This document shows, piece after piece, positions 1-64,000 of a stretch of 64,000 nt of DNA. Made by a program: the position numbers and the translations under genes. Origin of the DNA: an uncultured bacterium. GTDB taxonomy: Bacteria > Patescibacteriota > Minisyncoccia > UBA6257 > 2-01-FULL-56-20. Below the pieces are notes generated by a model. That model was not told where the DNA came from and ran no database searches. It saw only the letters and a list, made by a program, of their open reading frames with translations. Positions within the stretch are counted from its first letter, which is position 1, and the number at the start of each line of letters is the position of its first letter. The stretch spans positions 198,306-262,305 of the forward strand of contig CAWDZM010000001.1 in the NCBI GenBank assembly GCA_963807165.1. The letters are read 5' to 3'.

Positions 1-483
1 GAAAAGATAAACCACGCGATCCATACTGACATCAAACGATATCTGGCACTCATTATTAAAGAGGGTTGGAGCTATAGCGAGAAAGGGGAAAAGAGCCAGG
101 AAGTGGAAGATGTCATCACCGACCTCAATAACAGTATTTATAAAATTTTTGATGAAGCGCCGCAGCTGATGCCGACTTCTTTCGCGCTCCTTTCGATCGT
201 GATGAATAACCGCTCTGCGCGGCTGCAGCACAGCGCCGAGCACATGCCGCCGCTTCTGCGCAACACGCTACGCTTCGCCGCATTCCTACTCATTGCGCTC
301 TCGATGTTCATCGCCATCAGGGATATCTATCTCGCGTTTCTGTTTACCGCAAGCATTGGCAGCCTCTCATACTCCATCTTCTTGGTCTTGAATGATCTCG
401 ATAATCCACTGAAGCCCGGGGATTGGCATATCACGACGAAGGATTATAAGGCGTTGCTCGAAAAGATTGCGCAGAGTTATTGA
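1..483 (+). CDS. Hypothetical membrane protein, 5' partial; the reading frame is open all the way to the window start.
   Basis: Frame 1 has no stop from position 1 up to the ORF-track Met at 103. Hydrophobic C-terminal half. No recognisable family. Confidence 0.35.
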   Translation, partial: EKINHAIHTDIKRYLALIIKEGWSYSEKGEKSQEVEDVITDLNNSIYKIFDEAPQLMPTSFALLSIVMNNRSARLQHSAEHMPPLLRNTLRFAAFLLIALSMFIAIRDIYLAFLFTASIGSLSYSIFLVLNDLDNPLKPGDWHITTKDYKALLEKIAQSY

Positions 484-556
484 TTGACCGGTCAGTATAT
501 TTATAGTACGCTAAAAACGTTTTCAATCAGCACCTTGTAGGTTCAGGGAGGGAATC

Positions 557-901
557 ATGGCAATGAGGATGAATTTTGAGTTGTTAAAAGATGACGAAAA
601 AAAGATCGTCGGAGTCGAACTTGTGGGAGATGGCAGTACGGAAGCCAAGATTTGGGCTGCGACCTTTCCTAGAGCTTTAGCTGCTGGAAGAGCAACTATT
701 GGGTTCAGTGGCAAAAAGATCTTCTTCAATCATTTAAAAGGAGAATTCCCGGCGACGTTTACATTTGAACTATCCGAGGAAGAGATCGATCCCCTGAGAA
801 CAGTTTTCCGATATGATCAACCGTTGAAATCGGAATCTTCAGAGGCGTGGTGCGGGGGATTCAAGCTTTTTCTTCCCAACGAACTGCCCGTGGCTAGCTA
901 A
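557..901 (+). CDS. Hypothetical protein
   Basis: 114-aa ORF followed by a hairpin plus T-run. Confidence 0.35.
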   Translation: MAMRMNFELLKDDEKKIVGVELVGDGSTEAKIWAATFPRALAAGRATIGFSGKKIFFNHLKGEFPATFTFELSEEEIDPLRTVFRYDQPLKSESSEAWCGGFKLFLPNELPVAS

Positions 902-917
902 GAAGCCAGTTCGCATA

Positions 918-958
918 TGGCGCTCCTCAATAATATGAGGGTGCGCCATTTTTTTATT
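918..958 (+). terminator. Rho-independent terminator: hairpin atggcgc...gcgccat followed by T7.
   Basis: Inverted repeat followed directly by ttttttt, downstream of the 557..901 ORF. Confidence 0.4.
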
Positions 959-985
959 TAAACTTGACGCCACATCACTACTCCG

Positions 986-2140
986 TTACTGGTACTGTAT
1001 ATAGCTCGGCTGGGGGCTGAGCTGAAGAACTTGCTGTGGCGTGAGCATGCCGGTACTCGGCGGCAAGAGATCGTTCTTATAAAATAATTTGAATCCAGTA
1101 AACTGCACCGGCTCGGCTTCTTCAACGCGCTGATACGTATTAATTTTTTTTGCCTGCGAACCCCATCCATCCATATCAATTACCACTTGCACCTGTGGCA
1201 GGGGGTTAATGTCCTGATAATTGGTCACCATATCTTCCGTGAACCGATGCACCACCAAAATTTTCGGCGGGAGATTATTTTGATTCACGATATTCGCCAG
1301 AAAGTTTGCGGCAAAGTTGATATCCTTCGCATCCATCGTGCCGATCTCCTGATCCGGCTTTACACCCGGCTCCATATCGAATTCCGGATCAAGCGAGAGT
1401 TCTACGTTTGGTAGCTTTAAATATTGTGCGAGCAACGGCACTTCCGTTTCCACATTACTCCATCCTACTTGGACATCGAGGAATACGAGTCCGTTTACTG
1501 AGTTGGCAAGAGTGATCGCTTTCTCGATCTGGCTTGCGGGCATGCGATCACGCCATTTTCCATCCGCACCCGGACTCCCTTGCGCGGTGACGGCGATGTA
1601 ATCAAGTGCAGGGATCACCGGCGTGGATGGATCCGCCGCGCGCCATTCGGCGGTGGTTGATGCAAGCATCGCCATCATCTGATCCGGTGGATACTGGCCG
1701 AGCACGCCCATCTGGGTGGAATAGAAATTGCCGTAATACGCAACGATGCGATTGAAGGGGAGTAATGCGCCGGCATCGGGCAGTACTGTTTTGACCGGCC
1801 ATGCGCTTGTGGAAGAAACAATCTTCGTCGTCTTTATCCGTGCGATGGTAGAAGTGCCTGGGATCGTGGAGGTAACAATGATCGTTACCGTGTGCGTGGG
1901 AATGTTTGCGATAGCCAATAGCTTTGCGTTATATGCGGCCGCATTGATCGGCGTCAGCGCGGAAAGGGAAGTGCTCGCGCCGGCAACGGCTGACGTGGTG
2001 GAAGAAGAATCGCCTTCTGCGAAAATGTTATACGTTTTGGAGAGAATATCCGCATGAGCCGCCGCATAAAAAATAATGACGAGCGCTCCGGCGCCGACGA
2101 TCACAAAAAATATAGCCCATCGCTTAAAGAAGTTTCTCAT
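986..2140 (-). CDS. Membrane-anchored extracytoplasmic protein; possible glycoside-hydrolase-like TIM-barrel domain. Family assignment is uncertain.
   Basis: N-terminal TM helix, a Ser/Thr-rich linker, then a ~280-aa globular domain. Confidence 0.4.
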   Translation of the reverse strand: MRNFFKRWAIFFVIVGAGALVIIFYAAAHADILSKTYNIFAEGDSSSTTSAVAGASTSLSALTPINAAAYNAKLLAIANIPTHTVTIIVTSTIPGTSTIARIKTTKIVSSTSAWPVKTVLPDAGALLPFNRIVAYYGNFYSTQMGVLGQYPPDQMMAMLASTTAEWRAADPSTPVIPALDYIAVTAQGSPGADGKWRDRMPASQIEKAITLANSVNGLVFLDVQVGWSNVETEVPLLAQYLKLPNVELSLDPEFDMEPGVKPDQEIGTMDAKDINFAANFLANIVNQNNLPPKILVVHRFTEDMVTNYQDINPLPQVQVVIDMDGWGSQAKKINTYQRVEEAEPVQFTGFKLFYKNDLLPPSTGMLTPQQVLQLSPQPSYIQYQ

Positions 2141-2189
2141 CGATATTGATAGGATACCACACTAAAAGTGGTGGTAGGAAAAAATGTCG

Positions 2190-2717
2190 CTAGAACTCCA
2201 CGGTGAACTTTGCCTTCGCGCCCGCGTTGAAAGGATGCTTGATCTCGCGCATCTCGGTCGCAAGGTCGGCGGCGTCAATCAGCTCCTGTGGCGCGCCACG
2301 CCCGCTCACAATTAATATCTTATCCTCCGGATAGTCCTTGATGGCATCAAGGACTTCCTGCACGGTGAGCAACCCGAGCGAGATCGCGACGTTCACCTCG
2401 TCGAGCGCGATCATGTGCCACTTGCCGGAATTCTTTTCCTCCACAAACATCGCAAGTGCTTTACGCGCCGCCGCTTTGTGATCCTCCAGCGGCAATTTGT
2501 CGCCAAGGATGCCGACGAAGCCAAGCCCCATTTTTCGGATCGCAAAGCGCTCGGCGGGAATATTATTTTTAGCTGCAAACTCATCTTCGCCAGAGATCCA
2601 GGGGCCTTTAATAAATTGAATCATCAGCGCCGTCTTGTCGCGCCCTAACACGCGAACCATTTGTCCAAGCGATGCAGTCGTTTTTCCTTTTCCGTTGCCA
2701 GTGAAGAGAAGAATCAT
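2190..2717 (-). CDS. cobO: Cob(I)yrinic acid a,c-diamide (corrinoid) adenosyltransferase, CobA/CobO/BtuR family
   Basis: P-loop LFTGNGKGKTTA and QFIKG motifs align along the full length to CobA. Start moved to the internal Met (MILLFTGNGKGKTT). Confidence 0.8.
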   Translation of the reverse strand: MILLFTGNGKGKTTASLGQMVRVLGRDKTALMIQFIKGPWISGEDEFAAKNNIPAERFAIRKMGLGFVGILGDKLPLEDHKAAARKALAMFVEEKNSGKWHMIALDEVNVAISLGLLTVQEVLDAIKDYPEDKILIVSGRGAPQELIDAADLATEMREIKHPFNAGAKAKFTVEF

Positions 2718-2809
2718 GGTGATTATTATACCGAAATCCATCCAACAGGCGCAACTTGATGACCGTCGGCTGTTACTATACAATATAGGCAGAAAGAGGA
2801 GGTTTTATC

Positions 2810-3499
2810 TTGAAATTGAAGTGGGCGATTTTTGCAATTGCTATTGCATTGCTTTGCCTTGCATCCCCAGCTGTGGCACGCGCTGATACCTTCACGCTAG
2901 GAACGGGGTATCAGTATGTAACCCTCAACAACCAATTTGTGGTCGGGCTCATCACCGGCAGTACGCTCAACGGCAAGGCCATCGGGCCCGTCATCTGTGA
3001 CACCTCCGATAAGGAGAGTTTCCTTGGGTCTACGTGGATGGTTAACGTGAACCCGCTGACTGGGCCATGGAGTCCTCCACCGATGTTTTCCGGCGTTGGC
3101 GCCACCGGCTATGAAGTGGCAGCAATCGCGGAATACGATATGACTCTGCCGGCCAATCAAAACCAGAACGAGCAAAATCTACTGCAAGATCTGGTGTGGG
3201 ATGAGATGATTCCGGGAAGCGGGGCGGCCATAACGGGCCTTCCTGTTGGCGCTGACAACACACTCCTTGCCCAAATAGCAACGGAGGTTGGAAACTACAA
3301 CTATTCCGGATCAATAATTCTCACCCCGGCCGGTAATGATCCAGATCAGGAATTTCTTGAAATCAATGCAGTCCCTGATCCGGTTCCCGAGCCAGCATCA
3401 CGAACCTTGACGTTAGTCGGACTCCTGTTCGGATTGTCAGCGCTGGGATACAAACAATGTTTCCGGCGCGCGCTTCAAACGCACCGACCGATAGACTAA
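2810..3499 (+). CDS. Secreted PEP-CTERM domain protein
   Basis: Signal peptide. C-terminus is VPEPAS + hydrophobic helix + RR (canonical PEP-CTERM sorting signal). TTG start preceded by AGAGGAGG. Confidence 0.7.
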   Translation: MKLKWAIFAIAIALLCLASPAVARADTFTLGTGYQYVTLNNQFVVGLITGSTLNGKAIGPVICDTSDKESFLGSTWMVNVNPLTGPWSPPPMFSGVGATGYEVAAIAEYDMTLPANQNQNEQNLLQDLVWDEMIPGSGAAITGLPVGADNTLLAQIATEVGNYNYSGSIILTPAGNDPDQEFLEINAVPDPVPEPASRTLTLVGLLFGLSALGYKQCFRRALQTHRPID

Positions 3500-3502
3500 T
3501 AC

Positions 3503-3540
3503 CGCTGATCCACTCCCCATGGATCGGCGGTTTTTTATCT
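3503..3540 (+). terminator. Rho-independent terminator: 11-bp stem ccgctgatcca/tggatcggcgg, then T6.
   Basis: Seen directly after the stop of the 2810..3499 gene. Confidence 0.5.
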
Positions 3541-3563
3541 CTGAAATGTGCTATCATTTTTAT

Positions 3564-4157
3564 ATGAACCAGAAAAAAATAGAGTCGGGGATTGATGGGC
3601 AGGAGCAGGAATTAGCGGCGGATGCCGTGCAAGAGGATAAAAAACCCACGCCAGAGGATTACCATGATTTCTTAGCTCAATTTTCGGTCACGCCGGAAGT
3701 CGAACAAAAACGAGCCGAACAGTTAGCCAAAGATCCTACCATGCTGAAGGTCATGGAAGATCGCAATGAGCGAATAAAATATCCGGAGGCATGGCAAAGG
3801 ACTCTCGAAGAATCCAAGGCAAAAGCGGTGGAGCAGTTAGGAAAAATTACCGCGCTTGAAGATGCTTTTAAAAAACTTCCACAGTCCGATGTGATGTTGC
3901 TTATAAAAGTAGATAGCAATGGAAAGTCCGTGAAGGTAGAGGCGAGCAAGGAAGTGCATCACGAGATTTTAAATACATTAGAATTATTCATTAACGATTG
4001 TAGCGAAGTGAGAATTCCAAAACGTTTTTACGGCACAGACGTTGAAGGTGTCCACTTCATCAGCCTATTTCCTGCATCAGGAGGTTATCGCACCTCTCCA
4101 TCGGATTTTTTTGCGCTAGCGAAGGAAGCACTCGAAAGCGCAAAGGAGGTTGAATAA
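3564..4157 (+). CDS. Hypothetical protein
   Basis: ORF 3519..4157. Start set at the internal Met (MNQKK) because the upstream part overlaps the terminator. Confidence 0.4.
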   Translation: MNQKKIESGIDGQEQELAADAVQEDKKPTPEDYHDFLAQFSVTPEVEQKRAEQLAKDPTMLKVMEDRNERIKYPEAWQRTLEESKAKAVEQLGKITALEDAFKKLPQSDVMLLIKVDSNGKSVKVEASKEVHHEILNTLELFINDCSEVRIPKRFYGTDVEGVHFISLFPASGGYRTSPSDFFALAKEALESAKEVE

Positions 4158-4207
4158 AAAAAATAAAAAGAAACCCGCCAAGCAATGTGTTTCCATTGGG
4201 CGGGTTT
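4156..4207 (-). terminator. Terminator for the minus-strand gene 4247..4969: hairpin aaacccgcc/ggcgggttt with a T-run on the minus strand.
   Basis: 9-bp stem. The A-run on the plus strand is a T-run on the minus strand. Confidence 0.45.
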
Positions 4208-4246
4208 GAGTTTAGGCGAGCACTATCCCAGTTTTGGGATGAATGG

Positions 4247-4969
4247 TTATAGGTTGGCTGAAAGGAGCTTTCGACGTGCGAGGCCAGCGGCAAAGACAAG
4301 CCCCGTTCCGAGCAGCATCAGAGACGAAGGTTCGGGCGTCGGTGCGACGGGGGTTAGGTCGATGGTAAGGCTTGGATCGATGGCATCTCCGCTTGTGGGC
4401 AATGCCGACAATGTGATGGTATAGGTGTCGGCGGCATTGGGGTTAAAGCTGAGCGGTGTCGCTAGAAACGCGAAGCCGAGATTCTCAGCATTCTGAAATC
4501 CATCGTCGCCCGGCTGCATCGCGCAACCCGAGCAGACAATTCCAGAACCGTTGGCCTGACCGTTGTCCGGCAACAGCGTTGGATTGAAGGAGACTACCGC
4601 GTTTGTTGTGTCGTTTGCAATGATCAGGTTGTAGGTGTACGCGCCCAAAGGGTCGCTCCCGGTATTCACGGAGAATGCGAAATCCCAATTGGCGAGCGTG
4701 CCAGCGTTTGGCGAATAGTAGTAGTCGTTCGTCGTTGGCGTGATCGGCCCCACAAAGCGGGTAATCGCTTCGAGCCCGAGTTGCAGAGTGCTTCCATCCG
4801 AATTTGTCGCAGTGAGTACATCCCAGCCGGCGTTGACGTTTCCGGTTCCAAAGTAGACCCCGGGGTTAGACAGACTGGAGTTGAAGGTCTCATCCGCGTG
4901 TGCAGTTGCCAATGTGGCTCCTCCCATCGCGGCCAAGGCCAAGAACAACATAAACTTTTTACTTTTCAA
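4247..4969 (-). CDS. Secreted PEP-CTERM domain protein
   Basis: Signal peptide. C-terminus is TPEPSS + hydrophobic helix + RRK. Confidence 0.7.
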   Translation of the reverse strand: MKSKKFMLFLALAAMGGATLATAHADETFNSSLSNPGVYFGTGNVNAGWDVLTATNSDGSTLQLGLEAITRFVGPITPTTNDYYYSPNAGTLANWDFAFSVNTGSDPLGAYTYNLIIANDTTNAVVSFNPTLLPDNGQANGSGIVCSGCAMQPGDDGFQNAENLGFAFLATPLSFNPNAADTYTITLSALPTSGDAIDPSLTIDLTPVAPTPEPSSLMLLGTGLVFAAGLARRKLLSANL

Positions 4970-5049
4970 GATTACTCCTCCTGATCGATTTATCCCTATA
5001 ACATAAGGGACGAAGAATATTGTATCCTAAATATGCAAAAAATACAAAT

Positions 5050-5120
5050 GCTGCGGGACTTGGATTCGAACCAAGATTAACGGATTCAGAGTCCGCGTGC
5101 CTACCATTAGCAGATCCCGC
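5050..5120 (-). tRNA. tRNA-Gln (anticodon CTG)
   Basis: Cloverleaf folded by hand: 7-bp acceptor stem, T-loop TTCGAAT, anticodon loop CTCTGAA. CCA is not encoded. Confidence 0.8.
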
Positions 5121-5123
5121 AAT

Positions 5124-5780
5124 TCAATATTCGCGAAAGGCAATGAGTTTTCTCAATTTCTCGACTTCCGCTTTTCTTCTTATCCGTATTGCATTATTAC
5201 GTACTTCGGGATGAAATTCAAGCCGCCGCAAAATGTCTTCGACGATATTCAATAATGATTGATTCTTATTTGAAAACGAGAAATTATAGGTGCAAGTTGG
5301 TAGGTGAATATTGAGGGAACCCTCTGCCTCGAATAATCCGCGAAGAAATCTTATGGAAAATGATTCGTTCTCGTTTATCCAATCCGGAAGAGTATACGGC
5401 ACATCTTTTCTATTACCGCTCGCTATCCCCAGCCGCTGGGAAATATATTTTTGGTATAAGCTGATCCGAAGCGCATTTACATCTTTTAGTTTGGTAACCG
5501 TAGGTTCGTTGCCAAATAAAATATGAGTTAATCTTGTGTACCGGCGGATAAATTCTGGGTTATTGCTATTGCCCACGATTATTAACCGCTCCGTTCGCGG
5601 GCATGCTTCAATATTTCCATCTCCAAGCACCACCCCGATATATTCAGCAAGATCACCGTTACGGGGAAGATCCGCATAGCGAACGCGGTGGTCGTCGCGC
5701 CATTTTTTAAAATTATCAATTTTTCTCGCCTTCATAGTGCGAGATATTTTTTCTGCGCGAGAAAATTTGTGATTTGGCAT
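5124..5780 (-). CDS. LAGLIDADG homing endonuclease, double-motif. Its stop codon lies 3 nt before the 5' end of tRNA-Gln.
   Basis: Motifs YIGVVLGDGNI and FLRGLFEAEGSL. Confidence 0.8.
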   Translation of the reverse strand: MPNHKFSRAEKISRTMKARKIDNFKKWRDDHRVRYADLPRNGDLAEYIGVVLGDGNIEACPRTERLIIVGNSNNPEFIRRYTRLTHILFGNEPTVTKLKDVNALRISLYQKYISQRLGIASGNRKDVPYTLPDWINENESFSIRFLRGLFEAEGSLNIHLPTCTYNFSFSNKNQSLLNIVEDILRRLEFHPEVRNNAIRIRRKAEVEKLRKLIAFREY

Positions 5781-5874
5781 ATAATCTTGTTCGGATTATA
5801 TACCTCCCGCATTAAATTTTTATTAAATCTCTATCTCTATTATTAAACTAGCACAGCCAAGCGAGCGCCTGCGT

Positions 5875-6978
5875 TTACATTAGCTGCTCCACTAGCGCCA
5901 CTTCGAGTGGGACGATGGCGAACGGGGAGTAGCGCATCTCCGCGTACGCGCGGATGAGCGCTTTAATGAACTTAACGAGCGTGGCAGTGTCTGCGGCCGT
6001 GCCGAGCGCTATTGCGCCCGCGACCTCGTCACGCGTGAGGTCGCGCTCCATCACCGACTTGAGCGACGGATTGACCTTAAGCGACAGCACTTTACGCAAG
6101 TAATGGATAAGGTCTTTAGTGAACTGAACAAGATTGTGGCCGTCCTCGTTCAGCTCATTCAGGTTGGCGAGCGCCGCTTTGACATCTTTTTTAACAATGA
6201 GTTCCGCAAGCTCGTGCACTTTCTTCAGCCCGGTGCGGCCGGTCACACGCTCCGCATCGGCAAGTGTGATATTTTTTTCGAGCGATGATATCTGGTCAAG
6301 CAACGATTCCGCGTCGCGGAAGCTGCCTTCCGCGGCGGCCGCGATGAGCTCGATCGCCGGCGCATCTATTGTTATCTTTTCCTTTGCCGCGATCGACGTC
6401 AGCTTTTCAATGATCGTCGCCTTGGTTAATTTTTTAAAAACGAACCGCTGTGCGCGAGAGGTAATTGTCGGCGGAAGTTTTTCAAACTCCGTCGTCGCCA
6501 AAATGATCACCGCATGCTTGGGAGGTTCCTCCAATGTTTTGAGCAGGGCATTGAACGCCGCGCCGGTGAGCATGTGCGCTTCGTCTATAATATAAACCTT
6601 GTGCTCGGCGCTCGCGGGCGCGGTGCGGATGTTTTCCTTGAGGTTGCGAATCTCGTCGATGCCGCGATTAGAGGCTGCGTCGATTTCTACGACATCGAAC
6701 GAATTCTGCGCATCGATCGCCAAGCACTCACGGCACCCGTTGCACGGCTCGCCGAGCGCGGCGAACTTTGGATCCGTGCGGCGCTTTTCGCAATTGAGCA
6801 GCTTTGCGATCAACCGCGCCGTCGTCGTCTTGCCAGTTCCCCGCGCGCCATAAAAAATGTAAGCCTGCCCGAGCCGGTTTGATTTTGCCGCATTCTTAAG
6901 AATCTCAACGTTCGTTTCTTGGCCGAGGACGTCGTCGAGTTTCTGTGGGCGATATTTGCGATAGAGGGCTTGTGCCAT
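5875..6978 (-). CDS. dnaX: DNA polymerase III subunit gamma/tau (short form)
   Basis: Walker A GARGTGKTT and clamp-loader motifs. TATAAT sits 8 nt upstream of the ATG on the minus strand. Confidence 0.85.
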   Translation of the reverse strand: MAQALYRKYRPQKLDDVLGQETNVEILKNAAKSNRLGQAYIFYGARGTGKTTTARLIAKLLNCEKRRTDPKFAALGEPCNGCRECLAIDAQNSFDVVEIDAASNRGIDEIRNLKENIRTAPASAEHKVYIIDEAHMLTGAAFNALLKTLEEPPKHAVIILATTEFEKLPPTITSRAQRFVFKKLTKATIIEKLTSIAAKEKITIDAPAIELIAAAAEGSFRDAESLLDQISSLEKNITLADAERVTGRTGLKKVHELAELIVKKDVKAALANLNELNEDGHNLVQFTKDLIHYLRKVLSLKVNPSLKSVMERDLTRDEVAGAIALGTAADTATLVKFIKALIRAYAEMRYSPFAIVPLEVALVEQLM

Positions 6979-7050
6979 GTGAGATTATTATAGCCGCAGT
7001 TGCATAATTATCAAATAAATGTCATAATCGTTATAGGAGGAAAGTTGCGG

Positions 7051-7176
7051 ATGTCGACGCTTCGAAATTACAGCCCGAGAGTAAGAATCATTCTATTTCT
7101 CTTGATCATAGTAGGGGTTCCAGGCGTATGTCTTTTGCTCATTGCTCACCCCAACTGTTTTCGCTGGCTTCACTAG
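7051..7176 (+). CDS. Possible 41-aa small hydrophobic protein. Not in the ORF track.
   Basis: ATG preceded by GGAGG at 8 nt spacing. Single TM-like segment. Followed by a hairpin plus T-run. Confidence 0.25.
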   Translation: MSTLRNYSPRVRIILFLLIIVGVPGVCLLLIAHPNCFRWLH

Positions 7177-7243
7177 CCCCGGAAGAAAAGCCTCGCGCTT
7201 GCTATCCCCGGGGCTTTTCTTTATTTATCATTAAATTTTTCGT

Positions 7244-8032
7244 ATGATGGAGATAATAGTCATCTCCATGGAATATGAAACGCGCGTAGGAGAGTTTAGC
7301 GGGCCGCTCGAGAAGCTTCTGGAGCTGATTGAGGCGGAAAAGATGGACATCAACGAGGTCAGCCTAGCCAAGGTCACGGATGATTTTTTGCGCTATCTGG
7401 AGACCTTTAAGGGCGGCCTGGAGATAAGTGCCGAGGGCATGACAGATGCGGAGAACAAATTTCGTATTGATCTTCGCGTCCTCGCGGATTTTGTTTCCGT
7501 CGCAAGCAAGCTGATCTTTCTCAAATCGAAATATTTATTGCCGGGCTTGGCACTTTCAGAAGAAGAAGAGGCGGACATTAAAGATCTCGAATCGCGTTTG
7601 CACATCTACCAACAACTCAAGCCTGCGATCAAGCTGATCAACCAACTCTGGGCTACGAGTCATCACTCATTCAGCCGTCCGTATCTGATCGGAAAGATGA
7701 CGATGCCCGGCCAGACGACTTTTTATCCTGGAAAAAGTTTGAGCACGGAAGCGCTCGCCGCGGCGCTTAGCAACATTTTCGAATCCATAAAGACGTACGA
7801 CATGGAGACGGAGACGATAAAAGAGAAGATCGTCACGCTGGAGGAAAAGATCAGTGAGGTGTTGGGGCGCATCCAAAAAGAAGGGGACATGCACTTCAAC
7901 GCGCTGTCCGGCGAGAAGTCGCGCGGCGAGATGATCGTGGTCTTCCTCGCAATCCTTCACCTCGCGCGCGAACAGCTCGTACTTTTGGAGCAAATGGAGA
8001 ATTTTTCTGATATAATGGTGAAGAAAAAATAA
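7244..8032 (+). CDS. scpA: Segregation and condensation protein A
   Basis: ScpA N-terminal motif (PLEKLLELIEAEKMDINEVSLAKVTDDFL). Gene order is scpA then scpB. Confidence 0.8.
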   Translation: MMEIIVISMEYETRVGEFSGPLEKLLELIEAEKMDINEVSLAKVTDDFLRYLETFKGGLEISAEGMTDAENKFRIDLRVLADFVSVASKLIFLKSKYLLPGLALSEEEEADIKDLESRLHIYQQLKPAIKLINQLWATSHHSFSRPYLIGKMTMPGQTTFYPGKSLSTEALAAALSNIFESIKTYDMETETIKEKIVTLEEKISEVLGRIQKEGDMHFNALSGEKSRGEMIVVFLAILHLAREQLVLLEQMENFSDIMVKKK

Positions 8033-8042
8033 TTAACTTTTC

Positions 8043-8636
8043 ATGAAAAACGGACGGGCGTCACTTGAGGCATTGCTATTTATCCATGGGGAACCACTTT
8101 CGTATAAAAAGATACAGGCTGTTTTAGGGATAGAAAAAGAAGAGCTGGAAACGATTATAAAAGAACTTGAAAGCGATCTCACAAACGATGGCCGTGGGTT
8201 GCAACTCGTTTCAGATCGCGAGAAGATCCAGCTTGCCACCAAGCCGGAGTTCAACGACATCCTCGAAAGTTTTATGAAGGAGGAGATTTCCGAGGATCTT
8301 TCACCCGCATCGCTCGAGGCGCTCTCTATTATTGCGTATCTTGGACCAATTTCCCGCGCGCGGTTGGAATATTTGCGTGGCGTGAACTCGATCGTCATCC
8401 TGCGCAGCCTGATGATCCGCGGACTCGTCGAGCGGTTTCCCGATCCGGAGCGCCCCGCGAGCTTTTTATACCGCGGCACATTCGACCTCATGAAGCACTT
8501 GGGTATAAAAGAAAAGGAGGCGTTGCCGGATTACGAAAAATTTCAGGAATTATTAAAAGTATTCGACGCACCAAGCACGGAACCCGCGGGTAGTCCAAGC
8601 GCGGGCAATCCGCCAGCGCCAACCGCGACACAATAA
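8043..8636 (+). CDS. scpB: Segregation and condensation protein B
   Basis: ScpB winged-helix motifs (LEALLFIHGEPLSYKKI). Confidence 0.8.
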   Translation: MKNGRASLEALLFIHGEPLSYKKIQAVLGIEKEELETIIKELESDLTNDGRGLQLVSDREKIQLATKPEFNDILESFMKEEISEDLSPASLEALSIIAYLGPISRARLEYLRGVNSIVILRSLMIRGLVERFPDPERPASFLYRGTFDLMKHLGIKEKEALPDYEKFQELLKVFDAPSTEPAGSPSAGNPPAPTATQ

Positions 8637-8646
8637 TCAGCGCATT

Positions 8647-9666
8647 ATGAAACACTCCGAGAAATTCATTTTTTTATTGGTGGTGATTGGCGCGATTTTT
8701 TTTGCCCGCCTTATCTATCCGAATATTTCCGGCGTGCCATCATTCGCGAGCACCGACCCACCACAGTCCGCTGACGCGCAGATAATCACCGCGCCACCAA
8801 CGCTCGTATTGCCACAAACCTCTGTAAGCGATGCGGGCGGCGTCGGATCCGGCGGTGCGAATGCGGGCGTGGATAAAAATGAAAATGCCAGCGGAACAAT
8901 GGCGGTCACAAATTCTGTTTTCTCTCGCATCAATGACACGCCGCTTCCGAGCTTCGATAATACAGCCTACATGATAGCGGATCTTTCGACCGGCGCTGTG
9001 CTCTCCGGCGCAAATACCACGACGCGCTGGCCAACCGCATCGCTTACCAAGCTCCTCACGGCGACACTGGTATTTGATCAACTGAGCACAAGTACCAAGA
9101 TCACTATCACTCCGGAGATGTTCGCGGCGGATCCGACGGAAGAAACGCTCGTCGTCGGCGGTACGTACACCGTTGAAGATCTTCTCCATGTGATGCTGAT
9201 GCCATCCAGCAATGTTGCCGCACAGGCATTCGCGGATTATATCGGTCAAACACAATTTATGAACGAGATGAATGCTCGTGCACAACAGTGGGGGATGACC
9301 GATAGCTACTTCGCCGATCCATCCGGCATTTCCGCCGCAAATGAATCAACCGCAAATAATCTTTTGATCCTCGCCCAACATGTCTATAATAATTATCCAG
9401 GCATTCTCGCGATCACGGATACGCACCAAACGACGATCACGGAATTGAACAGTGGCGAGAAGGTGGCCGTAACGAGTATCAATGATTTTGCGGGTGAACC
9501 GGGATTTGTTGGCGGAAAAACAGGCCACACCACCCAAGCAGGAGGCAATCTTTTATCGATTTTTAATGATGATGGACATCCGGTGTTGATCATCGTGCTC
9601 AACACGATCGATCGCTTTGGAGACACATCAAAGCTTTACACCTGGTTCCGGGCGAACTATAAATAA
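8647..9666 (+). CDS. dacA: D-alanyl-D-alanine carboxypeptidase (S11 penicillin-binding protein)
   Basis: SxxK (ASLTK), SxN (SSN) and KTG (KTGHT) motifs. N-terminal TM. Confidence 0.8.
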   Translation: MKHSEKFIFLLVVIGAIFFARLIYPNISGVPSFASTDPPQSADAQIITAPPTLVLPQTSVSDAGGVGSGGANAGVDKNENASGTMAVTNSVFSRINDTPLPSFDNTAYMIADLSTGAVLSGANTTTRWPTASLTKLLTATLVFDQLSTSTKITITPEMFAADPTEETLVVGGTYTVEDLLHVMLMPSSNVAAQAFADYIGQTQFMNEMNARAQQWGMTDSYFADPSGISAANESTANNLLILAQHVYNNYPGILAITDTHQTTITELNSGEKVAVTSINDFAGEPGFVGGKTGHTTQAGGNLLSIFNDDGHPVLIIVLNTIDRFGDTSKLYTWFRANYK

Positions 9667-9677
9667 ATTATAACGAT

Positions 9678-10740
9678 ATGGTACTTATGCATTCCCTATT
9701 GCTCAGCGAAGCGGTGCGCGTCACTATTTTGACGACGATATCATTCGTGGTCGCGCTCCTCGTTACACCGCTGTGGTATAAGTTCATCATCAAATATAAA
9801 TTCGGGAAGCAGTTGCGTAATGGCGCGGAAACGCCGGTATTTGCGGAGCTCCATAAGAATAAAGCCGGCACGCCGACGAGCGGCGGCATTATCATCTGGA
9901 CAACCGTGATCGGTATGGCGATCATCTTCGATGTCATGCGTCACATTTTTGGCGGCGGATGGAATTATTTTAACTTCGTTGATCGCGCGGAAACCTATCT
10001 GCCGATCGCGGCATTCCTTATCGCTGCATTGCTTGGACTGCTCGACGACTGGCTTAATGTACTTAAAATTGGCGGCGCGCCAGGCGGGGGATTAAAAATT
10101 CGCCAGAAGGCGATTGGTACGTCTAATCATCGCGCTCATCGGCGCATGGTGGTTCTACTTCCGCCTTGGATGGAACGTACTCACCATCCCGTTCGTTGGT
10201 AATATTACGATCGGCTGGTGGTATATCCCTATATTTATTTTTATCATTTTTGCCGCAGCATTTTCTGCAAACGAAACCGATGGCTTGGACGGTCTCCTTG
10301 GTGGTGTATCGCTCTTTGCGTTCGTGTCGCTCGCCACGGTCGCATTTGTTCTGCACGACTATAACCTTGCCGCATTTTGCGGAGCCGTCATCGGAGCACT
10401 TCTCGCATTCCTGTGGTTTAACATCTATCCGGCAAAATTTTTTATGGGAGACACCGGCTCGATGTCGCTCGGCATTACGATCGGCGTCATCGCAATGCTC
10501 ACCAATACCACGCTCATCCTTCCATTCTTTACCATCATTCTCGTCGTCGAATCACTTTCCGTCATCATCCAGGTAATCTCCAAAAAATTGCGGCGAGGAA
10601 AGAAAGTATTCCGCTCCGCGCCGATCCATCACCACTTTGAAGCACTCGGCTGGCCCGAGTCGCAAGTTACCATGCGTTTTTGGATCGTCTCCGCGGTATT
10701 CTGCGCACTCGGACTCGTTATATTCTTCCTTTCTCACTAA
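9678..10740 (+). pseudogene. mraY: Phospho-N-acetylmuramoyl-pentapeptide transferase MraY, with a +1 frame break near 10120. Probably a 1-nt insertion artefact.
   Basis: Two ORFs (9678..10202 and 10114..10740) together cover MraY. Removing one nucleotide restores the frame. Confidence 0.8.
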
Positions 10741-10820
10741 GAATTAATTATTAAAATAAGATAAAAAAATGGAAGGCACGATGTGTGTCTTCCATTTGCT
10801 CCATGGCCGAGGCCGAGATG

Positions 10821-11417
10821 CTACAGGTTGTGTTGTATGAGGCGCGGTTGGATGCTGAAGCGCCGAAGGCCGAAGGCGAAAGCCAGCAGGCCGGAACCGA
10901 GTAAAAGTAATGATGATGGTTCCGGAACTGGCGGCGTTGCTATTTCTGTCAGTGTAAATGTCCCAGGCGTCTGGACGAAGGTGCTCTCGAGAATGGTATC
11001 GCCAGCAAAGATGTTTATCTGAACGCCGTCGGTGGCGAGAAAGAGAACTCCAGCCGAATCGAGTTCTTCTCCCCCAGATCCAGGAAAAGAGAACTTGTTA
11101 TCAAAGAAACAATTTCCTCCGGCTGGGCACAATACTGCCCCGGGGAAATATCCATCTGCCGGGCCCGCGTTGTTGCTGGTCGGATTGAGCGAACCGGTTG
11201 TCCCCGTCGTTAGAAAAAGTGGATCGCCATCAACTACAAGCACCGTGCCGTCGGTGGCCTGATATTGGCCATCGCCAAGAGGTACAGCGGTAAGAGTGCC
11301 TGTCAGAATGGGCGTTTCGTCTGGTGCCGTAAAGGTGAATGTGAAGCTGTCAGCGACAGCCGCACGAGATGCGATCCCGAGAACTGCGATCGCGAGAAGT
11401 GCAGGAATTTTTTTCAT
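10821..11417 (-). CDS. Secreted PEP-CTERM domain protein
   Basis: Signal peptide. C-terminus is VPEPSS + hydrophobic helix + RR. Confidence 0.7.
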   Translation of the reverse strand: MKKIPALLAIAVLGIASRAAVADSFTFTFTAPDETPILTGTLTAVPLGDGQYQATDGTVLVVDGDPLFLTTGTTGSLNPTSNNAGPADGYFPGAVLCPAGGNCFFDNKFSFPGSGGEELDSAGVLFLATDGVQINIFAGDTILESTFVQTPGTFTLTEIATPPVPEPSSLLLLGSGLLAFAFGLRRFSIQPRLIQHNL

Positions 11418-11500
11418 CTAAAACAATCCCCCTCATCAGAGTTGACAAAAGTTCTGTCTGGTGTCGAGTATATATTAAAATTCCATAAAGTCAATCTTAT

Positions 11501-11529
11501 TTGACTATCCCTAACCATTTGTTATACTT
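11501..11529 (+). promoter_or_regulatory. Sigma-70-type promoter of rpsB: TTGACT, 17-nt spacer, TATACT. The ATG is 6 nt downstream, so the mRNA is leaderless.
   Basis: Hexamers read directly from the sequence. No SD upstream of the ATG at 11536. Confidence 0.45.
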
Positions 11530-11535
11530 TCTCGT

Positions 11536-12339
11536 ATGCCAGAAGACACAATAGTATCTATGCAAAACAACCAGACGTCCGGATATCCGGCGGAAGGATC
11601 CCGCGAAATGATGGATGCGGGAGTTTTTTATGGCCGCAAAAAAAGCAAGACGAATCCCAAAATGCGTCCGTTCGTGCTCGCTAATCGTGGCGGAATCGAG
11701 ATCATCAACCTCCAGAAGACGGAGGAGTTGATGGATACCGCAGCAGCGTTCATCAAAGAGAAGTCCCGGAATAACGGTTTGGTATTGCTCGTCGGCACAG
11801 AGCCGGCGGCGGAAATGAGCGTCACGGCACTCGCAAAGAAGCTCGGCATTCCGTACGTCACAACCCGCTGGGTCGGTGGTGCTATTACGAACTTCAAGAT
11901 CATCAATAAGCGCATCGAGCATCTTAAAACACTTCGCACCGATCTCGCGTCCGGCGCGCTCGTCAGCAAGTATACCAAGAAGGAGCGTCTTGATATGGAA
12001 AAAGAAATGAAGCGTTTGGAAGTACTCATGGGCGGTCTTGAAAATATGACAAAGGAGCCAGATGTCGTCGTTATCATCGATCCGATTTTGCATCACACCG
12101 CGCTCAGCGAAGCGAATACAAAAAAGATCCCCGTGGTCGCGCTGGCAAACGTGGACGCAGATCCGGACAAGATCGCATATCTCGTTCCAGGCAACGATAA
12201 GGCGAAGAAGAGCATTGAGTGGTTCATTGAGCGCGTGGGTAAAGCCTATGAAGAGGGGGTAAAGTTGCGTGCAGTGGCGCCGACACCTTCCACGCCGATG
12301 GCGGCAGTGGTTGCCTCAGCACCGGTAGAGGAAAAGTAG
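11536..12339 (+). CDS. rpsB: 30S ribosomal protein S2
   Basis: Full-length S2 homology. Classic rpsB-tsf pair. Confidence 0.9.
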   Translation: MPEDTIVSMQNNQTSGYPAEGSREMMDAGVFYGRKKSKTNPKMRPFVLANRGGIEIINLQKTEELMDTAAAFIKEKSRNNGLVLLVGTEPAAEMSVTALAKKLGIPYVTTRWVGGAITNFKIINKRIEHLKTLRTDLASGALVSKYTKKERLDMEKEMKRLEVLMGGLENMTKEPDVVVIIDPILHHTALSEANTKKIPVVALANVDADPDKIAYLVPGNDKAKKSIEWFIERVGKAYEEGVKLRAVAPTPSTPMAAVVASAPVEEK

Positions 12340-12378
12340 TGGTGCGCTTGGAAAAGTAATGTAGTATAATTTGAAACT

Positions 12379-12840
12379 ATGGAAATCAAAACAACGGTGA
12401 CGGCAGAGATGGTTCAAAAATTGCGCGATGTGACGAGCGCGGGAGTGATGGATTGCCGCAAGGCGCTCATCGAAGCAAACGGCGACGTTGATGCTGCGGT
12501 CAAGATCATTCACGAGAAGGGATTGGCAAAGGTAGAGAAGCGCGCGGATCGCGAGACTGGCGCGGGACTTGTGCAGTCGTATGTTCACAACGAGCGCATC
12601 GGCGTGTTGCTGCGTTTGAGCGCAGAGACCGACTTTGTTGTTCGCTCGGAACCTTTCAAGGCGCTGGCCCACGATCTCGCGATGCATATCGCGGCGGCGG
12701 CACCAAAAAATGTTGAGGAATTGCTTGCACAGCCGTATGTAAAGGATGAATCTCGCACGGTAAAGGATGTGGTAGGCGAGGTCATTGCAAAGGTGGGGGA
12801 GAACGTCGCCGTCGGCGAGTTCTATCGCGTCGAAGCATAA
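12379..12840 (+). CDS. tsf: Elongation factor Ts (short form)
   Basis: EF-Ts UBA-like N-terminus (VTAEMVQKLRDVTSAGVMDCRKAL). TATAAT sits 8 nt upstream of the ATG. Confidence 0.85.
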   Translation: MEIKTTVTAEMVQKLRDVTSAGVMDCRKALIEANGDVDAAVKIIHEKGLAKVEKRADRETGAGLVQSYVHNERIGVLLRLSAETDFVVRSEPFKALAHDLAMHIAAAAPKNVEELLAQPYVKDESRTVKDVVGEVIAKVGENVAVGEFYRVEA

Positions 12841-12864
12841 CGCCCGCACGCACCGCGCATTCAC

Positions 12865-13200
12865 ATGGAATTAATCTTTACTATAATCCTGATGATCTGC
12901 CTGGGCACCGTACTGTACCTGACAGTGCAAGCATTACCTCGCATTGAAGAAGTGCCGGTGGATGAGAAAGGATTCCTCGAGCGCTGGGCGCATTCCGAAA
13001 TGCCGGAAAAGATCGACGCCGCATTCAATAATTTCTTGCTCAAGTTTTTGCGCCGCATAAAAGTGCTCATCTTAAAGTTCGACAACGCGCTTGCGAAGCA
13101 TCTTCAAAAGATCAAACCAGAAGAAGACAAGCGTCCAACCATTGATTTTAAAGAGATTAGCGGGCAGGGGAACAAGGAGGAATCGGACGAAAAAATTTAA
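12865..13200 (+). CDS. Hypothetical small membrane protein
   Basis: N-terminal TM helix, Lys/Glu-rich tail. Confidence 0.35.
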   Translation: MELIFTIILMICLGTVLYLTVQALPRIEEVPVDEKGFLERWAHSEMPEKIDAAFNNFLLKFLRRIKVLILKFDNALAKHLQKIKPEEDKRPTIDFKEISGQGNKEESDEKI

Positions 13201-13235
13201 TGAAGTTTTAATGCGGTTTTTGTTATGGTTATTCC

Positions 13236-14021
13236 ATGGCAAAACGTTGGACTCACAGCGAGGAGCTATCTTACGGTGATCAATTGCGGAAGTTATATCT
13301 ATTGGAAAATAGAACCATTTCTGATATCGGTTTGATATTAAATATATCGCCGAGTGCGGTATACCATCGGCTGATAAGACTAAAAATTCCGGTTGTGCGA
13401 GAGAAAAAAGCTCATTATTTAAATCGTCGATCGGATATTATTATCCCAACGCACCATTCCAACACTCTCGCAGAAATTTTTGGCATCATGTTGGGCGATG
13501 GGAAATTATCTCATTACCAGACTATGGTCACGCTGGGGAATAAGGAGGAAGTATACGCCAAGTATGTCGCCGAACTGCTCATTAAAATTTTTGGGGTTCA
13601 TCCAAAAATAATTACCGACCCTCATAAAGGTTATCGAACGGTTTATTTAGGATCAACGGAAATAGCAGCGTGGTTGGTAAGCGAAGGATTGGTATATAAT
13701 AAAGTTGCGTCACAAGTTGATGTTCCTCTGTGGATACTGGATAAAGAGCAATATATGAAACGATTCGTTCGTGGATTTTTTGATACCGACGAATCGATCT
13801 ATAAATTGAAATATGGCGCACAATTATCTTTTACCAATTATTCCGTCCCGTTGCTTATATCTTTACAATGGCTACTAAGACGGTTAGGATATAGAGTGTC
13901 CGAAATAAGCGGACATCGATTTTATCTTACCAAACAAGGCGAGATAGAAAGATTTTTTAAAGAGATCGGCCCGTGCAACCCAAAACACGTCAAGCGATTT
14001 AATCTCTTTATTAATTCTTAA
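13236..14021 (+). CDS. LAGLIDADG homing endonuclease, double-motif, with an N-terminal HTH. Its stop codon lies 11 nt before tRNA-Tyr.
   Basis: Motifs IFGIMLGDGKL and FVRGFFDTDESI. Paralogous to 5124..5780. Confidence 0.8.
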   Translation: MAKRWTHSEELSYGDQLRKLYLLENRTISDIGLILNISPSAVYHRLIRLKIPVVREKKAHYLNRRSDIIIPTHHSNTLAEIFGIMLGDGKLSHYQTMVTLGNKEEVYAKYVAELLIKIFGVHPKIITDPHKGYRTVYLGSTEIAAWLVSEGLVYNKVASQVDVPLWILDKEQYMKRFVRGFFDTDESIYKLKYGAQLSFTNYSVPLLISLQWLLRRLGYRVSEISGHRFYLTKQGEIERFFKEIGPCNPKHVKRFNLFINS

Positions 14022-14032
14022 TATAAGCTCAT

Positions 14033-14116
14033 GCGTCGGTGGCAGAGCGGTCAAATGCTCGAGACTGTAAATCTCGCGCCCTATGGGCTACGCAGGTTCG
14101 AATCCTGCCCGGCGCA
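14033..14116 (+). tRNA. tRNA-Tyr (anticodon GTA), long variable arm
   Basis: Cloverleaf folded by hand. Anticodon loop CTGTAAA, T-loop TTCGAAT. CCA is not encoded. Confidence 0.85.
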
Positions 14117-14135
14117 CACATAGAAAAGAAAAAAC

Positions 14136-14185
14136 GCCTTGTGGATTTCGTTAAAACGAATATCCAAAAGGCGTTTGAGACTCGC
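14136..14185 (-). terminator. Terminator hairpin aaacgcctt/aaggcgttt with a T-run on the minus strand, downstream of 14219..14464.
   Basis: 9-bp stem seen in the sequence. Confidence 0.35.
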
Positions 14186-14218
14186 TCTCAATAATGAGAG
14201 CCGATCAATCTTGAAGTG

Positions 14219-14464
14219 CTAATGGCCGGGATCGCTTTGGCCCATTTCGGCGATAACCTGATCCTCTCCGGATTCCCGGAAGTAGTAGCTTGCGCAGATA
14301 TAGAGCCCAAGAAATGCAGTCACCGAGATAGAGCCGGTCACCACCCCAATGTGATGATGCTTTGTGACTAATGCGCCCACGGAAGCCACGGCACTCAAGC
14401 AAAACAGAAGATGAAACATGAAGCAGGCCCTATTCCAACGACCCACTACAACGGATTGATCCAT
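14219..14464 (-). CDS. Hypothetical small membrane protein
   Basis: 81 aa, two hydrophobic helices. Confidence 0.3.
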   Translation of the reverse strand: MDQSVVVGRWNRACFMFHLLFCLSAVASVGALVTKHHHIGVVTGSISVTAFLGLYICASYYFRESGEDQVIAEMGQSDPGH

Positions 14465-14570
14465 ATACTCCTCCTCAAAGATCGATTTCTACTGGCACAA
14501 ATCTATTATAACACTGTAGTTTATATATTGTCAATTTTCTTTTTCTGTAAGCAAGCGCCATAATAGAGCC

Positions 14571-15107
14571 ATGCAAGAATACGTAACCGACGCGGTGGTA
14601 CTCCGAAAAGATTCACAAGGCGATATCGACGGGCGCTATACGCTTTTTACGAAGCGATTTGGAAAAATCCGCGCGAAGGCAAAGAGTTCACGTAAGATCA
14701 CTTCAAAACTTGCGCCGCATCTTGAGCCCGGCATCGTGGCAAAAATACGCTTTATTGATACGAAGGGGACACAGCTGATCGATGCGCTCAAATCCGCACG
14801 GCTCGCCCTCCCGCTTGCGGACCTGCACTTTTTGAGCCAGCTTTTGCCGGATGCGGAACCGGAACCAGCACTGTGGGAATTATTAATAAACGGCACGGAC
14901 GATGCCACGACTGGCGATAAAAGTACCAGCTGGTCATGGGCAAAGGCGCTCGCGGTGCTTGGCTGGGATCCGGGAGAAGCGGAGTGCGTGGACTGCGGCG
15001 CAAAGCGACCATCATACTTTTATATCACGCGTCAAGAATTTTATTGCCGCACGCATGCTTCAAAAGCGCGCAAAGATGCGGTAATATTCATAGATGCCCG
15101 AGTATAA
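14571..15107 (+). CDS. recO: DNA repair protein RecO-like (short)
   Basis: N-terminal OB-fold pattern (DAVVLR...LFTKRFGKIRAKAK) and a C-terminal C-x2-C...C zinc finger. Confidence 0.55.
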   Translation: MQEYVTDAVVLRKDSQGDIDGRYTLFTKRFGKIRAKAKSSRKITSKLAPHLEPGIVAKIRFIDTKGTQLIDALKSARLALPLADLHFLSQLLPDAEPEPALWELLINGTDDATTGDKSTSWSWAKALAVLGWDPGEAECVDCGAKRPSYFYITRQEFYCRTHASKARKDAVIFIDARV

Positions 15108-17007
15108 TCCGAATTCCGTCTGGGAGAGCAAGGAAAAGAAATATGAATATACTCCGCCCGGCGGAAGATCGTCGCTTCAACCGAGCGGTTCCATACGGCC
15201 GCCGGATGGCGCGCCGCTTAATAGTGATGAACCGAAACAGCCCTCATTCTTCCGCCGCCATGGGCTGATCTTTTTTACCATCGGTATTTTTCTTGCGATC
15301 GGGCTCGCGGCGTTCATCTATTATCTTTTACTCCCACCACCGACGCCGAATGTGGTCATCTCATTTTCCAATCCCGGCTCAATCACCGTCGGCGTTCCAT
15401 TTCCAATCATCATCACGGTATCGAATGAATCAAAAAGCGTCCTCGAGAACGCGACATTGAATATTATGCTCCCCGGTGGAATTTCTTTTGCGAGCGGCAC
15501 GACGCCGACGCAATCCGTCGGCACGCTGAGCTCCCAAACGATCAATCCGCCGGATACGATTTGGCTCGTTGCCGGCGCGAACTCCGGTGCGGCATCGATT
15601 GTTGGAACGACAGAGACCCTGAATACGACGCTGACCTACCAGACCGCCGAAACCGCAAGCACAACGTATACCGCGAGTGCGAATACATCGCTCTCTATCG
15701 GCACGCAATCCGCGCTCACGCTTTCATATAATGCTCCGTCGAGCATTTTTAGTGGGCAAAATTTCGATATCACCGTAAATTATCAGAATGATACGCCAAA
15801 TGCTCTGCAGGGAGTTCAGCTCCAGATGCAATATCCACCGGCCTATCATTTTGTGATGAGTAGTGCGACATTGCCGATCGATGCGGGCAACGACACCTGG
15901 AATCTTGGCACGCTCGCGGCGAACGCGACGGGCACGCTTGTCATCACCGGCAATATCGTGGGACCGGCGCAAGCGCACTATCAGCTGACCGGCACGATTG
16001 GCGCAACGTTTTCCGGAGAGAATTATCCTGCAATTGCCGCGCCCGTAAGCTTCGTCGTCACTCCATCTCCGCTCTCGCTCGCGATCGCACTGAACGGCTC
16101 CTCCACATATATAGCAAAATTGGGGGACGGCCTTAACTATGTGCTGACGTATACGAATAATTCCAACGTAGCGTTCAAGAATGTGAATATTTCCGCCGTG
16201 CTCACCGGATCGATGTATAATCTTTCGTCGTTGAAAACAAGCGGGTCATTTAATTCGCGATCGAATACCATCACATGGTTCGCGGCAAACACCCCGGCAC
16301 TCGCATCACTCGCGCCCGGACAATCTGGAACGGTGGACTTCACTATCAATACCCTGCAAACATTCCCAACACAGCTTGTGAGCGAGGGGTATAAAAATTA
16401 TTCGCTGGACGTGACGGCCACGGCAGTGTCGCCGACTGTGCCACCGAATACCGCCGGAACAAACACCACATCTATCACCGAACTCACAAGCAAAGTGGGC
16501 GGAGAGATCACGCTCACCGCGAACGGCTATGTAAAGGAAACGACGCCAGGAATCGCAAACACCGGCCCGTACCCGCCAGTGGTGAACCAACCCACGCTGT
16601 ATACAATCCATTGGGATATCGCTAATTATTCCACGGACGCGACGAGTGTGACCATATCGGCATATCTGCAATCGGGGACGACGTTCACCGGTGTGGCGAC
16701 CAGCACAGGACTAGCATCCAACACGATCCCGACGTATGATGCGGGAACGGGGCTTGTCTCGTGGACCATCCCATCCATTTCGGCAACCACGGGCGTGATC
16801 AGCCCTCCAGTGCAGGCGATCTTCCAGGTGAGCAATACGCCGGCGGTCAATCAGGTAGGGGAAACGGTAACCCTACTCGGACCGACAACGCTCAGTGCGA
16901 TTGATGAATATACCGGCATGGCCGTGACGAGCGCCGCTCCGGCCGTGACCACCTATCTTCCAAACGACCCCTCCGTCGACAGTCAACCCGGCGACGTAAC
17001 ACAATAA
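15094..17007 (+). CDS. Large cell-surface protein with an N-terminal TM anchor and Thr/Ser/Asn-rich repeated beta-domains. It resembles the conserved-repeat domain seen in some bacterial and archaeal surface proteins (DUF11).
   Basis: 637 aa. TM helix after a ~60-aa cytoplasmic N-terminus, then internal repeats. Confidence 0.5.
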   Translation: MPEYNPNSVWESKEKKYEYTPPGGRSSLQPSGSIRPPDGAPLNSDEPKQPSFFRRHGLIFFTIGIFLAIGLAAFIYYLLLPPPTPNVVISFSNPGSITVGVPFPIIITVSNESKSVLENATLNIMLPGGISFASGTTPTQSVGTLSSQTINPPDTIWLVAGANSGAASIVGTTETLNTTLTYQTAETASTTYTASANTSLSIGTQSALTLSYNAPSSIFSGQNFDITVNYQNDTPNALQGVQLQMQYPPAYHFVMSSATLPIDAGNDTWNLGTLAANATGTLVITGNIVGPAQAHYQLTGTIGATFSGENYPAIAAPVSFVVTPSPLSLAIALNGSSTYIAKLGDGLNYVLTYTNNSNVAFKNVNISAVLTGSMYNLSSLKTSGSFNSRSNTITWFAANTPALASLAPGQSGTVDFTINTLQTFPTQLVSEGYKNYSLDVTATAVSPTVPPNTAGTNTTSITELTSKVGGEITLTANGYVKETTPGIANTGPYPPVVNQPTLYTIHWDIANYSTDATSVTISAYLQSGTTFTGVATSTGLASNTIPTYDAGTGLVSWTIPSISATTGVISPPVQAIFQVSNTPAVNQVGETVTLLGPTTLSAIDEYTGMAVTSAAPAVTTYLPNDPSVDSQPGDVTQ

Positions 17008-17021
17008 AATTATTTAATACT

Positions 17022-18452
17022 ATGGGAAAGAACGCAGATGCAAAAAATGAGGCTGGGCTAATGGAAAAGATCGTATCGCTCGCTAAGCGACGGGGGTTTG
17101 TGTTCCCTGGATCAGAGATTTATGGTGGCCTCGCCAACTCTTACGAATATGGCCCAGTAGGAGTGGAACTTAAAAAAAATATCCAGGATGAATGGTGGCG
17201 CGTATTTGTGCGCGGGCGGAGCGACATGGTCGGCCTCGATTCATCTATTATCTTGCATCCAAAAGTATGGGAAGCGTCGGGGCACGTCGCTGGGCTCGTT
17301 GATGCAATGGTGGAGTGCAAAGCATGCCACACGCGCACGCGGGCAGATCATTTGATTGAGAACCATTACGAAGCGAAGGGTGAGAAAATAAGCGTTGAAG
17401 GAAAAACTGAAGCGGAGCTCGATGAGATCATCAACGCCGAAAAAATAAAGTGTCCGAATTGCGGCAAGTTCGACTGGACGCCCGTTCGCAAATTCAATTT
17501 ATTATTTGAAACACACGTCGGCATCGTGCCGGAAGCGCAATCAAAAGTATATTTGCGCGGCGAAACGGCGCAGGGCATTTTTATCAGCTTTAAAAACATT
17601 TTGGATTCCACGCGCGTGCGATTGCCATTCGGCGTCGGCCAGCTCGGAAAGAGTTTCCGCAACGAGATCACCAAGGGTAACTTTATTTTCCGCACGCTCG
17701 AATTCGAACAGGCAGAGATCGAATACTTCTTTGATCCGGAAACCACCGACTGGAAAGAGTTATATGAAAAATGGAAAGGTGATATGTGGAGCTTCGTAAC
17801 CGGAAATCTTGGTGTGAAGGCCGACGCCCTGCGCTGGCGCGAGCATGGCGATGAAGAGCGCAGCTTCTACAGTAAGCGCACGGAAGACATGGAATACAAG
17901 TTTCCGTTCGGCTTTAAAGAACTCTGGGGATTGGCATATCGCACCGACTATGACCTTAACCAACACATGAAGTTCTCCGGCGTGGATCTTTCATACACCG
18001 ATCCAACGTCCGGCAAAAAGTTTGTGCCGCACGTGATTGAACCGGCAGTCGGCGTGAACCGCCTTATGGCGATGGTCATGCTTGACGCCTACACCGAAGA
18101 CGGCGATCGCGTTTATCTAAAACTCAAGCCGCGCCTTGCCCCCTACAAAGCCGCAGTATTCCCGTTGCTCGCCAATAAGCCGGAGCTCGTGGAGACCGCG
18201 CGGAAGATCTACGACGCGCTCCGTGCGGTCTTTACCGTCGCCTGGGATGATCGCGGCAACATCGGCAAGCGTTATTATGCGCAGGACGAGATCGGCACGC
18301 CATTCTGCATCACAGTAGATTTTGCCACGATCGAAGGAGGGGATGATGGCGAAAAAGGCACCGTTACCGTGCGCGATCGGGATACGGGAAAGCAGGAACG
18401 CATCGCGATCAGTGAACTGGAAGACTATCTCGATGGCAAAATTTATCATTAA
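17022..18452 (+). CDS. glyQS: Glycine--tRNA ligase (dimeric class II type)
   Basis: Full-length GlyRS homology. Confidence 0.9.
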   Translation: MGKNADAKNEAGLMEKIVSLAKRRGFVFPGSEIYGGLANSYEYGPVGVELKKNIQDEWWRVFVRGRSDMVGLDSSIILHPKVWEASGHVAGLVDAMVECKACHTRTRADHLIENHYEAKGEKISVEGKTEAELDEIINAEKIKCPNCGKFDWTPVRKFNLLFETHVGIVPEAQSKVYLRGETAQGIFISFKNILDSTRVRLPFGVGQLGKSFRNEITKGNFIFRTLEFEQAEIEYFFDPETTDWKELYEKWKGDMWSFVTGNLGVKADALRWREHGDEERSFYSKRTEDMEYKFPFGFKELWGLAYRTDYDLNQHMKFSGVDLSYTDPTSGKKFVPHVIEPAVGVNRLMAMVMLDAYTEDGDRVYLKLKPRLAPYKAAVFPLLANKPELVETARKIYDALRAVFTVAWDDRGNIGKRYYAQDEIGTPFCITVDFATIEGGDDGEKGTVTVRDRDTGKQERIAISELEDYLDGKIYH

Positions 18453-19749
18453 AGGCGGCAAGCCACTGTTCGGGGAGATCATGATCGCGGGAGCAAAGAA
18501 TGCAGTTTCAAAGATGATGGTGACATCGCTCCTGACCGATGAGCCGTGCATTTTGGAAAATGTACCGACGATCGGCGAGATCGATATCATTTTCGAGTTC
18601 TTAAAAAATATCGGGAGTGAAATCGATAAAGCCGGGCCGGTGGTAAAGATCGCCACGCCGATCATAAAGAATAATCGGGTGACGACGCTCACGCGGCGCA
18701 ATCGCATTCCTATTTTGGCGCTCGGGCCCTTACTCGCGAGGACGGGTGAGGCTGAGGTGCCGGTGCTCGGCGGCGATAAGATCGGACCGAGGCCGGTGGA
18801 TATTCACCTAGAGGGACTTTCAAAGCTCGGCGCGCAGATCCAGATCACAAAGGATAGCTATCACGCGTGGGCGCCGAACGGTCTGCAAGGCGCGGAGATA
18901 GAGCTTCGATTCCCGAGTGTTGGTGCTACGGAGAATATTATGCTCGCCGCCGTGCTGGCAAAGGGCAAGACCGTCATCAAGAACGCAGCGCTTGAGCCGG
19001 AGATCATCGAGCTTATGAAGATGCTCCAAAAAATGGGTGCGATTGTGGAGCTCTGCCCTCCGCGCACGATCACGATCGAGGGCGTGGAGAAACTGCATGG
19101 CGTCACACATCGCACCGTGCCGGATCGCAACGAATGCGTTTCTATGGCGTGCCTTGCCATCGCCACGAACGGCCGCATCATGTTGCGTGGAGCCGTGCAG
19201 GAACACCTCATCACGTTCCTCAATGTCGTGCGCCGCATGGGCGGCGAGTATGAAGTCACCGATGATGGCATCGCATTCTGGAAACCCGCCGCGCAGAATG
19301 GCGGCCATGCAGGACTGAAACCGCTCGAGATCCGCACCGACGTCCATCCCGGATTCATGACCGACTGGCAACAGCCGCTCGCGGTGCTGCTTACGCAGGC
19401 ACATGGCATTTCCACCATCCATGAAACGATCTACGAGGATCGCTTCGCCTTCGCGCTCGACCTCAATGAGATGGGGGCGAAAATAAAAATATCGACTGAG
19501 TGCCCACCAAACGATCTCTGTCGCCTTAACGGCAAAAATCATTATCACTTCGCAACGATCGAAGGGCCAACGCCACTCACGAGTAAGAACCTTACCGTGC
19601 GCGACCTCCGTTCCGGCATGGTGGACATCCTCGCCGCACTCGTCGCTCAAGGCGTCTCCGAAGTGGAAGGCGTGGAAGAGATCGACAGGGGATACGAACG
19701 GATCGATGAACGCCTTCGCCAGCTCGGCGCGGACATCACGCGGGTTTAA
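18433..19749 (+). CDS. murA: UDP-N-acetylglucosamine 1-carboxyvinyltransferase
   Basis: MurA N-terminus MAKFIIKGGKPLFGEI. Start placed at the internal ATG at 18433, 20 nt into the end of glyQS. Confidence 0.9.
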   Translation: MAKFIIKGGKPLFGEIMIAGAKNAVSKMMVTSLLTDEPCILENVPTIGEIDIIFEFLKNIGSEIDKAGPVVKIATPIIKNNRVTTLTRRNRIPILALGPLLARTGEAEVPVLGGDKIGPRPVDIHLEGLSKLGAQIQITKDSYHAWAPNGLQGAEIELRFPSVGATENIMLAAVLAKGKTVIKNAALEPEIIELMKMLQKMGAIVELCPPRTITIEGVEKLHGVTHRTVPDRNECVSMACLAIATNGRIMLRGAVQEHLITFLNVVRRMGGEYEVTDDGIAFWKPAAQNGGHAGLKPLEIRTDVHPGFMTDWQQPLAVLLTQAHGISTIHETIYEDRFAFALDLNEMGAKIKISTECPPNDLCRLNGKNHYHFATIEGPTPLTSKNLTVRDLRSGMVDILAALVAQGVSEVEGVEEIDRGYERIDERLRQLGADITRV

Positions 19750-19878
19750 ACAGTTTTGCAATCATTAAAAAATCATTAAATTAGTTTTGACAATTTTGCG
19801 TAGAGATTTATTATTGGAATATGCCTGTGAGGATCTAGAGTTCTCAATCGGCGAAAAGTGCTGATGACAGGCGGGCAG

Positions 19879-19905
19879 GGTCCACGCTTATGGCGTGGAT
19901 TTTTG
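19879..19905 (+). terminator. Rho-independent terminator: hairpin gtccacgc/gcgtggat, then ttttt.
   Basis: Seen ~130 nt after the murA stop. Confidence 0.45.
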
Positions 19906-20280
19906 CTTCTTGCCGTACACGGTCAAAAAATGTTTTTTACCATTCGGCGTCTGTTTAATAAGGATTGTTATAGGTATATCGTTGATCGTCGCAGTGAAAA
20001 TCCAATAACGTATATAAATATCATTGATAATTTTGAGTTCGTAAGAATAATGCGCATTTGGGTTCTGCAATACAGCCGGAACGTGATGAAGTAAAAGAAA
20101 TCGCCGTCTTTGTTCGCTCCGTGGACGGATTATATCTTTCTTTCCGATAAGATGATCAAGACCGCCCCTCGTAAAAGCAACATAATCATTCAGCACCGGG
20201 CACCAGATTTGCCCAATAACCCGATAAAACTCCTTTATTGATCGCTTGGCATCAGCATAACTCTCGCGGGAAATTTCCAT
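19888..20280 (-). CDS. Hypothetical protein. Weak resemblance to small RelE-fold toxin families (ends ...HFLTVYGKKQK).
   Basis: 130-aa ORF inside an otherwise non-coding, AT-rich ~800-bp gap. Confidence 0.3.
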   Translation of the reverse strand: MEISRESYADAKRSIKEFYRVIGQIWCPVLNDYVAFTRGGLDHLIGKKDIIRPRSEQRRRFLLLHHVPAVLQNPNAHYSYELKIINDIYIRYWIFTATINDIPITILIKQTPNGKKHFLTVYGKKQKSTP

Positions 20281-20563
20281 CCCGCCATTCTACGAAAGAG
20301 ACGATTAAAATTATTTAAAAGCTTTACGAGTATATAGTCATAAAGCTTAAGTTCTACCGAAATTTGGCATCTCTTAGATAGCAATTAGAATTATGATTGC
20401 GGTGGATTGATTTCATCGTGACCTAAATGCCTGAATAAGGCGGGAGGGGTAATTCTGAAAAGACAAGGTTAGCCCCTTCTGGAGCGGGTAGAGCAAAGAA
20501 TTCACAGCCAACTGTGAGCGATAATGCTTGTGCGAGGAGCCTTTTTCGCCTATAATAGCAAGC

Positions 20564-21571
20564 ATGTTCGGCAAGAAAATCGGCATCGATTTGGGCACGG
20601 CTAACACCGTTGTTTTTGTGCCGGGAAAGGGATTTATCATCAACGAGCCCACGATCGTGGCACTTACGCAGCCCGATAATACCGTGCTTGCGGTGGGCGC
20701 GGAGGCGAAGGAAATGATCGGCCGCACCCCGGACGAGATCGTGGCATACCGCCCGCTCAAAGACGGCGTGATCGCGGATTACTATATTACGAAAGCGATG
20801 CTTACGTACTTTATCTCGAAGGCGTCGGGCTGGTTCAACATCCTTAAGCCGGATGTCGTCATTTCCGTTCCAGCGGGCATCACGCAGACCGAACGCCGCG
20901 CCGTCATGAACGCCGCGCGCGAAGCGGGTGCGGGCAACGCGTTCATCGTACGCGAGCCGATCCTCGCCGCGCTTGGCGCCGGCATCCCGATCAACGCGCG
21001 TAGCGGAAATATGATCATCAACATCGGTGGCGGCACGAGCGAGCAGGCGGTGATCGCGCTTGGCAACATCGTCTCGTGGAACTCGCTCCGCATCGCCGGC
21101 AATAAGTTCGACCAAGCGATCATGGACTACATTAAAAAGAAGTATGCACTCGCGATCGGCGAACAGACGGCAGAGCAGGTCAAGATCGAGATCGGTTCGG
21201 CGATGCCGACGAAGGAAAAAATGGAATATCAGGTGCGCGGGCGCGATCTTGTAACCGGCTTGCCGAAGGACGTCGTCATCAACTCGAATGAGATCGCGGA
21301 GGCGTTGAATCCGTTGCTCATTGAGATCGCGAGTAGTGTGCAAAACGTCTTCAACGTAACCCCGCCGGAGCTCGTCGCTGATATTATGGAAAAGGGGATC
21401 ATCCTGAGCGGCGGCTCGGTGCAACTTCATCACCTTCCGGAGTTCTTTGAACGCTTCCTCGGCGTTCAAGCATACGTCGCTGAAGACCCGTTGTTCTGCG
21501 TGGCAAAAGGCACCGGCCTTATTTTGAATCATCTGGACACGTACAAGAGGACATTGCTCAACAAGCGATAA
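20564..21571 (+). CDS. mreB: Rod shape-determining protein MreB
   Basis: Actin-fold motifs (IGIDLGTANT). TATAAT sits 7 nt upstream of the ATG. Confidence 0.9.
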   Translation: MFGKKIGIDLGTANTVVFVPGKGFIINEPTIVALTQPDNTVLAVGAEAKEMIGRTPDEIVAYRPLKDGVIADYYITKAMLTYFISKASGWFNILKPDVVISVPAGITQTERRAVMNAAREAGAGNAFIVREPILAALGAGIPINARSGNMIINIGGGTSEQAVIALGNIVSWNSLRIAGNKFDQAIMDYIKKKYALAIGEQTAEQVKIEIGSAMPTKEKMEYQVRGRDLVTGLPKDVVINSNEIAEALNPLLIEIASSVQNVFNVTPPELVADIMEKGIILSGGSVQLHHLPEFFERFLGVQAYVAEDPLFCVAKGTGLILNHLDTYKRTLLNKR

Positions 21572-22450
21572 ATGATCGGCCACGAAGCAATTGTTGAAGA
21601 CTTAAAAGATCTCTCCGCGCGCGGTGTTCTTGGCCACGGCTATATTTTCGTCGGTCCGGCCATGGTGGGAAAACGGACGGTTGCGACGGCGCTTGGGCAC
21701 TTTTTAGAAAAAGGCACGTTTGAGCCGCCGCGCGATGCCGCGTCCGAACACGAAGAAGTGTTGCAGGACTTTAAAATTATCGACATCGCTTTCATGAAGA
21801 TGCTGAATTCTGACGCGAGCGGGGATTCAATCGGCATTGACGCGGCGCGCGAGGTAAAGACGTTTTTATGGCAAAAGCCAAACACGAGCGCGCGTCGCAC
21901 GCTCATCATTGATAATGCGGAGTTGCTGACGACAGAAGCCCAAAATGCATTACTAAAAATTACTGAAGAGCCACCCGCAAGCTCGTTGCTTATTTTAATA
22001 ACATCGGACATTGAAAGTATTTTACCGACGATCGTATCGCGCTTGCCAAAATTATATTTTGGCGCGGTGGCCCAGACGACAATAGAAGAATGGTTGATAA
22101 GAGAGGAACACCTCACCAGAGCCAAGGCGGCGGCGCTTGCAAAGCGCTCGCTTGGCAAACCCGGCATCGCATGGCGGATACTGCACGATGAGGCATTCCA
22201 GAAAAATCTTGAACTCGCGGAAGCGTTCCTTAAAACCACGCCGACCGCACGCCGCGACTTCATCAAAAAACTGATCGATCCGGACGACTTCAGCTTACGC
22301 ATATTCCTCGATGCTGTTATAATGACCCTGGCGTGGGAGACTCCGTCAAAGGCAACATCAGCGTTCTGGCACAAAACATTGAAACTGTATGAAGGCGTGA
22401 ACAACTTCAGCCTCAACCCACGACTCCAGCTTGAAGCACTTATGAAATAA
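21572..22450 (+). CDS. holB: DNA polymerase III delta'-like AAA+ clamp-loader subunit
   Basis: P-loop GPAMVGKRT and an SRC-like TIVSRLP motif. Confidence 0.55.
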   Translation: MIGHEAIVEDLKDLSARGVLGHGYIFVGPAMVGKRTVATALGHFLEKGTFEPPRDAASEHEEVLQDFKIIDIAFMKMLNSDASGDSIGIDAAREVKTFLWQKPNTSARRTLIIDNAELLTTEAQNALLKITEEPPASSLLILITSDIESILPTIVSRLPKLYFGAVAQTTIEEWLIREEHLTRAKAAALAKRSLGKPGIAWRILHDEAFQKNLELAEAFLKTTPTARRDFIKKLIDPDDFSLRIFLDAVIMTLAWETPSKATSAFWHKTLKLYEGVNNFSLNPRLQLEALMK

Positions 22451-22465
22451 TCGTTAAAACGCACT

Positions 22466-23026
22466 ATGACCATCTCCGAACAAATAACAAAAGATCTTGA
22501 ACTCGCACTCTCCGGCGTGACGGCAAAGCTGAAAGAAGACTTCGGCCAGATCCGTGGCAACCGCCCATCACCGGACATGATCCAAAATATCCGGATCAAT
22601 CTTTATGATCAGCAATTGACTATTCGCGAACTGGGATCACTCACTGTTTTACCACCGCGCACCATTCAGATCAGTGTCTGGGATCCCGGCGCGATCAGCG
22701 CGGTCATGAAAGCGATCGATGATGCGCATCTCGGGCTTTCCACCAATAATGACGGCACCACCATCCGCGCAACACTTTCACCGCTCGGCGATGAACGCCG
22801 CGACGAGATGACCAAGCTCGTCAAAAAGATCTCCGAGGCCACGCGCATCCAAATCCGTGCCCGACGGGAGGACGCGGTCAAGCGGCTTAAAGATAGCGAA
22901 GGCCGCAAAGAAATTACGGAAGACGATGCATTCAGGGGTAAAGAAAAGATTCAGAAGACCGTGGATAAGGCGAACGGAGAAGTGGAAGCGATGGTGAACG
23001 GCAAGCTGGCCGAGCTGGGAGAATAA
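22466..23026 (+). CDS. frr: Ribosome recycling factor
   Basis: Full-length RRF homology. Confidence 0.9.
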   Translation: MTISEQITKDLELALSGVTAKLKEDFGQIRGNRPSPDMIQNIRINLYDQQLTIRELGSLTVLPPRTIQISVWDPGAISAVMKAIDDAHLGLSTNNDGTTIRATLSPLGDERRDEMTKLVKKISEATRIQIRARREDAVKRLKDSEGRKEITEDDAFRGKEKIQKTVDKANGEVEAMVNGKLAELGE

Positions 23027-23054
23027 AAAACGCGTTATCTGATACACTTATACC

Positions 23055-24110
23055 GTGCTCATCATCATTCTCGTTATTATTGGATTATCGGTTTTGATCC
23101 TCGGCCATGAAGCCGGGCATTTTTTCGTCGCAAAATGGTTTGGGGTAAAAGTAGAGGAATTCGGCATCGGATTTCCACCGCGCATCATAGCGAAACGGTT
23201 CGGCGAAACGGAATATAGCATCAATTGGCTCCCATTCGGCGGGTTCGTGCGTATCAGCGGCGAGCGCGGGGAATTTGAGGCGATCAGCCCAGACGAGGAT
23301 ACCGCAGCACTTTCGGATGCGGATAAAGCACGGCTCTTTTATAACCAACCGGCGTGGAAAAAAAGCTTGATCGTCCTCGCGGGGGTGTTTATGAACTTTA
23401 TCCTGGGCTGGCTACTCATCGCCGCCGTGTTCATGACCGGCGTGCCGCAGACGCTCGTGATCTCGGCAACAGAATCGGGCTCGCCTGCCGCTGTGGCCGG
23501 CATCCAGGCAGGGGATGTGGTCAAAGGCTATAGCGATTCGCAAAGCTTCATCAATTATATCGACGCGAATAAAGGCACGCCGGTTACCGTCACCATTGTC
23601 CGCGACGATAAAGATATCAGCTTCACCATGACCCCACGCGTGAACGCGCCAGCGGATCAAGGTGCGCTCGGCGTTGCACTGGAAGAAGGCGGCGCGGCGC
23701 GCGAGAACTTCTTTAAGGCCCTGTGGGATGGTCTTCAAGATGCCGCGATCATCTCATGGCTCACCCTCCAGGCATTTTATGAACTACTCAAACAAATTTT
23801 TGTCCACGCATCGATCCCTGCCGATGTCGTCGGCCCCGTCGGTATCTTTGGCATTGCGGAAGAAACCGGCAAAATCGGTCTGGCATATCTTTTGCAATTT
23901 CTTGGGATCATCTCCATCAACCTGATGATCGTCAACTGCATTCCGTTCCCGGCACTCGACGGCGGCCGCTTCCTTATTGTTCTCATTGAAAAGATAAAAG
24001 GTTCGGCGATACCCTATAAAGTGGAAGCGTGGGTGAATGGCATAGGATTTGCGCTATTGCTGTTGTTGATGGTGGTGTTAACAGTGCGAGATGTAAGCAT
24101 GTTGCTGTAA
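23055..24110 (+). CDS. rseP: RIP metalloprotease RseP (site-2 protease)
   Basis: HExxH (HEAGHF), PDZ domain, LDGG motif. GTG start. Confidence 0.8.
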   Translation: MLIIILVIIGLSVLILGHEAGHFFVAKWFGVKVEEFGIGFPPRIIAKRFGETEYSINWLPFGGFVRISGERGEFEAISPDEDTAALSDADKARLFYNQPAWKKSLIVLAGVFMNFILGWLLIAAVFMTGVPQTLVISATESGSPAAVAGIQAGDVVKGYSDSQSFINYIDANKGTPVTVTIVRDDKDISFTMTPRVNAPADQGALGVALEEGGAARENFFKALWDGLQDAAIISWLTLQAFYELLKQIFVHASIPADVVGPVGIFGIAEETGKIGLAYLLQFLGIISINLMIVNCIPFPALDGGRFLIVLIEKIKGSAIPYKVEAWVNGIGFALLLLLMVVLTVRDVSMLL

Positions 24111-24147
24111 CCCGAATAGTCTTTTTGAAGGCGCTATACTATAAGCT

Positions 24148-25353
24148 ATGATCCAACGTGGTATAGCTTCTTTCGGACTCGACTACGGCAAGTGTCCGCC
24201 GTGGCTTTTTGAGCGCATGGTAAAGCTCGGACGCGAAATGATGTATGTATTGATAGCCGAATACGGCCCGGACGAGTTTATCAAACGCATCGCCGACCCG
24301 GCGTGGTTTCAATCGCTCGGCACAGTGCTCGCGTTCGATTGGAACGCGAGTGGACTCACGACTATTTTAACCGCGGCACTCAAGGAAGCAATCCGTGGGC
24401 ACGAGGCAGATTTCGGCATCGTGATCGCTGGGGGAAAAGGAAAGACGTCCCTAAAGACGCCGGATGAGATCCAGGCATGGGGCGATCGCCTGGCGATGCC
24501 CGTTGCCCAGACAAAAAAGCTGGTCTATAACTCCAAGATGAGCGCCAAGGTGGATTCCGCACTCGTGCAGGACGGCTTCCAGCTCTATCATCACGCGTTC
24601 TTCTTCTCACGCGGCGGTGCGTGGGCAGTCGTCCAACAGGGAATGAATGCGGAGAAACAATCAGCGCGACGCTACCATTGGTATTCGGAGGACGTGAACG
24701 ATCTGGTATCCGATCCGCACTCCGGCATCTCATCGCCAGTGACACTCAAGACCGTGCTCGATCTAAGCGCGGCAAAAAGCGATAAGACCCGCGAGATCTC
24801 GACCGAGCTCACGCAGGCCGGTTACGCGACGCTTATGAAGGACATCACGCTCTTGCGAAAATATTCATCACATCTTTCGCAAATGGCAAAGATTCAAATC
24901 GACGGTGATGGCCGACAGAGCCAGCAGCTCAGCCTGCTCAATTTAGAATCTGTTGAGTTCACCACCCATCCTGTCATATTTGAGGATTTTTCCAAGAGTA
25001 AATATTTAGAAAAAATATTGGCAAAGGTGACTGACGAAAAACCGCAAAGCTATGAAAAACTTCTCGCCACAGAAGGCGTCGGCGCAAAGACCGTCCGCGC
25101 GCTTGCGCTCGTCGGCGAGATCATCTATGGCGCATCGCCATCATACGAAGATCCTGCGCGTTATAGCTTTGCCCACGGCGGAAAAGATGCCACGCCCTAT
25201 CCAGTGGATCGCAAAACATACGACGAGACCATCATAATGCTCGGCCGCGCCGTGCGGAAGACACGCCTCCCGCTCGCCGACAAGCAGAAGGCACTCAACC
25301 GACTCAACGGAACCAGCAACAACATCGACACGCCACCGACCCAAATACTATAA
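24148..25353 (+). CDS. Conserved hypothetical protein (possibly DUF763-like)
   Basis: 401 aa, soluble. Family assignment from memory only. Confidence 0.35.
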   Translation: MIQRGIASFGLDYGKCPPWLFERMVKLGREMMYVLIAEYGPDEFIKRIADPAWFQSLGTVLAFDWNASGLTTILTAALKEAIRGHEADFGIVIAGGKGKTSLKTPDEIQAWGDRLAMPVAQTKKLVYNSKMSAKVDSALVQDGFQLYHHAFFFSRGGAWAVVQQGMNAEKQSARRYHWYSEDVNDLVSDPHSGISSPVTLKTVLDLSAAKSDKTREISTELTQAGYATLMKDITLLRKYSSHLSQMAKIQIDGDGRQSQQLSLLNLESVEFTTHPVIFEDFSKSKYLEKILAKVTDEKPQSYEKLLATEGVGAKTVRALALVGEIIYGASPSYEDPARYSFAHGGKDATPYPVDRKTYDETIIMLGRAVRKTRLPLADKQKALNRLNGTSNNIDTPPTQIL

Positions 25354-25373
25354 CGTATGGTATAATTTTATAC

Positions 25374-25658
25374 ATGAACACATTGATTCATGCAGATATT
25401 TTCTTTTTTGTGACAACAATTGCAGTTATCATTGTTGGGATCGCACTCACCATAGCACTCATCTATCTCTCAAAGGTATTGAGTGATATTAAAGAAATAA
25501 CGAAGCAGGTAAAAGAAGAAACAATGTTATTCCGAGAAGATATCAAAGGGTTGCGGAGCGATGTTAAACGAGAAGGGTTCCGTATTGAACGCTTTTTGAT
25601 GTTCATTAAGAACTTGTTCAAAAAGACAACGGCAAGGTCGAAAAAGGAAATGAAATAA
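25374..25658 (+). CDS. Hypothetical small membrane protein
   Basis: N-terminal TM helix, charged tail. Confidence 0.3.
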   Translation: MNTLIHADIFFFVTTIAVIIVGIALTIALIYLSKVLSDIKEITKQVKEETMLFREDIKGLRSDVKREGFRIERFLMFIKNLFKKTTARSKKEMK

Positions 25659-25685
25659 TAAATTTTTAATAAAACATCTGATACT

Positions 25686-26114
25686 ATGGCAATAAAAAAG
25701 AAAGCGGCAAAGAAGGGGAGTGCTGCGAAAGCATGGGGCATCGGCGGCGCTATCACTGCGGCAACGATCGCAGCGGCAGCCGGGGCATATCTCCTTTCTG
25801 ATAAGAAGACGAAAACAAACGCAAAAAAGTGGATAGCGAGTGCACGCAAAGAGGTGATCAAAAATGCAAAGATGGCAAAGAAGCTGGGCGAAAAGGAATA
25901 CGGCAAGATCGTTGAGCAGGCAGTCAAGCATTATGGCTCGCTTGAAAATCTCTCTGCTGCGGACGTCATCGCCGCCGCAAAAGAAATGAAGGGTGAGTGG
26001 AAAAAGATCCATGCCGAAGCGGATAAAATGATGAAGGCATATGCGCCGAAGAAAACAGGCACAAAGAAGAAATCTGCGCACAAAGCCAAGCCCGTAAAGA
26101 AAGCACGAATATAA
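25686..26114 (+). CDS. Lysine/alanine-rich small protein with an N-terminal hydrophobic segment
   Basis: Composition. Followed by a strong terminator. Confidence 0.4.
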   Translation: MAIKKKAAKKGSAAKAWGIGGAITAATIAAAAGAYLLSDKKTKTNAKKWIASARKEVIKNAKMAKKLGEKEYGKIVEQAVKHYGSLENLSAADVIAAAKEMKGEWKKIHAEADKMMKAYAPKKTGTKKKSAHKAKPVKKARI

Positions 26115-26148
26115 AATCGCGCTCGATAGTGTAATTAGTAATAGATTA

Positions 26149-26176
26149 AAAACTCCGGAGACCCCGGAGTTTTTAA
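26149..26176 (+). terminator. Rho-independent terminator: aactccgg/ccggagtt, then ttttt.
   Basis: 8-bp GC-rich stem followed by a T-run. Confidence 0.55.
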
Positions 26177-26257
26177 TCTATATTTCAATATTGACGAAAG
26201 CGCTCTATTTGTTCTACCCTACTCACAGCAAGCGCATCTGCGCATTGGGAGAATCTT

Positions 26258-27112
26258 ATGAAAGTCGAATTGGGAATTCCTTGGATAGTGATAGGGATTG
26301 CAATGATGATACTCAGCGGCGGTGCTCTTCTGTTCTATCATCCGGTACCCCAAAGCGTAACGCGCGTCTCTGCGGATCGAGAGATCGTCGTTGTCACCAA
26401 CGTCGAAGATAAGGGATCAACAGCGACGGTGTGGGTAGAAAGAATCCCTGACGACAACGGTCGTTATCCCCTGAAGATCATTGAAGAATTCGGGATAAAT
26501 TCCGACATTATCAATAGATTTAGCATAAAAAAAGGTGACTTGTTGATTGTGCGGAGTTCTTATCTGAAAGAACAATCAGGAGAGTCCCTCACAATTTTTA
26601 TGAATTCTCCGATCACGGGAACGGTGGAATCGCTAACCGATAAGCCGAAGGTAATAACGAATAGACCACCCCTCCCAAAGAGGAAGCCACACCGGCCTCC
26701 TCTTTTTTTATTTCTTCTCACTAGGTCTCCACGTGCACTACTCGTACCTGAGCGCCTCGATCGGACTCTTCCGCGCGGCCTGGCTGGCAGGATAAATGCC
26801 GAATGCGATACCAGTGACACTCGAGACCACGACCGCGATGATAACAGCGGACAAGGGGAATGCAAACGTCCATGCGATACCGGCGATCTTGGTAATGACC
26901 AGCCATGCAGCGCCAACCACGAGTCCGCCAAGGGCGATACCGATGATCCCACCAATAAAGGTCAGCATCACGGACTCCACGAGAAATTGCTGAAGGATAT
27001 CATTATTGGTGGCACCGACCGATTTACGCAGGCCAATCTCTTTTGTGCGTTCAATGACAGACACCAACATGATGTTCATGATCCCAATCCCACCGACAAC
27101 CAGCGAGATTGA
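26258..27112 (+). CDS. Hypothetical secreted protein. The 3' ~150 codons are low-complexity and antisense to the permease gene, so they are doubtful.
   Basis: N-terminal TM/signal. Stops appear in other frames near 26660, just before a terminator-like ggcctcctcTTTTTTT. Confidence 0.3.
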   Translation: MKVELGIPWIVIGIAMMILSGGALLFYHPVPQSVTRVSADREIVVVTNVEDKGSTATVWVERIPDDNGRYPLKIIEEFGINSDIINRFSIKKGDLLIVRSSYLKEQSGESLTIFMNSPITGTVESLTDKPKVITNRPPLPKRKPHRPPLFLFLLTRSPRALLVPERLDRTLPRGLAGRINAECDTSDTRDHDRDDNSGQGECKRPCDTGDLGNDQPCSANHESAKGDTDDPTNKGQHHGLHEKLLKDIIIGGTDRFTQANLFCAFNDRHQHDVHDPNPTDNQRD

Positions 27113-27985
27113 TGCGATCGCGGCAAGGAAAAGGGTGAGGATGGAAGTGATGTTGCCGAGCAATGAAAGCACATCCTGCTGTGTTTCGATCGTAAAATCA
27201 TCCTTGTTTGGATCGGTGATGCTGTGATCTTGTTCCAAGATCGATTCCACCCGCGATTGGGCAAAGCTCACCGTATACGCATCGTTCGCCTCCACCTCGA
27301 TATCACTGAAATAATTGATACCGAGCATTTGCTTCTGCCCGACAGTGATGGGAACCAGCACAAGATCATCCTGATCAACGCCGAACGCACCGGTACCTTT
27401 TTTTGCCAAAACACCAACCACGCGGAATTGGATATTTTTTACCTCTATATATTGCCCCACCGGATCCGATCCGGCGCCAAAGAGGGTCGTCGCAAGCGAG
27501 GAACCAATGACCGCAACGTGGTTAAGCGATTGCACATCATTATCGGTGAACGGATACCCATTCTGTACTGCAAAATTACGAACGGTAAAGAAGTTTGCCG
27601 GCACACTATCGAATGTCACGGTCTCGCTATTATCCCCAAAACTTGCTGTCGCCTGGCCGCGCACTTCTTCCGTTACCGCAGAGATCGATGGATCGCGAGC
27701 AAGCGCATCCGCATCCTGCTGTACCAAGCTCGTAATAATGATACCTTGCGCTGAAGCAGGGGAGGAGAATTTTCCGTTATTCGTGCCGCCGGGCAAAATA
27801 ATAATGAGGTTCGAACCCAATCCCTGCACCTGCGCCAAAATATAATCCTGCGCGGACTGGCCAATGGACATCAAAATAATAACGGATGAAATACCAATGA
27901 CGATGCCGAGCATCGTCAACAGCGAGCGCATCTTACCGTGCCTGAGTGTTGCCCTGGATGATTTTACGAGATCGCTGACGCGCAT
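26738..27985 (-). CDS. ABC transporter permease, MacB/FtsX family
   Basis: MacB-type periplasmic domain plus FtsX C-terminal helices, ending ...EALRYE. Confidence 0.85.
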   Translation of the reverse strand: MRVSDLVKSSRATLRHGKMRSLLTMLGIVIGISSVIILMSIGQSAQDYILAQVQGLGSNLIIILPGGTNNGKFSSPASAQGIIITSLVQQDADALARDPSISAVTEEVRGQATASFGDNSETVTFDSVPANFFTVRNFAVQNGYPFTDNDVQSLNHVAVIGSSLATTLFGAGSDPVGQYIEVKNIQFRVVGVLAKKGTGAFGVDQDDLVLVPITVGQKQMLGINYFSDIEVEANDAYTVSFAQSRVESILEQDHSITDPNKDDFTIETQQDVLSLLGNITSILTLFLAAIASISLVVGGIGIMNIMLVSVIERTKEIGLRKSVGATNNDILQQFLVESVMLTFIGGIIGIALGGLVVGAAWLVITKIAGIAWTFAFPLSAVIIAVVVSSVTGIAFGIYPASQAARKSPIEALRYE

Positions 27986-28000
27986 AGAATATAAAATATA

Positions 28001-28711
28001 TTATTTGAAAAATTCATCTTTGGAATGCCGCGGGTTCTTGACCGGCTGATCACTCTCGATCACGCCGTCGCGCAGACGGATGATACGATCCGCGAATTCG
28101 GCAGTGTTCGTCTCGTGGGTCACAAGAATGACCGTGCGGCCAGCATGGTTTAATCCATCAAGGATACTCATCACCTGGGCACCGGAAACAGAATCGAGGT
28201 TGCCCGTCGGCTCATCGGCAAAGATGATATCCGGATCATTCACGAGCGCACGGGCGATCGCGATGCGCTGTTTCTGGCCGCCGGAAAGCTTCGCCGTTTC
28301 CACATAAAGCTTTTCATCAAGACCCACCGAGTGGACCGCATCCTCGATCATCTTTTTGCGTGCTGCAGGCAGAACGTCGGAATAGATGAGTGGGATTTCT
28401 ACGTTTTCATATACCGTCAAGCGGGTAAGGAGGTTGAACGACTGGAATACGAACCCGATGCTCTTGTTGCGGATGTGTGCGAGCTCCACGTCCGTCATAT
28501 CATCGATTTTTTTACCGTTAAAGGTGTAGCTGCCGCCAGAGGAGCGATCAAGGAAGCTGAGTATCTGCACAAGGGTAGATTTTCCGGAACCGGATGGGCC
28601 CATAATAGAAACAAAATCTCCTTTATTGATAGTAAAAGTAACACCGCGAAGTGCGGATGTCATTCCGGCGTCATCGTTATAATCTTTTTTGAGGTCTTTG
28701 ACTTCGATCAT
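28001..28711 (-). CDS. ABC transporter ATP-binding protein (MacB/LolD-like)
   Basis: Walker A GPSGSGKST, signature LSGGQKQR, Walker B. Confidence 0.9.
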   Translation of the reverse strand: MIEVKDLKKDYNDDAGMTSALRGVTFTINKGDFVSIMGPSGSGKSTLVQILSFLDRSSGGSYTFNGKKIDDMTDVELAHIRNKSIGFVFQSFNLLTRLTVYENVEIPLIYSDVLPAARKKMIEDAVHSVGLDEKLYVETAKLSGGQKQRIAIARALVNDPDIIFADEPTGNLDSVSGAQVMSILDGLNHAGRTVILVTHETNTAEFADRIIRLRDGVIESDQPVKNPRHSKDEFFK

Positions 28712-28730
28712 TCAGTGCTGGATTACGCGA

Positions 28731-30308
28731 TTATTGTGTTTTTAATCCGATGTTAATGACTTTTTCTCCATTCGTAACGCCCGACATGATCTCTACGTTG
28801 CCGCTTTGATCAACAATGCCAAGCTTCACCGGCACCTGTGTCTCTGCACCATTTTGCAGAATATCCACAAACGTGCCGCTCGCATTTTGTATCACCGCAT
28901 ATTGTGGAAGGATGAGTGCGTTCTGATCGGTCTGCGTATTGATATCAAGATTGGCGGTCAAGCCACTCTTGATACGCGGATCAGGTGTGGTGAATGAGGT
29001 CTTCACAAGATAATCAACAACACCGCTTTGAATCGTCTGGGCTGGATCGATATAGAATATCTTTCCGGCAAAGGTCTCGCCAGGAAATGCATCAAAGGTC
29101 ATATTCACCGTATTGCCCACCGCCACCTTTCCAATGTCTGTCTCTGGAACATAGGCATCCACCTCAAAATTATTTGCTGAAATAATAGAAGTGATAATTT
29201 GACCCGGAGTCGCAACCTGACCTACCTTTGCATTCTGTACGGTAACAACACCGTTGATAGGGGAGACGAGCGATGCGTTATTGATGTTAACCTGGATGCT
29301 TTGCGCGTTTGCCTGCGCCTGTGCCACGGCAGCCTGCTGTGCCGCGATCGCCTGTGGTGTCGAACCGGCCTGCGTCTCGGAAAGCTGTGCCTGTGCCTGC
29401 ACCACAGCCGCCTGCTCAGACGCGACGCTTTGCTGAATACCATTGATCGCGGTGGCGGCAGTGCTCACCTCCGTGATCGCGCTCGCCACGTCATTTTTAT
29501 ACGTTGCCGCAACGCTCGGCGTAAGGCCGCTTTCATCCACCACCGCATTCGCATCAGTGTTTAACATTGCAGTCACCACAGAAAGATGATTGGCCGCATT
29601 CTGTAACGCTTGAGAGAGTGTGGAAGTGGATGCGGAAGGCGAGAGCGCACCGATTTCCATCTGCCATGTATTCAATTCATTACCAACCTGAACCCGCTCG
29701 GCATCCGCATTGTTCACCACCGCTGAATTCTGATCGTTGGTTGAAAACGAAAGCTGGGGATTGCTTGAATCCGCATTATTATAGAACGTCGCAATTTGAT
29801 TCTGCACCGCATCATTCGCTTTTGCATACGCACTGGTAACCGCGTTCCCGACGCTGGTATAGGTGTTCGCCAAGGTCTGATTGGCGGTCGCGAGCGCAGC
29901 CTGCGAGACCGCAATCGCTTGCGGCGTAGCTCCCGCCTGAAGGTTCGCAAGCGTTGCCTGTGCCGCCGCGACGCCCGCCTGCGCCTGCGCGAGTTGTGCC
30001 TGCAAGCTACCGGTATCAAGGCGCACGAGCGTATCACCGGCGTTCACGGTATCACCCGCATTCTTATAAACCGCGGCCACAGTACCACCATTTTCAAAAG
30101 AAAGATCTAAGCTTTGGATAGGAGTAGTGTTGCCCGTCACACTCACCACCTCCGTGATCGTACCCTGAGTGACGGTTACAAACTGATATTTACCACCACT
30201 ATTTGCGGCAACAAAAAAATAAATGATGATTCCCACAACCACCACCGCAAGAACGGCGATGATCACCTTTTTCTTTCCAAATCCAAACCGTGTTAATAAT
30301 GTCTTCAT
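28731..30308 (-). CDS. Periplasmic adaptor (HlyD/MacA family, membrane fusion protein) with a very long Ala/Gln-rich coiled coil
   Basis: N-terminal TM, long alpha-hairpin repeats, C-terminal beta-barrel/MP domain. Confidence 0.75.
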   Translation of the reverse strand: MKTLLTRFGFGKKKVIIAVLAVVVVGIIIYFFVAANSGGKYQFVTVTQGTITEVVSVTGNTTPIQSLDLSFENGGTVAAVYKNAGDTVNAGDTLVRLDTGSLQAQLAQAQAGVAAAQATLANLQAGATPQAIAVSQAALATANQTLANTYTSVGNAVTSAYAKANDAVQNQIATFYNNADSSNPQLSFSTNDQNSAVVNNADAERVQVGNELNTWQMEIGALSPSASTSTLSQALQNAANHLSVVTAMLNTDANAVVDESGLTPSVAATYKNDVASAITEVSTAATAINGIQQSVASEQAAVVQAQAQLSETQAGSTPQAIAAQQAAVAQAQANAQSIQVNINNASLVSPINGVVTVQNAKVGQVATPGQIITSIISANNFEVDAYVPETDIGKVAVGNTVNMTFDAFPGETFAGKIFYIDPAQTIQSGVVDYLVKTSFTTPDPRIKSGLTANLDINTQTDQNALILPQYAVIQNASGTFVDILQNGAETQVPVKLGIVDQSGNVEIMSGVTNGEKVINIGLKTQ

Positions 30309-30416
30309 ATAAGTGTATTATATCATAATACTGCTCATTACGCAGAAGTTATCCACAGGGTAGTTAAGCAACTGAACAATTATGGTTTATAATTAATAAT
30401 ATATTAATCATTATCT

Positions 30417-31223
30417 ATGGAAAACATTATTGAGGTAAAAAATCTGGTCAAGAAGTTCGGCGATTTCACCGCGGTGAAGGACATTTCCTTTAGCGTCAAA
30501 AAGGGTGAAATTTTTGCGTTTCTTGGGCCGAACGGGGCGGGCAAGTCGACCACAATCAAAATGCTGACTACCATCCTTAATCCCACGAGCGGGGATATTA
30601 AACTGAACGGTCACGACGCGACAAGCGACGCCGATGCCGTGCGGCACTCGTTCGGAATCGTATTCCAAGACCCAAGCCTGGACGACGATCTTACCGCAAT
30701 CGAAAACATGAATCTGCACGGCGTGCTCTATGGCGTGCCAAGCAAGGCTCGCAAAGAGCGGATCGAACAGTTGCTCAACTTTGTGGAGCTGTGGGATCGG
30801 CGCGACAGCCAAGTAAAGGAATTCTCCGGCGGCATGAAGCGTCGCCTTGAGATCGCGCGCGGACTTTTGCATCATCCCACCGTGCTCTTTTTGGACGAGC
30901 CGACGCTTGGCCTCGATCCGCAGACCCGCAATCATATGTGGAGCTATCTCCAAAATCTCAACAAGACCGAAGGCATCACGGTATTCTTTACCACCCACTA
31001 TATGGAAGAAGCCGAGCGTATTGCCCAGCGAATCGCGATCATCGATCACGGCACGATCATTGCATTAGGAACCGCAGATGAATTAAAGAAAAAAACGGAG
31101 ACTAATTCTCTTGAAGATGCTTTCTTAAAACTGACCGGCAGTGTGATCCGTGATGAGGAAGCTAATTCGGCCGACCGTATGCGATCACAAAGCAAAATGT
31201 GGCGCGGCGGCGGACGGCGCTAA
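30417..31223 (+). CDS. ABC transporter ATP-binding protein (ABC-2 exporter type)
   Basis: Walker A GPNGAGKST, signature FSGGMKRR. Confidence 0.9.
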   Translation: MENIIEVKNLVKKFGDFTAVKDISFSVKKGEIFAFLGPNGAGKSTTIKMLTTILNPTSGDIKLNGHDATSDADAVRHSFGIVFQDPSLDDDLTAIENMNLHGVLYGVPSKARKERIEQLLNFVELWDRRDSQVKEFSGGMKRRLEIARGLLHHPTVLFLDEPTLGLDPQTRNHMWSYLQNLNKTEGITVFFTTHYMEEAERIAQRIAIIDHGTIIALGTADELKKKTETNSLEDAFLKLTGSVIRDEEANSADRMRSQSKMWRGGGRR

Positions 31224-31255
31224 CAATATACAAAAATTATTTACATTAAAATTTT

Positions 31256-32002
31256 ATGAAAACGATCTATATATTGTGGCTCCGCGAGATCAAGCGCTAT
31301 CTGCGTTCAAAATCGCGCATTGTGGGTTCACTCGGACAGCCAATCCTGTTCCTCCTCGCACTCGGCTACGGACTCGGTTCGGTGTTCGCAAAAGCAGGGG
31401 AGGGGAATTACTTCCAGTTCCTTGCGCCGGGCATCATCGGCATGAGCATCATCTTTACCGCGATCTTCTCCGGGATTCAAATCATCTGGGATCGTCAGTT
31501 CGGCTTCCTTAAGGAGACGCTCGTCGCACCCGTGAATCGTCTGAATATCATGATCGGCCGCACGCTCGGCGGCGCCACCGTCGCTACCATGCAGGGGATA
31601 CTCGTGCTCATTATTGTGATGTTTTTTGGCTTCCGGCCGTATAGCTGGGCGCTGGTGCCGATTGCAATACTCTTCATGTTGCTGGTTGCATTGCTCTTCG
31701 CCGCGCTTGGCGCGATGATCGGATCACTACTCGATGACATGCAAGGCTTCCAGCTCATCATGAACTTCCTCGTCATGCCACTCTTCTTCCTTTCCGGTGC
31801 GCTCTTCCCATTGAACGGCCTCCCCGCGATCCTCGACGGCATTGTTAAGTTCGATCCGCTTTCATACGGCATCGATTCATTCCGCATCCTCCTCGTAAAC
31901 AGCGGTAGCTTCGGCCTCGGCGTGGACTTTGCCGTACTCGCCGTCGTCACCGCAATCTTCCTCGGCCTCGGCAGCTACTTCTTCTCAAAGATACAGGTAT
32001 AA
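31256..32002 (+). CDS. ABC-2 type transporter permease
   Basis: Six hydrophobic helices. Immediately follows the ATPase. Confidence 0.75.
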   Translation: MKTIYILWLREIKRYLRSKSRIVGSLGQPILFLLALGYGLGSVFAKAGEGNYFQFLAPGIIGMSIIFTAIFSGIQIIWDRQFGFLKETLVAPVNRLNIMIGRTLGGATVATMQGILVLIIVMFFGFRPYSWALVPIAILFMLLVALLFAALGAMIGSLLDDMQGFQLIMNFLVMPLFFLSGALFPLNGLPAILDGIVKFDPLSYGIDSFRILLVNSGSFGLGVDFAVLAVVTAIFLGLGSYFFSKIQV

Positions 32003-32052
32003 AAAAATCCGCTCGTAATCAACGAGCGGAGTCACCTGCAACGATTTTACTT

Positions 32053-32484
32053 TTACAACCAGAGAAGAAGATAAACAAGCATATCTCCCGTGGTGATGGT
32101 GGAAATACCAAGGAGTAGCGCGGGAATTGCAAAATATTTATGCGCTCGCGGATACTCGTCTCCGTTAAACCAAAGCGTCAGGAAAAAAAATGGTAGAAAC
32201 AGCAAGAGCAGGGGAAGGTGAACCCAAAAGAACGGAATGTGTGGAAGCCCAAGCGCCACACGAGCACCCTCGATGGCCAAAACCGCCGCCGCCATGGTCC
32301 ACGTTGATAATTTGGCCGCTCTCTTATGGCGGGAAAATGCGATCAACTCAAGAGGGTCACCATTCATGTGCCCCCATCGATAATACCCAACCCACGCACC
32401 ATACCAACCCGTTTGGAGAAATCGGTAAGCAAAGAGGGTTGATAACCCCCAAAGAAGCAGTGCGGTACAGTGAAAAAGAGTCAA
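32053..32484 (-). CDS. Hypothetical polytopic membrane protein
   Basis: Four hydrophobic helices. Confidence 0.35.
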   Translation of the reverse strand: MTLFHCTALLLWGLSTLFAYRFLQTGWYGAWVGYYRWGHMNGDPLELIAFSRHKRAAKLSTWTMAAAVLAIEGARVALGLPHIPFFWVHLPLLLLFLPFFFLTLWFNGDEYPRAHKYFAIPALLLGISTITTGDMLVYLLLWL

Positions 32485-32556
32485 AGCCAGTACCTCCTGG
32501 CCACAGCATAGCTTATGTTCTACATTATTTCAAATTAAAGAGGTATACTATACAAC

Positions 32557-33276
32557 ATGAAGATCCAATGGAATAAAGTGACGTGGTATTCAAAGTTCCT
32601 GGCGCTGGCGCTCTTTGTGGCCCTGCCGTTCATTGGGTTTTATTACGGGATGCAATATGGCAGGATGACGGCGATACTTGGCGAGATATCAACCATCAAT
32701 TTAAAAAGCAGCGGTACCGCCGATAACAGCGCGGCGTACTATAATGATCCCGCCGAGTGGCAGATAGATGCGAACAATATCGCAGGTGGATTCAACATCG
32801 CATATCCACTGGATTTTGATACGCAAGATAATTATTCTGCAACGCCATCCACCGACTGGCGTTTGAATGCAAACGCGCCGGGAGTAAAATATTTCACCCT
32901 GACCGTGCCGCGCGCGTTCGAACCGCAGACAAACTTTGTGGATGCCACGCTCACCGTCGGTGCAAGCCAGGACAGCGCCGCGATCGCCTCATGCCTCACG
33001 CCTGATCAACTCGGAGAACCGACAACCGCCGCTTTGAGTGCAACGATCAACGGCATCGCGTTCACTATTTTCAAGTTCAATGGCGCCGGCGCCGGAAATT
33101 ATTATGAGACTACAAGCTACCGCACGCTCCACGCAGGCGCATGCTACGCGGTTGAATATACGGTTCACTCCGGTCAGATTGCAAATTATCCTTCATCGTA
33201 TAATCTTCAACCATTCGATGGGTCAAAAATAGACTCCTTAATGCAAAACATCGTTGGCACGTTTAGATTTCAATAA
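32557..33276 (+). CDS. Hypothetical secreted protein
   Basis: Signal/TM anchor. Confidence 0.4.
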   Translation: MKIQWNKVTWYSKFLALALFVALPFIGFYYGMQYGRMTAILGEISTINLKSSGTADNSAAYYNDPAEWQIDANNIAGGFNIAYPLDFDTQDNYSATPSTDWRLNANAPGVKYFTLTVPRAFEPQTNFVDATLTVGASQDSAAIASCLTPDQLGEPTTAALSATINGIAFTIFKFNGAGAGNYYETTSYRTLHAGACYAVEYTVHSGQIANYPSSYNLQPFDGSKIDSLMQNIVGTFRFQ

Positions 33277-33291
33277 ATTCAACAGTGTTCT

Positions 33292-33981
33292 ATGAAAAAA
33301 TCTAATAAGATCATCGTCATCATTGTGCTCGCACTCGTCGTACTATTTGGCGTTGGGCAATTTTTCGCGGGCTCAAACATCACGGCGACGCCAAATCAAA
33401 CTACCTCGACCTCCACACAAAGCACTCCTGCCGTGCCCGCCACGCAGGTCATCGTATATGCGCCGGTCCAGCCTGCCAGCTCCACGCCAGTTGAAAAAGG
33501 CTCCTGCTGGACGAACTCCATCGCCGCGCCGTTCCGTGCCGACGCCTGGCGTTGCGCGGTGGGCAATGGCATAAGCGATCCGTGCTTCCAGATCCCGAAT
33601 AGCACAAGTACGTTGCTCTGCGCCATCAATCCGACGGTATTGAACTCTACTTCCACGTTTGTGCTTAAACTCACTCAGCCGTTGCCACAATCGGAGCCTA
33701 TACCGGGACTTCCGCCTTCCGACTGGGCATGGCTTGTTCAGCTCGCCGACGGCACATTATGTACGCCATTCACCGGGACCCTGCCCGTCACCGCCACGGG
33801 CGAAGCGGCAAACTATGGCTGCGCCCCCGGGTCACTCGGCAGTAGCACCCTCATCTTTGGCGACCTCAATGCTTCAAGTAGCGTGTGGACCGCAGAGGTA
33901 GGAACACTCTCCGAAACAAGTTCGAGCATGCCGACCATCGCCAGCTCATCCACCGTTTCCGTTGCGACAATCTGGCAATAG
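33292..33981 (+). CDS. Hypothetical secreted Cys-containing protein
   Basis: Signal/TM anchor, Thr/Ser-rich linker, 8 Cys. Confidence 0.4.
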   Translation: MKKSNKIIVIIVLALVVLFGVGQFFAGSNITATPNQTTSTSTQSTPAVPATQVIVYAPVQPASSTPVEKGSCWTNSIAAPFRADAWRCAVGNGISDPCFQIPNSTSTLLCAINPTVLNSTSTFVLKLTQPLPQSEPIPGLPPSDWAWLVQLADGTLCTPFTGTLPVTATGEAANYGCAPGSLGSSTLIFGDLNASSSVWTAEVGTLSETSSSMPTIASSSTVSVATIWQ

Positions 33982-34072
33982 GGCAAGAAACAAAAAGACC
34001 CTCTCGTTTTTGACGGAAATGCCACGTAGGAACGTGACCGTCAAAAACGAGAGGGTCTTTTTGTTTCTTGCC
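33982..34072. repeat. Perfect 35-bp inverted repeat (arms 33982-34016 and 34038-34072, 21-nt loop) exactly filling the gap between two convergent genes. Presumed bidirectional terminator or protein-binding palindrome.
   Basis: The left arm ggcaagaaacaaaaagaccctctcgtttttgacgg is the exact reverse complement of the right arm. Confidence 0.75.
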
Positions 34073-34929
34073 TACTGTGCGCTCGTTGAGGCGGAAACGG
34101 TCGCGCTCACATTTGCAGAAACCTTGAACGTCGCCAGTGCTTTGACGATTGCCATAGCATCGGCACGCGCAGAAACGAAATCCTGCTGTGCCGCGAGGAT
34201 TTTGGAATGTGCATCCTTCAATGTCGCCGTATTCGACGCCATGATGGTCGCATTGCCATTGTCCGGCGTGAGTGTTGCTACCTCGGAAGCTGCTGCGGTT
34301 GCCTGTGTGTTTGCGCCGGAGACTTTGGCGTTGAAATCGATGAGTGAAGCCTGTGCCGCCGTCACATTATTTCCGGCCGTCTGTGCGGCAGAGATCCGTG
34401 CAGAGAGTTTCGTGCCAAGATCGTTCATAATCCCAACAATTGTGAGTACGCGGTCGGAAGCCGCTTCGATCGCACCCTGAGGAAGGATCAACGCAAAAAT
34501 GCGGTATGAACCGGTAATGGACTGCACATCGGTCTTAAGGCTGCTCGTGCTATTCGCTGCCGCATCGGCGGCGATCTGCGACTGAAGGGTATTCATCGCT
34601 GTGATCTGCGCCTGGATCGATGTCGATAAGTTGCTTTTATCATTTGCGGAAAGCCGTGCCATCGCATTTACCCGAGTACTTAACGCATTGAGTGCATCAA
34701 CGCGACGGGTAATCTCTTGATCAGCCCGAGTCATGATGTTCGTGATGCGGGTCGCCAATGCCGCTGATAATTTTGCGGTAACGCTGGCCACGGTATTTCC
34801 GGAAACGGTCGCTGATGCGCTCAGCCCAACGGAAAGTCCCGTCTGCGCGAAAGCGGGGAGTGTCGCCGCGGCGCCGATCACGGCAGCCACGCCAACCGAG
34901 GTGATGACCTTGATAAATTTATTATTCAT
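34072..34929 (-). CDS. Secreted Ala/Thr-rich coiled-coil protein
   Basis: Signal peptide, low-complexity heptad-like repeats. Confidence 0.4.
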   Translation of the reverse strand: MNNKFIKVITSVGVAAVIGAAATLPAFAQTGLSVGLSASATVSGNTVASVTAKLSAALATRITNIMTRADQEITRRVDALNALSTRVNAMARLSANDKSNLSTSIQAQITAMNTLQSQIAADAAANSTSSLKTDVQSITGSYRIFALILPQGAIEAASDRVLTIVGIMNDLGTKLSARISAAQTAGNNVTAAQASLIDFNAKVSGANTQATAAASEVATLTPDNGNATIMASNTATLKDAHSKILAAQQDFVSARADAMAIVKALATFKVSANVSATVSASTSAQ

Positions 34930-34959
34930 GATGTTGATGAAATGGTTTTTATGACAACG

Positions 34960-35274
34960 TTATTCTGCCTGCTGGACCGGCTGGTCGTTCATGCTTTGTG
35001 TGACGCTCGCATTATCGGAGCTCAATCCATTCATCTGCGCGTTAACACTCGCCATATCCTGGTTGATAGACTGATCCGAATCTCCCTGCGGATACGAAGT
35101 TGACGCCGTCGCGCTCGTCCCCGAAGTCGAACTTGAGGCAACCGTTGCGCCGGTGTTGTTATACATCGCTGCAGGAGTAGTACCCGCTTGACTTGCCATC
35201 CACCACCAAATTCCTCCACCAACCACAATCACTGCGAGAACAACCCACAAAATTATTTTTCCTGTTTTTGACAT
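34960..35274 (-). CDS. Hypothetical small membrane-anchored protein
   Basis: N-terminal TM helix, Ser/Thr-rich tail. Confidence 0.3.
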   Translation of the reverse strand: MSKTGKIILWVVLAVIVVGGGIWWWMASQAGTTPAAMYNNTGATVASSSTSGTSATASTSYPQGDSDQSINQDMASVNAQMNGLSSDNASVTQSMNDQPVQQAE

Positions 35275-35395
35275 AGCAATAAATTATTTTACTTATTTTT
35301 TAAGCTTTCTTGAGACCACAACCCTTACCGTATTCGACCTGTCCGGCAGAGTGTGCTCCACTAACTTATTATACGACATATACCCCGGCTTGGTG

Positions 35396-36169
35396 CTAAC
35401 GATATCCAACCTTCTTCAGCCAATCTTCATGTTCCCATTCCCACAGTTTTTTTGCGCCCAAAAACCCATTAAAATCATCCTGCCAATAAGGGAACTCCTT
35501 GAGCTCGATATCTCCATAGAGTGCCGACCATTCATGCACACAGCCGCGCATGGCGGAATTCTTCCAGTCGGTTTTGATCTTTTCCCGGCCGCCTTTCACG
35601 CGCCGAATTGCGCCACAGCGCACGCACTTTTGTATTTGATCGATCTTTAATATCCAGCGCGTCGAAAGATCCTCAAATTCGTTTTTGAGGGCATCCATGT
35701 ATGCGGACGTCTGTAGATTGTAATCGCGGTAGATCGCTTGCGAGGTTTTGATGTCGAGTACGCCGAGCTTGCCGCCGATGCGCGCGATCGCGTCCACCGT
35801 GCCCGCATAGCGATGATCGCGGTTGACGATCCGGCGCTCCACGAGTTCCGGCGTCACGTGGATATGATTCTTCTCAAAAAATTCCTGGAACGCATGCACG
35901 GCTGGCGCCACCGCTTCAGGAATGGCATCCGCCTTCCCGAGTAATAATCCCTCCACTGCCTCATGCAACATCGTGCCTTCTTCGGCGGAACGTTCTGTTG
36001 ATTCCTTTGCCGCCCAATAGCTCTTTGCCTCGCCATAGAAATAATAGAGTGCAGGCTTGGCCTTGATGCCAACGATCTTCGTCACCCGCGGATACCAATC
36101 GCCATCGATGGTATAGCCACATTGCTCCTTAAAATCGTTGATATCCTTAAATTCTTCAAATAGTGACAT
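35396..36169 (-). CDS. PD-(D/E)xK superfamily nuclease, Cas4/RecB-like, with a C-terminal Cys cluster
   Basis: Motifs GTVDAI...LDIKTS...QTSAYM (D, ExK, QxxxY) and C-x2-C...C near the C-terminus. Confidence 0.5.
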   Translation of the reverse strand: MSLFEEFKDINDFKEQCGYTIDGDWYPRVTKIVGIKAKPALYYFYGEAKSYWAAKESTERSAEEGTMLHEAVEGLLLGKADAIPEAVAPAVHAFQEFFEKNHIHVTPELVERRIVNRDHRYAGTVDAIARIGGKLGVLDIKTSQAIYRDYNLQTSAYMDALKNEFEDLSTRWILKIDQIQKCVRCGAIRRVKGGREKIKTDWKNSAMRGCVHEWSALYGDIELKEFPYWQDDFNGFLGAKKLWEWEHEDWLKKVGYR

Positions 36170-36184
36170 TCGTGACGTAATAAA

Positions 36185-37588
36185 TTATTTCAACAACTTT
36201 CCGGTAAGGTCGGAAATATCGCCAGCACCCATCATGATGACGACGGGGGATAGGGGGAGTTGCTTGTTCGGTTGCATATGGTTAAGGATAGTATCCACCG
36301 CAGGACGGATATTTTCCGGATGCTCAAGATAAAAGATTGGTTTTTGGGGCGAACTTTTCTGCATCACGTTTACGAGAGCGGCAGAGTCATGCGCAAACTT
36401 TTCATCACGGCCGAGCACTTTATAGAGCGGCAAAATAAAGATGATATCTGCGGCATCGAACGCACCCGCAAAATCTTTGAATAACAGATTTAACCGCTTC
36501 GCTTGATGCGGCTGGAAGATGCAAAAGAGCGGGGAGTGCGGGAACTTTTCGCGGAACGCGGCGAGTGTTGCCTTGATCTCCGTCGGATGGTGCGCGTAAT
36601 CATCATAAACGAAAACTTTTGTTCCTTTCACTTTTCCCTTGAGCTCCATCCGACGCCACGCGCCTTTATAACCCGCGATTGCGGTTAAAATTTTCTTTTC
36701 AGGAATTTTTAATATCTTGCCGAGCGTTAACACCGCTGTCGCGTTCGAAATGTTGTGTTCGCCGGCGATCGGGATAATTTTCTTGATCTTGCGCGCCGTG
36801 GCCGCGCCGCCGCTCATGCCCACACCCGCACCACGCGTGGAGAACCAAATCACTTTCAACTCACGCTTCTTTGCCATTGCGGCGATCGCCGTGCGCAAGG
36901 AATAAAGCGATGCATCATCACGATTTAAGATTAAAACACCCCCCACGCGTGTGCGCGATAAGAATTTTAAAAATGCGCGCTTGGCGTTCGCAAACGTCTT
37001 ATAAAAATCCATGTGCTCGCGATCGACGTTCGTCACTATAGAAATTGCAGGTGAGTAATCCAAAAACGCGGCGTGGAAATCGTCTGCTTCTAAAACAAGA
37101 TATGGCCCGCGGCCGATGCGGATATTTTTTCCGCCGAGGTCCGCCAACTTGGTGCCAACCAGGATCGTCGGATCCAAACCCGCGCGCAAGAGTGCGAGTC
37201 CAGCGAGCGCGGTCGTCGTACTCTTGCCGTGCGAGCCGGTGATGGCGATCGTCTCATAATCTTCCGTGATCCGCCCGAGCGCCTTGGAATAGGGGAGAAC
37301 AACGATCGCTTTGCCGGCTCGCACGGCGGCCTCGGCGACCAGCAATTCGGGATTTTCCGGGGAAATCGCCCTATTATAGATGACGAGGCTCGTGCCGGTC
37401 GGTATATTGCCCTTTTTATGCCCAATTTTGACCGCTATACCATCTTTTATGAGCTCTTGCGTCATCATGCCCTCGGCCGCGTCGGAGCCAGAAACCGCCC
37501 ATTTATGGGCAAGAAAATAGCGGGCTAGGCCGCTCATGCCGATCCCGCCAATACCGATAAAGTGAACGCCGAGGGTTGCTGATTTCAT
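36185..37588 (-). CDS. murC: UDP-N-acetylmuramate--L-alanine ligase
   Basis: MurC N-terminus HFIGIGGIGMSGLA and Mur ligase domains. Start at the internal Met (MKSATLG). Confidence 0.85.
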   Translation of the reverse strand: MKSATLGVHFIGIGGIGMSGLARYFLAHKWAVSGSDAAEGMMTQELIKDGIAVKIGHKKGNIPTGTSLVIYNRAISPENPELLVAEAAVRAGKAIVVLPYSKALGRITEDYETIAITGSHGKSTTTALAGLALLRAGLDPTILVGTKLADLGGKNIRIGRGPYLVLEADDFHAAFLDYSPAISIVTNVDREHMDFYKTFANAKRAFLKFLSRTRVGGVLILNRDDASLYSLRTAIAAMAKKRELKVIWFSTRGAGVGMSGGAATARKIKKIIPIAGEHNISNATAVLTLGKILKIPEKKILTAIAGYKGAWRRMELKGKVKGTKVFVYDDYAHHPTEIKATLAAFREKFPHSPLFCIFQPHQAKRLNLLFKDFAGAFDAADIIFILPLYKVLGRDEKFAHDSAALVNVMQKSSPQKPIFYLEHPENIRPAVDTILNHMQPNKQLPLSPVVIMMGAGDISDLTGKLLK

Positions 37589-37634
37589 GGGATTATTATA
37601 ACGCCGCGATGCCAGAAAAACCATTAAAAAATGA

Positions 37635-38075
37635 TTATAAAAACTTTTCTATCACCAATTGTTTTATTTCTTCCGGCTTGAGATCAATATCTTTTAATCT
37701 TGAAAGGGGAATCTTTACCGGGTCGTGCGTACCGTCAACCGCGTACGGAGTGTTTGGCTGATATTCCGGACCATCACCGGCGCCAAACGTACCACCGACC
37801 TCCTTGCACAGATAAAAATCATGCACCACTTCTTCTTTGCTATCATGGCCTTCGTGATGATATTCCGCGAAGCGCTCTCCGACGCTGACTTCCACTCCCA
37901 ACTCTTCTTTCATTTCGCGATGCAATGCCTGCAAAATTGTTTCTCCTTTTTCCACACCACCGCCGGGGAAAATATAATATGTCCGATCTCCTTTGACCCG
38001 TTCGATGAGCGCAATCTTACCATCTTCAATAATAATTCCTCGAACACGTTTATTCATAGCGCTCAAAGTATACAC
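37635..38075 (-). CDS. NUDIX hydrolase
   Basis: Nudix box GGGVEKGETILQALHREMKEELG. Confidence 0.8.
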   Translation of the reverse strand: MYTLSAMNKRVRGIIIEDGKIALIERVKGDRTYYIFPGGGVEKGETILQALHREMKEELGVEVSVGERFAEYHHEGHDSKEEVVHDFYLCKEVGGTFGAGDGPEYQPNTPYAVDGTHDPVKIPLSRLKDIDLKPEEIKQLVIEKFL

Positions 38076-38084
38076 GATTTTTAT

Positions 38085-38756
38085 TTATTGATACACCGTC
38101 CCCAAATAATTCATTGGGTCCACATCGCGCCCTTGCGGATAGGGACCACAGCCGTGCGCGGGCGCCATGCTGAAACCCGCGGCTTCAAAGATAGAAAAAT
38201 GGAGGTGGGTGCCGGTCTCGTCACCACTATCACCGACGGTGCCAATGAGTTGATCCTTCATAATACTCTCGCCGGGCTGAACATCGATGTCGGCCAAGTG
38301 CGCGAATAAAAGATCGAGATGATTCGTATTGTCCTCGAGCACGATGAATCGTCCGAATGCGAGACGCGGGCAATAATCATCCTGATCGCCGGTGGCAAGG
38401 ACCGTCGCAACGGCAGGCGAGTAGATCGGCGCGCCATAGACGGCAGCGATGTCGATGCCGTTATGCCAGTCGCCGATATACATGTATGAGTACGGTGTGC
38501 GGCCGTAGCCTTGAGTGATGGCACCATATCCTTTGCCACCTTTGGCGAATAGATCGAAATTGATGGTGGTCAGGCCGTTCGCAGCGCCGCCGCCGCTTCC
38601 ACCCGGACCAAAATATGCCCCGGACAGGGGAGTCATGCTCGGCATCAACGACGAAAGCGTTCCCGAGTCCAATGCGTGTGCGGCCGTCGCCACAATATCG
38701 TAGCCGATCGCAACCACAAAGATGACGAGAAAAATAAATCCAATTTGTTTTAACAT
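38085..38756 (-). CDS. M23 family metallopeptidase (LytM-like)
   Basis: HxxxD ... HLHF motifs. N-terminal TM. Confidence 0.8.
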   Translation of the reverse strand: MLKQIGFIFLVIFVVAIGYDIVATAAHALDSGTLSSLMPSMTPLSGAYFGPGGSGGGAANGLTTINFDLFAKGGKGYGAITQGYGRTPYSYMYIGDWHNGIDIAAVYGAPIYSPAVATVLATGDQDDYCPRLAFGRFIVLEDNTNHLDLLFAHLADIDVQPGESIMKDQLIGTVGDSGDETGTHLHFSIFEAAGFSMAPAHGCGPYPQGRDVDPMNYLGTVYQ

Positions 38757-38895
38757 CTATGGTATTGTGCCTGAACTGAAGGCGATATGGAATAGCGAGG
38801 GAATAGAGCCCTTTTCAAGACTTCATCTGTCGCCCAATATACCTTTTACGTCAGATATATAGCTTAAACCAGCTTATATGGCTTTTTATCTATTT

Positions 38896-39393
38896 TTAAT
38901 GAAACAATCCCAGCAACCAGTTCACCGCCTGCTGTGCCAGTCCAAGTGCCCATGAAAATAAATTTAATAGCGCAACAAGAATTCCATTGAGTTGAATGCC
39001 GGTCACGCTATAGAACCAATTATCGAACTGACCGATCCACTGGCTCAAAATATTTTGCACGCTGGTCTCGAGCACCGGCGTCATGTTGACGGTCGGCCAT
39101 GTGGCACCCGGCATGCCATTCGTGTTAACCGTTGTATTATTGTTCAGCTTAAGGCTGTTAATGAACCCGGTGAAGGGCGAAATAAGATTCTGGAACGAGT
39201 TACCGATATTATAATTGCCGCCACTAAGATCCGTAGAGCCGGCCGTGATGCCGCCGCCCGAGCCAGTCGATCCGACAGCATACGCGCGCGCCTGCGGTGC
39301 GGCAAAGATGCCGCCGAACGCACCCAAGAAAAGAAAAACAGCAATCAGACCAACGATCGCTGTCTCAAAGAACATCACGCGGTTCTTTTGCAT
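38896..39393 (-). CDS. Hypothetical membrane protein with hydrophobic segments at both the N- and C-terminus
   Basis: 165 aa. Topology only. Confidence 0.35.
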   Translation of the reverse strand: MQKNRVMFFETAIVGLIAVFLFLGAFGGIFAAPQARAYAVGSTGSGGGITAGSTDLSGGNYNIGNSFQNLISPFTGFINSLKLNNNTTVNTNGMPGATWPTVNMTPVLETSVQNILSQWIGQFDNWFYSVTGIQLNGILVALLNLFSWALGLAQQAVNWLLGLFH

Positions 39394-39416
39394 AACTTTA
39401 TTATAGCACTTTCGAT

Positions 39417-40930
<1,514 letters not shown>

Positions 40931-41004
40931 TTAGCACGAAAACGGGGGCGAGGCTAGGGGGGCAACAATTAGTGTTTCAAAATAGCCGCCTGTATAATGT
41001 AGCT

Positions 41005-41610
41005 ATGGGAAACACAGAACCGACAAAATCAGTCGAATCAGAAAAACACAATTTGGCCTTTGTCGATGCACAAAACATGCATTTTGGCACAACCAAGTGT
41101 TATGAATGCATCGCTAAATTAAGGTTGGAAAACCCAGATCTTAAAATCGAAAATGTTAAACTTTCCGATTGTTCTTGCGGAAAAGCATGGGAAGTTAACC
41201 TCGCTAAGTTCAGAATTTATTTGAAAGAAAATTATAACGTTTCTGAAGCCTACTATTTTCTTGGCAATCTCCAAGATAAAAATGAGGAGCTTTATAAAGA
41301 TATACAAAAAGCCGGATTCATTTTAGTTTTTAAAGAACACACGAGCCTAGCCAAGTCGAAAAAGAAAGGAAATGTTGACACTGATTTAGTTTTCGAAGTT
41401 ATGAAAAATATGGTTGATAACTCAGAGTTCAACCAAGTTGTTATTGTTTCTGGAGATGGCGACTACAAAAAATTAGTTAATTACCTGATTTCTAAAGATA
41501 AATTTAGAAAGATTCTCTTCCCAAACAAGAAATTTGCATCGTCTCTATACAAAGAATTCGGCGGAGAAAGGTTCGACTATCTTGAAAATATACGGACTTA
41601 TATAGCCTAA
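41005..41610 (+). CDS. NYN-domain (LabA-like) putative ribonuclease with an inserted 4-Cys segment. It sits inside the AT-rich island.
   Basis: Motifs LAFVDAQN... and VVIVSGDGDY. Start moved to the internal Met because the upstream part is the GC-rich gltX leader. Confidence 0.6.
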   Translation: MGNTEPTKSVESEKHNLAFVDAQNMHFGTTKCYECIAKLRLENPDLKIENVKLSDCSCGKAWEVNLAKFRIYLKENYNVSEAYYFLGNLQDKNEELYKDIQKAGFILVFKEHTSLAKSKKKGNVDTDLVFEVMKNMVDNSEFNQVVIVSGDGDYKKLVNYLISKDKFRKILFPNKKFASSLYKEFGGERFDYLENIRTYIA

Positions 41611-41816
41611 AAATGAAAAAGGCCCCTAGGGCACTTACACCTTTCGGGTCCTCTCTCGTATTGATACTTGTATACTACACCCAGTTTATCCAAAAGTCAA
41701 CACGGGGGGTAAATAACCCACATAGATTCTACACTTTCGCACCTCTCGAAGCGTCCTCAATGTTCCAAATTCCCCCATTTTGGCACGAAATGGTGCAAGA
41801 ACTTGAGTGAAAATTA

Positions 41817-42785
41817 CTATAGTCTTCCAGAAATTTCAAATCGATTGAGAATATATTGACGGTTGTCAAAAATTTCTACATGCCCATAATCAGCGTTAGC
41901 CTGGATACGAAAATTATTGAGTTCGAGAGCTCTTTTTACAACATACATCCCAATACCTAGCCCATCTATGCCTTTGGCATGCTTACCCCTAAATCGCAAG
42001 TTGAAAATCTTAGTAAGCTCCTCTGGCTCAATTCTTAAGCTTATCATGCCTATTGTTAATTTAAATTCCCCTCCTTCGATTTCAAAATAAAATCGTATAT
42101 CTGAATTAGGCTTTACATACTTAAACGCATTATCAAGAAAATTATAAAAAGCTGTGTTAATTGTTTTATAATCTAATTTTATTTTATTTGCCTCCGCCAT
42201 CGAGTCAGCGAACCAAAAACTCGGTTTAACCCACGTTTTATTTGATTGATCTTCGAATGCATGAAGTACTTTAATTATAATATCGCGAATATTATGTGGT
42301 CGGATATCAAGCTGAATCTCCTCGCCCATATTGATAATTTCAAAGCTTGCCATATGAGCATCGATTTCTACTATTCTCTGTTGTAGATTAATCAAAATAT
42401 CCGCGACCCCTTTGGTATCAGCTTTTATGTCAGCGATCACTATTTCCCTTTGTTCTTGAAAATCCTTATTCGCGAACTTGCGATAATCTACGATCCCTTC
42501 TATTTTCTGTTTTAATTGTCCTTGTAATTTTATTAGACTGTGAGAATGTTCTTTTATTTGATCAATAAAACCATCCTCGATTGAAAAAATGATCGGGCTA
42601 CTAACCTCGACCACTTTCCGTAATATTTTTGATCGCTTTACAAGTTCAAGATCGTCGGTGATAAACTCAATCACCCCGTCGCCTATCTGAAATTCTCTAA
42701 TGGCATAACCAGATTCATTAAAATTATCTGGTATATTCGTGGAGACAACTTCTCCGTCTGAAGTTTTTCTCCGATAGAAAGTCAT
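41817..42785 (-). CDS. Cytoplasmic histidine-kinase-like ATPase (GHKL HATPase_c) with an uncharacterised N-terminal domain. AT-rich island.
   Basis: N-box LDNAFKYV, G1-box GIDGLGIGM, and a possible H-box EIDAHMASF. No TM segments. Confidence 0.55.
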   Translation of the reverse strand: MTFYRRKTSDGEVVSTNIPDNFNESGYAIREFQIGDGVIEFITDDLELVKRSKILRKVVEVSSPIIFSIEDGFIDQIKEHSHSLIKLQGQLKQKIEGIVDYRKFANKDFQEQREIVIADIKADTKGVADILINLQQRIVEIDAHMASFEIINMGEEIQLDIRPHNIRDIIIKVLHAFEDQSNKTWVKPSFWFADSMAEANKIKLDYKTINTAFYNFLDNAFKYVKPNSDIRFYFEIEGGEFKLTIGMISLRIEPEELTKIFNLRFRGKHAKGIDGLGIGMYVVKRALELNNFRIQANADYGHVEIFDNRQYILNRFEISGRL

Positions 42786-43240
42786 TTAATTTTACTCAGC
42801 TCCGATTCAATCATAGAAATAAATTCTGACGTTTCGGAATTTTTTGACATTTGATTATCAGCCACTCGCATATCCACGCTCAATTTAAATCGCCCATATG
42901 CAGAATATAGAATCACTCTTTTCTTATCGCGATACGCATTCTTAATTGCCCGAATTACACTTATACCCTGCTCTTTTTCTGATAATTTATCACCGACTCC
43001 TTTATAGTCGACGAAAATAATATCTGCTCTTTTTATATTTTCGTCTTGGATATTAATAATGTCATTTATTTTCCTTACTGCCCACCCCGCTTTTTGTAAA
43101 TTTTCAACAACCGGGCACTCGGAATCATCAATGAAAAGAATGTTCGCTGAAATTTTATCCAATTTCTTTTTGCGCCGAAACGGCCACCAAAAATTGGGCT
43201 TGAAATCTATGTCTACGTTGACTACGTTAAAATCGCCCAT
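42782..43240 (-). CDS. Stand-alone receiver (REC)-like domain protein. Its stop overlaps the kinase start (ATGA). AT-rich island.
   Basis: ILFIDD (acidic pair), IIFVDY (phospho-acceptor Asp), ILYSA (Thr/Ser). ~30-aa N-terminal extension. Confidence 0.5.
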   Translation of the reverse strand: MGDFNVVNVDIDFKPNFWWPFRRKKKLDKISANILFIDDSECPVVENLQKAGWAVRKINDIINIQDENIKRADIIFVDYKGVGDKLSEKEQGISVIRAIKNAYRDKKRVILYSAYGRFKLSVDMRVADNQMSKNSETSEFISMIESELSKIK

Positions 43241-44463
43241 ATTTCCTTTGAAAACTTCCCTTTCGACCCCTTAACAGAACTATCTAATAAAATTTGATTT
43301 TTAGCAAGCCCCTCCCCTACCTCGCACTGATCCGCATCAGCTCGTCCGCGATCTTGTCCGCGGCGCCGGGGATAAAGAATGCCGAACGACGCGGCGCTCA
43401 TCTTGGCGCGCAGGTCGGCGTCCCCCAGGATCTGCTTGAGCTGGGTAAAGAAGATGCCGGGCAAAAGGTTTGCCTCTTCGATGACGATCGCGGCGCCGGA
43501 CTTGGCGAACTCGTAGGCGTCCACGCGCTGGTGGTCGTTCGCGGATTCGGTGAGCGGGATCAGGATGGCGGGAAGACCAAATGACGCGAACTCGCAGACG
43601 GAGCTGCCAGAACGCGCAACGACGAGATCCGCGGCGGTAAGTGCGGTCGCCATATCATTGCCACCTTCCGGCGTGCCGCCAAAGTAGCCAACGGCGACGT
43701 AGCGGAACGTGATCGGCGCGTTCGCGAGCGCGACTTTGGCCAATTGTTGCACCTCTGCAAAATTGTCTGGGCCGGTCTGATGCAAAACCGACGTCATGGA
43801 AATAAATTGGGTGATATTCGCAAGCACGAATTCATTGATACGTTTTGCACCTTGCGAACCGCCAACGATAAGCACAAGCGGCTGAGTCTTATCAAAACCC
43901 ATAATTTCTTTTGCTGCTTCTTTTGATATTCGCTCGCCGAGCAACTCTGTGCGCAACGGCGCGCCCGTGATCATCACTTTATCGGCGGCGAAGAACGCCG
44001 CTGCGCGATCAAAACTCAAGAACACGCGCGTGGCAAAACGGCCGGAGGTGACGTTGGTGAGCCCGGGCTGGGCATCGGAATCGTGGATTGCGATGGGAAT
44101 GCGATAAAACCACGCGGCGAGAACGACGGGCAAGGCTCCGGTACCGCCCTTCGAGAAAACGACATCGGGCATCATAAAATAGAGTTTCCATAACGCTTGG
44201 AAGAATCCGATCACGAACTTTGGCGCATCGAGAAAATTATCGATCGAAAAATAGCGGCGCATCTTTCCCGACGCGATCGGATAGATCGGAATGCCGCGCT
44301 GTGCGAGGAGCGCCGCGTATGGATCGTTCGGACCAAAATAGGCAAACTCCACCGGCGCATGGAGCGCGTCGCACTTTGCCTGCAATGATTCGGCCACCGC
44401 GAGCAATGGATAAATATGTCCCCCACTCCCACCGCCGGTAAACGCCACTCTGAATTTTTCCAT
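43222..44463 (-). CDS. murG: Undecaprenyldiphospho-muramoylpentapeptide beta-N-acetylglucosaminyltransferase MurG, with a ~50-aa C-terminal extension running into the AT-rich island.
   Basis: FTGGGSGGHIYP motif. ftsW-murG gene order. Confidence 0.85.
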   Translation of the reverse strand: MEKFRVAFTGGGSGGHIYPLLAVAESLQAKCDALHAPVEFAYFGPNDPYAALLAQRGIPIYPIASGKMRRYFSIDNFLDAPKFVIGFFQALWKLYFMMPDVVFSKGGTGALPVVLAAWFYRIPIAIHDSDAQPGLTNVTSGRFATRVFLSFDRAAAFFAADKVMITGAPLRTELLGERISKEAAKEIMGFDKTQPLVLIVGGSQGAKRINEFVLANITQFISMTSVLHQTGPDNFAEVQQLAKVALANAPITFRYVAVGYFGGTPEGGNDMATALTAADLVVARSGSSVCEFASFGLPAILIPLTESANDHQRVDAYEFAKSGAAIVIEEANLLPGIFFTQLKQILGDADLRAKMSAASFGILYPRRRGQDRGRADADQCEVGEGLAKNQILLDSSVKGSKGKFSKEIWAILT

Positions 44464-44467
44464 TTTT

Positions 44468-45577
44468 TTAATTATACCGTGTAACGTTCAATGCCACACC
44501 ACTCATCGTGATGAACACCGCGAGCGCCGTACCGCCATAGCTGACGAACGGCAATGGCACACCAGTGAGTGGAATGATGCCGGAGATCGAAGCCATGTTG
44601 ACGAATGCTTGAAGCGCAATAACGGTGCCAAAACCGAACAGAATCATGCGTCCAAACTGATCGCCCGTCTTGCGCGCAAGCCAGAACATGCGGAAGGTAA
44701 CGATCCCAAAGAGCGCCACAAGCGCGCCGGCGCCGACGAAGCCAAGCTCTTCCGCCACGACCGCAAAGATCGAATCATCGATCGGCGTCGGCAGATAACT
44801 GTCCTTCGTTGCTGACTGGCCGTAGCCCACACCGAACAAACCGCCCGACCCAATTGCAATGAGCGACTGGTTGACCTGATAGTTTTGCCCCTGCAAATTT
44901 TGTGTCGGATGCAAAAATCCGGTGATGCGCGCCATGCGGTACGGCGTGATGAAGATAAGAAGCACGACCGCCGCAACCGCGACGCCGATAATGCCAGCGA
45001 TATATTTTATCGGAGCGCCGCTCAAAAAATAAACGATAAGCCCCGAACCGAGTAAGATCGCGACCGTACTCGTCGCCGGTTGAAGCACGAGCAAGATCGC
45101 CATGACACCGGAAATGATCGCAAACGGCAAAAGCCCTGTTTGAAAATCCGTGCTCCGTTTTTTTGAATTCGAAAGCCACGCTGCAAGATATAAAAGATAG
45201 GTGAACTTCATCAGCTCCGCAGGCTGAAAACTAAGCGGTCCAAAGCGCAACCATCGAGTGGAACCGCTTGCGGCGGTGCCGAGCGGCGTAAACACCAACA
45301 CGAGCGCGACCATGCTGATGAGCAAAAGAATGAATGCAACATCTTTAAATTTATAATAGGGAACGAAATAGCCAATCAGAAATCCAACGATACCAACCCC
45401 GAGCCCGAATGCTAATTGATGCTCAAGATAATAATAACTGTTGTTAAATAACTGCTTTCCAAGATCGGAAGATGCGGACGAAAGCATGGCAAGCCCGAAC
45501 ACGAGCAGAATGCACAGCGCCGCCAATAAAAAATAATCAGGATTGCCAGCGCTGGTTCGTCGTAGATTCTTTGCCAT
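44468..45577 (-). CDS. ftsW: Peptidoglycan glycosyltransferase FtsW/RodA (SEDS family)
   Basis: Ten-helix SEDS topology and conserved motifs. Upstream of murG. Confidence 0.85.
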   Translation of the reverse strand: MAKNLRRTSAGNPDYFLLAALCILLVFGLAMLSSASSDLGKQLFNNSYYYLEHQLAFGLGVGIVGFLIGYFVPYYKFKDVAFILLLISMVALVLVFTPLGTAASGSTRWLRFGPLSFQPAELMKFTYLLYLAAWLSNSKKRSTDFQTGLLPFAIISGVMAILLVLQPATSTVAILLGSGLIVYFLSGAPIKYIAGIIGVAVAAVVLLIFITPYRMARITGFLHPTQNLQGQNYQVNQSLIAIGSGGLFGVGYGQSATKDSYLPTPIDDSIFAVVAEELGFVGAGALVALFGIVTFRMFWLARKTGDQFGRMILFGFGTVIALQAFVNMASISGIIPLTGVPLPFVSYGGTALAVFITMSGVALNVTRYN

Positions 45578-45580
45578 GCC

Positions 45581-47101
45581 TTATAGGGATTTTTTAAGCG
45601 TCCTCCCCGGAAGCGCCGACTGGAATTCATTCTCTTTTTCCACCACCTTTCCGTTTACGATAGTAAACTTTACTTCGCCGCCACGGAAACATACGAGGTC
45701 GGCATAATTCCCCTCTTTGATCGCTCCCCTGCCCGCGATGCCGAAAAGGCGTGCCGGATCGAGCGTTATTTTTCGGATCGCATCCTCGAATGACATCGAT
45801 TTCTTTTCCTCAACGAGCGAGAGAAATGCGGAGAATGTGGCGATCGCGCGATCGGACTTAAAATGTTTTATCCCCGTCGCGCGATCGCCGACGCTCGGCG
45901 CATTCGATGCGATAAGGCTGCGCGGTGAAGCGATCGCGCGAGCGATCAGATCCGCATCAAGATTCTTATAAAGCACCGTGCCCTTGAGCTGTAGCGCCTG
46001 CATCAACCGCAACAGCACATCGCGATTATCATCCACTTCATAAATATCTTTGATCTCCCTCAGTGACCGGCCGACGAGAATCTCGTTGCCCGGCGCTTGC
46101 GCAATAATAAAATGATCCTCGTCAATATCCGGAATATCTTTTTTGATGCGCGGGAGCAACCACTCATCGTTGATGTTCTGCCGCATCACGGCAAGGCCGC
46201 CGTTCTGTACCCACTCCGGCAAAAAAGTGTAAATAGGCAAAAGCGAGTTGGCCGACGGAGAAATATCAAAACGCAGATCGATCTCTGGCGGCAGATCATT
46301 GATCAACACAAGCGCTTCCTCATATTCCTTTTCCGCACCGACGACCGGCGCAAAATGGCTGATGATCGTCGAGACGCCCGTCTCACGCGCAAGCTTGAGC
46401 GTTTCTTCCACCGCCTCCTTTATCCCCACACCTTCATTACGTAAGTGCGTCGCATACACGCCGTGATATTTTTTTACGATCTCCGCGAGCGTGCGCAATT
46501 CCGCGTACGGCGTCTTTCGCGCATGCACATAACTCAGTCCGGTTGAAAGCCCGAATGCACCCTCGGCAAGCGCCGCTTGGAGCGTACGTGCAAAGACACC
46601 AAGTTCGTTTTTGGTAAGGTCGCGCAACGCCTCGCCCACGATCGCACGGCGGATGGTAGCATGCCCCACGAGCGTGCCAAAGTTCACCGCAGCAGGATGT
46701 TTCTCCATCACCTTCAAGAATTCTGCCATCGTGTGCCAGTTCACATTGATACGATCGGTGTCTCCCCATTTTTGCAGCGTTTCAAGACTGCCATAGAGCA
46801 ACGGCGCGAGCGACGCTCCGCACATCCCGCCCATGATCGTGGTCACACCCTGCCGGATAAAATCCTCCTGGCTCGGATTGTCGAACAACGTTAAATAGTG
46901 ATCCGAATCTGTATTGCAATCGATAAATCCCGGGCCAAGATATGCGCCTTGCCCATCGAGAACGACGTCAGCTTTTTTATTGGAAAAATTGCCGATGGCG
47001 GAGATCTTATTATCGCTCACAAAAACATCGCGAGGCTCTGCGGTGGCACCCGCGCCACGCGTGCCACCAACAACTTGCACGTTCTTAATAAGAAGTGTCA
47101 T
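45581..47101 (-). CDS. Amidohydrolase-3 family protein (N-acyl-D-amino-acid deacylase-like)
   Basis: D-aminoacylase-like architecture (GFIDCNTDSDH ... catalytic domain ... C-terminal beta-sandwich). Confidence 0.6.
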   Translation of the reverse strand: MTLLIKNVQVVGGTRGAGATAEPRDVFVSDNKISAIGNFSNKKADVVLDGQGAYLGPGFIDCNTDSDHYLTLFDNPSQEDFIRQGVTTIMGGMCGASLAPLLYGSLETLQKWGDTDRINVNWHTMAEFLKVMEKHPAAVNFGTLVGHATIRRAIVGEALRDLTKNELGVFARTLQAALAEGAFGLSTGLSYVHARKTPYAELRTLAEIVKKYHGVYATHLRNEGVGIKEAVEETLKLARETGVSTIISHFAPVVGAEKEYEEALVLINDLPPEIDLRFDISPSANSLLPIYTFLPEWVQNGGLAVMRQNINDEWLLPRIKKDIPDIDEDHFIIAQAPGNEILVGRSLREIKDIYEVDDNRDVLLRLMQALQLKGTVLYKNLDADLIARAIASPRSLIASNAPSVGDRATGIKHFKSDRAIATFSAFLSLVEEKKSMSFEDAIRKITLDPARLFGIAGRGAIKEGNYADLVCFRGGEVKFTIVNGKVVEKENEFQSALPGRTLKKSL

Positions 47102-49087
47102 TACTGTTTATTATACAACAAAAATATGGTTGTATCGCTCGCATCAGGGCTGTGGGCATGTGCTTCATCGGGCGCCGTGATATCGATCTCACCACCGGAG
47201 CCAAAGCGGATCCTATCCCCTGCACCAACCGTGATAAGGGGGATATGCTTTGCCTCAATCATATTCGCAAACTGAGTCCATTCGGCGCTATGCGAGTCAT
47301 CGCTTCGACCGTTATAGAGAAATGCGCCGACGCTATAATGCTGGAGTACATATTGATAGCCTTCATAATCGGACACCTCTGGTGCAGGAATGATCGCAAG
47401 GTCAATATATGTCGCCGCGCCGGATGGCAATGTTTTTTGGAGATCGTCCACGATGGTGGCATCCGAACCCGCATCGGTGAGCACTGTCGCTCCACCCGGT
47501 AACACGAGTAGAGTAGACGTAGCATGCGTAAGCGGCAAAGAATATACATGCGGGGCAACAGAATTCCGCGCAGTAAAAATAGTCCTCCACATCATAAGAT
47601 CGAGTGCGAAGAGTGCAAGAAGAATGATCGCGCTTATGACATCAATTATTTTCTTGTGATGGTGCGCCATAATAATAAGTAACGATAATGATCATTCCAA
47701 AATAGAATGCGGTGACGAATGCCGAGCCGAAGACTGCCGGCATCGGCACCACGATCGCGGCAAAGGCATGGATGATAAATAATTCATATTGCAAAAATAT
47801 GCTCACGACTCGCGCCGCGCAGAATGCGAGTGCCGGAGAGGCAAACCCAAACAACACCATAAGCGCCCCGAATCCGATCACCGCGGCCCACGGGATCATG
47901 ATTAAAATATTAGAGACGAATGACGTAAGCGAAAATTCTCCGAACGTATTCATAACAATGGGGAGAATCGCAAGGTTGGTGGCGAGAGAAAGCATCGCGT
48001 GTTCTTTCCATTGCAATACTCCGCCATCCGTCCAGTGAAAATAATGATTAATCGCCGGACCGAGATAATAAATACCGAGAAAGCTGAGGAATGAGAGTTG
48101 GAACGCCGCATCAGTGAGCAACGTCGCATTCAAGAGCACCATGCCAAGCGCGGCAAACGTGACTGCATTGCGCGCGCTGAATACTCTGCCCGTTCCGCGT
48201 GCGACGATGGCGAACGATCCCATCACGGCCGCGCGCACCGCGGAGATCGCGCCGCCGGACGCCATAACAAATAGTGCTACCACCCCAAGTGTTACCCACA
48301 GCAACGCCCGGCGCGATAAACGATCCTTCAATGCCACGGCGAGCGCGGCCGTGATGAGCGCGATCTTATATCCATACATATTGACGATATATGACGTACC
48401 CGACGATTCCATTTGTGCCTTGAGTGTTGCGCTCACGGTGCCGGTCGTACCAATCAAAATCCCTGCCAACAGCGCCGCCTGATCCGGCGGTAATAATTGC
48501 GCAATCTTCGCCACAATCGCCGCCTTGAAATTTATCAACACCTCCTTTATCCAATATCCTTGATGCTGGGCGATAACCCGCATCGGTGGCAAAAACATGG
48601 CCAGCGGCTCGCCCGCATCGCTCGCATCCTTGGATACGCTTACCGATCCTTTTATCCATAACTCATCGCCATAATGAAACTCTGTATTATTCGGCGTCGT
48701 GAAAATATCTAGCGTACCGGCATATGGCTGTGCAAGGGTGATGACGAGCATCGTAAAATTACCGGCCGCCTTTGGTTCTTCCGCCACAACACCAAAAAAT
48801 GCCACGCCTTTTCCAGCCGGAAGATGCGCATGCGCCGTCTGCCAGTCAATGTAGGTATGGTAATAAATAACGCCCGCACTGGCAGCAAGAAAAAATAGTG
48901 CAATATACTTCCAAAATCCACTACGATAAAAAAATAATATGGCAGATGCAATGAAAAAAAATATAGCGAGCGCTATCGTGATCCTAAACGACCAAAAATC
49001 CCATCTCCTATTCGCTGCAAAGATCCCAAAAAGAAACACCACGGCAACGCCAAAGAAAATATCCCCCGCTCTTATATATGTGCGCAT
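47101..49087 (-). pseudogene. comEC: DNA internalisation competence protein ComEC/Rec2, split at ~47655 between the competence domain and the metallo-beta-lactamase domain. Probably an extra A in a homopolymer.
   Basis: Competence membrane domain plus MBL-like domain. Deleting one A in gaaaat fuses them in frame. Confidence 0.7.
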
Positions 49088-49168
49088 GCATCCATCATAC
49101 TCACGCGGGATTAAAAGAATATAAAAAACGGCGTAGCTCTATAAAAGAGCCACGCCGGTGGATACATT

Positions 49169-49588
49169 TCATGCACATACCCCCTCAACCACATCAACCG
49201 CCTTGAGGTATTCATCGAAATCTTCCCATTGCCGTTCGGTCAGCATGTCTATCGGTAAGGCACCATGCCTTTGAAGAAACCTCCATCGTTTCATGCATTC
49301 AATCCGTGCGGCAAAAAGCTGACTCTGTGTCGCATTTACATTGCCTTGATAGAACTTCTCTTCGATCGGTGAGAGTTTTTCTTTCTTTCTTAGCGAAAGT
49401 CTTTCACGTTCTCCCTTGCGACGCCGCACCGCGCTTCGAAAAAACTCAAGTTCATTGAGATTCCTTTGAATCTTTTCTTGCTTCCGTTCCGCGTAATAGC
49501 TGCGGATGGCCTGACCAACTCCTTTCGTAAATTTTGATAAACTTGCGAAAATAGTCGCGCCGTTGATAAGAACAATGACTGCAGACAT
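49169..49588 (-). CDS. Hypothetical protein
   Basis: 139 aa, basic, coiled-coil-like. Confidence 0.3.
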   Translation of the reverse strand: MSAVIVLINGATIFASLSKFTKGVGQAIRSYYAERKQEKIQRNLNELEFFRSAVRRRKGERERLSLRKKEKLSPIEEKFYQGNVNATQSQLFAARIECMKRWRFLQRHGALPIDMLTERQWEDFDEYLKAVDVVEGVCA

Positions 49589-49630
49589 ACCTAACCTCCT
49601 CGATTTTCAAGCTTCCGCAGATATTGTATC

Positions 49631-50299
49631 CTATTTTTCACTTACCCGCAACCCCTTGCGCCATTCGGTGATCTTCTTGTGATTGCCAGAAAGGAGCACC
49701 GGTGGCACATTCCATTTTTTCCCTTTTGTAGGAGAAAAAACCTCCGGGCGTGTATAGGTCGGGAATGAACCATTGATCTCTTCAAGCGATTCTTCTTTTC
49801 CTAAAAAACCAGGGAGCTGGCGACTGACCGCTTCCATGAGCGCGAGCGCGGGAATCTCGCCGCCGGACAGGACAAAATCTCCGATCGAGATTTCCTCATC
49901 GGTAATATGGTGCGCCACGCGCTCATCCACGCCTTCATACCGGCCGCAAATCAGAATAAGATCATCATATTTCGCCAGACGTCGCGCCACGGCCGCATCC
50001 AAATGCTTTCCACGGGTAGAAAACAACACTACGCGCGTTTTACGTTTTTTTAATGTTTTTTGCGTGGCTGTTTTTATCTTCTTTACCGCATCATAGATGG
50101 GCTGGACAGACAGCACCATCCCCGGGCCACCGCCAAACGGACGATCGTCCACTTTCCGATGCTTATCTTTGGTAAAAGAGCGAAGGTCGTACGCGCGCAC
50201 GGCGATGATCTTATTTTTTTGCGCACGTTTAAAAAGCGATTCGCCAAGATACGAATCGAACATGCCAGGGAACACGGTGATGATATGAAAACGCATCAT
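49631..50299 (-). CDS. trmD: tRNA (guanine37-N1)-methyltransferase
   Basis: SPOUT TrmD motifs. Confidence 0.9.
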   Translation of the reverse strand: MMRFHIITVFPGMFDSYLGESLFKRAQKNKIIAVRAYDLRSFTKDKHRKVDDRPFGGGPGMVLSVQPIYDAVKKIKTATQKTLKKRKTRVVLFSTRGKHLDAAVARRLAKYDDLILICGRYEGVDERVAHHITDEEISIGDFVLSGGEIPALALMEAVSRQLPGFLGKEESLEEINGSFPTYTRPEVFSPTKGKKWNVPPVLLSGNHKKITEWRKGLRVSEK

Positions 50300-52143
50300 G
50301 CCGTTGGCGCGTCCCCTTCCGACTGCTTCTTTAACGATTCATTGATAGAACGGCGCAGGGCGTCGATATCCACTTTCTGCCGGACATATTGTTTTGGCGC
50401 GGTCGTGGGGGCAACCACAGGTGCTTCAGCTGTAGACGCGTCGTTAATCTTGACGCTCGCATCAGTAACGGTGTCAGTATCAACAACACTGTCAATTTTT
50501 TTAGGGATATTTACTGGAGGAATACTCTGCGGCACAGCATGTGGCACGGGCTGGGGTGCCGTTGCGCGTACCGGCGGAACAGACGCGGAACTGGGTGCGG
50601 ATACCACGCGAGGTGCTGATACCGATTGCAACGGTGGGATTGAGGCAGGAATATGATGAGTTGGGGCTGATGAAGTCGAGGCCGGAGTTGACGTTGCCGT
50701 TCGCGGCGCAGTCGTGCGCGAAGTGCGGAAATCACCGCCCGCGCCGTAGCCGGTACGCGGCGCATCCGGTCGCAATACCTGCGAAAGCGACTTCTCATCG
50801 CGCCGCCCGATCTTCTCGTTGATCACGGCATCGCTCTGGCCATTCCACTCGCTCGCGATCCGCTCGTCCACAATCTTGCGCGGCACCGCATAATGTTCAC
50901 GGGTATTCTTGATGATGATATCTTTATAGGATTGCAACGGCTGGATATGTGGCGGAAGCGTCGTAGCGGAAAACGGCTTTGAAGAAACGCCGTCGATCAT
51001 CAGTTTGATATAAATATTTGCCTTCGCGAGGTTGACGAGGTCGTTCTGCAAAAATTCAGGCATGAATTCCTTTTCAAGAAACTCGCCATCGGCGGCGCCG
51101 ACACGGAATGTAATGATCGTGCCGACGTTACCGAACACCGCGTCGCGTACTTTTGTGTTGCCATCGTTCGAGACGAGCTGTCCGATATATTGGTGCGCGA
51201 GCGTCAGCGAGAGGCGATATTTGCGCGCCTCGGAAAGGATGCTCGCGAATGAATCCGTCGCAAAGTTTTGGAATTCGTCCACATACATGTAGAAATCGCG
51301 GCGCTTCTCCTCCGGAATATCCACGCGGGACATTGCTGCCAACTGCAAGCGCGAGATGATCATCGCCCCGAGCAATGCGGAATTGTCCTCCCCCATCTTT
51401 CCCTTTGAAAGATTGACGATAAAGATCTTTCCCGTATCCATGATCTCGCGCATATTAATAGTAGAGCGCGACTGACCCAAAATATTTCTGATCAGCGGAT
51501 TAGAAACGAACTGTCCCACTTTATTTTGAATGGCAGCAAGCGCCTCAGTTTCAAGTTTTTGCGAATACCGCGCGAACTCGTTCTGCCAGAATGCCTTGAT
51601 GACCGGATCCTGCAGATTGTCCACGATCTTTTTGCGGTACGGCGGCTCGGCGAACATCCTCAAAACGCCCAACAGAGTTGAGTTCGGGAGCTCGAGTAAT
51701 GCGAGCAGGGTGTTGTTCAAAATATATTCCATACGAGCGGACCACGCGTCCACCCAGATCTTTTTGAATACGCCCATGATACCAGACGCAACGAGGTGGC
51801 GGAATTCCGTACCCACCTGCTCCATCGGATTGAACGCAATTGGGAATTCCATATCCGACGGATCGAAATAGATCACATCATCCAACCGATCCTCGGGAAT
51901 ATAGTCGAGCAATTTTTCTGCAGACTCGCCGTGCGGATCCAGGAACGCGATGCCGCGGCCGGCCTCGATGTCCGCGATCGCCATATTCTCAAGCAAGGTG
52001 GATTTTCCAACGCCGGTCTTTCCTACCACGTAGACGTGGCGACGGCGGTCATCAAATTTGATACCAAATTTTTGATCGCTATTACCGCGATAGTTATGAT
52101 AGCCGATCGGCGTAATGTCGCTAGGTGATTTTCCGTTTGCCAT
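50296..52143 (-). CDS. VirD4/TraG/TraD-family (type IV coupling protein-like) P-loop ATPase, cytoplasmic, with a C-terminal Pro/Ser/Thr/Ala-rich disordered tail
   Basis: Walker A VGKTGVGKST, DPHGE, Walker B MYVDEFQNF, and a TLAHQYIGQL motif. Confidence 0.55.
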   Translation of the reverse strand: MANGKSPSDITPIGYHNYRGNSDQKFGIKFDDRRRHVYVVGKTGVGKSTLLENMAIADIEAGRGIAFLDPHGESAEKLLDYIPEDRLDDVIYFDPSDMEFPIAFNPMEQVGTEFRHLVASGIMGVFKKIWVDAWSARMEYILNNTLLALLELPNSTLLGVLRMFAEPPYRKKIVDNLQDPVIKAFWQNEFARYSQKLETEALAAIQNKVGQFVSNPLIRNILGQSRSTINMREIMDTGKIFIVNLSKGKMGEDNSALLGAMIISRLQLAAMSRVDIPEEKRRDFYMYVDEFQNFATDSFASILSEARKYRLSLTLAHQYIGQLVSNDGNTKVRDAVFGNVGTIITFRVGAADGEFLEKEFMPEFLQNDLVNLAKANIYIKLMIDGVSSKPFSATTLPPHIQPLQSYKDIIIKNTREHYAVPRKIVDERIASEWNGQSDAVINEKIGRRDEKSLSQVLRPDAPRTGYGAGGDFRTSRTTAPRTATSTPASTSSAPTHHIPASIPPLQSVSAPRVVSAPSSASVPPVRATAPQPVPHAVPQSIPPVNIPKKIDSVVDTDTVTDASVKINDASTAEAPVVAPTTAPKQYVRQKVDIDALRRSINESLKKQSEGDAPTA

Positions 52144-52158
52144 ATAATAATTATCCCG

Positions 52159-53454
52159 CTATTCCTCGATAATAGGAAGCGATGCCGGCGGACTGCCACG
52201 GCGCGACTCCACTTTTTCGAGCTCGGTCGTTGACACCACCGCCAATGGGAAATGGAAAATGGTCGCCAGCTCCTCTATATTAAGGATTGATTCGTGATGT
52301 GCTGGAGAAAAATGCCGATACGCCTCATAGATATGATGTTTGCGTGCCCGAATACGGGTCTGTTTGAATAATGGCCCCTTCACCGAATACGATGCAGTGT
52401 TGGTCGGGCTGTCCGGCTTCAGCGAATTTAAATTCTGCGTATTGAATTGACGGATAAATCCATGAATGGAATTCGTATGGCCTGCGTTTGTGGATTCTTC
52501 CTTTTTCTCCAGATAAATAAACCGAAGTGTCGCCTCAAACGCGATCTTGGATATTTTGAGATGGATCGCATCCGCGCGCTCTTTATCCACCGGCGTCATC
52601 AAGAAGCGGGGCAATTTTTCCTGCTTTGCATCCTTACTCGACTTCGCTTCGCCGGGATGCTCAAATGGCCCGCGGATGATCTCACTCGGAGTAAGGCCCA
52701 AATCGAACTTTGGCCACAGACTCTGCTTTTTCGGCTCCTCGATACCAAGTAATTTTTTAATTTCCTTCTCGCCTTCGGTGCGAAATGCCTCACCAGTCGG
52801 CTTGATCACCACCTGAAACCATAGTTGTTCATTATCTTTTAACTTCGACATCGCCTCCATGAGCGGGGCAATCGTATCGATACGGTGCTCTTCCACCGCT
52901 TCTTCGAACATTGGGTAGGTACGGATCGGCAGATAATTTTCATGCCGCAACACTTCCTCCAGTCCGGAAATGTCGAAGGTCTCATTGGGGAAGGTATGTG
53001 GCAGTTCTTCCAAATAATCTTCCGCTTCCGTGATCTCGGCTTCCGGATACGCCGCGTAGATCGCCGACTCCATCATATTCCGATATTGCGTCGGCACGCG
53101 AAGATAAAAATGCGTCTCGCCGGCGCGGGCGACAAGCTCGAACACCATCCAGTATTCATCCTGCCCTTGTACATATTTCTTAAATGGCGGGATACCATAG
53201 GTATACGGCGCGTGCGCAGCAGCAAAAATCTGCTCCATTGCTTTTGGAGTTTTAAGAATTGTCTTTGGAACTTTGATCTCGAGCAACTTCCACTTAATAC
53301 CGGTGACCCATTTATAATGGAGGTGTAAAAGCCAAGATTCCCATAAAATGATGATGGCGATGATCGGCAATGCGATCCACCACACCAACCCCCACACAAC
53401 GAGGATGCTTTGAATAATGCCGGATAAAATAGTGCCCATATATACTATTATCAA
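52159..53454 (-). CDS. Membrane protein (N-terminal TM hairpin plus a ~380-aa cytoplasmic domain) immediately upstream of the VirD4-like ATPase. Possible partner.
   Basis: Start/stop juxtaposition with the ATPase on the same strand. Confidence 0.4.
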   Translation of the reverse strand: MIIVYMGTILSGIIQSILVVWGLVWWIALPIIAIIILWESWLLHLHYKWVTGIKWKLLEIKVPKTILKTPKAMEQIFAAAHAPYTYGIPPFKKYVQGQDEYWMVFELVARAGETHFYLRVPTQYRNMMESAIYAAYPEAEITEAEDYLEELPHTFPNETFDISGLEEVLRHENYLPIRTYPMFEEAVEEHRIDTIAPLMEAMSKLKDNEQLWFQVVIKPTGEAFRTEGEKEIKKLLGIEEPKKQSLWPKFDLGLTPSEIIRGPFEHPGEAKSSKDAKQEKLPRFLMTPVDKERADAIHLKISKIAFEATLRFIYLEKKEESTNAGHTNSIHGFIRQFNTQNLNSLKPDSPTNTASYSVKGPLFKQTRIRARKHHIYEAYRHFSPAHHESILNIEELATIFHFPLAVVSTTELEKVESRRGSPPASLPIIEE

Positions 53455-53502
53455 CTTTTAGAGATCAAAGTGCAAAAAATGCGGAACCGCTGGGAAATCG
53501 AC

Positions 53503-54534
53503 TTAGGATTCCCGAACGCGATATTTTCCGTCGTTCATGCGCTCGAAGAAATTCCGATTCTGAAGATTGATGAGGATTGTGTTCTGCTTAAAGAAGCGCT
53601 GGGCGTTGACATGGGTGACAACATCGGTCGGTTTGAGTGGACCCTTCATCTTCAAGACCTTGGCGATGACCTCGCGCGCAGTACCGGCTTCGTATCCATT
53701 CTCTTTAAGTCCGTACATACCGCGACCAACGAGCACAAAGCGCGGGTCTTTGATGAGCTCGTTATGTACGGTCGGCGCAAGTGCCTTCTGATCGTCAAAT
53801 CCGACTTTATTAATGTGCGTCGCAATGTCCTCAAAGTGCAACGGTTCGTTTTTCTTTTTGAGTACCAGATAGATCTTGTCGCGCACGGTTGCCGGATTGA
53901 TCTCCGCCCATTCGTTCAAGCCCATATCGCCGTATGGATTCTTGTCGATCTGCTTCGAGATGCTCAGATAGTTTTCGGCGATCTCCTGCGCAACGGACTT
54001 TGTTTTGACAAAGCTCGCGAGCTGAATCTGATATGAATCAGTGAACACTTTTTCCTTGTGGCTCTTTAGGAAACCAACCCAACCGTTAACGAACGTGCTC
54101 GCAGTTTTGAGGTCTTTGTCCGTAACATAATAGAACGGGTGGAATGCATCATCTTCGCGATGAAGATTGAATACGCCCGAGGCCTCGGCGAGAAAATCGA
54201 GATGGTTCTCGCGGACGCCGCTCGTGAGCGTCGTCGTATAGCGAACCACATCTGCCTTGCTCAACACGCCGCCCCGCGCGGAAATGAATTTCTTTACCTT
54301 ATCCAAAATGACGCCCGCTTCCGGATTCTTTGAAATATTGGCTTTGACGAGCACAATCGCGCCATTTTCGATCTGACGTACGCGCTCACGGGTCACGCCT
54401 AAACGATCGCCGATCGCAGCGAGTGTTTCGCCGTCCGTCTTGCCGTCCAAACCAAACCGAGCCGTAATAACCTCCTTTTGGCGAGGATTAAGGCCGTTAA
54501 GCGATGTAGTGATGAGTTTTGTGATGGATGCCAT
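53503..54534 (-). CDS. DNA-binding protein with an N-terminal sigma-70 region-4-like HTH and two HARE-HTH-like modules
   Basis: Region-4-like LGVTRERVRQIE. Repeated LVLKKKNEPLHFEDIATHI / AKVLKMKGPLKPTDVVTHV patterns. Confidence 0.45.
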   Translation of the reverse strand: MASITKLITTSLNGLNPRQKEVITARFGLDGKTDGETLAAIGDRLGVTRERVRQIENGAIVLVKANISKNPEAGVILDKVKKFISARGGVLSKADVVRYTTTLTSGVRENHLDFLAEASGVFNLHREDDAFHPFYYVTDKDLKTASTFVNGWVGFLKSHKEKVFTDSYQIQLASFVKTKSVAQEIAENYLSISKQIDKNPYGDMGLNEWAEINPATVRDKIYLVLKKKNEPLHFEDIATHINKVGFDDQKALAPTVHNELIKDPRFVLVGRGMYGLKENGYEAGTAREVIAKVLKMKGPLKPTDVVTHVNAQRFFKQNTILINLQNRNFFERMNDGKYRVRES

Positions 54535-54695
54535 AGGTTTTTATGTATCGGTAATATTGTATATTATAGTAAGATATATGTCAAGCGGCACATCCAACAC
54601 TGGACTCCCCTCTCAATTTATCCTAAAGTATTGTAATTCATATTAAACTAAATTACAAGCACAGTCAAGAAATCTGGGGATAACCTGCACGATCA

Positions 54696-55595
54696 CTAAA
54701 CGTTTTCAGCCGGGCTCACGAGCGCCAATGCCGGGCTCGCGATGAAGATCGACGAATAGATACCCGTCGTCACTCCGACTAAAAGCGTCAAGATGAAATA
54801 TTTGAGATCCGCCGGGCCTACAAAGTAGAGTGCGAGGAGCACCAAGATGAGCGTGAGCGATGTGTTAATGGAGCGCGCGAGCGTCTGGTTAACGCTGTCA
54901 TTGATGATCGTCGCGAACGGCATCTTGCCGCGATGATTCAAAAGGTTTTCGCGAATGCGGTCGAATACCACGATCGTATCGTGCACGGAAAATCCCATGA
55001 CGACGAGCAGTGCAACGATAAAGTCGGAATCGATTTGTACTCCTTTAAAGTGCCCGAGGATAGCGAGCATGCCCGCCGGGATGGCAACGTCGTGGAACAG
55101 CGTGATCAGCGTGATCCATCCGTACTTCCATGAACTGATCGGCCGCGACGCCTTCCGAAACGCGAACGCGATGTAAAGTGAGATACCGATCAAGACGAGG
55201 ATGATTGCGATGATCGAATTGTTGCGCAAATTGGTTCCCACCGATGCGCTGATGGACTGAAAGCTCAACTCTTTGAACGACGGCCACACTTGCTGCAACT
55301 CAGTAATGTACTGCTGATGAGCAACCTCGGTGATGGATCCGAAAATAACAAGGAATGACTGATCGCCGGTATTCGCGCTCACCTGCGCATCCGTAATGTG
55401 CAAATTATTGACAAGCTCGTTCTGCACATCGGTTACAGAAAGATTCTGTCCGGGAATCTGGAACTCCCACAATGTACCGCCCTTCAACTCAGCGCTTTCT
55501 TGAAATCCGTACGTTGCAATAGCAAGCACGGCGATACCCACCAAGATGATGGAGATGGTAAACCAGATTTTCTTATGTCCTACGATGTTGAGCAT
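54696..55595 (-). CDS. secF: Protein translocase subunit SecF
   Basis: Six-TM SecF architecture downstream of secD. Confidence 0.85.
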   Translation of the reverse strand: MLNIVGHKKIWFTISIILVGIAVLAIATYGFQESAELKGGTLWEFQIPGQNLSVTDVQNELVNNLHITDAQVSANTGDQSFLVIFGSITEVAHQQYITELQQVWPSFKELSFQSISASVGTNLRNNSIIAIILVLIGISLYIAFAFRKASRPISSWKYGWITLITLFHDVAIPAGMLAILGHFKGVQIDSDFIVALLVVMGFSVHDTIVVFDRIRENLLNHRGKMPFATIINDSVNQTLARSINTSLTLILVLLALYFVGPADLKYFILTLLVGVTTGIYSSIFIASPALALVSPAENV

Positions 55596-55607
55596 GGTGA
55601 TAATAAT

Positions 55608-56858
55608 TTATGCTTTAGCCGCCGGTTTATCGTCCTTCAGAAAGAAGCGCAAGAAGAGCCGCGTGGTCGTGATAGCACTAAACAAACTGACAAGCGTTCC
55701 AATAAGGAGTGTAAGCGCAAAGCCCTGCACAAAGCTGGAGGTAAAGAAGTATAAGATGATCGAAGTGATGATCGTGGAGGTGTTTGAATCGCGGATAGAC
55801 GGCCACGCGCGGCGGAACCCTTCCTCTATCGCTGAAGATTTTGGCAATCCCCGCTTGAGCTCTTCTTTTATACGCTCAAAGATCAGGACGTTTGCGTCAA
55901 CTGCAGTACCGATCGTCAGCACGAAGCCCGCGAGGCCCGCCAAGCTGAGCGTGATCGGGATCGCTTTAAAAACGCCGAGTGTGAGCGCGATGTAGATGAG
56001 CAACGCAAGCGCGGCGAAGAGGCCAAGCAAGCGGTAGTAAAAAATCATAAAGAGCATGACGAGGAGGGTGCCGATAATAGCGGCGATAATCACCTTCTTT
56101 AATGAGTCGGAGCCGAGAGAAGGACTGATCGTCTGTTGGCTGACAAGCGTAATCGGCGCAGGAAGCGCACCAGCATTAAACCGCTCCACTAATTGCTGTG
56201 CCGTCGTGACCGTGAATCCTCCACTGATCACCGCCTGTCCACCGGAGATCGCCTGCTGGACGACCGGCGCTTCAATAAGCTGGCCATCAAGGAATATCGC
56301 GAGCGGCTTACCGACGTTCGCCGAAGTGATTTGCTCAAAAAGCGTAGAACCCTGACTGTTAAAAGAAATAGAAACCTGCGGTGAGTTTGTTGTCTGATCG
56401 AACGTCAACTGCGCGCCGGTGATGTACTGGCCGGTAAGGTTCGTCGGGGTATATTGCGGCGGCGTGCTCGATCCAGTGGATTGCACCGTCTCGAATTGTA
56501 GCAACGGCGTCTGCCCAATCTCGTTGATCGCATCGCTCACGTTATTGATACCGGCGAGATCGACAAAAAGCTGCGCCTGATTCGTACCCTGCGAGGTATA
56601 AATATCCGGCTCGCTCACACCAAATAAGTTAACGCGCTTTTCGATCACGTCGCGCAAGCCGGAAACAACAGAACTCTGATCCGTCGAGGAAACATTCGAA
56701 AGATCAATCTGGTAGACCAAGTGGCTGCCCCCAACGAGATCAAGGCCGAGCTTCCACGGCTCCACCTTTTCCCCGACTCCCTTTGGATACACGAACACAC
56801 CCGCGATAATAGCGAGCACGACGATAAGCGATAAAAATAGGCCTGGATGGCGCCTCAT
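55608..56858 (-). CDS. secD: Protein translocase subunit SecD
   Basis: SecD periplasmic domain plus C-terminal TM bundle. Confidence 0.85.
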   Translation of the reverse strand: MRRHPGLFLSLIVVLAIIAGVFVYPKGVGEKVEPWKLGLDLVGGSHLVYQIDLSNVSSTDQSSVVSGLRDVIEKRVNLFGVSEPDIYTSQGTNQAQLFVDLAGINNVSDAINEIGQTPLLQFETVQSTGSSTPPQYTPTNLTGQYITGAQLTFDQTTNSPQVSISFNSQGSTLFEQITSANVGKPLAIFLDGQLIEAPVVQQAISGGQAVISGGFTVTTAQQLVERFNAGALPAPITLVSQQTISPSLGSDSLKKVIIAAIIGTLLVMLFMIFYYRLLGLFAALALLIYIALTLGVFKAIPITLSLAGLAGFVLTIGTAVDANVLIFERIKEELKRGLPKSSAIEEGFRRAWPSIRDSNTSTIITSIILYFFTSSFVQGFALTLLIGTLVSLFSAITTTRLFLRFFLKDDKPAAKA

Positions 56859-56909
56859 TGGAAATGATTATAACAGATTGTTTTGGAAGAACAAGGGCTG
56901 CCTCTGTTG

Positions 56910-56990
56910 TGCGCGGGAGAGGATTCGAACCTCCACGCCTTTCGGCACACGCACCTCAAGCGTGCTCGGCTACCATTACGACACCCGCGC
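56910..56990 (-). tRNA. tRNA-Leu (anticodon GAG), long variable arm
   Basis: Cloverleaf folded by hand. Anticodon loop TTGAGGT. CCA is not encoded. Confidence 0.8.
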
Positions 56991-56991
56991 G

Positions 56992-57675
56992 TTATATTGT
57001 CAGCTTCTTATTTATTACCGCCAACGCATCTTCGATCTTTTTGCGCTTTCGGGATAAACAAACCACCTCGGGATTATAATACATCTTTGGTAATAATTTC
57101 AATGACTCAGCCTTCGCATATTTTATTTCATACATGGGAGCCTTCCCCGTCTTTGTAATATGACCCTTTATCGCTAATCTCCGAAGTATTCCCTCCCGTA
57201 TCCATACGATATGTTTTTCGCTGGCAGACATAAAAACCGTGTAAAACATATAGCTTGATCGCCAGCGGGGGTCCCAATATGAGTAGAACGTTCCGTCACC
57301 GTCGAAATGGCCACGAAGGAAATCGAAGAAATATTCGGGTGGAATATCTATACTCCCGATTATTTTCGATTTTTGCGGCATAATGCCGATGCTATTAAGA
57401 AAATTGCAAAATGCGACATCGCCAACCTGAAGATTAAAGTATTTTTTCTCTCTATTCGATCCGCTGCTTTTCATTCCAATTTTGTTCGTAATACCCAAGC
57501 ACCCCATAAAATTTTTCATCTGCTCTTCATCTTTTGAAGTAAAATTTATCATTTTGCGATTGGAGTATATGCATCCATCCGTCACTAAAAGCCCGATTGC
57601 GTAGGCAAATTCGGGCGACCATCGTATTGCGATCTTATGTTGCGGATGCATACCCGACCCTACCACACCGCACAT
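56992..57675 (-). CDS. LAGLIDADG homing endonuclease, double-motif. Its stop codon lies 1 nt before the 5' end of tRNA-Leu.
   Basis: Motifs AIGLLVTDGCI and FLRGHFDGDGTF. Confidence 0.75.
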   Translation of the reverse strand: MCGVVGSGMHPQHKIAIRWSPEFAYAIGLLVTDGCIYSNRKMINFTSKDEEQMKNFMGCLGITNKIGMKSSGSNREKKYFNLQVGDVAFCNFLNSIGIMPQKSKIIGSIDIPPEYFFDFLRGHFDGDGTFYSYWDPRWRSSYMFYTVFMSASEKHIVWIREGILRRLAIKGHITKTGKAPMYEIKYAKAESLKLLPKMYYNPEVVCLSRKRKKIEDALAVINKKLTI

Positions 57676-57753
57676 TAAAAATTTCTTAAAAGATCTTTGA
57701 TAATAAAAAAACCTCGCGAATATGCGCGCGAGGCATGCCCAAACATCGCCATA

Positions 57754-58143
57754 TCACTCTTCCGCCTTGGGCGGAAACTGCGCCTTCGCGAGCCAGGGCA
57801 GATACGCCGTCTGGAGATGATGTATCGCCGACGAAGTCATCCCTTCGAGCGAGCGCAGAAACGCGTTATCGGCACGTTCCTGCCGCGTCCAGTCTCCATG
57901 CTTTTTTTCTTTGACCTTTCGGCAGAACCGCAGAGAAAGCTGGCTCGTTAACACGACCACTTTCTTGTAGCTTCCGTCCGTCAGTTCGAAATGCTCTTTC
58001 ATGGCAGACAAATCGGTCCCGGCGTTGCACTCCCGCAGCGTGGCGGCACAATGGCGTTGCAACCCTTCGAACTCCGCCAATGCTTCAGCGCATATTTCCC
58101 GGAATTCGTTCTGATTCCATAGACGTAGATTTTCAATAATCAT
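57754..58143 (-). CDS. Hypothetical protein
   Basis: 129 aa, no recognised motif. Confidence 0.3.
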   Translation of the reverse strand: MIIENLRLWNQNEFREICAEALAEFEGLQRHCAATLRECNAGTDLSAMKEHFELTDGSYKKVVVLTSQLSLRFCRKVKEKKHGDWTRQERADNAFLRSLEGMTSSAIHHLQTAYLPWLAKAQFPPKAEE

Positions 58144-58240
58144 GACCGGCTCCTTACTAAGTTAAGACTAGCACTAAAATCTTTATATGGACAAATAAAA
58201 AAGGCGCAAGTCTCGAGCGAGGAACCTGTGCCTTTTTTAT

Positions 58241-58567
58241 TTAGATGGAGACCTTCAGCTTCTGGCGAATCTTGGCGCCAGAGATGCCGCGGACGAAATA
58301 CAATTTTGAGCGATGGACTTTCTTTGGTGAAGAAACGACGTCGATCTTGACGATCGAAGGCGAGTGGATCGGATACACTTTTTCCACGCCGACGCCTGCG
58401 AGTGTGGTGCGGACGGTGAACGTCGCGCCCGGCTCAGAGCCATGCTTGCGCGCGATCACTAAACCGGCGAATGGGGTTTTACCCTCATACACCTTTACCT
58501 TCGCGCCCGGCTTTATTTTTTTGAGAATTTCCTCTGAGACCATGGTTGTTATTATGTTATGCCACAA
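58241..58567 (-). CDS. rplS: 50S ribosomal protein L19
   Basis: Full-length L19 homology. Confidence 0.85.
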   Translation of the reverse strand: MWHNIITTMVSEEILKKIKPGAKVKVYEGKTPFAGLVIARKHGSEPGATFTVRTTLAGVGVEKVYPIHSPSIVKIDVVSSPKKVHRSKLYFVRGISGAKIRQKLKVSI

Positions 58568-58940
58568 GGCTGGTTATTTTTCCAATAAGATCGTCGATCG
58601 ATACCTTCACTTTGACGAAATATTCCTTTGCGCCAAGCTGTCGTGCCTTTTCAATGTCGGAATCTTGAGCAAGATTGCTCACGATCACGACCGGCACCTT
58701 ATCAAGCCCAGGAGTGATGGAAACCATCTGCAAGACTTCGAACCCGGTGACCTTTGGCATGATGAGATCGAGGACGATCAGCGCAGGAACCTCTGCTTTG
58801 AGAACCTGCATTGCTTCCTCGCCATCAAACGCCTGCACCACCGTAAAGCCCTCCTTTTCTAGCCGTGCCTTCATGAGCGACGACAGAAAATGGTCGTCTT
58901 CAACGATCACGATCTTTTTAGCACTCGCATCAGTAGGCAT
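58557..58940 (-). CDS. Single-domain response regulator (CheY-like receiver)
   Basis: VEDD, VLDLIMP and IVSN receiver motifs. No output domain. Confidence 0.75.
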   Translation of the reverse strand: MPTDASAKKIVIVEDDHFLSSLMKARLEKEGFTVVQAFDGEEAMQVLKAEVPALIVLDLIMPKVTGFEVLQMVSITPGLDKVPVVIVSNLAQDSDIEKARQLGAKEYFVKVKVSIDDLIGKITSLVA

Positions 58941-59079
58941 AGTAGTATTCTATCATATTTCTGTAAAGAGCTTTTTAGTTGTCCCAATTACCTCCCTCGC
59001 TTTCGCCTGCGATCGATTCGCTGGCCAAAGAGAAGAAAGTTCGACATATATAGAACCGAAGTTTTATATATTTAGTTTA

Positions 59080-60626
<1,547 letters not shown>

Positions 60627-60802
60627 GATAAAAAGATATCGCCCAAAGTCTCAAAAACTTTGAACGTTGATCCTAATGTTATTGTTGCAACATTTGATTA
60701 CTTCTTAACGTTGCCAAAAAGAATAAATTGGGACAACTAAAAAACTCTCTCTTTTTTCCTTACCATTAAATTGTGAAGGGACAGCTCGATACAACGAGGT
60801 CT

Positions 60803-60830
60803 ATTGTAGCAAACGCTGGGATAGTGTCAA
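60803..60830 (-). promoter_or_regulatory. Candidate 16S promoter on the minus strand: TTGACA, 16-nt spacer, TACAAT, ~170 nt upstream of the mature 5' end.
   Basis: Hexamers read from the reverse complement. Confidence 0.4.
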
Positions 60831-60904
60831 CCCTACGGGAAAGGGGTTTTATAGGCCTCCCTGGAGATGATAGTTTTGCCATCAATATCGCTTCTCGAGA
60901 TGAT

Positions 60905-60934
60905 TTGACAAGATAGCAATTTTTATGGTAATAT
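60905..60934 (+). promoter_or_regulatory. Strong consensus-like promoter on the plus strand (TTGACA, 18-nt spacer, TAATAT), divergent from the 16S promoter. It would start a ~260-nt untranslated transcript upstream of the rpmE promoter.
   Basis: Hexamers read directly from the sequence. Confidence 0.4.
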
Positions 60935-61194
60935 AAGTGTCAGAAATCCCAATTAGGGACAGGAGAATACAGGATGAATCCACATGACGACGACGGGCTG
61001 GAAAGCTTTTCGATTCCTGGACGACGAGCAGGCAGAGACATCGCCCATCGGAGGTATGTTGATATCCTCCTGTGGGCGCTCGGCATCGTGATTGCTTCTA
61101 CCGCAATATGCGTGCGCCACGCACACTAATCGTCGCAGTTGCCACAACCATAACAGGGCTTCCCCCAACCGGAGGCCTTTCACTTTTTAATTAT

Positions 61195-61223
61195 TTGACT
61201 ACTTAAAATTTATCGCATATAAT
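61195..61223 (+). promoter_or_regulatory. rpmE promoter: TTGACT, 17-nt spacer, TATAAT. The ATG is 10 nt downstream, so near-leaderless.
   Basis: Hexamers read directly from the sequence. Confidence 0.5.
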
Positions 61224-61233
61224 AGACAACATC

Positions 61234-61476
61234 ATGAAATCAACAATCCATCCGAAATATTTCCCTCACGCCGCAGTCATCTGCGCGTGCGGCAACACGT
61301 TTACCACCGGCGCCACTCAGGAAGAGATCCGCGTTGAAATTTGCGCACAGTGCCATCCGTTCTATACCGGCGAAGAAAAGCTCATCGACACCGCAGGACG
61401 CGTAGAGAAGTTCAAATCACGCCGTGCCGCGAAGGTTGAACCGAAGGCAAAGAAGATCCGCCCGAAGAAGCAATAA
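61234..61476 (+). CDS. rpmE: 50S ribosomal protein L31 (Zn-ribbon type)
   Basis: C-x-C ... C-x2-H zinc ribbon. Full-length L31 homology. Confidence 0.85.
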
Positions 61477-61943
61477 AAATACCCACCGCTATTTCGCTCC
61501 AGCGTAAGAACGCCCACTCGCTCAACAGCAGTGGGTATTTTTATTACTTCCGTGCGGGATAATATCTCCTTCACTTTTGTCACAGTAATATCAAGATCCT
61601 CGGTCTTATCGATAAAGTCATCCATGCCGATCGCTTTCGCGAGATCATTGCGCGGCACTGATGTTTGAAACCATGGATCTTTGAGATTACTAAGGAACGC
61701 GATCTTGATATCCTTGGTCTCCGGATCCTGCTTGATCTGAAGCGCCGCATCGGTGCCCGAAACGCCCGGCATGTGGATGTCCATCAAGATAAGATCGGGA
61801 TGCATCTTCTTTGCCACATCCACCGCTTCGACCGCACTCCCGGCAGCCGCCGTATCAAAGCCGGACGCATTCAACTTAATCGACATGATCTCACGAAGAT
61901 CCTGCTCATCATCAACAACAAGGATCAGCGGTTTTTCTCTCAT
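61362..61943 (-). CDS. Single-domain response regulator (CheY-like). The native end is probably ~61530 (TAATAA in the +1 frame). The ORF as given runs antisense through rpmE because of a probable 1-nt insertion.
   Basis: The first 129 aa are a complete receiver domain paralogous to 61940..62329. Deleting one A in gaag exposes a tandem stop. Confidence 0.65.
61512..61545. terminator. Compound hairpin region between the convergent rpmE and response-regulator genes (cccact...agtggg + tattttt)
   Basis: Inverted repeats flanked by A/T runs on both strands. Confidence 0.4.
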
Positions 61944-62329
61944 GATAAAAATGCTTTTATCTTTCCGCTCAGCGTGTTCAAATCTTCGGTCTTTCGTAAA
62001 TACCCCTGAGCACCAAAATCTTGCGAGAGTTTATGATTCAATTTCTGTATTTCAAGTTGGGGATCACCAAGATTGCTAAGAAACACTACTTTAATATCCT
62101 TCGTCTCAGGATCTTCGCGCAACTTCAATAATGCGGTCGGACCATCCATCACCGGCATATTAACATCCATAAGGATCAGGTTGGGCTTGAGTGCCTTTGC
62201 CCTTTCAACCCCCTGCTCTCCGTTATCCGCGGTCTCCACGCGAAAACCCTCCGCCGTCAGCTTTACGCTGAAGATCTCGCGGAACGCGGGCTCGTCATCA
62301 ACAATCAGAATGAGGGATGATTGTTCCAT
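61940..62329 (-). CDS. Single-domain response regulator (CheY-like), tandem paralog
   Basis: 129-aa receiver. Shares [18 protein letters not shown] with its neighbour. Confidence 0.75.
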   Translation of the reverse strand: MEQSSLILIVDDEPAFREIFSVKLTAEGFRVETADNGEQGVERAKALKPNLILMDVNMPVMDGPTALLKLREDPETKDIKVVFLSNLGDPQLEIQKLNHKLSQDFGAQGYLRKTEDLNTLSGKIKAFLS

Positions 62330-62375
62330 ACTTTTATGATACCATAGTGATTGAAAATATAACCGATTCTACGAC

Positions 62376-63113
62376 ATGACCACCAACAAGATCATTATAG
62401 AAATACGCGCGGGCGCGGGCGGCGACGAAGCATCCATCTTCGCCGGGGATTTGGCACGCATGTATCAGCGCTATGCCGCAAAGCGCGGCTGGGTTTTTTC
62501 CATTTTGGATTCCAGCGAGAACAATCAGGGGTATAAAAGTTTGACCGCAGAAGTGCATGGCGAAGGATGCTACGAAGCGTTAAAGCATGAATCCGGCGTC
62601 CATCGCGTGCAACGCATTCCGAAGACGGAAAAGGCGGGACGCGTGCACACCTCCACGGCTTCGGTCGCCATTTTGCCGATCGTCGAGGCGCGCGAGGTGA
62701 ATATCTCACCGAACGACCTCGAAGTAACGTTCTCACGCGCCGGTGGGCCGGGAGGACAGAACGTCAATAAAGTGGAAACTGCAGTACGGATATTGCACCG
62801 GCCCACCGGCATCGTCGTCGCCTCACGCGAGGAGCGCTCACAATATGCCAACCGGGAGAAGGCGATGGATGTTCTCCGCGCCAAGCTTTACGAGCTCGAA
62901 CAGATCCGCGCCGTCGGCAATATCGCCCAGGACCGCCGCGACCAGATCGGCTCCGCCGACCGTTCCGAAAAAATCCGTACCTATAACTTTCCCGACGATC
63001 GCATCACCGATCACCGTATTGGCAAAAAGTGGCACAACATCGAAAAGATCTTGGAGGGTGAATTCGATCCAATCATAAAAGCGTTCAGTGAACTTCAGAA
63101 ACCGCAAAATTAA
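62376..63113 (+). CDS. prfA: Peptide chain release factor 1-like protein lacking the N-terminal domain 1
   Basis: PxT-type tripeptide (PKT) and GGQ motif (GPGGQNVNK). Only 245 aa, with no upstream room for domain 1. Confidence 0.65.
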
Positions 63114-63552
63114 GGATCTCTTTTCCGTCATCGGTGAAAAGAAAACGTCCTTTTATCTTTTTTCCTGCGAGCACGAATGGCACCCAATGCGAATCATCAA
63201 CCCACATTGATTCAAACGGCAGCCTCCCGACAGTAAACCATTCCGGCCGCATCTCTTCGGACTCCGAAGGCTCACCGGTCCAATCCATCGCAATAAAAAT
63301 ATGGCACATATTATCCCAATCGGGGGTGTTTTGAAAATGGAATTCGAGTGTCCCCGCTTCCTTTAAATCATCAGGCGCAAGGTCCACACCGATCTCTTCT
63401 TTTATTTCACGCACCGTGGCGATCTTTACATCCTCGCCCTCTTTTAATTTTCCGCCAAAACCATTCCACTTACCCACGCCGAAACCACGCTTTTTCATCC
63501 CAAGCAAAACCTTTCCGTCCTTTATTAAGAAGCAAAGATTTGTTTGCTTCAT
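63085..63552 (-). CDS. NUDIX hydrolase (MutT-like)
   Basis: Nudix box [23 protein letters not shown]. Confidence 0.75.
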
Positions 63553-63559
63553 GGTTTTG

Positions 63560-64000
63560 TTATTGTTTTAAAGTAATGCTCGTATACGACGGACTATGAG
63601 AAACTAATTCTTCCGGTTTGAACCATACCGCCACTTCCGCCTCGCCCTCTTCTTTTGAACCCGAAGCATGGATAAGGTTGAACACGCCCATCTTGTGCTC
63701 GTCGGCGTGCTTGAAAGACACATGAGCGAAGTCGCCACGGATCGTTCCCGGTGCGGCGGACTTTGGCTCCGTCGCTCCCACCATTTTGCGCACCACCTCC
63801 ACCACTTCAATACCCTCAAGCGCGAGCGCGATAATTGGACCGGATGAGATCATGTTGATCATCAGATCGCGCACCGCCTGGCCACGCCGAACGGCGAGAT
63901 CCTCCGTGTAATGCTTCTTTGCCGTCTCTTCGTTCGCCACCACCATCTTTAATCCCACGATCTTAATCCCCGCCCGCTCAAAGCGCTGGATGATCTCCCC
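63560..64000 (-). CDS. ndk: Nucleoside diphosphate kinase, 5' end truncated by the window edge
   Basis: NDK active-site region (NLIHASGS). The frame stays open upstream of the ORF-track Met through 64000 (…GEIIQRFERAGIKIVG). Confidence 0.85.
   Translation of the reverse strand, partial: GEIIQRFERAGIKIVGLKMVVANEETAKKHYTEDLAVRRGQAVRDLMINMISSGPIIALALEGIEVVEVVRKMVGATEPKSAAPGTIRGDFAHVSFKHADEHKMGVFNLIHASGSKEEGEAEVAVWFKPEELVSHSPSYTSITLKQ

Follow-up and report, generated by a model that had tools for sequence, protein, structure and literature searches.

Three genes for secreted proteins with a PEP-CTERM-type C-terminus lie within 10 kb of each other in an uncultured bacterium, which raises the question whether they belong to a working exosortase-dependent sorting system or have another origin. 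They were studied in a window of 64,000 nucleotides (the whole stretch of DNA that was analysed), the source of which is a single contig of 726,381 bp. The first-pass annotation had considered this a probable CPR genome, which is borne out by the single contig of this size, by a gene content typical of CPR and by the DUF763 protein of the window, which shares a cluster at a level of at least 90% with a protein of a 'Candidatus Paceibacterota bacterium'. In the NCBI taxonomy, 'Candidatus Paceibacterota' resolves to the phylum Minisyncoccota. The organism is a soil CPR (Minisyncoccota) bacterium with a genome of approximately 0.73 Mb. To our knowledge, Minisyncoccota/CPR are regarded as having no outer membrane, and no EPS genes of the Wzx/Wzy/Polysacc_synt type were found within the 64-kb window. 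PEP-CTERM proteins had been called unexpected in a minimal-genome organism and indeed they run against the published rule, according to which an outer membrane and EPS genes are present in every organism with PEP-CTERM proteins (PMC1569441). By taxonomic inference and by the content of the 64-kb window, the organism falls outside this criterion of Haft 2006.

The genes are ORF1 (2810..3499, plus strand), ORF2 (4247..4969, minus strand) and ORF3 (10821..11417, minus strand); translation of the window confirms the coordinates and strands first assigned to them. They have a common layout, in which a signal peptide is followed by a beta-rich domain and by a C-terminus of the form [VT]PEP[AS]S, hydrophobic helix and basic tail. 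A hydropathy script detects exactly two hydrophobic segments in each protein, i.e., the N-terminal signal peptide and the C-terminal helix. Combined with inspection, it places an AxA motif before Asp at the end of the signal peptide in all three (ARA, AHA and AVA). The tripartite signal of Pro-Glu-Pro, a hydrophobic helix of approximately 15-20 residues and a basic cluster is located at the extreme C-terminus of each protein, which reads ...VPEPASRTLTLVGLLFGLSALGYKQCFRRALQTHRPID in ORF1, ...TPEPSSLMLLGTGLVFAAGLARRKLLSANL in ORF2 and ...VPEPSSLLLLGSGLLAFAFGLRRFSIQPRLIQHNL in ORF3. When the entire window was scanned in all six frames, a C-terminus combining PEP, a hydrophobic stretch and basic residues was present in these three ORFs only.

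To qualify as a PEP-CTERM domain, a tail has to score at or above the curated cut-offs of 20.7 bits for PF07589 and 16 for TIGR02595. ORF2 encodes 240 aa (234 aa in the public gene call, which starts from the Met at 4951), with a beta-sandwich domain between the signal peptide and a canonical tail; its AlphaFold model has a pLDDT of 74.7. The PEP-CTERM domain spans residues 210-233 (4271..4342, minus strand) and reaches 25.8 bits for PF07589 and 20.6 for TIGR02595. ORF3, which is oriented opposite to both of its neighbours, encodes 198 aa with a signal peptide, a small 8-stranded beta-barrel and an equally canonical tail (residues 163-186; 10860..10931, minus strand; 28.7 and 22.7 bits, respectively). 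The tail is followed by a 12-residue extension that is also present in the homolog from Terracidiphilus, a PEP-CTERM protein that matches ORF3 through to the last residues. ORF1 encodes 229 aa, with predicted cleavage after AVARA, a beta-rich domain and a degenerate tail, PEP-ASR-TLTLVGLLFGLSALGY-KQCFRR (residues 193-220; 3386..3469, plus strand), which is followed by 9 further residues. It contains an extra charged Arg three residues past PEP, where its relatives read PEPSTLSLL or PEPGTLSFL. ORF1 gives no match to PF07589 or TIGR02595 at E<=1 and misses both cut-offs, and is therefore filed as PEP-CTERM-like only. Its sole match among the domain models is that of the tail to NF038129 (E = 0.19). 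Profile-profile comparison with hhalign, however, aligns the tail of the ORF1 family with those of the ORF2 and ORF3 families (E = 1e-8 and 4e-6), so that the ORF1 tail may be counted as PEP-CTERM-derived only at family level. The first-pass annotation had read all three tails as PEP-CTERM sorting domains and had named rejection by profile searches as an outcome that would overturn this: the reading holds for ORF2 and ORF3, while ORF1 is rejected by PF07589 and TIGR02595. Two strict and one degenerate PEP-CTERM protein are thus counted within 64 kb.

These data also bear on the idea that ordinary C-terminal membrane anchors merely happen to contain Pro-Glu-Pro, which we find hardly credible. 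The fact that ORF1 alone misses both curated models would agree with it. On the other hand, ORF2 and ORF3 score above the cut-offs and are related over their full length to known families of PEP-CTERM proteins; PEP is invariant in these families (in that of ORF2 together with the basic residue), and most members carry PF07589. The tail of the ORF1 family matches those tails, and no other ORF of the window has such a tail. For ORF2 and ORF3, a fortuitous resemblance is effectively refuted, and the resemblance of the tails to PEP-CTERM is not chance.

Outside the tail, the three proteins have separate histories. The observation that they do not otherwise resemble each other is supported by BLASTP and hhalign, as only the signal peptide and the tail are common to them. 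The description as three paralogous substrates has to be abandoned, since BLASTP, hhalign and a neighbour-joining tree reveal unrelated sequences outside the tail and separate origins. A remote kinship of the three passenger domains was ruled out as well, as profile-profile comparison aligns the tails only. Fold searches with the proteins gave no clue to function.

Comparison with a syntenic relative (L013, 73-82% nucleotide identity) indicates how the genes are placed in the genome. By blastn, both genomes are collinear over GlyRS...Tsf-RpsB-MraY-PBP-ScpB-ScpA-DnaX-tRNA-Gln. The spacer between RpsB and MraY, which contains ORF3, measures 783 nt here, compared to approximately 90 nt in L013, as determined from blastn collinearity and a pairwise alignment. 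The difference consists of an insertion of approximately 700 nt (10741..11440), which separates the stop of MraY from the conserved promoter of rpsB and is without a counterpart in the relative. At the other end, tRNA-Gln(CTG) (5050..5121, minus strand) forms the boundary of a variable region, with ORF2, a 212-aa ORF and ORF1 on its 3′ side. In the relative, the same tRNA-Gln is followed by an island with resolvase, phage RepO, OLD and restriction-modification genes. As to whether relatives carry the genes, this one lacks ORF3 and has different content past tRNA-Gln, where ORF1 and ORF2 lie. An integrative island flanked by a tRNA-Gln-derived direct repeat was considered and ruled out, as the sole repeat is a 15-nt chance pair. 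The codon-usage fit of ORF1 to ORF3 is the lowest among the non-accessory genes of the window (z of approximately -1.7 each). The three genes are lineage-specific single-gene insertions.

An insertion seen in one assembly could also be an artefact of assembly or binning, in which pieces of acidobacterial DNA were mistakenly attached to a CPR contig. The nearest relatives are indeed found in Acidobacteriota-type genomes, and MraY and GltX are frameshifted in the contig, suggestive of an error-prone long-read assembly. Such an artefact is nevertheless very improbable. Each gene is a single ORF with CPR housekeeping genes on both sides, and Logan contigs of run ERR10755936, an independent assembly, reproduce the junctions at 99.98% over 5886 nt and 100% over 1604 nt. 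The PEP-CTERM genes are physically linked to CPR genes. Moreover, the GC content (53-56%) and GC3 of the three genes are nearer to the CPR background than to the donor homologs; for ORF2, GC3 is 64%, compared to 73-74% in its closest homologs and a CPR mean of 59%. The best homolog is only 75% identical, and therefore no known donor fragment has a matching sequence.

For ORF2, 81 homologs were found, with identities up to 75%. Those at 48-69% identity lie on contigs of 57-68% GC, next to genes for TonB-dependent receptors, a 2-oxoacid dehydrogenase complex and fumarase. One homolog (P0045) is part of an EPS locus (Wzy/Polysacc_synt/GT4), in which four PEP-CTERM paralogs lie in tandem. The named genomes with homologs are those of Terracidiphilus, Bryobacteraceae/Bryobacterales and three Alphaproteobacteria MAGs, and no CPR genome with an ORF2 homolog was found among 185,579 species representatives. 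In a neighbour-joining tree, the CPR copy is nested among diderm homologs of the Terracidiphilus/Bryobacteraceae type. The closest relatives (73-75% identity) are located on short contigs, whose taxonomy is derived from composition, neighbours and tail type rather than from names. Another relative (P0118), on an 865-kb contig, was examined as a second small genome or CPR member and rejected, as the scaffold is metabolically rich and has 68% GC. The small PEP-CTERM proteins related to ORF3 form a large family, of which the sole named member comes from Terracidiphilus; a word-indexed search had made ORF3 seem a near-orphan, a status that was dropped when an exhaustive search found 144 distant relatives. 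ORF2 appears to derive from Acidobacteriota-type diderm soil bacteria (Terracidiphilus/Bryobacteraceae-like), and ORF3 probably does so too. ORF1 is a member of a tiny family that is common to another CPR genome: it has only two homologs, of which the nearer (P0123, 51% identity) sits on a second CPR contig of Minisyncoccia type and the other (P0124) is 34% identical. A metagenome scan with this family yielded nothing beyond the already known contig of the latter.

An alternative, which is the reading of the first-pass annotation with its prediction of an exosortase gene elsewhere, is that these genes serve a working PEP-CTERM/exosortase system. In this case, an enzyme encoded outside the window would cleave the proteins at the PEP of their tails and pass them on to an acceptor, either a lipid or one in the envelope. 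We consider this a real but rather doubtful possibility. Exosortase relatives, the archaeosortases, act in single-membrane cells, with lipid anchoring of their substrates. Two canonical domains and one degenerate domain occur within 10 kb, and PEP is kept in every family member examined, including the one on the second CPR contig. Although the sequences have diverged by 50-70%, the motif is intact in all of ORF1 to ORF3 and in the two relatives of ORF1, which could reflect selection by a processing enzyme. In addition, the founding study called a genome PEP-CTERM-positive at '>2' proteins, with a median of 8 per genome, and '>2' tracked the presence of EpsH; three PEP-type proteins exceed that count (PMC1569441). 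EpsH/exosortase is a membrane protein with at least 8 TM helices and conserved Cys, Arg and His residues (PMC1569441). Against a working system, no member of the exosortase family was matched by Pfam and NCBIfam among the window proteins scanned, in 64 kb of a 726-kb genome, nor was one found in approximately 38 kb of the 80.5-kb CPR contig around the nearest ORF1 homolog. The window contains no EPS locus either, the ORF1 tail is degenerate, and a literature search retrieved no paper linking PEP-CTERM or exosortase to CPR/Patescibacteria. The genes came separately by horizontal transfer and are missing from the syntenic relative, and therefore they may occur together without there being a resident system. 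The inference of an obligatory cognate exosortase is further weakened because the genes were horizontally acquired and because PEP-CTERM without EpsH has a precedent in Chlorobium tepidum, which has one or two PEP-CTERM genes and no EpsH homolog (PMC1569441).

The explanation towards which we lean, with modest confidence, is that the three unrelated secreted proteins are encoded by horizontally acquired single-gene cassettes and are held at the surface by the tail acting as a membrane anchor. Separate transfers would have brought the cassettes into the Minisyncoccota lineage. Each protein would be exported by Sec, with the signal peptide cut after AxA, and in a cell with no outer membrane the C-terminal helix and basic cluster would function as a stop-transfer anchor, leaving the beta-sandwich or beta-barrel domain exposed on the cell surface. 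There, the domain would plausibly interact with the exopolysaccharide matrix or surface of neighbours or hosts; both the display and the binding to a matrix are our inference. Tail removal by an exosortase would be unnecessary for such display. In the ORF1 family, which resides in CPR, the tails are either borderline or degenerate, and this would be expected with exosortase recognition under no selection. On the other hand, the presence of this family in two CPR contigs hints at retention within CPR.

The proteins can be compared to several known systems. Like the EpsH/XrtA substrates of EPS-producing diderms, they combine a signal peptide, PEP with helix and basic cluster, and a small Ser/Thr/Asn/Gly-rich domain without known homology, encoded in single-gene units (PMC1569441), and ORF2 and ORF3 are homologous over their whole length to such proteins of Acidobacteriota. 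They differ in their host, a Minisyncoccota bacterium of approximately 0.73 Mb, whereas the family was defined as occurring solely in organisms that have an outer membrane and EPS genes (PMC1569441), and in the lack of an exosortase, an EPS locus or a sigma-54 motif within the window. The 'degenerate' case of C. tepidum likewise has few PEP-CTERM genes and no exosortase seen (here within the visible 64 kb), and its genes have been interpreted not as a working system but as remnants or imports (PMC1569441). In contrast, the genes described here have demonstrably been inserted into a reduced genome in recent times and are not leftovers of a lost system. In Zoogloea, the floc-associated PepA (NF033554) represents small PEP-CTERM proteins with a role in the extracellular matrix, whose genes lie within EPS loci or close to them, reminiscent of the ORF2 homolog within an EPS locus with tandem paralogs. 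ORF3 matches NF033554 at only 20.2 bits (cut-off 80), there is no significant full-length similarity to PepA, and a matrix role is only presumed here. If an exosortase-family enzyme exists in this organism, PGF-CTERM/archaeosortase A of haloarchaea would be a mechanistic analogue: its tripartite C-terminal signal is reportedly processed at a single membrane, after which the protein is re-anchored to lipid. The motif is PGF there and PEP here, and no archaeosortase or exosortase gene occurs in the visible sequence.

Either outcome would be informative for a 0.73-Mb CPR genome with three PEP-CTERM-type genes, two of them traceable to Acidobacteriota-type donors. With an exosortase, the organism would be the first bacterium lacking an outer membrane to have a PEP-CTERM sorting system, and the accepted taxonomic limit would need revising; without one, the tails would cleanly illustrate how a sorting signal can be put to use in nature as a simple membrane anchor. 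A more speculative scenario, which we judge improbable, holds that a soil Minisyncoccota epibiont displays on its single membrane matrix/surface PEP-CTERM proteins captured from an Acidobacteriota (Terracidiphilus/Bryobacteraceae-like) host, either tail-anchored or processed by an exosortase-family enzyme, and thereby docks into the host exopolysaccharide. If true, the host of an uncultured CPR lineage could be recognised from the sequence of these genes. Since horizontal gene transfer serves as a hint of host association in the CPR phylum (PMC12455944), they offer a testable clue to the partners of this soil Paceibacteria-type lineage.

More generally, the genes indicate what bacteria with reduced genomes import, namely surface proteins, which would arrive in cassettes of one gene with a promoter of its own. 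PEP-CTERM genes form single-gene operons, with a sigma-54 (-24/-12) site upstream in Proteobacteria (PMC1569441). The three ORFs have a single-gene arrangement, with promoter-like and terminator-like sites of their own; a sigma-54-type motif, specific to Proteobacteria, was not found in the three upstream regions. As judged by consensus match only, sigma-70-like promoter sites are located upstream of ORF1 (TTGATG-17-TACAAT; 2756..2784, plus strand) and approximately 50 nt upstream of the ORF3 ATG (TTGACT-16-TATACT, 10/12; 11467..11494, minus strand). A 12-bp GC-rich hairpin with a T-run directly past the ORF1 stop (3501..3531, plus strand) suggests that ORF1 is monocistronic. The 212-aa ORF between ORF1 and ORF2 (3519..4157, plus strand; GC 43.8%) lies within the same variable islet, has no Pfam or NCBIfam match, and is also found in the independent Logan contig.

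Three small secreted proteins with PEP-CTERM-type C-termini are encoded in the window: ORF1 (2810-3499, plus strand, 229 amino acids), ORF2 (4247-4969, minus strand, 240 amino acids, or 234 in the public gene call, which starts at a Met six codons in) and ORF3 (10821-11417, minus strand, 198 amino acids). As described in the first-pass annotation, each ends in a PEP motif (VPEPAS, TPEPSS and VPEPSS, respectively) with a hydrophobic stretch and then a basic cluster behind it, and a scan of the entire 64 kb in six frames found this arrangement in no other ORF. According to a hydropathy script, each protein has exactly two hydrophobic segments, the C-terminal helix and an N-terminal signal peptide whose predicted end is AxA, followed by Asp; the middle regions are rich in Ser, Thr, Asn and Gly. 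The tails had been called canonical, which is correct for ORF2 and ORF3, as they pass both curated PEP-CTERM models, i.e., PF07589 (25.8 and 28.7 bits; cut-off 20.7) and TIGR02595 (20.6 and 22.7 bits; cut-off 16), but not for ORF1, whose degenerate tail stays below both cut-offs in a profile search. Profile-profile comparison nevertheless shows the ORF1 family tail to be homologous to the PEP-CTERM tails of the ORF2 and ORF3 families (E = 1e-8 and 4e-6), and a chance resemblance of the tails to PEP-CTERM is essentially excluded. Outside the signal peptide and tail the proteins had been said not to resemble each other, on which BLASTP and profile-profile comparison agree. The accompanying term 'paralogous substrates' has to be dropped, since the passenger domains do not align: pairwise BLASTP aligns the signal peptide and tail only, the profile-profile alignment is limited to the last 28-41 positions in two of the three family pairs, and in the ORF1-ORF2 pair it covers 78 columns with conservation confined to the tail portion. 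The predicted fold of ORF2 is a beta-sandwich followed by a C-terminal helix (mean pLDDT 74.7). Its PDB matches are generic Ig-like only (TM-score 0.34 or lower), and neither the model nor these matches indicate a function.

The host had been labeled as probably CPR, and several elements agree with this. The exact window proteins are recorded from a single NCBI/ENA contig, 726,381 bp in length. The DUF763 protein clusters at 90% identity or more with a protein of 'Candidatus Paceibacterota bacterium', which NCBI taxonomy places in the phylum Minisyncoccota (CPR/Patescibacteria). The gene content is of CPR type as well, with genes of peptidoglycan and cell division (MraY, MurG, FtsW, D-Ala-D-Ala carboxypeptidase, M23 peptidase), ComEC, a VirD4-like coupling protein, free-standing LAGLIDADG endonucleases, a short EF-Ts of 153 amino acids and a 16S rRNA gene that has no 23S neighbor. 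ORF1-3 add to a kind of protein that is already known, but their host is unexpected; in the literature searched, neither PEP-CTERM nor exosortase was linked with CPR in any report.

The origin is clearest for ORF2, which has 81 homologs with up to 75% identity, the PEP and the basic residue being invariant in the family. Relatives with enough flanking DNA clearly sit in non-CPR genomes. One homolog (P0050, 60% identity) has as neighbors a 2-oxoacid dehydrogenase complex and a TonB-dependent receptor that contains a CarboxypepD_reg domain, another (P0092, 48%) is surrounded on its 508-kb scaffold by fumarase, NAD kinase and MFS genes, and a third (P0045, 69%) is located within a Wzy/Polysacc_synt/GT4 exopolysaccharide locus, where four tandem PEP-CTERM paralogs are called and an adjacent 211-amino-acid gene has a fifth PEP-type tail. 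The GC content of these contigs is 57-68%, compared to approximately 50% for the window. The family alignment, searched against 185,579 species-representative genomes, yielded eight loci, five in Terracidiphilus/Bryobacteraceae/Bryobacterales (Acidobacteriota) and three in Alphaproteobacteria MAGs, and no CPR copies. In a neighbor-joining tree, the CPR ORF2 falls within a crown clade, its sister groups being sequences from Terracidiphilus and Bryobacteraceae, while Bryobacterales and Alphaproteobacteria MAGs are more basal. Its GC3 of 64% is above the mean of CPR genes (59%) and below the 73-74% of the closest homologs, which fits transfer followed by partial amelioration. Taken alone, horizontal transfer of ORF2 is highly probable. 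Donor-type genomes contain tandem PEP-CTERM paralogs whose passenger domains are unrelated and whose tails are near-identical (TPEPSSLLLLGTGLLGLAFVAFRRAKASG...), found on four contigs (L002 8602-13965; L019 13-2032; L022 3865-5655; L027 3-1881), which suggests homogenization or strong co-evolution with one exosortase. In contrast, the tails of ORF1-3 differ from one another.

A word-indexed search had left ORF3 as a near-orphan with one cluster at 31% identity, a picture that was overturned by an exhaustive search identifying 144 relatives with 28-55% identity. Most of these are 160-205 amino acids long and align end to end, and PF07589 is present in 36 of the 41 sampled. The member of the 31% cluster, MGA2635995.1, is annotated as 'PEP-CTERM sorting domain-containing protein [Terracidiphilus sp.]' and matches ORF3 to the very end (...RRFSIQPRLIQHNL in ORF3 vs ...RKAKPAGPILHN). 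ORF1 has only two relatives. P0123 (51% identity) is encoded on the 80.5-kb contig_143743 of ENA ERZ25039529 (52-53% GC), whose lytic transglycosylase clusters at 90% or more with a 'Minisyncoccia bacterium' protein and whose content is of small-genome type (type IV pilin, rpsL/rpsG/fusA, LeuRS, TGT and many small unknown genes). P0124 (34% identity) is found on contigs of 3-4 kb with 42% GC. In all three contigs the ORF1-family gene exceeds the flanking DNA in GC content. The tails of this family are borderline: that of P0123 scores 16.3 against 16 for TIGR02595 and 20.6 against 20.7 for PF07589, that of P0124 scores 19.5 for PF07589, and that of ORF1 is below detection.

Comparison with a syntenic relative, JGI contig Ga0558093_0000012 (L013; 483 kb), whose DnaX protein is at least 90% identical to that of the window, shows that ORF1-3 are lineage-specific insertions. 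Shared genes have 73-82% nucleotide identity and are collinear (GlyRS, RecO, tRNA-Tyr, EF-Ts, RpsB, MraY, carboxypeptidase, ScpB, ScpA, DnaX, tRNA-Gln). From the MraY stop to the conserved rpsB promoter there are approximately 90 nt in the relative vs 783 nt in the window, where the spacer is occupied by ORF3, encoded on the opposite strand and preceded, about 50 nt before its ATG, by a promoter-like site of its own (TTGACT-16-TATACT). On the 3′ side of tRNA-Gln, the window has ORF2, an unknown 212-amino-acid ORF and ORF1, the latter closely preceded by a promoter-like site and followed, directly after the stop codon, by a 12-bp hairpin with a T-run. At this position, the relative (L013 11129-21104) has a mobile or defense island consisting of a serine recombinase (resolvase), a phage RepO-like gene, an OLD-family nuclease and, as restriction-modification genes, a type II/IIG methyltransferase pair, so the cargo next to tRNA-Gln differs between the two related CPR genomes. 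No tRNA-derived direct repeat was found bounding the ORF1/ORF2 islet. This relative lacks ORF3 at its site and has other cargo at the ORF1/ORF2 site, and an ORF1 homolog is present in a second CPR contig. The GC content of ORF1-3 (53-56%) is inside the window range; their codon-usage fit is about -0.005, compared to 0.07-0.19 for every core gene (z approximately -1.7 each), and matches that of other accessory genes in the window. An assembly artefact is essentially excluded. Independent Logan contigs of run ERR10755936 reproduce both sets of junctions, i.e., LAGLIDADG - ORF2 - 212-amino-acid ORF - ORF1 - CobA-like gene and beyond (5886 nt, 99.98% identity) and MraY - ORF3 - RpsB (1604 nt, 100% identity), which makes a chimeric assembly very unlikely.

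The account that fits the evidence best is acquisition of the genes in separate horizontal events, as single-gene cassettes for small exported proteins. The donors of ORF2, and probably of ORF3, would be Acidobacteriota-type, EPS-producing diderms of the same habitat. HGT from diderm donors into Patescibacteria has already been documented and was used as a hint of association (PMC12455944). In a one-membrane cell, a signal peptide combined with a C-terminal helix and a basic cluster would give a type I anchored surface protein, needing no further processing. That ORF1-3 are horizontally acquired surface proteins held by an uncleaved tail anchor, mechanism and transfer jointly, is somewhat favored. 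The main alternative is that the cell has an exosortase-family enzyme of its own, which would cleave the tails and re-anchor the proteins much like archaeosortase A. It is considered rather unlikely, even if the retained PEP motifs speak for it, as does the fact that two CPR contigs carry the ORF1 family. An exosortase had been predicted elsewhere in this genome. Pfam and NCBIfam scans, which took in all unknown and membrane proteins of the 64 kb, gave no match to exosortase or archaeosortase families among the proteins scanned; obvious housekeeping genes were identified by sequence or by the called genes of the relative. The window also contains no EPS locus and no sigma-54 site upstream of ORF1-3, and no exosortase is present in the approximately 38 kb inspected around P0123. 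A degenerate case is described for Chlorobium tepidum, which has two PEP-CTERM genes and no EpsH (PMC1569441). Altogether, the taxonomic surprise is real, and horizontal acquisition largely explains it. The finding would become important if an exosortase were present in a CPR genome or a link with an acidobacterial host were demonstrated.

Three free-standing LAGLIDADG_3 endonuclease genes of the window each lie directly upstream of a tRNA gene on the same strand, within 12 or so bases: 5124-5780 with tRNA-Gln 5050-5121 (both minus), 13236-14021 with tRNA-Tyr 14033-14117 (both plus) and 56992-57675 with tRNA-Leu 56909-56990 (both minus). Two of the three were measured and have 39-41% GC vs approximately 50% for the window; in L013 a DinB-family gene adjoins tRNA-Gln instead. 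An islet between MurG and an NYN-domain gene (41817-43240, minus strand; approximately 35% GC vs 50%) is probably another foreign insertion, encoding a 322-amino-acid HATPase_c-domain protein and a 152-amino-acid protein without family match.

The host genome has some further particularities. A complete 16S rRNA gene (59074-60631, minus strand; 1352 bits to RF00177) is flanked by regions with no confident gene (58245-59073 and 60632-61361), and the rRNA genes are unlinked, as no 23S or 5S lies beside it. MraY (9678-10740, plus strand) is broken up into a pair of overlapping frames at 9678-10202 and 10114-10740, being intact with 350 amino acids in the syntenic relative, and glutamyl-tRNA synthetase (39417-40870, minus strand) is split into three (40340-40870, 39685-40491 and 39417-40172). 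Either a long-read assembly has introduced indel errors here, or essential genes have truly become pseudogenes. At 50296-53454 (minus strand), a VirD4/TraG-like coupling ATPase of 615 amino acids is followed by a 431-amino-acid multi-pass membrane protein without Pfam or NCBIfam match, possibly part of a CPR type IV secretion or DNA-uptake apparatus. A trio of MacB-type permease, ABC ATPase and HlyD-family adaptor (26738-30308, minus strand), which in diderms works with an outer-membrane channel, is encoded in this presumably single-membraned cell. Lastly, a DUF11/CLIPPER-repeat protein of 637 amino acids (15094-17007, plus strand), found at the same position in the relative with 641 amino acids, is probably a large native surface protein, unlike the imported PEP-CTERM proteins.

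Follow-up and report, generated by a model that had tools for sequence, protein, structure and literature searches.

Candidate homing cassettes: free-standing LAGLIDADG endonuclease genes tied to individual tRNA genes in Patescibacteriota

Why should every tRNA gene in a stretch of bacterial chromosome be directly preceded by a homing endonuclease gene? The question is raised by 64,000 nt of DNA from a member of the Patescibacteriota (2-01-FULL-56-20; assembly GCA_963807165.1, contig CAWDZM010000001.1, positions 198,306-262,305), hereafter the window, in which ARAGORN finds three tRNA genes in total, tRNA-Gln(CTG), tRNA-Tyr(GTA) and tRNA-Leu(GAG). As a preliminary description of this DNA had claimed, each of the three (3/3) has an intact double-motif LAGLIDADG_3 ORF directly 5' on the same strand, and the stop codons of these ORFs, here called HE1, HE2 and HE3, lie 2, 11 and 1 nt, respectively, from tRNA +1. 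The assignment to LAGLIDADG holds as well, with profile scores of 35.9, 42.1 and 35.1 bits against a Pfam cut-off of 22.5 bits for LAGLIDADG_3 (PF14528), and when the 632 six-frame ORFs of 50 aa or more were all searched by phmmer with HE1-HE3, no further LAGLIDADG ORF came to light in the window. The resemblance remarked upon among the three proteins is, from their phmmer matches, that of distant paralogues, HE1 and HE2 sharing 25% identity (E=2e-11), HE2 and HE3 24% (E=2e-6), and HE1 and HE3 being more weakly related (E=0.013). The window genes near these units are chromosomal, not phage, and include dnaX, tsf, secD, the 16S rRNA gene and recO.

HE1 (5124..5780, minus strand), recognised by PF14528, an AlphaFold2 model and its orthologous loci, encodes 218 aa, and the complete resident tRNA-Gln(CTG) (5050..5121, minus strand; ARAGORN, and Rfam RF00005 at 55.8 bits) begins 2 nt past its stop. 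The database version of the protein has 203 aa as against the 218 aa of the window ORF. Among GTDB species, HE1 is followed by tRNA-Gln(CTG) in 77 of 80 loci, and the contigs of the other three end at most 62 nt past the ORF. HE2 (13236..14021, plus strand; PF14528) encodes 261 aa with an N-terminal HTH-like extension (weak HTH matches at residues 20-47), and the complete resident tRNA-Tyr(GTA) (14033..14117, plus strand; ARAGORN, Rfam) begins 11 nt past its stop. HE3 (56992..57675, minus strand; PF14528) is an ORF of 227 aa, followed after 1 nt by the complete resident tRNA-Leu(GAG) (56909..56990, minus strand; ARAGORN); translation probably begins at its second ATG (57651), which is where the alignment with homologues starts and which has a -10 box 5 nt before it. 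All six distinct HE2-family loci (6/6) abut tRNA-Tyr(GTA), and all six distinct HE3-family loci (6/6) abut tRNA-Leu(GAG). The view that these are free-standing LAGLIDADG genes specifically tied to tRNA genes is thus upheld in all three families, and the adjacency is not due to chance, because the pairing recurs at orthologous loci of many other species.

The spacing had been called identical. What stands of this is a tight junction that is conserved over 77 species, with HE1 stop-to-tRNA gaps of -15 to +18 nt and a mode of 3-4 nt; the gaps within the window (2, 11 and 1 nt) differ. The exception is L056, where HE1 has lost its stop codon and the ORF reads 82 nt into the tRNA. The HE1 stop codon lies inside the tRNA at about 9 of the 77 loci, as it does at several HE2 loci, and would be lost from the ORF after RNase P cleavage. 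Nor does the association extend to tRNAs at large: none of the 19 other tRNAs in HE1 loci has a LAGLIDADG ORF. The 3/3 count in the window is one of three occupied sites, not a property of all tRNAs, and every family keeps to a single tRNA species.

How such a gene came to lie there is suggested by a piece of tRNA on its other side. Just 5' of the HE1 promoter, 46 of 81 HE1 loci carry a 5' fragment of tRNA-Gln (...TCTAATGGTAGG), here called the stub, which was searched for as TCTAATGGTAG with up to 2 mismatches at a fixed place 5' of HE1 (background 0.02 per 200 nt) and which is also present at three of four independent metagenomic HE1 loci. The HE1 layout consists of the first ~22 nt of the tRNA, ending in the D loop, a short A-rich spacer, a -10 box, the ORF, and the complete tRNA 0-10 nt past the stop, the distance from stub to ATG being ~30-60 nt. 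Where ftsX lies upstream, the stub starts 1-11 nt past the ftsX stop, which is where the whole tRNA starts in empty alleles; the comparison with endonuclease-free tRNA loci that had been called for thus places the stub at the tRNA start of the empty alleles. Insertion just upstream of the tRNA, as first proposed, captures the fact that the ORF abuts tRNA +1 and leaves out the tRNA stub that stands further upstream at many HE1 loci; read from the aligned sequences, the HE1 arrangement is a split-and-restored tRNA gene, not a simple upstream insertion.

The stub is clear only for HE1. For HE2 it is suggestive, with a tRNA-Tyr-like fragment at the control-region position in L337 and L082, and for HE3 it is ambiguous. 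In the window the stubs of all three are degenerate. The HE1 upstream control region (5795..5816, minus strand; read from the sequence and orthologous loci) holds a degenerate candidate tRNA-Gln D-loop remnant, TTTAATGCGGGAGG (5816..5803), which is only marginal (p~0.025, best local alignment), and then a -10 box, TATAAT (5800..5795), at a position where orthologous loci have a clear TCTAATGGTAGG remnant and TGnTATAAT. A 'TGCGGGA' 5' of the window HE1 was considered as a remnant of tRNA positions 1-7 and rejected, 7-nt matches being common in controls (13 vs 28 loci). The HE2 control region (13206..13229, plus strand; read from the sequence) comprises TTTTAATGCGG (13206..13216) and an extended -10 box, TGtTATGGT (13221..13229). 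Upstream of HE3 (57657..57734, minus strand; terminator prediction and sequence) lie the terminator hairpin of the preceding gene (57734..57711), TTTTTAATG... and an extended -10 box, TGgTAGGGT (57665..57657), a layout that is conserved in L329, L331, L084 and L086. The window alignments of HE2 and HE3 to their tRNAs are at noise level.

Across the HE1 loci the D-loop part of the stub is far better conserved than the first 10 nt, a pattern that a relic decaying neutrally would not by itself produce. Some stubs retain an intact acceptor part and others have decayed completely, which suggests insertions of different ages. The stub was also tried as the -35 box of the endonuclease promoter, and this was abandoned as its spacing to the -10 box is bimodal (~9-11 and ~17-21 nt).

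A stub that places the cassette inside a tRNA gene brings to mind a decayed group I intron, whereby the endonuclease was once intron-encoded within the tRNA and a broken intron was left beside a duplicated tRNA. Group I introns are common in tRNA genes of Patescibacteria and some encode endonucleases (PMC13011429), and the stub of one locus with a different nuclease (L241) may reach as far as the anticodon loop. This origin is nevertheless highly improbable. Rfam has no intron match in the window and ARAGORN finds the resident tRNAs uninterrupted; a ribozyme would not fit into the 30-60 nt before the ORF or the 0-11 nt after it; the intron sites reported for Patescibacteria are at 35/36, whereas the HE1 stub breaks off in the D loop; and the endonucleases reported from tRNA introns of this group are HNH, not LAGLIDADG, enzymes (PMC13011429).

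The position of the cassette raises the question of how the tRNA behind it is transcribed. In HE1 the extended -10 box (TGnTATAAT) lies ~6 nt 5' of the ATG, implying a leaderless mRNA, and the same is implied for HE2, with its box only 6 nt 5' of the ATG; the layout of TGnTA followed after 6 nt by ATG is shared by L081, L082, L335, L337 and L339. In 35 of 78 HE1 loci an extended -10 box falls within a peak at -720..-701 relative to tRNA +1, and there is no comparable peak near the 3' end of the ORF. Since there is no room for a promoter before tRNA +1, and the sole position-conserved promoter lies 5' of the endonuclease gene, the tRNA is likely to be co-transcribed with it. Co-transcription had been put forward as an alternative to homing; it is likely in itself, with a promoter 5' of the gene and none that fits between stop and tRNA, and would be one component of the homing mechanism. 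The conserved HE1 C-terminus (...LIxFREY and stop) was considered as the seat of a tRNA promoter, and this was dismissed as a general feature, as the nucleotides vary as codons permit and promoter-like sites have no strong positional peak near the ORF end. Internal promoters are possible in single loci: a candidate promoter-like site inside the HE3 ORF (57073..57102, minus strand; TTGAAA-18-TATAAT, 11/12 matches), 83 nt 5' of tRNA-Leu, could be a separate tRNA-Leu promoter, the total of promoter-like sites in the HE3 region being not above that in shuffled sequence.

There are several indications that the enzymes are under selection to function. In the family alignments the invariant columns are G53-D54-G55 and E151-A152-E153 in HE1 (LGDG, EAEG), G87-D88-G89 and D183-T184-D185 in HE2 (LGDG, DTD), and T25-D26-G27 and D118-G119-D120-G121 in HE3 (TDG, DGDG), by which both catalytic acidic residues are retained in all three. 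The AlphaFold2 model of HE1, the only one of the three modelled, reaches a pLDDT of 88.8 and shows a duplicated H-E-E-H-E-E-H pattern, in agreement with the pseudo-dimeric alpha-beta-beta-alpha-beta-beta-alpha fold of double-motif LAGLIDADG endonucleases. Foldseek ranks I-DmoI, I-Tsp061I, PI-PfuI and I-SceI highest among its PDB matches. The predicted fold resembles I-DmoI with a Foldseek probability of 1.0 and TM of 0.56-0.70 (PDB 2VS7, 5AK9 and others), at the sequence level a profile search of the PDB gives E=0.0025, and the two share a pair of LAGLIDADG helices with an acidic catalytic residue on each. I-DmoI differs in being encoded in an archaeal rRNA intron and shares only ~17% sequence identity with HE1, which has an extra basic N-terminal segment of ~40 aa; HE2 has an N-terminal HTH-like domain of ~70 aa. 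The dN/dS of HE1 is 0.05-0.15, indicative at the codon level of purifying selection, and HE1 is, from dN/dS, invariant acidic residues and fold, predicted to be a functional enzyme.

Such constraint might equally be expected of a domesticated host factor, and a domesticated arrangement had been offered as an alternative from the outset; in the form weighed here it is a LAGLIDADG protein, akin to WhiA or a maturase, that regulates the locus or serves tRNA maturation and is inherited vertically in an operon with the tRNA. Besides the strong purifying selection, HE1 (mean identity 54%) is as conserved as FtsE or PrfB, all 80 genome copies (80/80) are full length, the synteny upstream is partly kept (prfB-ftsE-ftsX-(pyrG)), and such a factor could bind to the conserved stub. 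FtsE/PrfB-like conservation together with an intact set of copies is unusual for a purely selfish gene. Some members carry the JGI label 'WhiA', a point in favour of domestication; the HE1 match to the WhiA domain PF14527 is sub-threshold (19.5 bits against a cut-off of 23.2 bits). WhiA has lost the catalytic acidic residues. In HE1-HE3, unlike in WhiA, these residues are invariant, and the distribution of the gene among related loci, to which we now turn, also speaks against domestication.

Alleles lacking HE1 were sampled from metagenome contigs by means of a tRNA-Gln 5' sequence pattern; a generic tRNA-Gln(CTG) pattern applied to viral contigs was swamped by phage tRNA arrays, and the specific 5' pattern worked on metagenomes. 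Among ~59 low-GC, Patescibacteria-like tRNA-Gln(CTG) loci, HE1 is intact in 4, truncated in 1 (L292) and absent from ~54. Empty sites lie in the ftsX context (L235 and L257, with tRNA-Gln 3-4 nt past the ftsX stop), in the pyrG context (L291 and L302, pyrG then tRNA-Gln) and in the dnaX context (L215 and L320, dnaX then tRNA-Gln), with further empty tRNA-Gln sites in the same synteny in L224 and L281. The closest comparison is with Ga0182030_10034210 (L321), which is syntenic with window positions 5050..14127 at 77-88% nucleotide identity: with dnaX (5875..6978, minus strand), the upstream neighbour of the HE1 cassette, as anchor, its dnaX stop is followed by 62 nt and then tRNA-Gln, and HE1 is absent. 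An apparent HE1 hit in this contig proved spurious, the annotated C-terminus of the source homologue being translated tRNA. The divergence of its tRNA from that of the window was considered as a sign of imported tRNAs and discarded, 86% being unexceptional against 77-88% overall.

Occupied, empty and truncated states of HE1 are thus all found at one site when related genomes are compared (77 genome loci being occupied), and the cassettes are, by this distribution, sporadic and probably mobile. The original suggestion of a mobile tRNA-targeting element fits these states, the truncated copy and the other nuclease families found at these tRNAs. Domestication is in turn disfavoured, and we regard it as unlikely: most related tRNA-Gln(CTG) alleles, including that of the close syntenic relative of the window, lack the gene, one copy is truncated, and unrelated PD-(D/E)XK, GIY-YIG and HNH families occupy the same position elsewhere, a PD-(D/E)XK gene standing at the tRNA-Tyr site of the relative itself.

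A patchy distribution could also arise by loss. If a single early insertion per tRNA gene had been inherited vertically and repeatedly lost with precision through the 22-nt direct repeats, the enzyme being kept otherwise, then the cassettes would be ancient, immobile relics. The three families are old paralogues (~25% identity), each is strictly tied to one tRNA, the direct repeats make precise deletion easy, and a search of IMG/VR for phage-borne copies of HE2 and HE3 yielded nothing beyond one relative at 21% identity. A distant LAGLIDADG gene does occur in one phage tRNA array (L156/L119). Several observations make immobility improbable: strong selection maintains the catalytic core, whereas a selfish gene that is fixed and immobile should lose it; the coexistence of intact-acceptor and fully decayed stubs suggests different ages of insertion; and the presence of different nuclease families at one site among close relatives points to ongoing turnover. 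Endonuclease distances correlate with those of FtsE, FtsX, PrfB and PyrG at r=0.07-0.35, more weakly than housekeeping pairs do with one another (0.19-0.63), which may add to this, although the comparison is one of pairwise distances and the divergences are saturated.

The other nucleases at these sites deserve attention in their own right. A PD-(D/E)XK ORF (PF11645, E=9e-22) abuts tRNA-Tyr in the syntenic relative, GIY-YIG ORFs abut tRNA-Gln in L241 and L248 (by Pfam) and L310 (by phmmer only), and an HNH ORF abuts tRNA-Leu(TAA) in L082. The GIY-YIG locus L241 has a 5' stub of its own. Pfam gave no significant family for the tRNA-abutting ORFs at tRNA-Gly(GCC) of L333, at L289 (an HNH-like motif) and at tRNA-Pro of L329. 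Serine recombinase genes adjoin the tRNAs in L014, L019, L026, L073, L074, L088, L254 and L258, which might suggest that the endonuclease gene is merely the cargo of a larger, integrase-driven element with tRNA attachment sites. Integrases duplicate the 3' end of a tRNA. The cassettes stand on the 5' side with a 5' stub, the opposite arrangement; they contain no integrase and comprise only ~750 nt, promoter and ORF alone; and the recombinases, parts of separate elements on the 3' side of the tRNA, are missing from the majority of loci, the window included. Carriage by such an element is scarcely credible.

If the cassettes are mobile, what would the enzyme cut? The canonical D-arm sites of tRNA-Gln can be written ...GGGATCGTCTAATGGTAGGAC... 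and ...TGCGGGATCGTCTAATGGTAGGACA..., and the window tRNA-Gln has a D arm of the non-canonical type (CTGC..GCAC). TCTAATGGTAGG is present in the D arm of 31 of 53 alleles lacking the endonuclease as against 11 of 83 resident tRNAs of HE1 loci, or 8 of 39 when only HE1-locus tRNAs matching the sampling pattern are counted (Fisher p=3e-4), figures that ignore phylogeny and compare with a sample chosen by tRNA pattern. This fits TCTAATGGTAGG being the putative cleavable target. In L006, L021, L026 and L064 the resident tRNA is identical to the empty alleles over positions 1-41, and these identities would speak against simple avoidance of self-cleavage by a changed target.

Taken together, the reading that we prefer, at a probability of about 0.68, is that these are free-standing homing cassettes, one family for each of tRNA-Gln(CTG), tRNA-Tyr(GTA) and tRNA-Leu(GAG), which restore the tRNA that they invade by duplicating its 5' part and which are probably co-transcribed with it. 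Where the cognate tRNA gene has no cassette, the enzyme would cut it within the D-arm region or close by, and repair from a cassette-bearing allele would bring in the cassette along with a fresh 5' tRNA part or a whole tRNA. An essential single-copy tRNA would thus never be lost, without the need for any intron, and the old 5' end would remain as the stub. The tRNA would most likely be transcribed through the endonuclease gene and freed by RNase P. The conserved stub may serve the enzyme as an operator or else provide a homology arm, and the direct repeats formed by the stub and the new 5' end could permit precise loss of the cassette.

A bolder version, which we hold only tentatively, would make this a general, intron-free mode of tRNA-gene invasion in Patescibacteria on which at least four unrelated nuclease families (LAGLIDADG, GIY-YIG, HNH and PD-(D/E)XK) have converged, the cassette splitting the tRNA gene within its 5' half, bringing a replacement 5' part or a whole tRNA, taking over transcription and keeping the half-site as operator or homology arm. 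If so, these elements would drive the sequence evolution of single-copy tRNA genes and their replacement by foreign copies, and resident tRNAs at occupied sites would shift away from the cleavable D-arm sequence.

The homing-cassette reading has consequences for annotation, since it would account for thousands of LAGLIDADG_3 proteins of Patescibacteria now labelled 'hypothetical', 'WhiA' or 'intein endonuclease'; searches with the HE1, HE2 and HE3 families returned 728, 233 and 2703 matches. It also draws attention to pitfalls of annotation and assembly, among them tRNA stubs, reading frames that run on into a tRNA and contigs broken at these tRNAs. In evolutionary terms, the cassettes would represent a DNA-level alternative to introns and inteins, in which the displaced gene end is duplicated and the host gene rides on the transcript of the element, and they suggest that, in ultrasmall bacteria whose tRNAs are single-copy, the sequences of tRNA genes, the use of promoters and the structure of the genome nearby are shaped by selfish nucleases. 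The reading further predicts compact meganucleases of natural origin whose 20-bp targets in tRNA genes are defined, and matched occupied and empty alleles are at hand for testing them.

No description of the combination of stub, endonuclease gene and complete tRNA was found in the literature, and the nearest known systems each share some of its features. SegB of T4 is a free-standing GIY-YIG homing endonuclease encoded in the phage tRNA gene cluster, and recognises a 27-bp site in a tRNA gene that includes the conserved T-psi-C motif (PMC2330249). The likeness lies in a free-standing gene among tRNA genes, in a target within a tRNA gene and in spread together with neighbouring tRNA genes without an intron. 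SegB is, however, a GIY-YIG enzyme borne by a phage, whereas the window cassettes are LAGLIDADG and chromosomal; it lies between tRNA genes with no stub, whereas an HE1-type ORF abuts tRNA +1 and has a 5' remnant of the same tRNA upstream; and its motif is common to many tRNAs, whereas the cassettes comprise one family per tRNA species.

Closer in host and protein family are the rRNA insertions and introns of CPR/Patescibacteria, where LAGLIDADG_3 has been reported in 16S insertions (PMC11270868). Phylum and Pfam family are the same, and the targets are likewise highly conserved RNA genes; these insertions differ in lying inside rRNA genes and in being removed from the RNA, and tRNA is mentioned nowhere in that report (PMC11270868). 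Endonucleases encoded in tRNA introns, such as the PD-(D/E)XK enzyme I-Ssp6803I of a tRNA-fMet intron and those in group I introns of Patescibacteria (PMC13011429), also target tRNA genes and leave the host gene functional despite the insertion, and a PDDEXK_5 relative of I-Ssp6803I abuts the tRNA-Tyr of the syntenic relative of the window. There, function is maintained by RNA splicing, whereas the cassettes have no ribozyme and a duplicated 5' part preserves the gene in the DNA itself.

It is in organelles that the strategy itself has a counterpart. Free-standing homing endonuclease genes of organelles insert into a gene and bring along a replacement gene end, as in fungal mitochondrial atp6 or cox genes. 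Those elements invade protein genes, usually at the 3' end, whereas the cassettes sit in bacterial chromosomal tRNA genes at the 5' end, and the tRNA at a cassette site would additionally depend on transcription through the endonuclease gene. What the two have in common is a cassette that brings a duplicate of the part it displaces, with a truncated relic beside an intact gene.

Exactly three tRNA genes were called by ARAGORN in the 64-kb window, and each of them, tRNA-Gln(CTG) at 5050..5121 on the minus strand, tRNA-Tyr(GTA) at 14033..14117 on the plus strand, and tRNA-Leu(GAG) at 56909..56990 on the minus strand, has an intact open reading frame directly upstream on the same strand. These ORFs, here termed HE1 (5124..5780, minus strand, 218 aa), HE2 (13236..14021, plus strand, 261 aa), and HE3 (56992..57675, minus strand, 227 aa), match the LAGLIDADG profile PF14528 with 35.9, 42.1, and 35.1 bits, all above the Pfam cut-off of 22.5 bits, and their stop codons lie 2, 11, and 1 nt, respectively, from tRNA position +1. 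The preliminary description, in which every tRNA of the window sat directly downstream of a paralogous LAGLIDADG gene, is therefore borne out as written by tRNA calls, ORF coordinates, profile matches, and gaps. The three proteins are distant paralogues (about 25% identity by phmmer), and a phmmer search with HE1-HE3 against the 632 six-frame ORFs of at least 50 aa found no further LAGLIDADG ORF in the window. Since homologues of HE3 align from about residue 8 and a -10 box stands 5 nt before the second ATG, the start of HE3 is probably at 57651. With regard to the surroundings, no Rfam match to an intron was found in the window; the 16S rRNA gene (59074..60631, minus strand), about 1.4 kb upstream of the HE3 cassette, is uninterrupted (full model, 1352 bits), is adjoined by no 23S or 5S gene within the window, and has neighbours that resemble the response regulator-rplS block of two relatives (L086 and L331). 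Directly downstream of tRNA-Gln, at 4247..4969 on the minus strand, lies a gene whose secreted product bears the PEP-CTERM sorting motif (PF07589), which is unexpected for a Patescibacteria genome.

The proteins belong to large and well conserved families, comprising 728 (HE1), 233 (HE2), and 2703 (HE3) members in searches with a threshold of E<=1e-5; identity to the query is typically 50-85%, and the hosts are almost only Patescibacteria (labelled Paceibacterota, Parcubacteria, or Minisyncoccia). A catalytic acidic residue is kept in both LAGLIDADG motifs (LGDG and EAEG in HE1, LGDG and DTD in HE2, TDG and DGDG in HE3) and is invariant across each family alignment. The AlphaFold2 model of HE1 (pLDDT 88.8) has a duplicated alpha-beta-beta-alpha-beta-beta-alpha pattern, and among solved structures it is closest to I-DmoI and other monomeric LAGLIDADG endonucleases (probability 1.0, TM 0.56-0.70); I-DmoI was also matched weakly in a profile search of PDB sequences (E=0.0025). 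Close pairs of HE1 have dN/dS values of 0.05-0.15 (Nei-Gojobori). Judged by these features, the HE1-HE3 proteins are intact, selected, and catalytically equipped LAGLIDADG enzymes. Several HE1 and HE2 family members (P0020, P0122, P0129, P0131, P0133, P0136, and others) carry the JGI label ‘DNA-binding transcriptional regulator WhiA’; these members retain the catalytic residues, and the match of HE1 to the WhiA domain (PF14527) falls below the Pfam cut-off; the label is probably wrong.

Scanning one genome per GTDB species with the HE1-family alignment yielded 80 loci (44-84% amino-acid identity), and tRNA-Gln(CTG) follows HE1 directly on the same strand in 77 of them, the contigs of the remaining three ending 22-62 nt past the ORF. 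Between the stop codon and tRNA +1 there are most often 3-4 nt (range -15 to +18 nt), apart from a single outlier (L056) in which the stop codon has been lost and the ORF runs 82 nt into the tRNA; in about nine HE1 ORFs the stop codon is inside the tRNA. In the small samples available for the other two families, HE2 homologues are followed by tRNA-Tyr(GTA) and HE3 homologues by tRNA-Leu(GAG), each in 6/6 distinct loci. The flanking genes of HE1 vary, the upstream side often being prfB-ftsE-ftsX-(pyrG) where the window has dnaX, and the downstream side is not conserved, but the HE-tRNA junction is never broken. None of the 19 other tRNAs in the HE1 loci (13 Thr-CGT, three Gly-CCC, and one each of Thr-GGT, Ser-GGA, Pro-TGG, and Ile-GAT) has a LAGLIDADG ORF upstream, and therefore the three-in-three association does not hold as a rule about tRNAs; on this comparison, the window is a case of three occupied sites of three tRNA-specific families.

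Several ORFs no longer have a stop codon of their own and continue into the tRNA (HE1 in L010, L011, L018, L034, L041, L056, L066, and L080; HE2 in L082, L337, and L339, where the reading frame ends at a TAA formed by the Tyr anticodon loop). As a result, database proteins such as P0050, P0161, P0178, and others carry translated-tRNA tails (e.g. ...RRSDSGYSR), which gave one spurious BLAST hit. Contig ends fall inside tRNA-Gln, or no more than about 130 nt after it, in about 13 of the 80 genome loci (L004, L009, L024, L027, L030, L033, L040, L041, L042, L046, L052, L067, and L070), which suggests that assemblies break at this tRNA through strain variation or repeats.

The sequence upstream of the ORF bears on how such an arrangement might have formed. 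In 46 of 81 HE1 loci TCTAATGGTAG, which corresponds to the D stem and loop of tRNA-Gln, occupies a fixed place, 30-60 nt ahead of the start of the HE gene (up to two mismatches were allowed, most copies being exact), against a background of 0.02 per 200 nt elsewhere in the loci, and it recurs in three of four independent metagenomic HE1 loci. In many loci this stub comprises the entire first 22 nt of the tRNA-Gln gene (TGCGGGATCGTCTAATGGTAGG), as in L011, L032, L037, L071, L072, and L078. The order is thus upstream gene, tRNA positions 1 to about 22, A-rich spacer, the extended -10 box TGnTATAAT, about 6 nt, the ORF from ATG to stop, 0-10 nt, and a complete, resident tRNA. The preliminary description had placed the insertion upstream of the tRNA; the ORF does directly precede a complete tRNA, but with a 5' stub upstream of the HE the HE1 cassette, that is promoter plus ORF, is by this alignment inside the tRNA gene, a second copy of the 5' part keeping the gene whole. 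The extended -10 box gives a sharp peak at -720..-701 from tRNA +1 (35/78 loci), and its distance of about 6 nt from the ATG implies a leaderless mRNA; the same promoter-ATG layout is common to HE2 and HE3. At the position equivalent to the HE1 stub, the HE2 loci L337 and L082 have a tRNA-Tyr-like fragment (GGTTGAGCTGTCAATTGC), and HE3 gives an ambiguous picture, in which TTTAATG...TGGTAGGGT might represent a D loop after rearrangement.

The window's own three stubs are all degenerate: for HE1, TTTAATGCGGGAGG at 5816..5803 is the candidate, with a marginal alignment (p~0.025), and the HE2 and HE3 stub alignments are at noise level. All three window cassettes share a TTTAATG(N)GCGG-like motif (5816..5806, minus; 13207..13216, plus; 57678..57667, minus) that ends about 10 nt before the -10 boxes, a spacing that rules it out as a -35 box; possible identities are a stub of the D loop that has decayed and an operator shared by the cassettes. 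Conservation within the HE1 stub is far higher in the D-loop part than in the first 10 nt, a difference to which detection bias possibly contributes. The stub stands at bimodally distributed distances from the -10 box and is therefore not a -35 element; it may serve as an operator or half-site for the enzyme, or as a homology arm under element-level selection.

Alleles without HE1 were sampled independently of the endonuclease by scanning metagenome contigs with a 5' tRNA pattern that matches 34 of 78 HE1-linked tRNAs (77 loci and the window) and 0/80 phage loci. Of the 120 loci so selected roughly half were high-GC non-Patescibacteria, and a low-GC filter served only as a proxy for Patescibacteria. 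Sufficient upstream sequence was available for about 59 low-GC loci; in these, HE1 is intact in four (L260, L274, L311, L314), reduced to its C-terminal 30-60 or so codons abutting the tRNA in L292, and absent from about 54, so that HE1 cassettes are, within this sample, sporadic. In many empty alleles the tRNA has 86-100% identity to HE1-linked tRNAs, and the neighbours are shared: pyrG then tRNA in L291 and L302, dnaX then tRNA in L215 and L320, gltX then tRNA in L281, and ftsX, 63 nt, and tRNA in L224. In L235 and L257, 3-4 nt separate the tRNA from the ftsX stop; the tRNA start coincides with that of the stub, which in the ftsX context lies 1-11 nt past the same stop codon. The best comparator, L321 (Ga0182030_10034210), comes from a close relative of the window organism and matches window 5050..14127 collinearly, with 77-88% of nucleotides identical. 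It lacks HE1: the dnaX stop is followed by 62 nt including a TATAAT box and then by tRNA-Gln, whereas the corresponding order in the window is dnaX stop, 94 nt, HE1, 2 nt, and tRNA-Gln. The alignment of HE-less tRNA loci proposed at the outset has thus recovered same-synteny empty sites.

Occupied and empty alleles also differ within the tRNA. TCTAATGGTAGG is present in 31/53 HE1-less alleles and in 11/83 resident tRNAs of HE1 loci, or in 8/39 when only residents matching the sampling pattern are counted (Fisher p=3e-4, a statistic that ignores phylogeny). Resident tRNAs instead have compensated D-stem variants (CTGC..GCA, CGGC..GCC, GGTG..CAC), and their acceptor stem is often unlike that of their own stub (in L037, TGCGGGA in the stub versus TGGAGGG in the resident copy). 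This fits a canonical D arm that would be the cleavable site and a downstream copy that would be resistant or imported. Exceptions with canonical resident tRNAs are L006, L021, L026, and L064, the L026 tRNA being identical to that of empty allele L227 over positions 1-41.

All evidence on the cassettes comes from sequence comparison, and we infer from it the following scheme. In an empty allele, the enzyme would cut its cognate tRNA gene close to the D arm, and repair with the occupied allele as template would install the cassette together with a new tRNA 5' part. There being no room for a promoter between stop codon and tRNA +1, the tRNA would be transcribed from the HE promoter, possibly also from the former tRNA promoter ahead of the stub, and RNase P would free it from the HE-tRNA transcript; stop codons inside the tRNA imply that translation would have to precede processing. 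An internal promoter within the HE ORF is a further candidate, such as the promoter-like TTGAAA-18-TATAAT at 57102..57073 inside HE3. The direct repeats of stub and tRNA would permit precise loss of the cassette.

Other nucleases occupy the same position. At the tRNA-Tyr site of L321 (reverse strand, about 204..590, equivalent to window 13200..14030), HE2 is replaced by a 125-aa PD-(D/E)XK endonuclease whose stop codon is 3-4 nt before the tRNA and whose ATG is preceded by a tRNA-Tyr-like stub (GCGTCG...TGGT...CA); it matches PF11645 (E=9e-22) and PDB 2OST (E=6.5e-10), the tRNA-intron enzyme I-Ssp6803I. Small GIY-YIG ORFs of about 70-80 aa abut tRNA-Gln(CTG) in L241 and L248 (assigned by Pfam, PF01541) and in L310 (by phmmer only). 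In L241 (-316..-7 from tRNA-Gln) a long 5' tRNA stub lies at -316; it contains a GC-rich insertion of 36 nt and seems to extend as far as the anticodon loop. In L015 an ORF that is GIY-YIG-like by phmmer only continues into tRNA-Thr(CGT) at 928, and an HNH ORF (1387..1902) abuts tRNA-Leu(TAA) in L082 (region 1293..2150, minus strand), with a D-loop-like GGTATAC motif before its start. In the IMG/VR phage contigs L156 (2821..3461) and L119, a distant LAGLIDADG ORF (PF14528 and PF00961) lies between two tRNAs of a 34-tRNA array and extends into tRNA-Gln(TTG) by 13 nt, the D arm of this tRNA being GTCTAATTGGTAGGAC; no stub is present at this ORF. The presence of several nuclease families in one position is what would be expected of homing endonucleases competing for conserved targets, and a dedicated host function of the tRNA-abutting genes is hard to reconcile with such convergence of unrelated families.

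Further observations concern tRNA sites. In L333 (about 4860..5555) a 231-aa ORF not recognised by Pfam abuts tRNA-Gly(GCC) from upstream; its N-terminal segment is HTH-like, and its motif ‘GAALYWAEGYK’ recalls LAGLIDADG. In L082 the neighbouring tRNA-Cys is preceded, at a distance of about 30 nt, by an orphan, degenerate piece of a tRNA-Cys 5' end; no nuclease gene separates the two, and a cassette since lost may have left this scar. Serine recombinase genes lie directly 3' of tRNA-Gln in seven loci (L014, L019, L026, L073, L074, L254, L258) and of tRNA-Leu in L088 (2206..3951), and the 3' end of tRNA-Leu(TAG) is duplicated in L082; the tRNAs of these recombinase loci are therefore, as far as gene order indicates, also 3'-side attachment sites for integrative elements.

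Among known systems, I-DmoI resembles these proteins in predicted structure, and organellar free-standing homing endonuclease genes have a similar logic in that they, too, supply a replacement for the gene end they displace. T4 SegB comes closest in function: this GIY-YIG enzyme is free-standing, is encoded within a tRNA cluster of the phage, and has a 27-bp site that takes in the T-psi-C motif (PMC2330249). Within Patescibacteria, LAGLIDADG genes have been reported in rRNA insertions (PMC11270868, PMC11809585, PMC7143001), and group I introns with HNH enzymes in tRNA genes (PMC13011429); no description of tRNA-abutting free-standing LAGLIDADG cassettes or of tRNA stubs was found in the papers searched on this group. 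Set against these systems, the cassettes are free-standing homing endonuclease genes, a known kind of element, in a host and at a class of target that are new for it, and with a distinctive architecture that would restore the target.

Follow-up and report, generated by a model that had tools for sequence, protein, structure and literature searches.

Leaderless expression is well known outside the lineage considered here, and the extended -10 element is a general promoter class that is by itself silent on position relative to the start codon. In group C of GeneMarkS-2, a Pribnow-type TANNNT box lies 6-8 nt before the start in 25-50% of transcription units (PMC6028130), and a distance of 6-8 nt likewise separates Pribnow box and gene start in leaderless genomes validated by experiment (GeneMarkS-2, PMC6028130). 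At the level of ribosomal RNA, only 48% of the 16S genes of Parcubacteria were found to carry CCUCCU (Tsurumaki et al. 2022, RNA 28:1041; PMC9297842), and loss of the anti-Shine-Dalgarno (anti-SD) motif has been described in tiny genomes (Nikolaeva et al. 2021; PMC7782861).

We analysed a 64,000-nt stretch of DNA from an uncultured bacterium, hereafter the window, together with related loci, including some from the SPRUCE and Microflora Danica sites. The organism is a tiny soil bacterium of the Parcubacteria/CPR lineage. For the matter of how Parcubacteria ribosomes that lack an anti-SD find start codons, promoters placed on the start itself, combined with re-initiation, offer a concrete and testable candidate answer. 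A literature search for papers linking leaderless mRNAs or Shine-Dalgarno (SD) with CPR, Patescibacteria, Parcubacteria or GTDB found none.

Hexamers ahead of start codons

The original prediction held that many genes carry a -10 hexamer just upstream of the start codon, and cited seven of them. All seven hexamer-ATG sites are present in the sequence, with four of the distances wrong by 1-2 nt; as measured here, they are:

11501..11538, plus strand: rpsB promoter (Pfam Ribosomal_S2); -35 TTGACT 11501-11506, 16 nt, TGt and -10 TATACT 11523-11528, 7 nt, ATG 11536
12365..12381, plus strand: tsf box (Pfam EF_TS); TATAAT 12365-12370, 8 nt, ATG 12379
20528..20566, plus strand: mreB promoter; TTGTGC 20528-20533, 17 nt, TATAAT 20551-20556, 7 nt, ATG 20564
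6976..7014, minus strand: dnaX promoter; TTGATA 7014-7009, 16 nt, TATAAT 6992-6987, 8 nt, ATG 6978
37586..37639, minus strand: murC boxes; TATAAT 37600-37595, 6 nt, ATG 37588
61195..61236, plus strand: rpmE (L31) promoter; TTGACT 61195-61200, 17 nt, TATAAT 61218-61223, 10 nt, ATG 61234
30306..30322, minus strand: HlyD-family adaptor box; TGa and TATAAT 30322-30317, 8 nt, ATG 30308

The geometry given for tsf, mreB, dnaX and rpmE was exact. The rpsB elements were found as described, with a gap of 16 rather than 17 nt and a spacer of 7 rather than 6 nt, while the hexamers of murC and the periplasmic-adaptor gene stand 6 nt (not 5) and 8 nt (not 10) before their ATG. A second murC TATAAT (37639-37634, minus strand) lies 9 nt ahead of the in-frame ATG 37624. 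Since tsf starts 39 nt past rpsB, its box is operon-internal. Pfam upheld the gene identities of these sites, and its alignments, which start at residues 1-8 for MreB, L31, RecO and MurC, provide an independent check on start positions (the MreB profile begins at residue 4, L31 spans residues 1-63, and Mur_ligase begins at residue 8 for the start at 37588). Further boxed genes were found across the window:

47099..47115, minus strand: amidohydrolase gene box; TATAAT 47115-47110, 8 nt, ATG 47101, within the 3' end of upstream ORF 47101-47670
44461..44476, minus strand: murG box; TATAAT 44476-44471, 7 nt, ATG 44463, 4 nt past the ftsW stop
56856..56872, minus strand: secD box; TGt and TATAAT 56872-56867, 8 nt, ATG 56858
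39391..39405, minus strand: box of a 165-aa hypothetical gene; TGc and TATAAT 39405-39400, 6 nt, ATG 39393
25361..25376, plus strand: box of a 94-aa gene; TGg and TATAAT 25361-25366, 7 nt, ATG 25374, operon-internal with a gap of 20 nt
2715..2730, minus strand: box of ORF 2190-2783; TATAAT 2730-2725, 7 nt, ATG 2717, likely the true start of this ORF
40993..41007, plus strand: box of the ORF ending at 41610; TATAAT 40993-40998, 6 nt, ATG 41005
24135..24150, plus strand: DUF763 gene box; TATACT 24135-24140, 7 nt, ATG 24148
32544..32559, plus strand: box of a 239-aa gene; TATACT 32544-32549, 7 nt, ATG 32557
38055..38072, minus strand: box before ATG 38057; TATACT 38072-38067, spacer 9 nt
58938..58952, minus strand: box of a response-regulator gene (Pfam) 3' of the 16S gene; TGa and TAGAAT 58952-58947, 6 nt, ATG 58940
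62327..62341, minus strand: box of a second response-regulator gene (Pfam); TGg and TATCAT 62341-62336, 6 nt, ATG 62329
14559..14573, plus strand: recO box; CATAAT 14559-14564, 6 nt, ATG 14571
49085..49099, minus strand: comEC box; TATGAT 49099-49094, 6 nt, ATG 49087

Counting -10-like hexamers near starts in the window and its relatives gave a positional peak, which in the window exceeds the level in shuffled sequence. Starts were taken by a motif-blind rule, the first ATG in each ORF, which yielded 65 in the window from gene calls that are approximate. TATAAT with a spacer of 6-9 nt precedes 10/65 of these starts compared to 4/2114 other ATGs (0.19%; Fisher p = 2.5e-13), and TANNNT at the same spacers precedes 25/65 starts compared to 4.3% of other ATGs (p = 1.2e-16). 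Across 20 related Paceibacterota loci TATAAT precedes 31/269 starts against 0.24% (p = 7e-35, orthologous loci being non-independent samples); with public-pipeline gene calls in relatives, TANNNT occurs at spacers of 5-10 nt in 23/50, and other contigs with an anti-SD-less 16S gave 10 matches where 0.4 were expected (50 genes). The boxed share of genes is roughly 30-40%, so that the 'many genes' first claimed amount to an enrichment far beyond chance and to no majority.

Boxed starts are ATG in 26/27 cases under our rule, which favours ATG, and in 22/23 cases in public gene calls. A pyrimidine at -1 was rejected as a marker of transcription starting at the A, since boxed and unboxed genes are alike in this respect (72% and 69%, compared to 35% of background ATGs). 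The window contains 59 TATAAT hexamers, 14 of which sit 6-10 nt ahead of an ATG opening an ORF of at least 80 aa; because the remaining 45 do not adjoin starts, either TATAAT alone is not sufficient as a promoter or transcription is pervasive.

Promoter character and conservation of the motif

Unbiased EM motif discovery in the 30 nt ahead of motif-blind starts returned tGnTAtaaT, an extended sigma-70 -10 element whose hexamer ends 6-9 nt before the start and whose information is highest at A2 and T6. The TGn extension is present at 46% of operon-first boxes and 27% of internal boxes, compared to 6.9% in background. A -35 TTG accompanies 33% of operon-first boxes against 6.1% in background, and at internal boxes it is not enriched (9% against 6%). 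The boxed fraction is nevertheless similar in the two classes, being 35% of operon-first and 31% of operon-internal genes (44/144 for the latter, over a background of roughly 3-4%). Both rpsB and dnaX rank near the top of a generic promoter scan, which returned 37 sites compared to 22 +/- 4.4. The 16S rRNA gene supplies a promoter reference that is independent of any start codon, and its architecture is that of the start-codon boxes:

60803..60830, minus strand: 16S rRNA promoter; TTGACA 60830-60825, 16 nt, TGc and TACAAT 60808-60803

Boxes are retained among relatives. In approximately 17 loci, down to 62% protein identity, rpsB orthologues keep TTGAC[TC]-16/17-(TGn)TATACT/TATAAT-7..9-ATG, and in 16 dnaX orthologues the hexamer and its 7-8 nt distance alone are kept while all flanking bases diverge. 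The same pattern of a conserved box and distance with diverged flanks is seen for recO, the gene at 15094, murG, amidohydrolase, secD, gltX and the response regulator as well as dnaX, a set that takes in boxes within upstream coding sequence. Relatives of tsf have TATAAT or TAAAAT with the 8 nt spacer kept, three mreB relatives keep TATAAT, TAAAAT or TACAAT at 7-8 nt, one murC relative has TATAAT-6-ATG, and in recO orthologues the box reads TATAAT, TATACT or TACAAT, with a spacer of 6-8 nt. For murG two relatives carry TATAAT and TATTAT respectively; for secD two carry TGtTATAAT and TGtTAGAAT, both at 8 nt; and TGcTATAAT before the 165-aa gene is kept in two. The amidohydrolase box, (TGn)TATAAT at 8-9 nt in the public gene calls of three relatives, persists where the upstream gene is a different one, and at the gene at 15094 TGCGGTAATAT is kept in relatives with about 30% protein identity. 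Orthologues of the response regulator at 58940 that lie beside anti-SD-less 16S genes have (TGn)TAnnnT 6-9 nt ahead of the ATG in 7/7 cases. The conservation of internal boxes could partly come from coding constraint.

The original reading of the hexamers as -10 elements is thus borne out by the EM motif, the TGn extension, the -35 partners, the 16S rRNA promoter and conservation in orthologues, all of which support the view that they behave as sigma-70 promoter elements and not as ribosome-binding sites.

The 16S rRNA tail and Shine-Dalgarno signals

The 16S rRNA gene had been described as lacking an anti-SD, and this proved correct:

59074..60631, minus strand: 16S rRNA gene; 3' tail after GGATCA is ATTAAACT (59081-59074), without CCTCC

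The full-length 16S of the window ends in GGATCAATTAAACT and CCUCCU is absent. The tail ATTAAACT, straight after GGATCA, is common to 7 other independent metagenome contigs, the sequences diverging directly after ACT, and no hidden anti-SD was found in the 150 nt past the 16S 3' end. As the rpsB relatives are Paceibacterota, Parcubacteria or Minisyncoccia MAGs, the window 16S belongs to the anti-SD-less CPR/Parcubacteria kind.

Contigs with an anti-SD-less 16S have a -10 peak without an SD peak, and contigs with an anti-SD have the opposite pattern. There is no general SD peak in the window and its relatives, where the SD signal is weak overall; in the window it was traced to about 8 accessory genes with canonical SDs. 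No homologues of these genes were found in the related loci compared, and the homologues of one of them point to horizontal transfer. The 453-nt gap at 14118-14570, in which an Rfam scan found no RNA family, contains an SD-led 81-aa ORF.

Mode of expression and known systems

On the evidence of the DNA sequence, we think it likely that roughly 30-40% of genes would be expressed as leaderless or near-leaderless mRNAs from sigma-70-type boxes placed on start codons, a fraction that fits the anti-SD-less 16S tail AUUAAACU. We infer both the position of transcription start, from promoter geometry, and the mode of translation initiation. Under this model RNA polymerase, recruited by sigma-70-type -10 boxes that are often extended (TGnTAnnnT) and sometimes have a TTGAC -35, would start either on the first base of the ATG or 1-4 nt ahead of it, and ribosomes would initiate on the 5'-terminal AUG with no SD pairing. 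The boxes stand ahead of operon-first genes and also of roughly a quarter to a third of those inside operons, where they lie within the 3' part of the preceding ORF. Where the spacer is 8-10 nt, as in tsf, dnaX, rpmE and others, a leader of 1-4 nt is implied, and so the mRNA would not be strictly leaderless; that of rpmE is predicted to have a leader of about 3 nt. Two Logan contigs considered as transcript 5' ends, beginning 22 nt (rpsB) and 16 nt (amidohydrolase) upstream, were rejected as such, since they include the -10 box.

Most unboxed genes are placed between -29 and +32 nt relative to the stop of the gene before them on the same strand, a proximity that suggests re-initiation, and most are probably translated via termination-reinitiation. 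A few genes have conserved short A-rich leaders, and one leadered counter-example has a promoter that is conserved in relatives:

54532..54584, minus strand: gene for a sigma region 4 and HARE-HTH protein; TTGACA 54584-54579, 17 nt, TACAAT 54561-54556, 21 nt A-rich leader region, ATG 54534

Among other explanations of the motif, an artefact of chance or composition, arising from AT-rich intergenic DNA, in-frame stops and the choice of starts, is barely conceivable. TANNNT is somewhat raised across upstream regions, and the TAA within TATAAT is in frame at a spacer of 8 nt and can delimit an ORF. However, shuffled 40-nt upstream regions contained 8.3 +/- 2.6 TANNNT matches (maximum 19 in 2000 shuffles) against the 25 observed, TATAAT occurs 2 times at spacers of 26-29 nt in the same genes compared to 10 times at 6-9 nt, and the peak covers spacers 6, 7, 8 and 9; it is also present with public gene calls, and the boxes are conserved in orthologues. 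Shuffles, spacer control, public calls and conservation together refute this explanation. It is very improbable, too, that a new SD/anti-SD pair has arisen between the motif and the altered 16S tail AUUAAACU. Unlike the bases directly after it, the tail is kept across 8 contigs, and its AUUA can pair with the UAAU of the motif, but the best motif-tail duplex reaches -1.1 kcal/mol compared to -17.3 for canonical SD/anti-SD, and A2, the most conserved position of the motif, would mismatch. Hexamers complementary to the tail are unenriched upstream (TTTAAT 2.0x and GTTTAA 1.5x, against 24-37x for TATAAT and TATACT), and the same kind of -10 peak is seen in further anti-SD-less lineages whose tails are unrelated (UUUUUUUA, CUACAUUU and others). 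Duplex energy, the A2 mismatch and k-mer counts rule such pairing out.

The motif might instead work at the RNA level: in leadered or polycistronic mRNAs the AU-rich UAUAAU, perhaps with S1 bound to it, would be a ribosome-binding or standby site of a non-SD type, much like the A-rich motif seen in Bacteroidota, group B of GeneMarkS-2. Its similar frequency at operon-first and internal genes, which GeneMarkS-2 takes as a sign of a ribosome-binding site rather than a promoter (PMC6028130), would suit such a role, as would the absence of a -35 from internal boxes and a spacer range of 6-9 nt that is the same as for SD sites. We judge it improbable all the same, because the A2/T6 information profile and TGn, the latter enriched at internal boxes too, are signatures of sigma-70 contact unlike those of an AU-rich single-stranded site, because -35 elements are properly spaced at rpsB and rpmE (and conserved at rpsB), and because the rRNA promoter carries the same element; where an operon-first gene has a full promoter, moreover, the hexamer cannot be in the transcript. 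A narrower alternative, which we regard as unlikely, accepts the operon-first boxes as real leaderless promoters and takes the operon-internal ones to be unused, their genes being re-initiated on polycistronic mRNAs. Internal boxes lack -35 enrichment and lie in coding sequence, itself a constraint, and there are many short gaps and ATGA overlaps that would lend themselves to coupling. Against this, they share the 6-9 nt register and the TGn enrichment of the other boxes, their number is far above background, and they are kept where the surrounding protein is poorly conserved (gene at 15094; amidohydrolase).

A stronger form of the leaderless model, which is possible though doubtful, is that the clade gave up Shine-Dalgarno altogether, such that the promoter itself would be the translation-start signal and each cistron would be expressed either from its own start-codon promoter (often an extended -10 without a -35, including within the upstream coding sequence) or by termination-reinitiation at a distance of 0-30 nt from an upstream stop. 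If this were true, a promoter-or-reinitiation rule would have moulded the order of genes, their overlaps and the 3' ends of their coding sequences, horizontally acquired SD-led genes would be translated poorly or not at all, and the lineage would be a natural case of genome reorganisation after SD loss.

Gene-start annotation in CPR MAGs is also affected. Public calls for one same rpsB orthologue give three different starts, some of them straight through the promoter, and an exact-protein look-up of the rpsB and dnaX products of the window returned no record. Since other window proteins are on record, the public starts of these two genes may differ from the box-adjacent ATG.

Comparison with described systems places these observations as follows. 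[quoted passage not shown] Extended -10 promoters (TGnTATAAT) that work without a -35 are matched by TGn at 27-46% of boxes and by many boxes without a recognisable -35. In archaeal leaderless transcription (group D: Haloferax, Sulfolobus), the spacing between promoter element and start codon is likewise fixed and first genes are leaderless, but there a TATA/BRE box near -26 takes this place, an archaeal polymerase transcribes and internal genes rely on SD. Bacteroidota (group B) resemble the window in that most genes are SD-less and a non-SD motif occurs near first and internal starts; however, they retain the anti-SD and have a diffuse A-rich motif on leadered mRNAs, whereas the sharp TGnTAtaaT of the window, with its -35 partners, argues for a promoter rather than a ribosome-binding site of the Bacteroidota type. 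The likeness to group C (Actinobacteria such as M. tuberculosis; Deinococcus-Thermus such as D. deserti) comprises a localised -10 box and, as predicted for the window, an mRNA beginning at the start codon and initiation independent of SD. In group C the 16S has kept its anti-SD, and SD sites serve the internal or leadered genes, whereas in the window lineage the anti-SD is absent, native genes have no SD peak, and boxes also occur at about 30% of operon-internal genes, inside upstream ORFs. As a CPR lineage of about 50% GC with a genome below 1 Mb, it lies outside those reported for group C, and its arrangement adds a new lineage, one without SD back-up, to the leaderless architecture already known from bacteria (group C).

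-10 boxes before start codons

According to the original prediction, many genes carry a consensus -10 hexamer (a 'box') shortly before their start codon, and seven examples were named: rpsB, tsf, mreB, dnaX, murC, rpmE and a periplasmic-adaptor gene. All seven boxes are present in the sequence, and Pfam confirmed the gene names (S2, a short EF-Ts, MreB, DnaX, a Mur ligase, L31 and a HlyD-type adaptor). The hexamer ends 8, 7, 8 and 10 nt before the ATG of tsf, mreB, dnaX and rpmE, as described; the distances are 7 for rpsB, 6 for murC and 8 for the adaptor, rather than 6, 5 and 10, and the gap between the -35 and -10 elements of rpsB is 16 nt, not 17.

TATAAT occurs 59 times in the window, 14 of them 6-10 nt before an ATG opening an ORF of at least 80 aa. 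Against circularity, ORFs were called by codon usage and the first ATG taken as start, ignoring upstream sequence ('motif-blind' starts). At a spacer of 6-9 nt, TATAAT then precedes 10 of 65 genes in the window but only 4 of 2,114 other ATGs (Fisher p = 2.5e-13). For hexamers matching at five or six positions the count is 19 of 65, and for TANNNT 25 of 65 (p = 1.2e-16). When the 40 nt upstream of each gene were shuffled, TANNNT numbered 8.3 +/- 2.6 (maximum 19 in 2,000 shuffles), and a control position 20 nt further upstream of the same genes gave 2 TATAAT. In 20 related loci around rpsB, 31 of 269 genes have TATAAT at this spacer, compared with 0.24% of other ATGs (p = 7e-35), and public-pipeline gene calls for three further relatives (66-80% protein identity) have TANNNT at a spacer of 5-10 nt in 23 of 50 genes. 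Enrichment against other ATGs, shuffles and the shifted control establishes the pattern as real for about one third of genes; together with replication on public gene calls, these controls exclude an artefact of composition or start calling. Boxes above the 98th percentile of background score precede 12 of 33 operon-first and 8 of 32 internal genes in the window.

Two other features of gene starts were observed. Position -1 is a pyrimidine in approximately 65-72% of genes, boxed or not, compared with 35% at other ATGs (window and comparison loci L001-L020), and start codons are nearly all ATG (49 of 50 in the relatives' public calls).

Identity and conservation of the motif

With no pattern imposed, an EM search of the 30 nt before motif-blind starts returned t-G-n-T-A-t-a-a-T in the window and, independently, in relatives, with A2 and T6 the most informative positions and the hexamer ending 6-9 nt before the start. 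Judged by sequence profile, this is a sigma-70 extended -10 element. In the window and relatives pooled, TGn stands before 46% of operon-first and 27% of operon-internal boxes (6.9% among comparable hexamers overall); the share with a -35 TTG at 16-18 nt is 33% for operon-first and only 9% for internal boxes, against a background of 6.1%. The 16S rRNA gene, which has no adjoining 23S gene, provides an independent reference:

59074-60631, minus strand: 16S rRNA gene, full-length, single copy in the window
60830-60803, minus strand: 16S rRNA promoter, TTGACA-16-(TGc)TACAAT

Since this gene has no start codon and its promoter has the same consensus, the box consensus is that of the organism's promoter. 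A generic promoter scan found 37 sites in 20 kb (22 +/- 4.4 in shuffles), rpsB and dnaX among the best. The rpsB promoter (plus, 11501-11528) stands back to back with a mirror-image divergent one (minus, 11494-11467, towards 11417), both TTGACT-16-TATACT, within 11467-11528.

Every rpsB relative retrieved from species-representative genomes belongs to a MAG from soil or peat that bears the name Paceibacterota, Parcubacteria or Minisyncoccia (CPR/Patescibacteria); the chromosomes measure 0.83-0.91 Mb. Orthologues of rpsB with at least 62% protein identity share TTGAC[TC], 16-17 variable bases ending in TTGn, TATACT or TATAAT, 7-9 pyrimidine-rich bases and the ATG. Across 16 dnaX orthologues, the only common upstream feature is TATAAT or TATACT 7-8 nt before the ATG. 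Box and distance are likewise kept at recO, mreB, tsf, secD, gltX, murG and a gene for a 165-aa hypothetical protein, and the box of the response-regulator gene beside the 16S gene in seven independent contigs. Boxes inside the upstream ORF are also conserved; TGCGGTAATAT at the gene at 15094 is kept in relatives whose proteins are only about 30% identical, and the amidohydrolase box persists when the upstream neighbour changes. Pfam profiles of MreB, L31, RecO and MurC align from residues 1-8 and so speak for the ATGs beside the boxes as true starts. Public calls for the same rpsB orthologue (P0002, P0005, P0006, P0018, P0027) use three starts: MPEDT, adjacent to the box; MQNNQ, 8 aa short; and an upstream start that turns the promoter into protein sequence, '...LFDYPQPFAILSR'. 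Annotated starts in these MAGs are unreliable in a systematic way, a misannotation that the boxes expose.

The window has a GC content of about 50%. Within it, 39400-41700 is lower (0.45), with poorly scoring overlapping ORFs on both strands. An MraY-like (Glycos_transf_4) gene (9678-10740, plus) is broken, near a GGGGG run, into ORFs 9678-10202 and 10114-10740, which overlap and use different frames; conservation in relatives continues through the junction, and a pseudogene or a frameshift through assembly error is likely. An RF1 homologue (62376-63113, plus) retains the PKT and GGQ motifs in only 245 aa; the prfA profile alignment begins at position 104-112, so that N-terminal domain 1 is absent, and no -10 box lies 5-10 nt before its ATG.

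The 16S tail and the reading of the boxes

After GGATCA, the window's 16S rRNA ends in ATTAAACT (59074-59081, minus) in place of CCTCCTTA. A helix-45 pattern scan of metagenomes yielded 117 usable tails, 94 of which read CCTCCTTT. The window's helix 45 and identical tail recur in seven contigs (L058, L109, L122, L123, L125, L131, L132; eight including the window), whose sequences diverge directly past the tail; hence the tail is real and is probably where the mature 16S rRNA ends. Other contigs and lineages carry further non-SD tails, among them ATTAATTT, CTACATTT and TTTTTTTA; contig L111 has the window's helix 45 with a normal CCTCCTTT tail. Genes on ATTAAACT contigs show a -10 peak (10 matches vs 0.4 expected, n = 50 genes) and no SD peak, with a similar picture on other anti-SD-less contigs; on contigs with CCTCC the SD peak is there and a sharp -10 peak is not. 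The proposed tie between boxes and an anti-SD-less 16S is borne out in direction, on small samples.

We consider it probable that the boxes are leaderless promoters placed on start codons, as originally proposed; enrichment, the promoter-like motif, conservation among orthologues and the anti-SD-less tail all support this. That they instead act on RNA as a non-SD ribosome site seems improbable, internal genes being the harder case: the frequency of the motif there (31%) is close to that at first genes (35%), and -35 elements are missing from internal boxes. Against such a site, TGn is enriched at these same boxes, the information profile peaks at A2 and T6, and the hexamer of full promoters stays outside the transcript. 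A new SD/anti-SD pairing of motif with tail was rejected: the best duplex reaches -1.1 kcal/mol (canonical pair, -17.3), A2, the base conserved best, would stay unpaired, and tail-complementary hexamers are not enriched.

Genes outside the pattern and known systems

Although the genome lacks an anti-SD, about eight ORFs have strong SDs (GAGGAGG, AGGAGG or AAGGAG) 5-8 nt upstream of the start codon, which is TTG in three:

547-559, plus: SD-led ORF, ATG 557
2796-2812, plus: SD-led ORF, TTG 2810
4969-4988, minus: SD-led ORF, TTG 4969, PEP-CTERM protein
11417-11494, minus: SD-like-led ORF, ATG 11417, PEP-CTERM gene
14464-14534, minus: SD-led ORF, ATG 14464
32484-32498, minus: SD-led ORF, TTG 32484
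49588-49607, minus: SD-led ORF, ATG 49588
58143-58160, minus: SD-led ORF, ATG 58143

Their products are hypothetical or PEP-CTERM proteins, most score low for native codon usage, none has a homologue among about 150 related loci, and three islets adjoin tRNA genes (Gln 5050, Tyr 14033, Leu 56909). Homologues of the 4969 protein occur in diderm-type contigs of 57-63% GC, one annotated Bryobacteraceae, beside TonB-dependent receptors and Wzy, and also have AGGAG with TTG or GTG starts. For the 4969 gene specifically, this suggests horizontal acquisition with a vestigial SD as the simplest reading.

Unboxed internal genes in the window begin at -29 to +32 nt relative to the stop codon of the preceding gene, including four ATGA overlaps, and these short gaps and overlaps may suit termination-reinitiation. 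Certain first genes have a conserved promoter at a greater distance; that of a sigma region 4/HARE-HTH gene (TTGACA-17-TACAAT, then 17-21 A-rich bases) is kept in three genomes. The genome is thus not purely leaderless. The latter gene's 343-aa product (53503-54534, minus) combines an N-terminal sigma-70 region 4, the only sigma region present, with a HARE-HTH domain resembling that of RNAP delta; relatives keep both this protein and its leadered promoter, and the protein could bear on -35 recognition where -35-less promoters abound. A LAGLIDADG-domain gene (5124-5800, minus) ends 3 nt before tRNA-Gln; its TATAAT, 14 nt ahead of the ATG, is conserved and predicts a leader of about 7 nt. At 19787-19912 (plus), TTGACA-16-TATTAT precedes a stretch of about 90 nt that forms a stable fold (-39.8 kcal/mol, z = -4.1) and closes with a terminator-like hairpin and T-run: a candidate small RNA, or a 5-codon ORF beginning at the predicted transcription start. 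Rfam gave no match, and related loci contain nothing similar.

Leaderless mRNAs are not mentioned in two papers on anti-SD loss (Tsurumaki et al. 2022, PMC9297842; Nikolaeva et al. 2021, PMC7782861), and our literature searches turned up none that connects CPR with leaderless expression. The mechanism itself is textbook; its member in the CPR lineage is new, and the leaderless reading would answer an open question for a large uncultured lineage. The closest comparison is GeneMarkS-2 group C (Actinobacteria, Deinococcus), in which a Pribnow box lies 6-8 nt from gene starts and leaderless transcripts were confirmed by dRNA-seq (PMC6028130). A Pribnow-type box at a similar distance from gene starts is shared with that group; the present genome differs in lacking an SD back-up and in having many of its boxes inside genes.
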